Counted from the first letter of the stretch, positions 1-24,371 are shown. The stretch: DNA of 24,371 nucleotides from an uncultured Methanomassiliicoccales archaeon (GCA_964588745.1 CAZPQO010000001.1:1-24371); one strand, 5' to 3'. Numbers and translations: made by a program. Notes: generated from the sequence alone by a model not told the origin.

Positions 1-2
1 CG

Positions 3-1037
3 ATGATCTGCGTGAAATACATGCCGAGGGAAAAACTCGGATTGTCTTTGGCCGTCATCACTTTGGGAAGTTCGGTGGGATATGCGCTGGGACCTCCCTT
101 GGGAGGAATGCTTACCCAAATGCTGTCCTGGCATTGGATATTCCTTATCAACATACCGATTGGTCTTGTTGCGATTCCTCTTGCATTTCGGGTGATTCCC
201 AAAGACAGAAAACTTTCGAAGGAACCCGTCGATCTGTCCGGAGGAATTCTGTTGTTTGCCGCCATAGTTTCCGGAGTGTTCGCTTTGGAAAAGATGGGGA
301 GTCCGGAGGAAATCTCTTTTGCGGTGTTTGCCGCCGCAGGATGCGTTCTGTTCCTTGTTTCATTCATCGTAAGAGAACTGAAATGCAGAATTCCGATAAT
401 AGACGTCAGGATATTCAGATTCGGCAATTTCAACTCCGTTTTCCTTGCATACCTGATGTTCAGCATCGCTTACGCGGGGACTTTCTATCTGTTGCCGTTT
501 TACATGAATCTTGTTTTGGGATTTTCCCCGGGAATAAGCGGAATGTATCTGCTGATTCCTTCGATCGTGACCGGAATAACCTGTATGATCTTCGGCAAAC
601 TTTCCGATGTCATGGGAAGAAGGATGTTTGCGGTGGGCGCCTGTCTGTCCATAGTTTCGTATAACGTAATCATGTGGTTCATGATGCCGGAAAACGGACG
701 CTGGTTGCTTATTCCGATTACTTTGCTCATGGGTCTGAGCTGGGGATTTGCCGGTGGACCGATGGCGGGACGCGTGGTGGAACACGCACCTGAAGGACAT
801 GCGGGAATCGGATCTTCGGTAATGGCTTTGTCGACCTATTTGGGAGCGGGGATAGGGACTGCGCTGTTTGCCGCCGTGTTTTCCTTTTCTTCCGGGGCTC
901 CGGGGAAGGAGTTTGTTCTGATGACCGTATCCGAATTCACAACAGGGTTTTCAGCGGTCATACTGTTGGGAATTCTTTTGGCTTCTTTGGGCGCGTTATT
1001 GTCATTCTTGGTGAAGGATGCCGGGCATTCCCGGTAA
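3..1037 (+). CDS. MFS transporter, DHA2/EmrB-QacA-like (5'-truncated by window edge)
   Basis: Many hydrophobic segments, motif-C-like [13 protein letters not shown] followed by [12 protein letters not shown], and a second-half [10 protein letters not shown] motif-A-like loop. The frame appears to begin before the window. Confidence 0.9.
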
Positions 1038-1083
1038 CGGTTTATCCATAGAATTAAAAACAACCATGGCCGTCGGCCCTTAC

Positions 1084-1221
1084 ATGAAATACGAATGTGT
1101 CGTCTGCGGATACATCTACGACGAGGAAAAGGAAGGCGTATTGTTCAAAGACCTTCCCGATGACTACGTCTGTCCTGACTGCGGAGTGGGCAAAGAAGAT
1201 TTCGATCTCTACGAAGAGTGA
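1084..1221 (+). CDS. Rubredoxin (short, 45 aa)
   Basis: [13 protein letters not shown]...[17 protein letters not shown]: two CxxCG knuckles. ATG 1084 is preferred over 1066 or 1018 because rubredoxins begin MxxYxC and an AT-rich box (AATTAAAA, 1052-1059) lies about 25-30 nt upstream. Confidence 0.93.
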
Positions 1222-2181
1222 TCAATTTTCTGTTCCGTCAATGGTTACGAATTGGGTATTCTGAGCCTTGCGAAGCTCATTCATCAGTTGTTTCGCTTCT
1301 TCGCTTCCCTGTTCGGAAGCTTTCTTCATCGTAGCCACGGCTTTGCCTGAATCCTCTTCCGTGCCGTGACCCTGAAGTTCCATTCTTGCTTTGATAAAAG
1401 ATGCGTCTGCATCGCCTTCTTCCGACGCTTCGGAATAATACTTGTAGGCTTTCTCAAGATTTCTCTCAACCCCCGTTCCTTCGTAATACAGCGTGCCGAC
1501 GCTTACCTTTGCGGCGGTTATGCCCATATCGGCGGCTTTGAGATACCATTCAAATGCTTTCTCGATCCCTCCGGGAATGTTTCCGGAATGAATCAGCCCC
1601 GCGACTTTCATGATTGCTTCCGGTATTCCCGCTTCGGCAGATTTCAAAAACAGTCCGTAAGCTTTCTCTTCATCCTTTTCCGTCCCGGTTCCGGTTTCCG
1701 ACATATATCCCGCCATGAACATGGATACCGGATCGTTGGCTTCGGCGGACCGGGAAAACCATCTGAAGGCTTCTTCGTAATCGGGCTCCGTGCCGTAACC
1801 GTGAAAATTGTACTGAGCCATGAACGCATAAGCGGGAATCATGCCGGCTTCGGCGGCTGTTCGGAAATGGCGGAAGGATTCTTCGGGATTTTCAGGGAAC
1901 CCGTAATCTCCGGTATGAATCATCCCCAAACGGTAATTGGATTCAACATGACCCATTTCGGCGGCTTTGTGATACAGCTCGATTGCGCGTTTTTCGTCCT
2001 TGGCCGTGCCGAATCCCACCATGAGAACTTCGGCAAGTCCGAAAATGCCCTGAGGGTATTTCGCTTCCGCCGCCAACGAGAACAGACGGACGGCTTCTTC
2101 GGGAATCTTTTCCTTTCCGTTCGTACCCATCATGTACGATATCGCTTCAATGCAGTATTCCTCGGCCTGTCGGGTATCCAT
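1222..2181 (-). CDS. Sel1-like repeat (SLR/TPR) protein
   Basis: About 7-8 repeats of ~36 aa with pattern A..W/Y..AAE.G...A...LG..Y..G.G..KD. GGAG RBS just before the ATG. No obvious signal peptide. Confidence 0.92.
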   Translation of the reverse strand: MDTRQAEEYCIEAISYMMGTNGKEKIPEEAVRLFSLAAEAKYPQGIFGLAEVLMVGFGTAKDEKRAIELYHKAAEMGHVESNYRLGMIHTGDYGFPENPEESFRHFRTAAEAGMIPAYAFMAQYNFHGYGTEPDYEEAFRWFSRSAEANDPVSMFMAGYMSETGTGTEKDEEKAYGLFLKSAEAGIPEAIMKVAGLIHSGNIPGGIEKAFEWYLKAADMGITAAKVSVGTLYYEGTGVERNLEKAYKYYSEASEEGDADASFIKARMELQGHGTEEDSGKAVATMKKASEQGSEEAKQLMNELRKAQNTQFVTIDGTEN

Positions 2182-2227
2182 ATTACTCCATAGGCTTCCC
2201 GTTCATAAATTGAACGCAGGTCAGTCC

Positions 2228-2270
2228 TTTTATAATTGAACAGTCATTCAATTGAATAGGTGTTCAATTG
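2228..2270 (+). promoter_or_regulatory. TATA box plus tandem SmtB/CadC-type operator of the metal-efflux operon
   Basis: TTTTATAATT at 2228-2237. Two overlapping dyads: AATTGAACAGTCATTCAATT (2234-2253) and AATTGAATAGGTGTTCAATT (2250-2269). The core TGAACAGTCATTCA differs by one base from the SmtB operator core TGAACAGTTATTCA as I recall it. The second box covers the RBS (AGGTG) and part of the TTG start. Confidence 0.8.
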
Positions 2271-2639
2271 ACAGAAGAACCTGATTGTCTTACCGATTGT
2301 CCCCACGCCGGACACGAAGAAGTCGTCAAAGCCGTAAAAGAAAAACTGCCTGACGACGAATCGATAACGGAACTGTCGGGATTCTTCAGTCTGTTCAGCG
2401 ACTGTACGAGATTAAGAATTCTGATGAGCCTTGATATCAGTGAAATGTGCGTCCGTTGCATAAGCGATACTCTCGGCATGTCGGATTCCGCCGTATCCCA
2501 TCAACTGAGACTTTTGAGAGAATCGAATCTCGTCAAATCGAGAAGAGACGGAAAATTCGTATATTATTCATTAAGCGACGATCACGTAAAATCCATTGTG
2601 GAGACCGCCGCGGAGCATCTTACGGAGGATAGAGAATGA
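2268..2639 (+). CDS. ArsR/SmtB-family metal-sensing repressor (CadC/ZiaR-like)
   Basis: TTG start with AGGTG RBS. HTH SDSAVSHQLRLLR...VKSRRDGKFVYYSL. N-terminal C7/C11, alpha3 EMCVRC, and alpha5 D104-x-H106-x10-H117-xx-E120. Confidence 0.93.
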   Translation: MTEEPDCLTDCPHAGHEEVVKAVKEKLPDDESITELSGFFSLFSDCTRLRILMSLDISEMCVRCISDTLGMSDSAVSHQLRLLRESNLVKSRRDGKFVYYSLSDDHVKSIVETAAEHLTEDRE

Positions 2640-2857
2640 AATTCGTATACAGACTCGACGGGCTGGGATGCGCCAACTGCGCAACCAAAATGGAAAAAAT
2701 GATTTCGAAAATCAGAGGCGTGGATTCCGCTGCCATCGTATTCATGTCACAGCGCCTGATAGTTCACTCAGACGAAGAGAACATCGGAGAAATCGACGGA
2801 GAAATCGAAAAGATCGTAAAAAAAGTATCCTGCGATGCCGTGAAAATACAGAGGTGA
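2636..2857 (+). CDS. Stand-alone heavy-metal-associated (HMA) domain protein
   Basis: GLGCANCA CxxC motif in a 73-aa ferredoxin-like-fold sequence. ATGA overlap with the repressor stop codon. Confidence 0.88.
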   Translation: MKFVYRLDGLGCANCATKMEKMISKIRGVDSAAIVFMSQRLIVHSDEENIGEIDGEIEKIVKKVSCDAVKIQR

Positions 2858-2861
2858 AGGA

Positions 2862-4733
2862 TTGAAAAACAGATCCGCAAGAGTTCTGATTTCTTTCCTT
2901 CTGTTCGTCCCCGGAGTTTTGTTGGGTTATTTCGGTTACGGTTCCGTTTCACTGGCGGTTCTGCTTGCCGCATATCTCATCACAGGTTATTCCGTTATAA
3001 TCAATGCGGGAAAAAGTCTGAGATACGGAATGATGCTGGATGAGAATTTCCTTACCGTGATAGCGTCGGCGGGAGCTTTTCTGATCGGTGCCGGAGCGGA
3101 GGGTGTTGCCGTAATGCTGTTCTTCTCCGTCGGCGAACTGTTTGAAGATGCCGCGGTGAAAAAATCCAGACGATCCATATCGGAACTTGTGGAAATGCAG
3201 CCTTTGTCCGTCCGTGTGATCAGAAACGGTTCAGAAACCGATATCCCTCCCGAAGAGGTTGAAATCGGAGATCTGTTTTCGGTGCTCCCGGGTGAAAGGA
3301 TACCCATAGACGGAACGGTCGTATCGGGAATTTCAACATTGGACACCAAGGCTCTGACCGGAGAATCCATGCCTAAAGACGTCGGCATCGGCGATGTTGT
3401 GCTGAGCGGCAGCATAAACCTCACAGGATCCCTTACGCTGAAAACCGACAAGGTATATTCGGAATCAACGGTCGCAAGAGTTCTGGAACTCGTTGAAGAA
3501 TCCGGCGCAATGAAATCCGAAAGTGAGAAGTTCATCACCGTATTCGCGAAATACTACACCCCCGCAGTGGTGGCCGCGGCAGTCGCTGTGGCCTTGATCC
3601 CCATAATCTTCTTCGGTCTTCCCGCGGACGTTTGGGTTTACAGAGCTTTGGTCATGTTGGTCATATCCTGTCCCTGTGCGTTGGTGATATCCGTCCCTCT
3701 GACATTCTTCTGCGGAGTCGGAAGAGCGTCCAAGAACGGCATACTGATCAACGGCGGCGCCGTGATGGACCGTTTGACGTTTACCGATTCGGTTATGATG
3801 GACAAAACGGGCACGGTCACCAAGGGCAATTTCGATCTCACCGGTGTATATCCCGAGAGTATGTCTTCCGACGATCTGATTATGTACGCGGCCATGTCCG
3901 AGTACCGTTCGGATCATCCCATATCAAGAGCCATCATCGATCATTACGGCAAAGAAATCGATTCTTCAAGAATCGGAGAGTCTGAAAACATACCGGGAAA
4001 AGGCATTGTCGCCGAGGTTGACGGCATAACCGTGCATATCGGAAACGGAGGACTGATGAAAGACATCGGAATAGTTTCTTTCACGGATGACGGGGACGTC
4101 ACGAACATACATGTTGCCGTCGAAGGAAAATACGCCGGAAGAATCACGATTTCCGACACTCCGAAAAATGATTCCGCCGTTGCGATATGCGAATTGGAAA
4201 GGCTCGGCGTCAAAGAAACCGTCATGTTGACTGGGGATACCGAAGCTTCGGCGAAGAGAATTGCGGACATGGTAGGAATCACCGACTTCCACAGCGAACT
4301 CCTTCCTGAAGAAAAGCTCAGAAAACTGGAAGAATACCTCGGAAAAGGCAGAAAGACCCTTTTGTACGTCGGAGACGGAATCAACGACGCGCCCTCCATA
4401 GCCCGGGCGGACGTGGGCATTGCCATGGGAGGAATCGGTTCCGACAGTGCGGTCGAAGCCGCGGATGTTGTGATAATGAACGATTCGCTGTGCAAGATAC
4501 CGGAAGCGGTACGCATTTCCAGAGACACCAGAAGAATAGCCCATCAGAACATCGTGTTCTCACTGGCAATCAAGTTTCTGGCTTTGGGTCTGGCGGTTTT
4601 CGGATTGGCGGGAATGTGGTTTGCCATATTCGCGGACGTGGGCGTATCGGCGATAGCGATACTGAACGGAATACGGGCTTACGGGTTCGAAAAAACGCAT
4701 ATCTGCACCGCGGAATGTCCCGTATGCAATTGA
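2862..4733 (+). CDS. cadA: P1B-2-type Zn/Cd/Pb-translocating ATPase
   Basis: TGES, ISCPCALVIS (CPC), DKTGT, SDHP, VGDGINDAP, TM Lys (LAIKFL) and ADVG. TTG start with GAGGTGA RBS. Confidence 0.93.
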   Translation: MKNRSARVLISFLLFVPGVLLGYFGYGSVSLAVLLAAYLITGYSVIINAGKSLRYGMMLDENFLTVIASAGAFLIGAGAEGVAVMLFFSVGELFEDAAVKKSRRSISELVEMQPLSVRVIRNGSETDIPPEEVEIGDLFSVLPGERIPIDGTVVSGISTLDTKALTGESMPKDVGIGDVVLSGSINLTGSLTLKTDKVYSESTVARVLELVEESGAMKSESEKFITVFAKYYTPAVVAAAVAVALIPIIFFGLPADVWVYRALVMLVISCPCALVISVPLTFFCGVGRASKNGILINGGAVMDRLTFTDSVMMDKTGTVTKGNFDLTGVYPESMSSDDLIMYAAMSEYRSDHPISRAIIDHYGKEIDSSRIGESENIPGKGIVAEVDGITVHIGNGGLMKDIGIVSFTDDGDVTNIHVAVEGKYAGRITISDTPKNDSAVAICELERLGVKETVMLTGDTEASAKRIADMVGITDFHSELLPEEKLRKLEEYLGKGRKTLLYVGDGINDAPSIARADVGIAMGGIGSDSAVEAADVVIMNDSLCKIPEAVRISRDTRRIAHQNIVFSLAIKFLALGLAVFGLAGMWFAIFADVGVSAIAILNGIRAYGFEKTHICTAECPVCN

Positions 4734-4813
4734 AATGAAGATGCATTATGGACCGAATCACCCGTCACAAAGAAACAATAAAACTATATCAACGGGAAAT
4801 ATACTGAATTCAG

Positions 4814-6352
4814 ATGGGTATGGAAGAGGAACTAAACGTAGGCATTGACCTGGGTACAACCTACTCTTGCCTCGCATACATCGATGGGTCGGGAGACCCT
4901 GTCGTGGAAAGAAATTTCGAGCAGGAGGAGACTACTCCTTCGGTTATACTTTTCAACGAAAATCATGAAATAGTGGTCGGATCTCCCGCCAAGGACATTG
5001 CGGCCATGTATCCCCCCGGAAGAACTTTCGTTTCGGTCAAGAGACATATAGGGACCGAATTCAGAGCCGAAGTGGACGGGGAGATATACACTCCCGTCAC
5101 TCTGTCCGCCGCCATTCTGAAAAAGCTGCTGAATGATTTCACAGAAGTTCACGGACGGGAAATCAAAAGAGCAGTGATCACCTGTCCTGCTTATTTCGGA
5201 CAGAACGAAAGAGAGTCCACAAAGAACGCCGGAAGAATTGCCGGGTTGGACGAAGTGATCATAATCAACGAACCCACCGCCGCCGCCATATCTTTCGGTT
5301 ACGGAACCGACGATTCCGAAAAACGGGTATTGGTGTATGATTTGGGCGGCGGTACTTTCGACGTAACGATTCTTGACGTTTCGGGAGGAACTTTCAACGC
5401 AGTCGCAACCGACGGCGAACGTTTGCTCGGAGGCCGTGACTGGGACGTTGCTTTGGCCAAACTGATACTCAAAAAAGTATCTCAGGAATCGGGGATTCCG
5501 GTGGATGAACTCAAAGAGGACAGGGAAGCCACCGTCACCTTGGAAGTCGATACGGAATCCATCAAAAAGAGGCTGACAACCGCGGAGTCCACAAGAGGCT
5601 CCATGAACGTTGGGGCCGAGAGAATCATATACACCGTGACCAGGGAAGAATTCGAAGAGGCCACTGCGCATCTCTTCGAACGGACTTTGGACGTGATGAA
5701 CAATGTCCTTGAATCCGTCGGCACTTCCGTCGAAGGAATCGACGACATCATCCTCGTGGGAGGTTCCTGCAGAATGCCCCATATAATTGAGGGGATAATG
5801 AAACTGTATCCCGAAGTCAATGTGCGTCTTTTCGATCCGGACAGATCCGTCGCGAAAGGAGCGGCCGTATTTGCAAGATCCAAAAACATGTCGGAAATAG
5901 GACATGAGGAAGAATACGCCATAAAGGTGAAGAACGTCCTAAGCAAATCTTTCGGAGTCAGAGTTGATTATGCGGGAAACGAAATGATTTCCAATCTGAT
6001 TTACAGAAACGAAACCCTTCCTTTGGAGAACGTCAAGATTTATTATCCCGTGGAAGACGGTCAGACTTCCGTTCTTGTGGAAATATTCGAGAATTCCGCA
6101 TTGCGTTCGGAAGATAATGTAAGACTGGAAATGAACGAGGGGGATTACGTGGGGGCTTTCGACATGGATTTGCCGGAAGGCATCACGAAAGATACGCAAA
6201 TCACCGTGAAGTTCAAAGCCGCCGAAGACGGAACAATCAGCGCGGAAGTGGAATGTTTGGGTGAAGTGAAAGAATACAATCTGGAAAGCTTCCTCACCAT
6301 ATCCGACGAAGACTTGGAAAAATCCAAAGGACTCATTGAAAAAGTGGGATGA
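4814..6352 (+). CDS. Hsp70-family protein, non-canonical (no C-terminal lid)
   Basis: GIDLGTTYS, TCPAYF, INEPTAAA, YDLGGGTFDV, LGGRDWD and LVGGSCRMP give a complete actin-like ATPase domain. A divergent SBD-beta follows, and the protein ends at 512 aa. Confidence 0.9.
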   Translation: MGMEEELNVGIDLGTTYSCLAYIDGSGDPVVERNFEQEETTPSVILFNENHEIVVGSPAKDIAAMYPPGRTFVSVKRHIGTEFRAEVDGEIYTPVTLSAAILKKLLNDFTEVHGREIKRAVITCPAYFGQNERESTKNAGRIAGLDEVIIINEPTAAAISFGYGTDDSEKRVLVYDLGGGTFDVTILDVSGGTFNAVATDGERLLGGRDWDVALAKLILKKVSQESGIPVDELKEDREATVTLEVDTESIKKRLTTAESTRGSMNVGAERIIYTVTREEFEEATAHLFERTLDVMNNVLESVGTSVEGIDDIILVGGSCRMPHIIEGIMKLYPEVNVRLFDPDRSVAKGAAVFARSKNMSEIGHEEEYAIKVKNVLSKSFGVRVDYAGNEMISNLIYRNETLPLENVKIYYPVEDGQTSVLVEIFENSALRSEDNVRLEMNEGDYVGAFDMDLPEGITKDTQITVKFKAAEDGTISAEVECLGEVKEYNLESFLTISDEDLEKSKGLIEKVG

Positions 6353-6356
6353 ATTC

Positions 6357-7682
6357 TCACTTGCAGGACGAAACGAATCTCCGGGCCCAATCTTTTTGGG
6401 ACAGTGCGTTCTGATGCATGTACGTTCCGACGGATGAATTGATTACCATACCGTCTTTCGAATTTATGATGCCCACTCCCCGGGACAGATCGTAACAGTA
6501 AAGAGAATCTTTTTTCGGATACACTTCCGAATAGTGATATTCATGAGCCCTCACGGGCGAATCAAACAAAGGATTGTTTTCGTTGGGTGTCGCCAGAACG
6601 TACGTGGGACCGTGGCGGTTTTCCGTCATCACGGCCTCCCCGTCGAATATCCCGGTCATTCCGTGAACCGTTCCGTCAATGTCCCTGAGACTGTCGCACA
6701 TAGTCAGCAATCCTCCGCATTCCCCGAGTATGGGTTTTCCTTCTTCGGATGCGTTCTTCATGCCTTCGGTGAAATCTTTGTTCGAAGATATTCCGTCGGC
6801 GAAGAGTTCCGGATATCCCCCGCCGAGATAGTACATATCGGCGTCGGGAAGAGAATCCCCCGCAACGGGTGAGAAATGTCTGATTTCGATGCCTGAAGCT
6901 TCCAGACATTCAAGGTTTTCTTTGTAGTAAAAACAGAAAGCGTCATCCAAAGGGACGGCGGCGGTCATCGATGCGTTTCTTTTGGTGTACGGCGACTCGG
7001 TAGGCAGATCCGCATCGGAAGATTCGGCGATGTCCATCAGAACGTTGAGATCCACACCTTCGGCGATTTCCTCGAAAGGCGAGATATCCCAACCGGAATC
7101 CGGTGTGACAAGTCCGGCCTGTCTTCTTTTCGCCGGACCGTTTGGGAGCCTGCGTATCTTACCGACAACTTTCTGTTTGCAGTAACGTTCCGTCACGGCA
7201 TCGATTTTGTCTTCATGCTGCTTTCCCGAAATGTTATTGAGAATTATGCCTTCGATTTTCACATCGGGATCGAAATCGGCGAATCCGTTGATTATCGCGG
7301 CCGCACTTTTATTGAGAGATCTTACATCCACAGTGAGAATCACGGGGAACCCCAACAGCTTGGCGAGTCCCGCGGTGGAACCGACGTCATTGTCGGCCGA
7401 AAATCCTTCGTACAATCCCCTGACGCCTTCGATGACGCACAGATCCGCCCCGCGGGAAGCATAACCCACAACGTTGCGGACGGTATCCTCGTCCATCATG
7501 AAAGAATCAAGATTTCTGCATTCTCTTCCCGATGCGATTGTATGATACATGGGATCGACGAAATCCGGTCCGGCTTTGAAAGCTTGAACTTTGTAATCTT
7601 TCGATAAACGGGAAAGTATCCCCGTGGTTATCGAAGTCTTTCCGACATTGCTGCCGGTTCCGGCTATTACGACTCCCTTCAA
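6357..7682 (-). CDS. cfbB: Ni-sirohydrochlorin a,c-diamide synthase
   Basis: CbiA/CobB family (GKTSIT, FKAGPDFVDP, IEGVRGLYEG, GGGYPE, GECGG). EGVRGLYEG is the CfbB-type variant, and the gene is last in a cfb operon. Confidence 0.9.
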   Translation of the reverse strand: MKGVVIAGTGSNVGKTSITTGILSRLSKDYKVQAFKAGPDFVDPMYHTIASGRECRNLDSFMMDEDTVRNVVGYASRGADLCVIEGVRGLYEGFSADNDVGSTAGLAKLLGFPVILTVDVRSLNKSAAAIINGFADFDPDVKIEGIILNNISGKQHEDKIDAVTERYCKQKVVGKIRRLPNGPAKRRQAGLVTPDSGWDISPFEEIAEGVDLNVLMDIAESSDADLPTESPYTKRNASMTAAVPLDDAFCFYYKENLECLEASGIEIRHFSPVAGDSLPDADMYYLGGGYPELFADGISSNKDFTEGMKNASEEGKPILGECGGLLTMCDSLRDIDGTVHGMTGIFDGEAVMTENRHGPTYVLATPNENNPLFDSPVRAHEYHYSEVYPKKDSLYCYDLSRGVGIINSKDGMVINSSVGTYMHQNALSQKDWARRFVSSCK

Positions 7683-8755
7683 CTTTCCCTCACCAGCTCT
7701 CTCAGCGTGTCTCCGGTTTCAAGAGGAATGATCGCGTCGGTGCCCATTACCAAAGAATGGGATGAAATTTCTCCGACGGAATTGGGAAATCCGGAATTGA
7801 TGTAATTGGTGAGCTGTCTCGGCTGATCCGTTATCAGAATATCAGTTTCCTTTATCCCCGGGTATGCATGACAGATTCCGGTTATGATTGTCAGATCCGG
7901 TTTGAATCCGTCCACTTCGGCCTTCAGGTCATCGCCGATAAGAGCATACTCGTCAAGACCTCCGGTTATTGCGTCGATCGTGACTTTTTCATTTTCGCAT
8001 TGGGAAAGTATATTCTCCGCATAACTTCGGATTCTCGGAAGTCCTTTGTTCACATCCAGATTGGCGACGAAGAATGTCTCACCACCGAGCTTTTTAGAAG
8101 CTTCGTCAACAGCCAGAAACATATCGGCAAAACGGTATGCCAGCTCCTTCTTGGCATTCATGACGACGGCCACCTTTCCTCCGTCGGAAAGCGTATCGCA
8201 TATTTTTTTGCATACATTGAGTTTGGTCGCTCCGACGGAGGGTTTCATGTAAGGCTTGCTTGCAAGACCTCTTTTCTTTTCCATCTCCGTGGCGGCTTTC
8301 ATCAGACCTGTCTGACGTTCGGTTTCTTCGGCGGGGATGAGTCCCGCGTCCCTTCCGGCTTCAAGAGCTTTGATTGCGCCTTCCGTATTGTTGGGCATGC
8401 AACCGTGAACTTCCACCGGGAATACCGTGCATTTCAATCCTGCGCGTTTGATTGAGGATTCCATATCTTCCCCTATAATCATGCTTGCGCAGGTTCCGAT
8501 GACGGCAACGGTGCCGGGATTGAACCTTTCATCGACTTCTTTGAGAGTTTTTACCAGTTCTTCCGAACCTCCGAATATCAAATCCGTTTCGGAAAGAGCG
8601 GTGGTGACTATTCTGACGCCGGCCTGTTCCAAAGAACGGGAGGCCATGAATCCGCAACCCGACGGACCGTGAACAACCACAACGTCCACATTCATGTCTC
8701 TCAGCGTATACATGGCGGCAACGATCGGGTTCGGGCGGGGGTGAATTATTTTCAT
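7679..8755 (-). CDS. cfbD: Ni-sirohydrochlorin a,c-diamide reductive cyclase, catalytic subunit (NifD/K-like)
   Basis: N-terminus IIHPRPNPIVAAMYTLRD..VDVVVVHGPSGC and VIGTCASMIIGED match the CfbD/NflD family. 4-nt overlaps with both neighbours. Confidence 0.93.
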   Translation of the reverse strand: MKIIHPRPNPIVAAMYTLRDMNVDVVVVHGPSGCGFMASRSLEQAGVRIVTTALSETDLIFGGSEELVKTLKEVDERFNPGTVAVIGTCASMIIGEDMESSIKRAGLKCTVFPVEVHGCMPNNTEGAIKALEAGRDAGLIPAEETERQTGLMKAATEMEKKRGLASKPYMKPSVGATKLNVCKKICDTLSDGGKVAVVMNAKKELAYRFADMFLAVDEASKKLGGETFFVANLDVNKGLPRIRSYAENILSQCENEKVTIDAITGGLDEYALIGDDLKAEVDGFKPDLTIITGICHAYPGIKETDILITDQPRQLTNYINSGFPNSVGEISSHSLVMGTDAIIPLETGDTLRELVRES

Positions 8756-9963
8756 GTGTATCCTTCCTTTACAAACAGAATCAACGGCCCTTCGGAATCC
8801 GGGATATCCGGTATTCTTCCCGAACCGTCGGTTATTATCAGTTCCACTCCGTATTCACGGGAAATTTCGATTATGTCTTCCGCATTCAGTTTACTGCAGA
8901 CTTTTCTGTTGACAGGGTCCAACACCGCGACCGCACCGTCGAGAACATTCATTTTTTTGAGAGTTTCGTATGTGCGTTCCACCGAACGTTTTGATATTCC
9001 GGGGTTCCTTTCCTTAACCACCCATCTGTTGTTTTCCCGGTACACTCCGCCCCGGCCTTCCATTCCTTTGAAGGTCGAAAGTCCTTTTTTCAGATCTTCC
9101 GTGGGGGTATCCATGATGCCGCACACGGTCACAGCCATTTCTATGGCATCAAGATATTCGAGAGCAAGATAATCGGAACTCAGGTCCGTTTCGAAACCTT
9201 CGCCGTAATCTGCGCGTATCCTGAGGGATTCGCCGAAACCGGGATTGTTGAGTACTTCGATTCTGTTTCCGTACCCTTCTGTTTTTCCTATGTTGAAAGT
9301 TTTCCAAAAATCTGTTTCGTTGAGAGGAACGACGTTCATGCCGGAAAGAATTTCTTTCTTTCCTTCGGATGCTTTTCTCGTGTCAGCGGCAATCGGATAA
9401 TCTTCCAACAGGTTGGTTATGCATGCGATATCCGCTTTACCGGAACCTCCGAGGGACACTTCGCAGATGAGGATATCATAACCTTCCTTCGGCACCGTCA
9501 GCATATGCGGCGGAGCTATGCTCACCTTTTCTTCATTTGAAAGTCTGCCGTTTTCCCAAAAACCTCTGCCTTTGGAACTGTGAAGAAGCACTTTGTTTCC
9601 TGCAACGGTAAGAATATGAGCCAGTAATCCGCAAAAACCCGTTTTTCCTTTGACGCCGGTAACTTCTATCCTGAATTTGTCGTTCTCCGTGAGTTCGCCC
9701 ACGGCTTGGCTGAAAAACTTCCTTTCGCCGTAAGTTACGCCTTCGAGGAAGCTGTCGGGACAGTGTACCGGCATCAATACAAGGTCGTATTCGCCCGGAG
9801 GCACCTCTTTGTGAACCGAGTATCCTTTATTCCTCAGTCTCAGCAATTCCTCTTCGGGCGTAACCTTGTAGACATCCACACAGGTGACGGAGTCGTCCTC
9901 ATCGGGATAAAGATCCGCGAGGACTCCTCCGCCGTGCACGGTGTCAAGGAGCAGGATTTTCAT
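8752..9963 (-). CDS. cfbE: Coenzyme F430 synthetase (Mur-ligase-like)
   Basis: LDTVHGG N-terminus, EVTGVKGKT P-loop, EVSLGG and NPG motifs. Lies between cfbA and cfbD. Confidence 0.88.
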   Translation of the reverse strand: MKILLLDTVHGGGVLADLYPDEDDSVTCVDVYKVTPEEELLRLRNKGYSVHKEVPPGEYDLVLMPVHCPDSFLEGVTYGERKFFSQAVGELTENDKFRIEVTGVKGKTGFCGLLAHILTVAGNKVLLHSSKGRGFWENGRLSNEEKVSIAPPHMLTVPKEGYDILICEVSLGGSGKADIACITNLLEDYPIAADTRKASEGKKEILSGMNVVPLNETDFWKTFNIGKTEGYGNRIEVLNNPGFGESLRIRADYGEGFETDLSSDYLALEYLDAIEMAVTVCGIMDTPTEDLKKGLSTFKGMEGRGGVYRENNRWVVKERNPGISKRSVERTYETLKKMNVLDGAVAVLDPVNRKVCSKLNAEDIIEISREYGVELIITDGSGRIPDIPDSEGPLILFVKEGYT

Positions 9964-10739
9964 ATTCCGTATTTTTCCAGCCTTTTGGCCAAAACATCCG
10001 CAAGACGGGGTTCTTTGCCTACGGGCATTGCATAGTGGATGTTGATTTCCCTGCCGAAAGCGGTGCTTATGCCTCCGTCACTGTTTGCGGGAATTCCCAG
10101 GGTTTCGGGGACTTCTTCGCCCAGATGGGCGCCGGATGCTATGAACAGGGGAAGAACGGCAACATCGGTGACATCGGTAGCGGCGATTTCCTTCATGACA
10201 TCCTCAATGAAAGGTTCGTTGAATTCATTGAATGCGTGGTAAACGTTGGAATAACCTCTCTCTTTCAACCTGTCGGCGTTGAGCTTGATTATTTCTGCGT
10301 TGTAGGACAGACGGGATCCGTGGCCGACAACCATAATCGCGGCTTTCTTTCCGTTGCAGGATTCCTTGATTCTGTCTTCGAGGATGTCCGTAAGGTTCGG
10401 ATCTTCACCGATGGGTCCTTCGAAGTGTACCGTGACTTCCTTTCCGGCGACAGTGGTTTTTCCGCCTTTGGAGTTTTCGGGTATGTTGAGCTTCTGGGGG
10501 ATGTCCCTTGTGATGTGGAGACCGGATGCAATGAAAAAGGGAATTGCGATTATCTCTTCGATTCCTTCTTTCACCATTTCTTCCAGAACGGTGTCCGCAA
10601 GAGGCATGGTTGTTTCGTTGTACGCGGTCCATACGGGAAGTCCGGTGCGCTCTTTCAATGCATTTGCCTGCTGTTCGACGGCTTCTTTGTTGTGGTTGAA
10701 CCTGGAGCCGTGTCCGATGAATAAAATTCCTCTTTTCAT
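9960..10739 (-). CDS. cfbA: Sirohydrochlorin chelatase, CfbA/CbiX family, tandem two-domain (259 aa)
   Basis: Start re-called to ATG 10739 (MKRGILFIGHGS). Two repeats of GHGSR...NE...P.F(F/I)IASG.H. The upstream part of the 323-aa ORF overlaps cfbC and looks non-coding. Confidence 0.88.
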   Translation of the reverse strand: MKRGILFIGHGSRFNHNKEAVEQQANALKERTGLPVWTAYNETTMPLADTVLEEMVKEGIEEIIAIPFFIASGLHITRDIPQKLNIPENSKGGKTTVAGKEVTVHFEGPIGEDPNLTDILEDRIKESCNGKKAAIMVVGHGSRLSYNAEIIKLNADRLKERGYSNVYHAFNEFNEPFIEDVMKEIAATDVTDVAVLPLFIASGAHLGEEVPETLGIPANSDGGISTAFGREINIHYAMPVGKEPRLADVLAKRLEKYGI

Positions 10740-10753
10740 GTTATCTTCTCTGT

Positions 10754-11530
10754 TTACTTCATTAATCGCATTCCGCCTTCGGAATCTTCCGAACGTCGAA
10801 TCATTTCCTCTGCGAGTGATTTGAAATTCTCTGCCATCACGGAGTCGGGAGCGTGCCTTACCACCGTGGTTCCGGCCGCTTCCGCGTCCTGAACCGCTTG
10901 GTCTCTGGGCAACCGGTAAACAACATCGCAACCCATTTCCCTCGCGGCATCGTCAACGATTCTGTTTTCATCGTCAATGCCTCTGGAATTCTGGATTATG
11001 CCTCCGAACACCGCATAACCGTCCCCGGCAAAGCCGTCCACGGCCTGACGGATGTTGTCCGCGGCGTACAGCGACATCATCTCTCCCGATGTGACCACAA
11101 AAACTTCTTTGGCGTATCCGTTGCGGATAGGCATTGCAAACCCTCCGCATACGACGTCACCCAAGACATCATAGATTATCACATCGGGTTTGACAATGTC
11201 GATTGCCCCCAAGTCTTCCAGTTGATCGAAGGCCGCGATAATTCCGCGGCCGGCGCAACCCGTGCCCGGTTTAGGACCTCCGCATTCGACACAGAACACA
11301 TTGTGTCCCGTATCATGAATAACGTCGTCCAAAGACACGTTGCCTTCCTTCATTCTGTCAAGAACTGTATCGGGTGCTTTGCCGCCCATCAAAAGTTTGG
11401 TGGAGTCGGCTTTGGGGTCGCATCCGATCTGAAGAACCCGGAAGCCCATATCGGCCAATGCATCGCTTATGTTCGAAGAGACGGTGGATTTACCTATTCC
11501 GCCCTTCCCGTAAATGGCAATTCTTCTCAA
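10754..11530 (-). CDS. cfbC: Ni-sirohydrochlorin a,c-diamide reductive cyclase, ATP-dependent reductase subunit (NifH-like)
   Basis: [34 protein letters not shown] and [14 protein letters not shown]. Start re-called to TTG 11530 with GGTGA RBS. Heads the cfb operon, and no nifDK lies nearby. Confidence 0.9.
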
Positions 11531-11584
11531 TAATTCACCAATAGAGTCATACTTAATAATACTTTCAACTTCGTTCGTGCTAAA

Positions 11585-11600
11585 TGGATGGTACATCCAA
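11585..11600. promoter_or_regulatory. Putative operator dyad upstream of the cfb operon (TGGATG-GTA-CATCCA)
   Basis: Perfect 6-3-6 inverted repeat. 14 of 16 bases are identical to the dyad at 16556-16571. It lies 55 nt upstream of the cfbC start. Confidence 0.65.
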
Positions 11601-11638
11601 TGCACTGCGCACTACTCCGATTGATTAAAAGATTGTGT

Positions 11639-12361
11639 TCAAAGGTCCAATATTCTGTATAATTCGGCCCTTTCGGATTTGGAAATATTGCGGTATTTGC
11701 CGACTCCCATGTCTCCGAGTTCAAGATTGAGGACTCTGACCCTCTTGATCGTCAGCGCGGTGTAATCCAATTCCCCGCACATTCTTCTGATTTGACGGTT
11801 GATGCCCTGTTTGAGAATGATTCTGAATTCACGGTCACCGGTCTGTATGATTTCGCATTTCCTTGTGACGACCGAACCGCCCATAATCGGAACTCCCCTT
11901 GACATTTCTTTGATGAATTTTTCCGTGATATCGCGGTCGACGGTGACAATGTATTCTTTGTCGTGGCCGTTGCTTGAATGCATTATTTTTTCCGCGAGGA
12001 AACCGTTGTTGGTCATCAGCAACAGACCTTCGGACTCTTTGTCCAAACGTCCGACGGAATAAATCCTCTTTGAGAATCCGATATAATCGATTACGTTATC
12101 GGGATCTTCGGGGTTGGACGTGCAGGTTATTCCCCTGGGTTTGTAAAACAAAAGAACAATGTCTTCCTCTTCGGGAGATACGACGTTTCCGTCCACACGG
12201 ACAACGTTTCCGGAAAATACTTTGTCGCCCAAAACGGCTTTCATTCCGTCAATGGTTACTCTGCCTTCCTCTATGATTTTGTCTGCGCCGCGTCTTGAAG
12301 AGACGCCGGAATCGCCGAGATATTTGTTAAGTCTGACGCCTTTGTTTTCGGAAGGTACCAT
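11639..12361 (-). CDS. rluF: RsuA/RluF-family rRNA pseudouridine synthase
   Basis: S4 domain (RLNKYLGDSGVSSRRGADKIIEEGRVTIDG), KPRGITCT, GRLDKESEGLLLMTN (catalytic Asp), KEYIV and QGINRQIRRMC. Subfamily assignment is by recalled similarity only. Confidence 0.85.
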   Translation of the reverse strand: MVPSENKGVRLNKYLGDSGVSSRRGADKIIEEGRVTIDGMKAVLGDKVFSGNVVRVDGNVVSPEEEDIVLLFYKPRGITCTSNPEDPDNVIDYIGFSKRIYSVGRLDKESEGLLLMTNNGFLAEKIMHSSNGHDKEYIVTVDRDITEKFIKEMSRGVPIMGGSVVTRKCEIIQTGDREFRIILKQGINRQIRRMCGELDYTALTIKRVRVLNLELGDMGVGKYRNISKSERAELYRILDL

Positions 12362-12380
12362 GAGCGTTCATTAAAGGTAT

Positions 12381-12390
12381 ATTATATAAT
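12381..12390. promoter_or_regulatory. Palindromic TATA-like element shared by the divergent rluF and pirin genes
   Basis: ATTATATAAT is a perfect palindrome within the short divergent gap, about 25 nt from the rluF ATG. Confidence 0.5.
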
Positions 12391-12438
12391 GATGTGCAAC
12401 AGGAGAGGTATTTTAATCAAACCGCATATCCTGCCGAT

Positions 12439-13524
12439 ATGTGGCCGTTCAGTAAAAGGGCTAAAGGCGCCGTTCTGAAATATGTGGACTTCGACATTCA
12501 CTGGGATACCGAAGACCCTTTCATTTTCGTATCCCATCACAGGGACAACTACCCTAAAGGGAATTCTCAGCAGGCCCCTCCTTACGATATGATTGCCTGG
12601 AGGGATTTGGGCCACGATTACAAAAAACACAACGGATTCCGGATGTACAAAGGGAAAGTCGTTCCGGGTTTCCCGATGCATGCCCATTGGGGGTATGAAA
12701 CCTTCACTCTCGCCGAAGAAGGATATGTGGATACTTTCGATTCCGAAGGCAATCAGTCACGGTTCGGCTTCGGAGATGCCCAGTGGGTCACGGCTTCAAG
12801 CAAATACCAACACAACGAGATGTATCCATTGGTGTTTCAGGACCGCCCGAACCCCAACAACATTACCCAGATTATGATTAACCTTCCACTGGAAATGAAG
12901 GGGTCTTTAAATAGGGTCCATATGCTCTGGTCGGATAGTATAAAAACAAGAAGATTTACCGACGGTTCCGGAAAGAATACCGAGGTCATCCTGTATGCGG
13001 GAACGTATGAGAATATGACCGTAGAGGTACCTAATCCGGATTCCTGGACGGCGGATCCCGGGAACGGGGTCAAGATCCTTCAGATAAAAATGGAAGAGGG
13101 CGCGGAATACGTTCTGAAAGCAGATTCGCCTGAGATAAATCGAAATCTGTATTTCGTTTCCGGAAGCCATGCGGATGTCAACGGTTTCGCCGCGGATGCG
13201 GGATACAGAATGAAACTCACATCCGATGCCGACGTTATAATCAGAAACGGAGATGTTCCGTCTAAGTTCTGGCTGTTGGACGGCAAGCCGATAAAACAAA
13301 AGATGTCTTCTTTCGGCCCCGTGGTTCTTGAAAATGACAAAGCCGTCAGAGCCGCAATGAACAACATCAGAGAACAAGAGTTTGAAATCTGGCCCTGGAA
13401 CGTTATCGACAAGGTGCAGGCGATTGAAGCACCGAGATTCATAAGATACGCCGACGGAAGGGAAGAATATCCGGACGGAAAGCCCGAGGGGTTCGAACCC
13501 GCCGAATTGAGACGGAATGAATGA
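12439..13524 (+). CDS. Pirin-family bicupin protein (long form)
   Basis: DPFIFVSHH, GFPMHAHWGYETFT, FGDAQWVTA, QHNEMYP and NLP, plus a C-terminal pirin-C region (GKPIKQKMSSFGPVVL). ATG 12439 is chosen because GTG 12394 sits just after the TATA-like box; the start is uncertain. Confidence 0.85.
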   Translation: MWPFSKRAKGAVLKYVDFDIHWDTEDPFIFVSHHRDNYPKGNSQQAPPYDMIAWRDLGHDYKKHNGFRMYKGKVVPGFPMHAHWGYETFTLAEEGYVDTFDSEGNQSRFGFGDAQWVTASSKYQHNEMYPLVFQDRPNPNNITQIMINLPLEMKGSLNRVHMLWSDSIKTRRFTDGSGKNTEVILYAGTYENMTVEVPNPDSWTADPGNGVKILQIKMEEGAEYVLKADSPEINRNLYFVSGSHADVNGFAADAGYRMKLTSDADVIIRNGDVPSKFWLLDGKPIKQKMSSFGPVVLENDKAVRAAMNNIREQEFEIWPWNVIDKVQAIEAPRFIRYADGREEYPDGKPEGFEPAELRRNE

Positions 13525-13627
13525 GTCTTCGATTACCGTCTGTTTTTGCGATGTTGCCGTGATTTGTCTGATAAATTTTATCAATGACTGTTCGGACCGC
13601 AACCACAGGGTGTAAAAATAATCTGAT

Positions 13628-13648
13628 TCCGTGCCCTTGGGACACGGA
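13628..13648 (-). terminator. Hairpin just downstream of cbiC, possible terminator of cbiLFHC
   Basis: On the minus strand, TCCGTGTCC-CAA-GGGCACGGA forms a 9-bp stem with one G-U pair. It is flanked by T5 tracts and lies 15 nt after the cbiC stop. Confidence 0.5.
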
Positions 13649-13663
13649 TTCGGATAAAAAGGT

Positions 13664-14293
13664 TCAGAATTCGTCTTTGTTGTAAATCATCGCGTTGCAG
13701 ATTGCGGCGGCAATGTTCGATCCGCCCTTTCTGCCTTTGGCGACGATGTACGGAACATCGGAATCCATAATCTGTTCTTTCGATTCGATTACGTTGACGA
13801 ATCCGACGGGAACGCCGATTATCAATGCCGGTTCGAGTTTGCCTTCATCGATGAGTTCCTTCAGCCTTATCAGCGCAGTGGGAGCGTTTCCTATGGCAAA
13901 GATATTCCTGCCTTTCAACGCCGCGCCCCGTTCCATTGAAACCTTTGCGCGGGTGCAGCCTCTGGCTTTGGCTTCTTCGATTACGGATTCGTCGCCGATG
14001 AAACAATGAGCTTCTCCTCCGAAAGAGGCAAGACGGTCTTTGTTCACACCGGAATAGGCCATTCTTGTGTCAGTTATGATGTTTGCGCCGGAACGTATCG
14101 CCTCAATTCCGATTCGCACGGCATCTTCGGAGAATTCCAGATTGTCCGCGTAATCGAAATCCGCTGAAGTGTGAATACATCTTTTGATTACGGAAAACTC
14201 GGGTTCCGGCCATTTCCTTCCACCCAGTTCGCTTTCTATGATCTCCATGCTGCGTTTTTCGATATCTGCAGGTTTCACATTGAGAATTTTCAT
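13664..14293 (-). CDS. cbiC: Cobalt-precorrin-8 methylmutase
   Basis: IEKRSMEII, RCIHTSADF, IGNAPTAL, IGVPVGFVNV and GRKGGSNIAAAICNA. Confidence 0.95.
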   Translation of the reverse strand: MKILNVKPADIEKRSMEIIESELGGRKWPEPEFSVIKRCIHTSADFDYADNLEFSEDAVRIGIEAIRSGANIITDTRMAYSGVNKDRLASFGGEAHCFIGDESVIEEAKARGCTRAKVSMERGAALKGRNIFAIGNAPTALIRLKELIDEGKLEPALIIGVPVGFVNVIESKEQIMDSDVPYIVAKGRKGGSNIAAAICNAMIYNKDEF

Positions 14294-15030
14294 TGTTCGA
14301 CCTCATATCCTCTGGGCGTGATCATTTTCCCATTCGAAACATAGGTCTGAGAATTGCCTACGATTACAATGGAGAACATATCCACATCGTCGTAAGGAAT
14401 GTTGCCCAGCGTTGCAAGGATTGTGCTTTCTTCCTCTCTCCGTGCGTTTCTCACAATACCCACCGGAGTTTCGGAGGATCTGTATTTGAGCAGAATCTCC
14501 ACGGCCTCGGGAAGATGCTGAACTCTTTTCTTGCTTTTGGGATTGTAAAGACAGACAATCATATCTCCGACGCCGGCGCTGTCGATGCGTTTCATTATCA
14601 GATCATAAGGAGTCATCAAATCGGAAAGACTGATGATTGCCAGATCGTGCATCAGAGGCGCCCCGAGTATGGATGCCGCCGCGGAAGCCGCGGTGACTCC
14701 GGGAACCACGTCCACTTCTATGTCCGCATTCATTTCGTCAACGAGTTGGTATATGATTCCCGCCATTCCGTAAATTCCGGAATCTCCGCTGCTGACCATC
14801 GCCACGTTCAATCCGGTGGATGCGTCCTCTATTGCCGAACGGCATCTTTCCACTTCTCTCATCATACCTGTGGCTTTGTATTCTTTCTCGGGAAAGTATT
14901 CTTTCAGAATATCCACGTAGGTTGTGTAACCTGTAACGATGTCCGCGGCTTCGATTGCGTTCACGGCTCTCAGAGTCATGTCTTCTTTGGAACCGGGGCC
15001 GAATCCGACCACGGTAAGTTTGCCGGACAT
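14290..15030 (-). CDS. cbiH: Cobalt-factor III C17-methyltransferase
   Basis: VVGFGPGS..DMT, GYTTY, GMMREVERC, SSGDSGIYGMAG, HDLAIISLSDLMTP and LYNPKSKKR. Confidence 0.94.
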   Translation of the reverse strand: MSGKLTVVGFGPGSKEDMTLRAVNAIEAADIVTGYTTYVDILKEYFPEKEYKATGMMREVERCRSAIEDASTGLNVAMVSSGDSGIYGMAGIIYQLVDEMNADIEVDVVPGVTAASAAASILGAPLMHDLAIISLSDLMTPYDLIMKRIDSAGVGDMIVCLYNPKSKKRVQHLPEAVEILLKYRSSETPVGIVRNARREEESTILATLGNIPYDDVDMFSIVIVGNSQTYVSNGKMITPRGYEVEQ

Positions 15031-15789
15031 TCACTCCACCGTCCCTTTGCGGTATTCGGTTGTGAATGCTTTGTCATAAAGTTTGGATAAGCTGTACTCG
15101 TCTCCGAGGAAATCACCGACAACCGTCAGTGCAGTCTTGGTTATCCCTGCTTCCTTCACTTTGGAAGATATGTTCTTCAGAGTGCCCGTGACAATCTCCT
15201 GTTCGGGCCAACTTGCCTTGTAAACGACTGCGACGGGAGTGTTTTCTTCGTATCCTCCTTCGATCAGCTGTTCGGTCAGTTCGTCCATGAATCCCACACT
15301 GAGGAAAATAACCATGGTCGCATGGTGGGATGCCAGTTCCGCAATGCTTTCCCCTTCGGGCATGGGTGTCCTTCCTTCCATTCTTGTGAATATGACGGTT
15401 TGACTGACATCGGGAAGGGTGTATTCCTTCTTCAGTGCAGCGGCAGTCGCAAAGGCGGAACTTACTCCGGGGATGACTTTGCTTTCAATCCCCATTTCGT
15501 CCAATCTGTCGATCTGTTCCCTTATGGCACCGTAAATGGACGGGTCCCCGGTGTGAACGCGTGCGGTGTTCAGTCCCTCGGACTCGGCGTTCTTCATAAC
15601 TTCAAGAACTTCGTCCAGATTCATTTCCGCACTGTTATAGATCTTTGCGGTCTTTTTGGCGTCGCTTAATACAGCAGGATTCACCAACGAACCGGCGTAA
15701 ATTATCACTTCCGCCGAATCTATCGCTCTTTTTCCTTTGATTGTCAATAATTCCGGATCTCCCGGGCCGGCGCCGACGAATGTTATCAT
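15031..15789 (-). CDS. cbiF: Cobalt-precorrin-4 C11-methyltransferase
   Basis: FVGAGPGDPELLT, YAGSLVN, RVHTGDPSIYGAIREQ and LPDVSQTVIFTR. Confidence 0.95.
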   Translation of the reverse strand: MITFVGAGPGDPELLTIKGKRAIDSAEVIIYAGSLVNPAVLSDAKKTAKIYNSAEMNLDEVLEVMKNAESEGLNTARVHTGDPSIYGAIREQIDRLDEMGIESKVIPGVSSAFATAAALKKEYTLPDVSQTVIFTRMEGRTPMPEGESIAELASHHATMVIFLSVGFMDELTEQLIEGGYEENTPVAVVYKASWPEQEIVTGTLKNISSKVKEAGITKTALTVVGDFLGDEYSLSKLYDKAFTTEYRKGTVE

Positions 15790-16502
15790 TTTGAATCCTC
15801 GCTTTTATTTTTCTTCACTATGACTGTGGTGAAATATCCGTATTCGCGGTCAACATCGATGGGTCCGATGTATTCTCCGTCCATGCCGATGTTGCTGATG
15901 ACGGTCCCGTTCTCCAAAGGTATTCCGTTCTTTTTCATCATGTCCGCGAGAACCTGCATGGAATCCCAGGCCTTCATCACGACAAGATTGTCGGAAGAAG
16001 CCAGAAAGGAATCCAATCTGCCGTTGTTCTTCTTGGCCATGGGAATCACGGTAAGGTCTTCGTCACCTATCATCAAGGGTATTCTCGCTTCGGCGGCACC
16101 GCCGCAGAAGGATGTGATTCCGGGAATTACTTCTGTCTCGTATCCCAGATTTCTGATCTCCTCGTCAACGTACATGTAAGTGCTGTAAACTCCCACATCC
16201 CCGAGGGAAACCATTGCCACGTCGGAACCGGAATCCAAAACTTCCGTCAGTTCTTTGATGGCTTCGGATCTGCAGGCTTCCCTGACTTTATCGTCGGGAT
16301 TCATGCTGAACAGAAGTTCCAGAATTTTCTTTCCGGACAGGTCGGTTGCTTTCCCTGCTATGTCCAAAGCCGTACTGTCCTCTCCCCGTTTGTGAACAGG
16401 GTAAGCGATCACCGCGGATCGATCAATCAATTCTTTGGCTTTGATTGTGAGAAGTCCCGGGTCTCCGGGGCCCACACTTACGCCATATAATTTTCCTGCC
16501 AT
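15786..16502 (-). CDS. cbiL: Cobalt-precorrin-2 (factor II) C20-methyltransferase
   Basis: LYGVSVGPGDPGLLTIKA, SLGDVGVYSTY, IPGITSF, VVMKA and YFTTVIV. AGGTGA RBS. Confidence 0.92.
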   Translation of the reverse strand: MAGKLYGVSVGPGDPGLLTIKAKELIDRSAVIAYPVHKRGEDSTALDIAGKATDLSGKKILELLFSMNPDDKVREACRSEAIKELTEVLDSGSDVAMVSLGDVGVYSTYMYVDEEIRNLGYETEVIPGITSFCGGAAEARIPLMIGDEDLTVIPMAKKNNGRLDSFLASSDNLVVMKAWDSMQVLADMMKKNGIPLENGTVISNIGMDGEYIGPIDVDREYGYFTTVIVKKNKSEDSK

Positions 16503-16552
16503 CGGATTTCACCTAATCTTATGATTCACCGTACATGCTATACGTTTATTTA

Positions 16553-16573
16553 AGTTGGATAGTATATCCAACT
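16553..16573. promoter_or_regulatory. Putative operator dyad in the cbiL/cbiD divergent region (AGTTGGATA-GTA-TATCCAACT)
   Basis: Perfect 9-3-9 inverted repeat abutting the TATA-like TTTATTTAA (16545-16553). Its core matches the cfb dyad and lies 54 nt upstream of the cbiL start. Confidence 0.7.
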
Positions 16574-16655
16574 GTAATTATCCGATAAGTGTTATAGCAT
16601 GGATAATTCCTCCAATTTAAGGGCTGAGTCAATGTCCGGAACCGAAAAAGACGAG

Positions 16656-17783
16656 ATGTCCGTCAACCAGGGCGGAAAGATACTGAAAAGGGGTCATACT
16701 ACGGGAACGTGTGCGGCGGCGGGATCCAAAGCCGCCGCAATCATGTTGCTGACGGGCAACCCTGTCAACAGTATTGACATTTTGACGCCAAAAGGAATTC
16801 TTCTCGATCTTAAAATCGAAGACATAGATTTACAAAAAGACAGAGTCAGATGCGCCGTAAGGAAAGACGGAGGCGACGACATCGACGTGACACACGGTTC
16901 CCTTGTTTATTCCGAAGTGATTCTTTCCGACGAAGGCACTGAAATCGACGGCGGAATCGGCGTCGGAAGAATAACGAAAAAGGGATTGGATCAACCCGTC
17001 GGAAACGCCGCAATCAACAGAATTCCCAGAAACATGATTGTTGAAGCTTTGGAAGATGTCAGGGACAATCTGAATTACGATAAGGGATTCAATGTAACGA
17101 TATCGATTCCCGACGGCACCGAACTTGCGGAAAAAACTTTCAATCCCCGTTTGGGAATAATCGGGGGAATCTCCGTTCTGGGAACTTCCGGAATTGTCGA
17201 ACCCATGAGCGAAAAGGCAATCATTGACACCATAAAAGCGGAAATGAAAGTCAGAAAGGAGGAAGGTACGGAGACTTTGCTTGTGGTACCGGGAAATTAC
17301 GGCGCAAGCTACGTGGAAGCCATTGACGGTCTCGATCCGGAATCCGCCGTAAGGTGCAGCAACTACATCGGGGAGACTTTGGATTATGCCGCCGAACTCG
17401 GTTTCAAAAATTTATTGCTCATAGGCAATCTCGGCAAACTGGTGAAACTTGCGGGAGGCATCATGAATACGCATTCGAGAGAATCCGATTCGCGCATGGA
17501 AATCCTCGCGGGGAATGCAGCCGTTGCCGGGGCTTCCGTCGACATACTGAAGAAAATCATGGATTCTGTTTCCACGGATGATGCGCTGTATCACATCAAC
17601 GAAGCAAACCTTCTCGACTATGTCATGACCCTCATATCCGAAAAGGCTGAATATCACATGAACCGAAGAACCGAAAATAAAGTGAAATGCGGCACGATGA
17701 TTTTCTCCTCCGAATACGGATTGATCGGGCGTTCACCTTCGTCAAAAGATTCGCTCAAAGAACTGGGAGGTTCGGTACTTTGA
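16656..17783 (+). CDS. cbiD: Cobalt-precorrin-5B C1-methyltransferase
   Basis: LKRGHTTGTCAAA, KDGGDDIDVTHG, TFNPRLGIIGGISVLGTSGIVEPMS and KLVKLAGGIMNTHS. The start could instead be ATG 16632 or 16599. Confidence 0.94.
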   Translation: MSVNQGGKILKRGHTTGTCAAAGSKAAAIMLLTGNPVNSIDILTPKGILLDLKIEDIDLQKDRVRCAVRKDGGDDIDVTHGSLVYSEVILSDEGTEIDGGIGVGRITKKGLDQPVGNAAINRIPRNMIVEALEDVRDNLNYDKGFNVTISIPDGTELAEKTFNPRLGIIGGISVLGTSGIVEPMSEKAIIDTIKAEMKVRKEEGTETLLVVPGNYGASYVEAIDGLDPESAVRCSNYIGETLDYAAELGFKNLLLIGNLGKLVKLAGGIMNTHSRESDSRMEILAGNAAVAGASVDILKKIMDSVSTDDALYHINEANLLDYVMTLISEKAEYHMNRRTENKVKCGTMIFSSEYGLIGRSPSSKDSLKELGGSVL

Positions 17784-18811
17784 TTCATATCGTTGCCTTT
17801 TCCTCCAAAGGTTGCGAATTGGCTTTGAAAATATCCGAAGGATTGGATACGGAGAACAAAGTCTTCTCAAAAACTTCCGGCAATTCTGAAGGTACGGTAC
17901 ACATCGACGTGCCCATATCCCATTGGGCCGGGGAATCTTTCAAAGAAACGGAGGGAATCGTATTCGTCGGGGCTACTGGAATTGCGGTCAGAGCAATCGC
18001 ACCCCATGTGAAAAACAAAGCAAAAGATCCGGCAATCGTATGCATCGACGAGCTCGGAAAATATTGCATTTCTCTGCTTTCCGGGCATCTCGGAGGCGCT
18101 AACGATCTCACACTCAAAATATCGGAAATCACAGGCGCGGAACCTGTGATATCCACCGCAACAGACCTTAACAAAAAATTCTCCGTGGATGTGTTCGCAT
18201 CGTCGAGAAACATGGCCATCGGCAGCATGAATCTCGCCAAAGAAATTTCCGCCGCCGTTCTTGAAAATAAAAACATCGGATTCAAAAGCGATTATCCCTA
18301 CTCGGGAAATCTTCCGGAGAACTTTACCGAATCTGAAAAGAATTTGGGAATCCACGTCACGTCTTCGAACAAATCGATTTTCAAAAAAACACTGAGGCTG
18401 ATTCCTAAAAATCTTATTTTGGGTATCGGTTGTAGAAGAGACACTCCCGAAGACACTGTCAACAGGGTCGTCCGCAAAGTTCTGTCCGACAATGATATTT
18501 CGATCGAAGGCGTAAGACTTATAGCCAGCATAGATTTGAAAAGCGATGAGAAAGGCCTGCTTGAGTTTTCTGAAAAACTCGGCGTGCCCTCGGTTTTTTA
18601 CACAGCGGAAGAGCTTAACACTCTCCGGGGAGACTTCAGCAAATCCGATTTCGTTTTGAAAACAATCGGCGTCGATTGCGTCAGTGAAAGAGCCGCTATG
18701 TTCCCCTCAGCCGAAGGGAAAGTGATTGTTCCGAAAACCGGACTTGACGGCGTAACCGTTGCCGTGGTCAAAGAACCATTTGAATTTAATTTTGGAGTTG
18801 AACCTACTTGA
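17780..18811 (+). CDS. cbiG: Cobalt-precorrin-5A hydrolase
   Basis: Start re-called to TTG 17780 (GGGAGG RBS, overlaps the cbiD stop). FVGATGIAVRAIAP, KAKDPA, LLSGHLGGAN, VISTATD and LGIGCRR. Confidence 0.93.
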   Translation: MIHIVAFSSKGCELALKISEGLDTENKVFSKTSGNSEGTVHIDVPISHWAGESFKETEGIVFVGATGIAVRAIAPHVKNKAKDPAIVCIDELGKYCISLLSGHLGGANDLTLKISEITGAEPVISTATDLNKKFSVDVFASSRNMAIGSMNLAKEISAAVLENKNIGFKSDYPYSGNLPENFTESEKNLGIHVTSSNKSIFKKTLRLIPKNLILGIGCRRDTPEDTVNRVVRKVLSDNDISIEGVRLIASIDLKSDEKGLLEFSEKLGVPSVFYTAEELNTLRGDFSKSDFVLKTIGVDCVSERAAMFPSAEGKVIVPKTGLDGVTVAVVKEPFEFNFGVEPT

Positions 18812-20784
18812 AGAAAAAAGCGCTGATATTCGCGGGCACCACCGAAGGAAGGGAACTGACGGATTTCCTCAGTAAAAACAAGATTGACGTCACGGTGAGC
18901 ACCGCAACCGAATACGGTGAATCCGTTATAGAAATAAACGATCACACAGAAACTGACAGCATACGCGGCGTGGACAACATGGCCGAAAGAATGAAAGAAT
19001 TCGATATTGTGATTGATGCCACCCATCCCTACGCCATAAGAAAATCGGAGCACATCAGGGAAGCTTCAAAAATCAACGGTACTCCGCTAATCAGGATAAT
19101 CCGTCCCGACAGCGACGGAATCGGAAATCCGATAACTTTTCCCGACATACCTTCCGCCGTGAATTACCTCTCGGGAACCGAAGGGAACATATTCGTCACC
19201 ACCGGAAGCAACGAACTGTCCGAGTTCACATCCATTCCCGGCTACAAAGAAAGAGTGTACGCCCGGGTTCTCTCGCTGTCTTCGGTTGCCGAGAAGTGTT
19301 CTGCTCTGGGATTCGAAGGCAGAAATCTGATGTGCATGGAAGGTCCTTACAGCGAAGAACTGAATCTCGCAATGATGAAACATGTTGACGCGAAATACAT
19401 GGTGACAAAGGATTCGGGTTCGGTCGGCGGTTTCGAAGACAAGATGTCTGCCGCCGCAAAAGCCGGCGTCATCCCGATTGTGATCGGCCGTCCCGCGGAA
19501 CATGACGGAATTCCGATGGAAGAAGCGATAAAGGAACTGTCCGAACTGTTCTCAATAGATTTGCCGTCAAAGAAAAGAAAAATTACCATTGCGGGAATCG
19601 GAACAGGAAACGATGCGGGTCTGACATTGGCCGTTATAAACAGTGTTAAAAATTCGAATTTGGTCATCGGCGCGAAAAGAATGCTGGAATGTTTTGATCT
19701 GACGGGAAAAGAAGTTCTCGAAGAATACCGTTCGAAAGAGATTCTGGAATATGTGGAAAATAACCGACAATTCGGCAATATAACGGTACTGATGTCCGGA
19801 GACACGGGATACTACAGCGGCACCAAGAAACTGTTGATTGCTTTCGAAAATGAAGATTATGACATAACCGTGTTGCCGGGAATCTCTTCGATATCATACT
19901 TTTTCTCAAAGTTGGGAGAATCCTGGGATGACGTGCACCTGACCAGCCTTCACGGCAGGGAAGAGAACATCGTGGGTCTCGTGAAACGTCACAAAAGACT
20001 GTTCACGCTCCTGAACGGAGAGGAATCCACACATGAAATGTGCAGAGAACTCATCGAATACAATCTTGAAGACGTGGAAATAGCCATCGGTCAGGATTTC
20101 GGTTCATCGGAAGAAAGAATCGACAAAGGCTCTCCGGAAGAAATATTGAAAATGCCTCTCGGAAAACTTTGCGTCGCGTTCATCAAAAATCCCGATGCGT
20201 CGAACGTAATCCCACTGGGTATTTCCGATGAGGATTTCATACGCGGAACGGCACCTATGACAAAAAGCGAAGTCCGCTCTCTGTCCGTGGTAAAATTAAA
20301 ACTGAACGAGGATTCCGTAATCTACGACGTGGGGGCCGGAACCGGATCCGTTTCCGTGGAAATGGCTTCCGTCGCCCTTTCGGGTCATGTTTATGCCGTT
20401 GAGAAAAACAAAGATGCCGTTTCTCTGATTTCAGAGAATTGTAAAAAATTCGGAACTCCCAACATTGCCGTGGTGGAAGGGTTCGCCCCTGATGCTTTGG
20501 CCGAACTTCCGATGCCCACTCACGCATTCATAGGAGGATCTTCCGGAAATCTGGAATCCATAATCGATGTGCTTCTTGAAAAGAATCCTGACGTCAGAAT
20601 CGTAATCACGTCCGTAACATTGGAAACTCTGTCCGAAACCATGCGTTGCGTCAATGAACTGAACATAACCGAAGAAGAAACGATATGCATGAATATATCA
20701 AGAGCCAGACTTCTGGGCGACTATCATTTGATGACTGCGCAGAACCCCGTTTATATAACGGTCTGCAGAGGCGGTAAGGAATGA
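18808..20784 (+). CDS. cbiJ-cbiE-cbiT: Trifunctional fusion: cobalt-precorrin-6A reductase (CbiJ) + C5-methyltransferase (CbiE) + C15-methyltransferase/decarboxylase (CbiT)
   Basis: aa 1-250: FAGTTEGR, DATHPYA, TKDSGSVGG (CbiJ). aa ~255-465: IAGIGTG, SGDTGYYSG, LPGISS (CbiE). aa ~472-658: PMTKSEVR, YDVGAGTGSVSVE, FIGGSSG (CbiT). One uninterrupted frame. Confidence 0.92.
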   Translation: MKKKALIFAGTTEGRELTDFLSKNKIDVTVSTATEYGESVIEINDHTETDSIRGVDNMAERMKEFDIVIDATHPYAIRKSEHIREASKINGTPLIRIIRPDSDGIGNPITFPDIPSAVNYLSGTEGNIFVTTGSNELSEFTSIPGYKERVYARVLSLSSVAEKCSALGFEGRNLMCMEGPYSEELNLAMMKHVDAKYMVTKDSGSVGGFEDKMSAAAKAGVIPIVIGRPAEHDGIPMEEAIKELSELFSIDLPSKKRKITIAGIGTGNDAGLTLAVINSVKNSNLVIGAKRMLECFDLTGKEVLEEYRSKEILEYVENNRQFGNITVLMSGDTGYYSGTKKLLIAFENEDYDITVLPGISSISYFFSKLGESWDDVHLTSLHGREENIVGLVKRHKRLFTLLNGEESTHEMCRELIEYNLEDVEIAIGQDFGSSEERIDKGSPEEILKMPLGKLCVAFIKNPDASNVIPLGISDEDFIRGTAPMTKSEVRSLSVVKLKLNEDSVIYDVGAGTGSVSVEMASVALSGHVYAVEKNKDAVSLISENCKKFGTPNIAVVEGFAPDALAELPMPTHAFIGGSSGNLESIIDVLLEKNPDVRIVITSVTLETLSETMRCVNELNITEEETICMNISRARLLGDYHLMTAQNPVYITVCRGGKE

Positions 20785-22136
20785 AACATCCGAGATTTCT
20801 CATCGCCGCACCTTCCAGCGGAAGCGGAAAAACAACGGTGACCTGCGGAATTCTCCAAGCCCTTGTGGACAGAGGATTAAAGGTATCGTCATTCAAATGC
20901 GGTCCCGATTACATCGATCCCATGTTCCACGGCCGTGTCATCGGAACCAAATCGAAGAATCTGGACGCTTTCTTCTGTGACGACAATCTTCTGAAGTATC
21001 TTTTCGCACGTTCCGCGGATGAGACGGACATATCGGTCATTGAAGGAGTCATGGGATTCTATGACGGAATCAGTATAACGTCTTCCGAAGCGAGTTCCTA
21101 CGACGTGGCCGGAAAAATGAAAGCTCCCGTGATATTGGTTGTCGACTGTAAAGGAGCCAGTGTCTCATGCATACCTATGATCAAAGGATTCGCCGATTAT
21201 GTTGAAAACAGCAACATCAAAGGCGTTATTCTGAACAGAATGTCCAAACACGTTTACGAAGGGCTCAAAACAATGATAGAGGAACAAACCGGAGCCGAAG
21301 TCATCGGTTACGTTCCGAGACTTGACGATATTGCCATTGAAAGCAGACATCTGGGTTTGGTTATGCCGGATGAAGTCGTGATGCTCAAGGAAAAGCTGTC
21401 GAAACTCGCAAAGGTTCTGGAGGAGACTATTGACATCCAACGTTTGATTCAGATTGCGAATGATGTGGAAAATCTTGAATGGGAAGAACCTTCCTTTAAC
21501 AGATTGAACAACAAAATCAGAATAGGTCTGGCACGCGACGATGCGTTCTGTTTCACCTACGAAGACAATGTTTCGTTGCTGAAAGACTGCGGTGCGGAAA
21601 TCGTGGAATTTTCTCCTCTGAACGATGAGAAATTGCCCGAAGACATTCACGGACTCATATTCTCCGGAGGATATCCCGAGCTTCACGGAGAAAAACTCAG
21701 CACGAACAAACCCATGCTGAAGGATATCAGAGGGAAACTTGACGCGGGAATGCCCTGTATGGCCGAAAGCGGGGGTTTCATGTACCTTCACGAGGAATTG
21801 GAAGGTATTGACGGCAAAATGTACCCGATGGTCGGCTTCGTCAAAGGAAGGTGCTTCCACGCAGGAAAACTGTCCCGGTTCGGATACGTCACGTTAAGCC
21901 CGAAGGAAAATCAGATGCTGCCTCAGGGAAGCATCGTAAAAGGTCACGAATTCCATTACTGGAACACGGACAACGACGGGAAAAGCTGGCAGGCGGAAAG
22001 GACCTCAGGACGGAAATACGATTGTATTCACGGATCCGAATCCCTTATGCTGGGATTCCCCCATGTGTTCTATTATTCCAACCCGGAACTGCCTTATTCA
22101 TTCCTTGTCGCCTGCAACAGGCATGCCGAAGAATGA
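20781..22136 (+). CDS. cbiA: Cobyrinate a,c-diamide synthase (glutaminase Cys replaced by Ser)
   Basis: SGSGKTT, FKCGPDYIDPMFH, IEGVMGFYDG, SRHLGL, GGYPE and GHEFHY. The motif reads AESGG instead of AECGG. Last gene of the cbiDG(JET)A operon. Confidence 0.9.
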   Translation: MKHPRFLIAAPSSGSGKTTVTCGILQALVDRGLKVSSFKCGPDYIDPMFHGRVIGTKSKNLDAFFCDDNLLKYLFARSADETDISVIEGVMGFYDGISITSSEASSYDVAGKMKAPVILVVDCKGASVSCIPMIKGFADYVENSNIKGVILNRMSKHVYEGLKTMIEEQTGAEVIGYVPRLDDIAIESRHLGLVMPDEVVMLKEKLSKLAKVLEETIDIQRLIQIANDVENLEWEEPSFNRLNNKIRIGLARDDAFCFTYEDNVSLLKDCGAEIVEFSPLNDEKLPEDIHGLIFSGGYPELHGEKLSTNKPMLKDIRGKLDAGMPCMAESGGFMYLHEELEGIDGKMYPMVGFVKGRCFHAGKLSRFGYVTLSPKENQMLPQGSIVKGHEFHYWNTDNDGKSWQAERTSGRKYDCIHGSESLMLGFPHVFYYSNPELPYSFLVACNRHAEE

Positions 22137-22889
22137 TGCAATGTCTTTCAGCATTCCGGTGAATGTGAATTCGGTTGCGATTATGTCGGGTTCTCTTCCG
22201 AATTCCCGCAGCTCATAAGCAGTGGGAGTTCCGATTGCGGCGACCTTTACTGAATCCATGAGTGCTGTCGTTCGGTCACCGAACTTTTCCTTCATCTGAG
22301 CGTAAAAAATCCTTGATGATTTCGGACTTGTGAAAGCCATAACGTCCAAATCTCCGTTTTCGACAGAATCCATTATTTCCGTCAGCTCGGGAGTGATTCC
22401 GAACTCTTCCAATCTGTATGTGGCTATTGTGACAACCTTTGCTCCAGCTTCGGAAAGTCCTTCGTCAAGAACTTCGGTTCCGCTGTCGGATCTTATCAAA
22501 AGCACGGTCTTTCCGTTGACTCTTCCTTTCAGCATGTCCACTATGCCGTATGACGAGTACTCGGAAGGCATCATGTCGGATTTCACACCGGCATCGATCA
22601 ACGCTTTCTCGGTGGCGGGTCCGATGGATACCACATTTATATTTTCAAAAAGAACCGGGAATTCGTCTCCGAATTCGCCGATGCACTTTTCCACCGCGGT
22701 AATCGAACCGAAAACCGCAAAGGAAGCTTTGCCGGAGGTCAGGCAATCCCTTATTTTTTGGAATTCTTCCCTGTCCCCCGTAATTATTTTCATGGATGGG
22801 GCACCCAAAACCCGAAAACCCATTTCTTCCGCTTCGCGAACGGCGTTCCTGAGTCTTTCTTCGGGTCTTGTGAACCCCAATCCGATCAT
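22098..22889 (-). CDS. hemD: Uroporphyrinogen-III synthase
   Basis: FTRPEER, FGSITAV, SIGPATEKAL, LLIRSDSG, TYRL, FTSPKS and AIGTPTA. Directly downstream of cobA. Confidence 0.9.
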   Translation of the reverse strand: MIGLGFTRPEERLRNAVREAEEMGFRVLGAPSMKIITGDREEFQKIRDCLTSGKASFAVFGSITAVEKCIGEFGDEFPVLFENINVVSIGPATEKALIDAGVKSDMMPSEYSSYGIVDMLKGRVNGKTVLLIRSDSGTEVLDEGLSEAGAKVVTIATYRLEEFGITPELTEIMDSVENGDLDVMAFTSPKSSRIFYAQMKEKFGDRTTALMDSVKVAAIGTPTAYELREFGREPDIIATEFTFTGMLKDIASFFGMPVAGDKE

Positions 22890-23629
22890 TGCATATCCCC
22901 GATTTTCTCGCGGACGGACACAACGTCGCCCACAACCATGATTCCCGGAGGTTTCAGTTCCTTCTCGGCGATGGTCTTTTCAAGATCGGAAACAACGGTC
23001 ACTTCCACTCTCTGATCCGGAGTCGAACCGTCGGTGATTATCGCCGCGGGAGTGTCGGGAGACATTCCTCCGTCGATCAGACCTTTGGAAATCCTTCCCG
23101 CGTTGCCGAGGCCCATCATGATGACGACGGTACCGTGACTTTCGGCCAAAGCCTTCCAATCCACCCGGTCTTCCGTTCTGTCTTCTTTCTCGTGACCCGT
23201 AACGAAGGTGACCATCGAAGCGTGATCTCTGTGAGTGACGGGAATGCCGACAAGTTCCGGCACGGCTATGGACGAAGAAACACCGGGAACAACGAAAACG
23301 TCAATACCGGCATCCCTGAGTTCTTCCGCTTCTTCCGCGCCTCTTCCGAACATGAAGGGATCTCCCCCTTTCAGTCTGACCACGGTTTTTCCTTCTTTGG
23401 CGTATTTTACCAAGAGTTCGTTGGTTTCGGACTGTCTGAGATTGTGATGTCCTCCCCGTTTTCCCGCATCCACCAACTCTGCGCCTTCTTTGCAGAGTTC
23501 AAGGAATCCGGGATTGGCCAAAGCGTCATACATGATGACATCGGCCTGTGCCAGAAGTTCTTTTCCTTTCACGGTGATAAGTCCGGGATCTCCGGGGCCC
23601 GCACCGACAAGATATACTTTACCGCTCAT
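22886..23629 (-). CDS. cobA: Uroporphyrinogen-III C-methyltransferase (SUMT/SirA)
   Basis: VYLVGAGPGDPGLITVKG, YDALAN, VVRLKGGDPFMFGRGAEE and IPVTHRD. Confidence 0.95.
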   Translation of the reverse strand: MSGKVYLVGAGPGDPGLITVKGKELLAQADVIMYDALANPGFLELCKEGAELVDAGKRGGHHNLRQSETNELLVKYAKEGKTVVRLKGGDPFMFGRGAEEAEELRDAGIDVFVVPGVSSSIAVPELVGIPVTHRDHASMVTFVTGHEKEDRTEDRVDWKALAESHGTVVIMMGLGNAGRISKGLIDGGMSPDTPAAIITDGSTPDQRVEVTVVSDLEKTIAEKELKPPGIMVVGDVVSVREKIGDMQ

Positions 23630-23631
23630 TT

Positions 23632-24371
23632 TTACACCTCAGGCCTTTTGCCCGTAAGATAATCCGCTATGTTGAGCATTTCGTCCATTACGAAATGTTC
23701 GGGTATCCACGTGTCCACCCACATGGGTTCGGGAGTGTATGTGAAAGACACGCCCTTCACGTTGATTTCGTCCCCTTTGAATTTTGCGTTAATGCCGACG
23801 GGAGACGAACAGCCGGCCTGCATAAGTTTCATGATTCCTCTTTCCGCCCCGGTTTCCAACCTTGAGACGTAATCGTCGACCTTCTTCAGAAGTCCGAGAG
23901 TTTTCCCGTCATCGATTCTGCATTCGATTGCAATCGTGCCCTGTGCGGCGGCGGGAATGAAAACATTCGGATCGAGAACTTCGTGAGGTCTGTCGATTTC
24001 CATTCTTTCCAAGCCCGCTTTGGCAAGAATGATTGCGTCATATTCGCCCTCGTCCAATTTGGACAATCTTGTGTGGATGTTTCCCCTGATGGGTTTGATT
24101 GTGATGTCCGGGCGCACGTGTCTGAGAATGTGTTCCCTTCTCACCGATGAAGTGCCCACAACAGCCCCTTCCGGGAGTTCGTCCAAGGGAAAGGGGAGTA
24201 TGATGTCCTCGGGACTGTCTCTTTCAAGAACGGCTCCGATGGTGAGTCCTTCCCTCAGCGTGGTGGGAATGTCCTTGTACGAGTTGACCGAAACATCGAT
24301 TTCTTTGTTCACAAGGGCATCGTCCAATTCTCTGACGAAAGCTCCTATGACGCTCATTCCGCAGAGAGGAG
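23632..24371 (-). CDS. hemC: Porphobilinogen deaminase (5'-truncated by window edge)
   Basis: GAFVRELD, SYKDIP, VGTSSVRR, IRGNIHTRL, YDAIILAKAGL, PAAAQG and GCSSP (cofactor Cys). The frame stays open from 24357 to the window edge. Confidence 0.94.
   Translation of the reverse strand, partial: PLCGMSVIGAFVRELDDALVNKEIDVSVNSYKDIPTTLREGLTIGAVLERDSPEDIILPFPLDELPEGAVVGTSSVRREHILRHVRPDITIKPIRGNIHTRLSKLDEGEYDAIILAKAGLERMEIDRPHEVLDPNVFIPAAAQGTIAIECRIDDGKTLGLLKKVDDYVSRLETGAERGIMKLMQAGCSSPVGINAKFKGDEINVKGVSFTYTPEPMWVDTWIPEHFVMDEMLNIADYLTGKRPEV

Follow-up and report, generated by a model that had tools for sequence, protein, structure and literature searches.

The stretch of DNA analyzed here, hereafter the window, is 24,371 nucleotides long and comes from an archaeon of the Methanomethylophilaceae, which are gut methanogens. 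It carries a 17-bp dyad with the consensus TTGGAT-N5-ATCCAA, which is found upstream of the operon for coenzyme F430 biosynthesis and in the divergon for anaerobic corrin ring synthesis. The dyad is a conserved cis-element and chance is excluded; its sequence is conserved, it is enriched, it lies close to promoters, and its targets are functionally coherent. Conservation at orthologous positions together with strong enrichment indicates that the dyads are conserved operators of the protein-binding type, common to the cfb promoter and the cbi divergon. As judged by sequence comparison, the dyad is a real, previously undescribed archaeal operator and marks a regulon whose core is cobalt and corrinoid metabolism (cbi genes, cbiMNQO, btuFCD/FecCD-type transporters, and cobN). 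A preliminary description of this DNA had proposed a joint F430/B12 regulon. The part of that proposal that stands is the conservation of dyads at both the cfb promoter and the cbi divergon; the balance between the two has to be revised, as the core is cobalt/corrinoid and the F430 operon is a member only in the syntenic clade of the window.

The gene identities on which this reading depends, a cfb operon and a cbi divergon, were confirmed by NCBIfam matches. The minus strand encodes the cfbC-cfbA(double CbiX)-cfbE-cfbD-cfbB operon for coenzyme F430 biosynthesis (6357-11530, also supported by gene calls in syntenic loci), which begins with a TTG start codon at 11530, and the cbiL-cbiF-cbiH-cbiC operon for anaerobic corrin ring synthesis (13664-16502). 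The plus strand encodes cbiD-cbiG-cbiJ/E/T fusion-cbiA (16632-22136), for which gene calls of the identical contig L038 agree with the NCBIfam matches. Three copies of the dyad lie exactly where they had first been placed, TGGATGGTACATCCAA at 11585-11600, TGGATAGTATATCCAA at 16556-16571, and TGGATAATTCCTCCAA at 16600-16615, and the boxes said to follow the first two are present as well (TTAGCACGA at 11575-11583 and CTTAAATAAA at 16545-16554). The near-equal distances to the start codons were likewise recovered, with coordinate differences of 55 to the cfbC TTG (11530) and 54 to the cbiL ATG (16502). At the full length of 17 bp, and with no strand assigned, the three sites are the operator upstream of the cfb operon, which reads TTGGATGTACCATCCAT toward cfbC (11584-11600, PWM score 21.2, arms invariant in nine syntenic genomes), the strongest operator, TTGGATAGTATATCCAA (16555-16571, PWM score 24.1, the window maximum, conserved in relatives), and a weak degenerate operator, ATGGATAATTCCTCCAA, on the cbiD side (16599-16615, PWM score 17.1, the third in the window). 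Extended by this one base, the second copy is a perfect 7-3-7 palindrome, TTGGATA-GTA-TATCCAA.

The half-sites of the dyad have their centers one helical turn apart. Over 35 sites, positions G3, G4, T13, C14, C15, and A16 are invariant (35/35), T2 is kept in 33/35, and A12 in 32/35. Spacer positions 7 to 11 vary and the length stays constant at 17 in these 35 sites, a pattern that recurs in the cfbC alignment. The two best copies had been noted to differ by a compensatory change (G-C versus A-T, arm position 7) that preserves symmetry. This is no general rule, since 12 of the 35 sites are symmetric at positions 7/11 and 12.7 are expected from the column frequencies.

The window holds exactly two matches to TGGAT-N5-ATCCA, as had been counted by eye, and 0.06 are expected from dinucleotide shuffles, none of 100 of which reached two matches. 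With one mismatch allowed, seven matches are found versus 1.47 expected, the third copy among them, and in the first 214 kb of related loci the looser pattern TGGA-N7-TCCA occurs 20 times, for an expectation of ∼3.2. A PWM built solely from sites of relatives ranks the three dyads at the top of the window (24.1, 21.2, and 17.1), with the next best match at 12.6. Shuffled windows (n = 300) gave a 95th percentile of 15.5 and a maximum of 19.9, all of which are exceeded by the 21.2 of the cfbC dyad. The pattern used to gather the training sites itself came from the three sites of the window, so the high window scores are partly circular; the support that is independent of this circularity is orthologous placement and enrichment. 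The same PWM finds 46 matches scoring at least 14 in 397 kb of non-redundant Methanomassiliicoccales loci, for an expectation of ∼0.15 per 24 kb, and 22 of these lie wholly within the 6.5% of sequence outside long stop-free stretches. Loci from outside the Methanomassiliicoccales (859 kb) contain five matches, none of which scores 17 or more. Two PWM matches (L129, position 15320; L130, position 1970) are located just inside annotated coding starts.

At the cbi divergon, the dyad fused to the predicted TATA box of cbiL is kept down to 56% CbiL identity. This candidate TATA box of cbiL-F-H-C, CTTAAATAAA (16545-16554, minus strand), is conserved beside the dyad in all relatives. The dyad is always fused to CTTAAATA or a similar TATA-like sequence, which holds for at least 10 genomes (L001/L043, L044, L045, L047, L048, L121, L123, L124, L126, and L127), and the sequence between the box and the Shine-Dalgarno AGGTGAAA (16507-16514, ahead of the cbiL ATG at 16502) is divergent among these relatives. 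Because the cbiL dyad abuts the putative TATA box, it would overlap the BRE position. The initial proposal for both operons, that the factor binds over the BRE beside the TATA box, fits cbiL; it fails at cfbC, as the BRE/TATA-like block of that promoter, TGAAAGTATTATTAA, is invariant and located 16 nt farther downstream. On the other side of the divergon, the degenerate third copy faces cbiD. It lies directly 3′ of the TATA-like sequence TTATAGCA (16592-16599) and 16 nt from the cbiD ATG (16632). Its homologues are strong, with the same TATA-dyad-ATG layout, in L123, L124, L045, L047, L126, and L127, and the site is lost in L044 and L121.

The cfbC promoter was compared across nine syntenic genomes (71-100% CfbC identity), in all of which the dyad is kept. 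In the alignment of the nine upstream regions, GGA...TCCA is invariant, in contrast to the 5-nt spacer and all of the upstream flank, which are divergent. In-frame stops cross the dyad stretch in 4/9 genomes; therefore the stretch is not coding, and coding constraint is ruled out. The TTTAGC that follows the dyad is part of a separate conserved box, TTA(G/A)CACGA, which abuts the dyad as TTAGCACGA (11575-11583, minus strand) and whose T-TA-CACGA columns are invariant in the alignment. TTAGCACGA is the local form of a (G)TAACAC(G) box that precedes cfb clusters throughout the order (GTAACAC boxes occupy the equivalent position in L005-L011, L006, and L119), and a second, cfb-specific factor probably binds there. 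Farther downstream, TGAAAGTATTATTAA (11553-11567, minus strand) is almost wholly invariant in the nine genomes, and an AT-rich block lies at the same distance from the cfbC start order-wide, from which we infer a promoter function with BRE and TATA box. Its center is ∼27 nt before the TTG, which would imply a leaderless or near-leaderless cfbC mRNA. The center of the dyad is ∼35 bp upstream of the center of this BRE/TATA-like block, and the spacing of the dyad to the cfbC promoter blocks is fixed in all nine genomes. Since the dyad is upstream of the putative core promoter, simple repression is not predicted at cfbC.

Elsewhere in the order, dyads are found at genes for the uptake and use of cobalt and corrinoids. 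In L047 and L126, dyads stand on either side of the predicted TATA box of cbiMNQO; in L127, a single dyad lies 3′ of it. L004 carries a dyad 9 nt before a btuF-like gene that heads a btuFCD-chlI-chlD-cobN operon, in the gap common to btuF and cfbC. Dyads precede FecCD/ABC/CobN operons, cobN, and cbiL in L129 and L130. In L003 and L006, a dyad precedes cbiC (L003) or a regulator-like gene shortly before the cfb cluster. No dyad occurs within 200 nt of cfbC in L005, L007-L011, and L027; instead of the dyad, other Methanomassiliicoccales have a GTAACAC box there.

The reading that we favor, and consider likely, is a regulon built on the operator of a dimeric factor, with a B12/cobalt core to which the F430 operon was added in the clade of the window, and a putative factor encoded elsewhere. 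In this reading, binding by a protein, the direction of regulation, and the effector are inferred, as is every TATA box and transcription start position. The dyads would be bound by a dimeric, probably helix-turn-helix-type transcription factor of Methanomethylophilaceae, whose gene would reside elsewhere in the genome. That the binding protein is not encoded in the window had been suspected before, and no plausible candidate is indeed found among the genes of the window. The ArsR protein, the product of the only regulator gene there, was rejected as the dyad binder as its own promoter palindrome (AATTGAACAGTCATTCAA/TTGAATAGGTGTTCAATT, 2234-2269) is unlike the dyad; the ArsR/SmtB promoter has no PWM matches. 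A pirin-like protein was rejected as it has no DNA-binding domain. The core targets of the putative factor would be cbiLFHC, cbiDGJETA, the CbiMNQO metal transporter, BtuFCD/FecCD-type ABC importers, and CobN-type chelatase genes, with cfbCAEDB added in the clade of the window. At the B12/cobalt promoters, the sites are found next to the predicted TATA box on its BRE side (cbiL) or between this box and the start codon (cbiD, cbiM, btuF-like), and sometimes as a pair that brackets it. For the regulators of the Thermococcales glycolytic motif (TGM), TrmBL1 and Tgr, a site downstream of BRE/TATA makes a repressor and a site upstream an activator (PMC4158304). From such position rules for archaeal regulators, sites that abut or follow the TATA box, as most of the dyads do, predict repression, which may proceed by blocking TBP/TFB binding or RNA polymerase recruitment, and the likely signal would be sufficiency of cobalt or corrinoid. 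At cfbC, the factor would more likely modulate the other, cfb-specific factor (anti-activation or co-activation) than occlude the core promoter.

The position of the cfbC dyad also invites a reciprocal scheme, in which one factor represses the B12/cobalt genes and activates the F430 operon and thereby would divide sirohydrochlorin between the two cofactors. This gives a mechanism to the partitioning idea of the preliminary description. A site ∼35 bp upstream of the BRE/TATA-like block is placed like those associated with activation in the case of TGM/Tgr/TrmBL1, Ptr2, and TFB-RF1 (PMC4158304), the cbiD, cbiM, and btuF sites lie downstream of the TATA box, and the F430 and B12 pathways both branch at sirohydrochlorin (PMC7689651). 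However, a predicted TATA box lies downstream of the cbiL dyad too, so that the two classes are not cleanly told apart by position, and most of the order has no dyad at cfbC. In addition, the cfbC dyad touches another conserved box, which makes steric competition (anti-activation) equally plausible. We therefore hold the reciprocal scheme to be possible, though unlikely.

Somewhat more doubtful is a purely B12/cobalt operator with F430 as no target, in which the cfbC copy would, for instance, block read-through from rluF, or regulate the operon solely on account of a cobalt-insertion role of its double-CbiX chelatase. Outside the clade of the window, the core regulon comprises cbi, cbiM, btu, and cobN only. 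Within the window, rluF is co-directional with cfbC and ends 38 nt before the dyad, and the CbiX-type gene of the cfb operon encodes the sole class II chelatase, the cbi operons being without a cobaltochelatase. Class II chelatases are also known for loose metal specificity (PMC7689651). Yet in nine genomes the dyad keeps a constant spacing to the promoter blocks of cfbC, which suggests that it acts at this promoter, and control of cfbC transcription is control of the whole cfbCAEDB operon.

It is very improbable that NikR, a nickel-responsive repressor of the ribbon-helix-helix type, uses the dyads as its operators. F430 is a nickel cofactor, and a nikR gene (RHH and NikR_C domains) directly follows cfbB in L004, with homologues in L003, where it also adjoins cfbB, and in L010; among the loci covered, nikR is absent from the 24-kb window and its syntenic loci. 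The dyad resembles NikR sites in being a metal-cofactor-related inverted repeat in Ni/Co transporter promoters (PMC545781). However, described and predicted NikR operators have half-sites 13-16 nt apart, as in GTGTTAC-N13/14-GTAACAC of delta-proteobacteria and GTATGAT-N13/14-ATCATAC of enterobacteria (PMC545781), versus 5 nt in the dyad. The NikR half-sites are thus about two helical turns apart rather than one, the sequences are unrelated, and the dyad is mostly found at cobalt/B12 genes. By sequence, better NikR-like candidates are the separate GTAACAC boxes of the cfb promoters, which are far closer to the NikR half-site.

Least probable of all is action at the RNA level whether as a small hairpin, a terminator, or an element akin to a riboswitch. 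In its favor, a 7-bp stem closed by a 3-nt loop could arise in the best copies, and the stop codon of rluF precedes the cfbC copy. However, arm sequence rather than pairing is conserved (no covariation at 7/11 and 8/10), and several copies are upstream of their own predicted TATA box and hence would not be transcribed from it. Archaeal termination relies on T-runs rather than hairpins. As the preliminary description had held, no riboswitch is present; nowhere in the window does an Rfam family attain its gathering score, and cobalamin riboswitches (RF00174 and relatives) were rejected with no covariance-model match and gaps of just 97-130 nt.

A DNA signal that takes the place of a riboswitch at archaeal B12 genes has a precedent in concept. 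Rodionov et al. (J Biol Chem, 2003) reportedly proposed, by comparative genomics, an archaeal 'CBL-box' upstream of B12 genes for a hypothetical regulator, to which the dyad is likened by concept only. To our knowledge, no Methanomassiliicoccales genomes existed at that time, and the CBL-box was not tied to F430 genes. Bacterial cobalamin riboswitch regulons cover the same targets (cbi/cob, CbiMNQO, BtuFCD-type import) and so keep B12 supply under feedback control (PMC8123684, PMC2667541); there the element is a structured 5′ leader RNA, whereas here it is a DNA palindrome in archaeal promoters, and the dyad regulon includes an F430 operon, which bacteria do not have. The closest likeness in form is TGM, TATCAC-N5-GTGATA, which is bound by the TrmB-family proteins TrmBL1 and Tgr (PMC4158304). 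Like the dyad, TGM is an archaeal 6-N5-6 inverted repeat that occurs in promoters of a coherent multi-operon regulon, with sites upstream and downstream of BRE/TATA. The two differ in half-site (TTGGAT/ATCCAA versus TATCAC/GTGATA) and in regulon, which is cofactor and metal for the dyad and sugar metabolism for TGM, and no TrmB-like gene is present in any locus examined. TrmB (VNG1451C) of Halobacterium salinarum also uses a palindromic site, has a regulon with cobalamin biosynthesis, and activates or represses by site position (PMC4158304), but its motif is TACT-N7-8-GAGTA, and it is a global, sugar-responsive regulator of a different archaeal class from the host of the dyad.

Corrinoid and coenzyme F430 are the cofactors on which methyl-reducing methanogens depend. 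It is conceivable, though we would give it only a small chance, that one sensor protein coordinates both through a single operator used in two ways, setting the split of sirohydrochlorin between Co and Ni. Such a protein might, no less tentatively, repress cobalt uptake and corrin synthesis over the core promoter and act as a positive factor or anti-activator at the F430 operon, and, with the same reserve, its upstream cfbC site may touch a second, possibly NikR-type, box. If true, F430 biosynthesis would thereby have its first described regulator, and methanogens their first B12 feedback regulator that is a protein.

Sequence inspection confirmed a 17-bp palindrome, TTGGAT-N5-ATCCAA (the dyad), at the three positions where the preliminary description had placed it: ahead of cfbC in the coenzyme F430 operon (11584-11600), ahead of cbiL (16555-16571), and, in a weak form, ahead of cbiD (16599-16615). 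The cbiL-side copy is one base longer than first described and forms a perfect 7-3-7 palindrome, TTGGATA-GTA-TATCCAA. The nearly equal coordinate differences to the start codons of cfbC (55) and cbiL (54) were likewise reproduced, as were the boxes downstream of these dyads. A chance origin had been considered improbable, and the counts agree: TGGAT-N5-ATCCA has two exact matches in 24,371 nt as compared to 0.06 expected, and two or more matches were obtained in 0 of 100 dinucleotide shuffles. With one mismatch tolerated, the window contains seven matches, including the copy at 16600, as compared to 1.47 expected. A symmetrised position weight matrix (PWM) built from 15 sites of relatives ranks the three window dyads at the top (24.1, 21.2, and 17.1), followed by a fourth position at 12.6; in 300 shuffled windows, 95% of the maxima do not go beyond 15.5 and none exceeds 19.9. 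About 35 instances of the 17-bp candidate operator are now documented.

The gene map of the window was assembled from NCBIfam and Pfam scans together with gene calls from identical or syntenic contigs. It consists of an MFS transporter (3-1037, plus strand), a Sel1-repeat protein (1222-2181, minus), four plus-strand genes encoding ArsR (2268-2639), an HMA-domain protein (2596-2865), a P-type ATPase (2862-4733), and an Hsp70-like protein (4814-6352), and the minus-strand genes cfbB, cfbD, cfbE, cfbA (a double CbiX), and cfbC (6357-11530). These are followed by an RluF-type pseudouridine synthase (11639-12361, minus), a pirin-like protein (12439-13524, plus), cbiC, cbiH, cbiF, and cbiL (13664-16502, minus), cbiD, cbiG, a cbiJ/E/T fusion, and cbiA (16632-22136, plus), and hemD, cobA, and hemC (22098-24357, minus). 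The nearest genomes are Methanomethylophilaceae MAGs, with CfbC identities of 92% (L001) and 88% (L002), and archaeal promoter logic (BRE/TATA) is therefore applicable. The bacterial-type rluF and the pirin-like bicupin (∼360 aa; together 11639-13524) are divergent, and every syntenic genome has them between its cbi and cfb operons. The adjacency of the non-canonical Hsp70/MreB-like gene (512 aa) to cfbB is also conserved; in L127 (13770-19379) and L128 (5521-11115) a DO-GTPase2-domain gene and a protein of roughly 1000 aa come after it, with a GrpE-like gene additionally between these genes in L127. NifH-like proteins with 50-59% identity to the CfbC of the window are found in many Clostridia, Spirochaetales, Flexilinea, and Bryobacterales (L012-L026, L031, L033, L037).

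Phylogenetic footprinting supports the dyad at cfbC. The rluF-cfbC arrangement is common to nine genomes (the window, L001, L002, L121, L123, L124, L126, L128, and L127), with CfbC identities from 100% to 71%, and the dyad occupies an identical position in each of them: TTGGATGTACCATCCAT in the window, TTGGACACATCATCCAT in L001, TTGGACCAATCATCCAT in L002, TTGGATGAAACATCCAT in L121, ATGGATGAATCATCCAT in both L123 and L124, ATGGATTACACATCCAT in L126, ATGGATTATATATCCAT in L128, and TGGGATGTAACGTCCAA in L127. When these upstream regions are aligned, all nine genomes agree in the arm cores GGA and TCCA, the five bases between the arms differ among genomes, and the sequence 5' of the dyad is unalignable. 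Little or no variation is also seen in two other blocks, a TTA(G/A)CACGA block that directly adjoins the dyad and a TGAAAGTATTATTAA block centered ∼27 nt ahead of the TTG/GTG start of cfbC. In the window, the inferred BRE/TATA-like block is located at 11553-11567 and the TTG at 11530; the dyad is positioned ∼35 bp upstream of the inferred TATA center, at roughly -62, with a box at 11575-11583 in between.

Some gene callers start cfbC at a minus-strand ATG inside the dyad (window 11594-11596), which yields a 280-aa protein (e.g., calls P0004 and P0010), and the conservation could then reflect an N-terminally extended CfbC. Reading the cfbC frame through the dyad region, stop codons are encountered in four of the nine genomes (L002, L123, L124, and L127). 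An N-terminal protein extension therefore does not account for the upstream conservation, and coding constraint was ruled out. The TTG at 11530 gives CfbC a canonical NifH-type N-terminus, and the 280-aa calls are most likely wrong. The dyad analysis would thus correct cfbC start codons that some gene callers put within the operator.

The dyad ahead of cbiL is kept in L001/L043, L044, L045, L046/L047, L048, L121, L123, L124, L126, and L127, at CbiL identities from 90% to 56%. It directly precedes a TATA-like box in all of these relatives (e.g., ...TCCAA-CTTAAATA or ...TCCAT-TATTATAG). In the window, the dyad adjoins an inferred TATA-like box (16545-16554) and covers the BRE, followed by a Shine-Dalgarno sequence (16507-16514) and the ATG (16502). 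The proposal that the dyad lies over the BRE next to the TATA box therefore holds for cbiL but not for cfbC, where it is well upstream. On the cbiD side the order is TATA (TTATAAT or TTATAGCA), dyad, ∼16 nt, and ATG; in the window, the dyad is between an inferred TATA-like box (16592-16599) and the transcription start, ahead of the ATG at 16632. This site is strong in L045, L047, L123, L124, L126, and L127; the window and L001 have a weak form of it, and L044 and L121 have lost it. Since it is strong in six relatives, the degenerate third copy of the window would be a decaying homolog of a real operator.

A structured RNA could in principle also produce conserved inverted repeats. No cobalamin riboswitch or any other Rfam family scored above threshold in the whole window, and, to our knowledge, archaea do not have the B12 riboswitches that bacteria use. 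The preliminary description had regarded the G-C/A-T difference between the two best copies as compensatory; this did not hold up across 35 sites, where positions 7/11 are symmetric in 12 (12.7 expected from column frequencies) and positions 8/10 in 8 (11.5 expected). Position 7 favors a purine and position 11 a pyrimidine, and the G-C/A-T pair between the two window dyads is a coincidence. The lack of pairing covariation also argues against an RNA hairpin.

The dyad is also found beyond the window. The PWM gave 46 matches scoring at least 14 in 397 kb of non-redundant Methanomassiliicoccales loci as compared to about 2.5 expected; its training sites were gathered with a window-derived pattern, and what is independent of that pattern is the placement at orthologous positions, the enrichment, and the coherence of the targets. 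Long stop-free stretches leave 6.5% of the sequence, and 22 of the 46 are wholly within that remainder. This classifier overcounts coding sequence because open frames extend upstream of true starts, and placement was judged site by site against gene calls. By this measure the other 24 are in the run-up to start codons, save two just inside annotated starts. In 859 kb of other loci, mostly bacterial, five matches were found, none scoring 17 or more.

The targets of these dyads show that the core of the regulon is cobalt/corrinoid. Dyad pairs bracket the TATA box of cbiMNQO(O) in L047 and L126, and a single copy comes after the TATA box in L127. In Ca. Methanarcanum hacksteinii (L004), a dyad is located 9 nt before a btuF-like gene that heads a btuF-FecCD-ABC-chlI-chlD/vWA-cobN operon, and a second dyad, 105 bp from the first, is in the region shared with cfbC. 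In L048, dyads flank both sides of the TATA box of a gene for a membrane-anchored protein, which is adjoined by a BtuD-like ATPase gene. Two loci are close to cultured lineages: the metagenome scaffold L129, whose CbiL matches that of isolate ISO4-H5 exactly, and L130, which belongs to a Methanomethylophilus species. In these, dyads occur ahead of a 491-aa/FecCD/FecCD/ABC/CobN operon, cbiL, a 944-aa/ABC/FecCD operon, cobN, and another FecCD gene. In L003, a dyad is ahead of cbiC, which directly precedes cfbC. The latter contig (CAVJRF010000001.1) is labeled 'Eggerthellaceae bacterium' and is very likely a mis-binned archaeal contig, as judged from its L15e ribosomal protein of archaeal type, its complete cfb operon with 66% identity to that of the window, and its nikR with 78% identity to the Methanarcanum nikR. 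The motif CGGA-N7-TCCG, considered as a possible variant in dyad-less lineages, gave 19 matches as compared to about 6 expected, nearly all in coding sequence. Separately, a Methanogranum MAG without the TTGGAT dyad (L009) has a perfect palindrome, CGGAC-ATAAA-GTCCG (15419-15433), ∼15 nt before cbiF, possibly the form that the operator takes in this lineage.

The joint Ni/Co regulon of the preliminary description finds partial support, in that the shared operator is real, but its link to F430 is clade-specific. No dyad was found near cfbC in other Methanomassiliicoccales (L005, L007-L011, and L027; CfbC identity 60-73%), where the best PWM scores are below 12. What these loci have at the equivalent position is the box (T)(A/G)GTAACAC, present once to three times and followed ∼12 nt downstream by an AT-rich block. 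The element (T)(A/G)GTAACAC(G) is found upstream of cfb clusters across Methanomassiliicoccales, with direct copies at a period of ∼30 nt (L006 2981-3048, L008 9083-9121, L119 2150-2187, L005 9954, L009 9951, L010 9949, and L011 5156) and a degenerate form in the window (11575-11583). Both TTAGCACGA in the window and TTAACACGA in L127 are local forms of this box, and L003 has GTAATAC-N24-GTATTAC in its place. The cfb promoter thus has its own order-wide element, directly upstream of which the dyad was added in the clade of the window. The two cbi operons (13664-22136) contain no cobaltochelatase and no cbiX or cbiK, and within the window a class II chelatase is encoded only by the double-CbiX gene annotated cfbA (9960-10931), inside the F430 operon. 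Class II chelatases are loosely metal-specific (PMC7689651). CfbA may handle both metals; alternatively, the cobalt step may fall to a CobN-type enzyme encoded outside the window. In this clade, cbi operons without a cobaltochelatase, combined with a CbiX-type gene in the cfb operon, are a possible reason for the B12/F430 link.

As previously proposed, the factor that binds the dyad is not encoded in the window, in which no gene qualifies. The pirin-like protein was ruled out as a regulator, being a plain bicupin with an HxH...E motif and no DNA-binding domain. ArsR was ruled out as the dyad binder, since it belongs to an ArsR-HMA-P-type ATPase unit that has a palindrome of its own (18 nt), unrelated to the dyad. 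This near-perfect 18/18-nt palindrome, AATTGAACAGTCATTCAA/TTGAATAGGTGTTCAATT (2234-2269), spans the start of the ArsR-family gene at the head of the metal-efflux unit and is probably the ArsR operator. A homolog of nikR (RHH plus NikR_C, 143 aa) is directly downstream of cfbB in L004 (15268-15699, minus) and L003 (9948-10379, minus), is present in L010 (417-842, minus), and is absent from the window. NikR operator half-sites are two helical turns apart, and the GTAACAC 7-mer is a NikR half-site predicted in delta-proteobacteria (PMC545781). NikR operators resemble the GTAACAC boxes, not the dyad. The NikR homolog might control the F430 operon in response to nickel. The boxes were rejected as inverted NikR sites; they are without an inverted partner at N13/14 and occur instead as direct repeats with a ∼30 nt period or as N24 inverted repeats.

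For the dyad itself, a lead comes from L006, in which a 280-aa regulator-like gene (1164-2026), with a HATPase_c_4 domain and a C-terminal winged-helix-like region, has the dyad TTGGACTATACATCCAA 3 nt before its ATG and heads a gene-DUF1638-cbiX-cfb cluster (cfbC next). The L119 ortholog (298-1161; 73% identical) has ACGGACCATGCATCCGT (ACGGAC-N5-ATCCGT) at the same spot, with both outer arms changed symmetrically. Among the other loci, only L008 carries a member of this very small family, for which three relatives were found (L008 8073-8996), with a different palindrome, TCTAAC-TTT-GTTAGA. The L006 protein is a candidate for the cognate dyad factor, a lead and not a conclusion.

Taken together, we consider it probable that the dyads are functional operators of one factor. 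The centers of the half-sites are 11 bp apart, as would be expected for a dimeric HTH or winged-helix protein, and the 6-N5-6 geometry is also that of the TGM/TrmBL1/Tgr operator. Archaeal regulators bound over or downstream of the BRE/TATA act as repressors, in that they keep TBP/TFB from binding or the polymerase from being recruited, and upstream sites can activate, a position rule documented for TGM/TrmBL1/Tgr, MDR1, Phr, Ptr2, and TFB-RF1 (PMC4158304). Given this rule and the dyad positions at the B12/cobalt promoters, which are over or downstream of the BRE/TATA, the factor is predicted to repress the B12/cobalt genes. The signal would likely be corrinoid or cobalt sufficiency, as the gene content of bacterial B12-riboswitch regulons suggests by analogy. 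At cfbC, the factor might either activate or repress. No base separates the dyad from the second box at this promoter, which points to interplay with a factor specific to cfb.

Our literature search found no paper on a regulator of F430 biosynthesis or on a protein-based B12 feedback regulator in methanogens. A 'CBL-box', to be recognized by a hypothetical B12 regulator of archaea, was reportedly predicted by Rodionov et al. (2003). The dyad is a typical palindromic operator; its sequence is apparently new, regulation in this lineage is unstudied, and B12 and F430 genes are joined in one clade. Methanomethylophilaceae are methylotrophic methanogens of human and ruminant guts that fully depend on corrinoid methyltransferases and on methyl-coenzyme M reductase (MCR), the methane-forming enzyme whose cofactor is F430. 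With the 17-bp operator as bait, the regulator could be isolated through DNA-affinity purification, and the operator sequence allows the cofactor/metal regulon to be predicted in any genome of the family. It also yields a testable hypothesis of how the supply of cobalt, nickel, and corrinoid might be coupled to methane formation.

Follow-up and report, generated by a model that had tools for sequence, protein, structure and literature searches.

Cobyrinate a,c-diamide synthases of the CbiA/CobB family (NF002204, TIGR00379) combine a dethiobiotin-synthetase-like P-loop amidoligase domain with a glutaminase domain of the GATase_3 type. CbiA and CobB reportedly accept ammonia in vitro with a millimolar Km, a result that is said to go back to Fresquet et al. 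2004 and Debussche et al. 1990. An open-access literature search found no paper on an ammonia-dependent or Cys-less CbiA, and a sequence search found no solved structure of CbiA, CobB or CfbB. The solved structure closest to the C-terminal domain of the CbiA described here is GatD of the MurT/GatD lipid II amidotransferase (5n9m, 6gs2; Foldseek E = 6e-12). GatD is of the same CobB/CobQ-type subfamily; it has a Cys-His dyad but no triad Glu, and oxyanion glycines and a glutamine-binding Arg are present. It is, however, a separate subunit and carries Cys94 at the residue equivalent to a Ser in our CbiA. The elbow residue has a strained backbone, and the C94A, H189A and R128A mutants of GatD are inactive (PMC5871853).

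In human CPS1, Ser294 replaces the catalytic Cys, glutamine is unusable and the inactive domain is nevertheless kept (PMC4655335). CPS1 resembles the present case as an amidoligase with a class I glutaminase-like domain, inactive in CPS1 and putatively so in CbiA, in which Cys has become Ser and the triad is otherwise complete. It differs in its unrelated synthetase domain and pathway, in its eukaryotic host and in its blocked ancestral tunnel; its use of ammonia is known from experiment, whereas that of CbiA is proposed here from comparison.

The gene under study was found in a 24,371-nucleotide stretch of DNA from an uncultured Methanomassiliicoccales archaeon, the whole of which is called the window below. 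To judge by the names attached to the closest database proteins, the archaeon belongs to the Methanomethylophilaceae. As shown in Table 1, it encodes a CbiA of 451 residues. The product scored 449.1 bits against NF002204 (NCBIfam cut-off 254) and 365.1 bits against TIGR00379 (cut-off 261.4), and Pfam recovered both the CbiA nucleotide-binding domain and GATase_3, the C-terminal domain matching PF07685 with 81.7 bits. cbiA closes a cbiD-cbiG-cbiJET-cbiA operon. Its start ATG shares the sequence ATGA with the stop of cbiJ-E-T, and the convergent genes cbiA and hemD overlap at their 3′ ends by 39 nt. Upstream lie cbiC-H-F-L, with cbiC, cbiH, cbiF and cbiL on the minus strand and cbiD, cbiG and the cbiJ-E-T fusion on the plus strand; the convergent hemD-cobA-hemC follow downstream. 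Five cfb genes (coenzyme F430) are located farther off in the window, and their ORFs are of normal length, as are those of the cbi and hem genes. In the synthetase domain, G16, T18, D43, D46, E88 and N152 are invariant over 75 orthologs including the window CbiA; K17 and T18 are conserved in the same alignment, and K17 is present in 150/150 representatives of 50%-identity CbiA clusters. By its HMM scores, its two domains and its place in the cbi operon the protein belongs to the CbiA/CobB family, and a,c-amidation of cobyrinate is its predicted reaction. It differs from the family in having Ser, or Gly in one sub-lineage of its relatives, in place of the nucleophile Cys.

Table 1. Positions of the cbiA gene, its functional residues and associated genes, counted from the first nucleotide of the window.
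Feature	Position	Strand	Basis or remark
cbiA (cobyrinate a,c-diamide synthase)	20781..22136	+	451 aa; HMM and Pfam
Rest of the anaerobic corrin-ring operon	13664..20784	both strands	every ORF open
P-loop GSGKT (G14-T18) of the ATP-dependent amidoligase (synthetase) domain, aa 1-240	20820..20834	+	alignment conservation
C-terminal class I amidotransferase domain (GATase_3, CobB/CobQ/GatD-type), aa 245-451	21513..22133	+	PF07685
G296-G297, oxyanion-strand glycines (SGGYPE), kept	21666..21671	+	invariant in the 75-ortholog alignment and the set of 150 representatives
Ser330, codon AGC (A-E-S-G-G); TGC (Cys) in relatives	21768..21770	+	nucleophile-elbow position
Cys358-x-His360, clade-specific, inner face of strand 354-374	21852..21860	+	alignment
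Arg366, probable counterpart of the glutamine-binding GatD Arg128, kept	21876..21878	+	profile alignment
His428 (GFPH), catalytic His of the Cys-His dyad, kept	22062..22064	+	alignment
cfbB (Ni-sirohydrochlorin a,c-diamide synthase paralog)	6357..7682	-	Cys322, TGC at 6719-6717, GECGG

The peptide around residue 330 of CbiA is MPCMAESGGFMYLH, and with Ser330 it departs from the elbow motif (A/G)-E-C-G-G of class I amidotransferases. In a profile of 75 orthologs, the stretch laeCGGf falls on the catalytic Cys residues of PdxT (FATCAGV) and GatD (TICGGY). The AlphaFold2 model of CbiA (mean pLDDT 92; best Foldseek matches GatD 5n9m, CTP synthase and HisH) has residue 330 at the turn from strand 326-329 to helix 331-335, that is, at the nucleophile elbow. 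A sequence-only reading of the window had claimed that the CbiA nucleophile was changed from Cys to Ser by an AGC codon, that the downstream His of GFPH looked intact and that the CfbB of the same window kept its Cys; the first claim is correct in every detail, and the other two were confirmed at the residues listed in Table 1. Cys occupies position 330 in 108/108 archaeal orthologs outside the clade with Ser or Gly, in all 76 alignable sequences among 79 mostly clostridial relatives from genome contigs, and in 141 of the 150 representatives of 50%-identity clusters (149 full-length). Ser at the nucleophile position is a rare state.

The remainder of the active site is present. G296/G297 and G331, the oxyanion-hole glycines, are invariant, and G297 corresponds to G60 of GatD in the profile alignment (PMC5871853). 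His428 was found in 75/75 orthologs and in all 25 full-length members of the Cys-less clade, encoded by CAT or CAC; it stands 98 residues past the nucleophile position, the corresponding pair in GatD being C94 and H189 (PMC5871853). Arg366 is nearly invariant and is kept in all clade members with the codons CGG, CGA, CGT and AGA; it is probably the counterpart of R128 of GatD, from which the alignment is off by 1-2 positions. In all, the clade retains every family-invariant residue but the Cys (G296/G297, E329, G331/G332, H389/E390/H392 and H428), and it does so across saturated synonymous divergence. Because the residues are kept despite codon turnover, the amidotransferase domain, and the catalytic His specifically, must still be under selection. 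Tyr430Phe, at the canonical triad-Glu position, was considered as a coupled change and discarded, since Phe is found in the Cys-bearing sister group too and the position is variable throughout the family.

Among the best 120 database relatives, all sequences at least 70% identical to the window CbiA lacked the Cys and all more distant ones had it. The Cys-less sequences form a clade of Methanomethylophilaceae, in which 27/27 distinct sequences, counted after expansion of 90%-identity clusters, have another residue (25 Ser, 2 Gly). They were monophyletic in the maximum-likelihood tree (support 100/98) and fell into two well-supported subclades, with a Cys-bearing sister group. The Cys codon was TGC in 12/12 Cys-bearing archaeal relatives whose DNA was compared. 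In subclade one Ser is encoded by AGC, and the Gly sub-lineage has GGC; in subclade two Ser is encoded by TCA or TCT. Since TGC is a single step away from both AGC and TCN, which are themselves at least two steps apart, two independent Cys to Ser events are the most parsimonious history, requiring two non-synonymous steps as against three for one change followed by a switch of codon family. The Gly330 sub-lineage (P0006/P0128) was seen on five contigs with its operon intact, so that a side-chain nucleophile would be dispensable in at least one member of the clade. Ser was kept in 8/9 clusters, with synonymous turnover between TCA and TCT, which suggests that Ser is preferred over Gly or Ala at position 330 in this clade.

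The occurrence of two Ser codon families was also weighed as proof of selection for Ser and was not conclusive, because, of the three single-step changes from TGC that give a small residue, two lead to Ser and one to Gly. Gly was at least as common as Ser among the independent losses of Cys. The clade-wide spread, the two Ser codon families with the Gly sub-lineage and the recurrence in the wider family had not been foreseen from the window.

Within the clade, pairwise dN/dS was 0.06-0.10 over all of cbiA; by domain it was 0.04-0.09 (synthetase) and 0.06-0.125 (amidotransferase). One Cys-bearing pair gave 0.09, 0.07 and 0.126 in the same order. Amino-acid divergence in the clade was 1.14 times as high in the C-terminal as in the N-terminal part; the corresponding factor was 1.08 for the nearest Cys-bearing clades and 1.27 for all Cys-bearing sequences, and these values rule out a relaxation confined to the amidotransferase domain. 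The nucleophile has been replaced while cbiA, both of its domains and the operon stay under strong purifying selection. Gene order was the same and intact in the loci of seven clade relatives, the Gly330 lineage included, and the same order was found by Pfam assignment in relatives L001, L003, L005 and L006.

The recurrence of the Cys-less state was surveyed with one representative per 50%-identity cluster, giving 150 CbiA, of which one was truncated. Eight of the 149 full-length representatives lacked the Cys and had Gly (five), Ser (two) or Ala (one). Nine state changes were needed on the tree of representatives, and at least eight of them were forced by well-supported branches. The catalytic His was absent in 5/8 Cys-less lineages, where Gln, Tyr or Cys replaced it, versus 1/141 Cys-bearing ones (Fisher p = 6e-7); joint loss of Cys and His marks a glutaminase site that no longer works. 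Three Cys-less clusters have 11, 20 and 177 members, and the non-Cys residue is kept in all of them. One of the three, the lineage of Clostridiales bacterium S5-A14a (KGF08917.1), combines Ser330 with His428Cys in a complete hem/cbi operon, the CbiP of which keeps its Cys (GICGG). Another, an archaeal-type cluster (P0178), has Ala330 and His428Gln in a cbiD-cbiG-cbiJET-cbiA operon, and the third, with Ser, is adjoined only by a gene for a CobC-like phosphatase. These independent losses indicate that the Cys-less state is recurrent in CbiA and not peculiar to the window. The other Cys-less proteins resemble that of the window in being full-length, in having Ser, Gly or Ala after independent losses and, for some, in lying in B12 clusters, but most of them are without the catalytic His and/or Arg366, whereas the window clade keeps all else.

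Four options had been left side by side for the changed nucleophile: an ammonia-dependent enzyme, a supply of NH3 from a partner such as CfbB, a decaying B12 branch, and a sequencing error or strain variant. The first is, on indirect grounds, the best supported of these and the one that we favour, and we regard it as an even call that CbiA is glutaminase-inactive and ammonia-dependent in the manner of CPS1. The proposal draws on the recurrent loss of Cys, the exchanges to Gly and Ala, the loss of His in other lineages, the CPS1 precedent and the habitats. The window sequence is present in landfill, wastewater, sludge, bioreactor and fermentation metagenomes. Such habitats are typically ammonia-rich. 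With the loss of the thiol that attacks glutamine, the amidotransferase domain would no longer be an efficient glutaminase, and the synthetase domain would use free ammonia to amidate cobyrinate at its a and c acetates. The glutaminase-like domain would be kept for folding, for inter-domain contacts or as an ammonia path, and His428 and its pocket might serve the same roles, e.g. by binding or deprotonating NH4+ at the tunnel entrance. Alternatively, the pocket could bind glutamine allosterically, as in the CPS C269S mutant, in which a Cys to Ser exchange is glutaminase-dead. The change would most likely have originated in habitats rich in ammonia, through a relaxation of selection on the nucleophile alone. 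Because the elbow is strained, position 330 of CbiA probably has room for small residues only (Ser, Gly or Ala). Ammonia dependence explains poorly, on the other hand, why His428 and its pocket are invariant here and lost in other Cys-less lineages. A conserved site in a domain with a dN/dS equal to that of Cys-bearing relatives is what is expected of a site that still works, unlike the situation in 5/8 of the other lineages. The retention of Ser in most clusters of the clade also speaks against ammonia dependence, as does the Cys of CfbB, or of CbiP in the bacterial case, which indicates that these cells have not abandoned glutamine-dependent amidation.

This conservation leads to the second explanation, in which Ser330, activated by His428, acts as the nucleophile and glutamine is still used. 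Peptidases of the S51 family, whose fold is common with that of class I amidotransferases, have a Ser nucleophile. In the 25-26 clade sequences the rest of the active site is strictly conserved, His428 and Arg366 included, and the constraint on the amidotransferase domain matches that in Cys-bearing relatives. The two codon families imply that Ser either arose twice or outlasted a change of codon family, and only one of the nine clusters has gone on to Gly. The intact operon of the Gly330 sub-lineage speaks against a serine glutaminase, as do the Gly or Ala and the lost His of most other Cys-less CbiA, and two Ser codon families would be expected by chance if only small residues fit. Moreover, engineered exchange of Cys for Ser abolishes the glutaminase activity of class I amidotransferases, and CPS1, with its Ser294, is inactive as well (PMC4655335). 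Serine hydrolases normally require a triad acid, which the CobB/CobQ/GatD subfamily does not have (PMC5871853). We judge catalysis by Ser330 unlikely on balance, yet grant it a substantial minority share of the probability because the conservation matches what a working site would show. That the Ser330-His428 pair represents a natural, evolutionarily stable switch from a Cys to a Ser nucleophile within a class I amidotransferase is, at a slightly lower estimate, a tentative idea. If it were true, the Cys ancestor and both AGC and TCN would still be visible in living relatives, corresponding to Brenner's 'two serines' route through cysteine.

According to a third explanation, which we hold to be very improbable, a partner glutaminase (CfbB, CbiP or a stand-alone subunit) docks on CbiA or channels NH3 to it. 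The CfbB of the window, encoded in a cfbB-D-E-A-C cluster, had its best match in NF033195 at 472 bits, below the cut-off of 560. The motif GECGG was found in 118/120 CfbB homologs, including those of every member of the clade with Cys-less CbiA, and several of these CfbB share contigs with a Cys-less CbiA. The retention of Cys in CfbB throughout the clade indicates that the loss of the nucleophile is specific to CbiA. A Cys-bearing CfbB in the same gene cluster could in principle supply the ammonia, and in the bacterial Cys-less case a Cys-bearing CbiP is encoded two genes downstream of cbiA, with cbiB and cobD between. Both enzymes have synthetase domains and tunnels of their own, however, and Cys-less and Cys-bearing relatives do not differ in the order of the genes around cbiA. 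The suggestion of the sequence-only reading that CbiA draws NH3 from CfbB thus found no support, as there is no clade-specific partner gene around cbiA, and we know of no interaction of CbiA with a partner glutaminase.

A remodelled site, in which Cys358 would be a relocated thiol or residue 360 (His or Asp) would complete a Ser-His-Asp/His triad, is a shade less probable still. Cys358 was found in 26/26 clade sequences covering the site and in 0/108 other archaeal orthologs, other Methanomassiliicoccales having Val, Thr, Ala or Ser. Asn360, present in 108/108 other archaeal orthologs, is His in one subclade and Asp in the other, and the adjacent positions 357, 359 and 361 vary freely. Yet of the 79 mostly clostridial CbiA, 12 have Cys358 and 14 Asp360, while all 76 alignable at position 330 have Cys, and position 360 is variable across the CbiA family. 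As both residues are found beside Cys330 in bacteria, they probably represent ordinary variation, with which the standard mechanism is possible.

Artefact or decay has a negligible probability: a change from TGC to AGC takes only one base, but contigs from landfill (two studies), soil and wastewater cover the site at 99-100% identity with no other base at 21768-21770, a food-fermentation data set labelled metatranscriptomic likewise has AGC there, and these five independent studies, together with the sharing of the Cys-less state by 27 distinct sequences in nine clusters, dispose of an assembly artefact, a sequencing error, a single-strain allele and a Ser confined to one assembly, while the dN/dS of 0.06-0.10 and the intact cbi and hem genes in the window and in the loci of seven relatives refute the idea of a decaying, pseudogenising B12 branch.

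The Cys-less proteins are automatically annotated as glutamine-hydrolysing cobyrinate a,c-diamide synthases, and the 'glutamine-hydrolysing' part is probably wrong for the window CbiA. Ammonia dependence itself would be moderately and not highly surprising, given the ammonia use in vitro reported for CbiA/CobB and the precedent of CPS1. Because the nucleophile alone is changed, the window clade is the most informative case and offers a natural experiment on which residues of the glutaminase domain serve roles other than hydrolysis, such as the ammonia path or domain coupling, and on whether a Ser-His pair can work in a class I fold. Taken with the survey, the comparison points to a CPS1-like, probably ammonia-dependent state of CbiA that has become fixed in one clade of methanogens and recurs elsewhere in the family. 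If some 5% of CbiA clusters are without the nucleophile, the donor for the first two corrin amidations would be other than the textbook one in many organisms. These would include a whole clade of methyl-reducing methanogens, in which B12 production may hinge on ambient ammonia.

The cysteine that serves as the glutaminase nucleophile of CbiA is absent from about 5% of the representatives of 50%-identity clusters of the family. These proteins (database homologs P0178, P0181, P0202, P0250, P0255, P0263, P0267 and P0280; related loci L093, L094 and L095) carry Gly (five), Ser (two) or Ala (one) in place of the cysteine and derive from at least eight independent losses. The catalytic His is also gone in five of the eight. 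In the P0280 lineage, Ser occupies the Cys position and Cys occupies the His position. A separate oddity is the 631-aa CbiA homolog P0044, which also contains a DJ-1/PfpI domain and in which the elbow segment AECGGFMYLH is found in two copies, at positions 341 and 499; this results from a duplication within the gene or else from faulty assembly.

As for the paralog CfbB, the GECGG motif was kept in 118 of the homologs compared; the other two, P0419 and P0441, both from Methanomassiliicoccales, have GEDGG, with Asp at the nucleophile position. The top NCBIfam model for the window cfbB (6357-7682, minus strand) was F430_CfbB, but its score of 472 bits falls short of the curated cut-off (560). 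Homologs of this gene are annotated in public records as cobyrinate or hydrogenobyrinate a,c-diamide synthase, even though these homologs are themselves located in cfb clusters.

Features of gene structure around cbiA and the cfb genes
Feature	Position	Strand	Remark
Double-CbiX (CfbA-like) gene	9960-10931	-	
NifH-like cfbC	10754-11605	-	
CbiJ-CbiE-CbiT fusion	18808-20784	+	one 658-aa ORF
cbiA/hemD 3'-end overlap	22098-22136	cbiA +, hemD -	39 nt

The CbiJ-CbiE-CbiT fusion was present as one ORF of 653-667 aa in all relatives examined, and the 3'-end overlap between cbiA and hemD also recurs in relatives (for example, 11318-11356 of locus L001). The longest ORF of the double-CbiX gene begins at a TTG codon and shares about 180 nt with the upstream cfbC. 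Because its first ∼65 residues are rich in Arg and Gly, translation probably starts instead at the internal Met preceding KRGILFIGHGS. Contigs of about 99% identity to the 3' half of cbiA together with hemD (21083-22400) were found in a food-fermentation library (run X25) labelled metatranscriptomic. These two genes may thus be transcribed; the library type is ambiguous, as the run is listed as 'WGS RANDOM'.

CbiA of Methanomassiliicoccales (20781-22136 in the window) shares 46-55% identity with CbiA of Lachnospiraceae and other Clostridia (loci L019-L092). Among NCBIfam models, it matches the bacterial-type PRK01077 best. The sequence similarity, taken together with the bacterial-type model, suggests that cbiA, or the whole operon, was transferred between domains.
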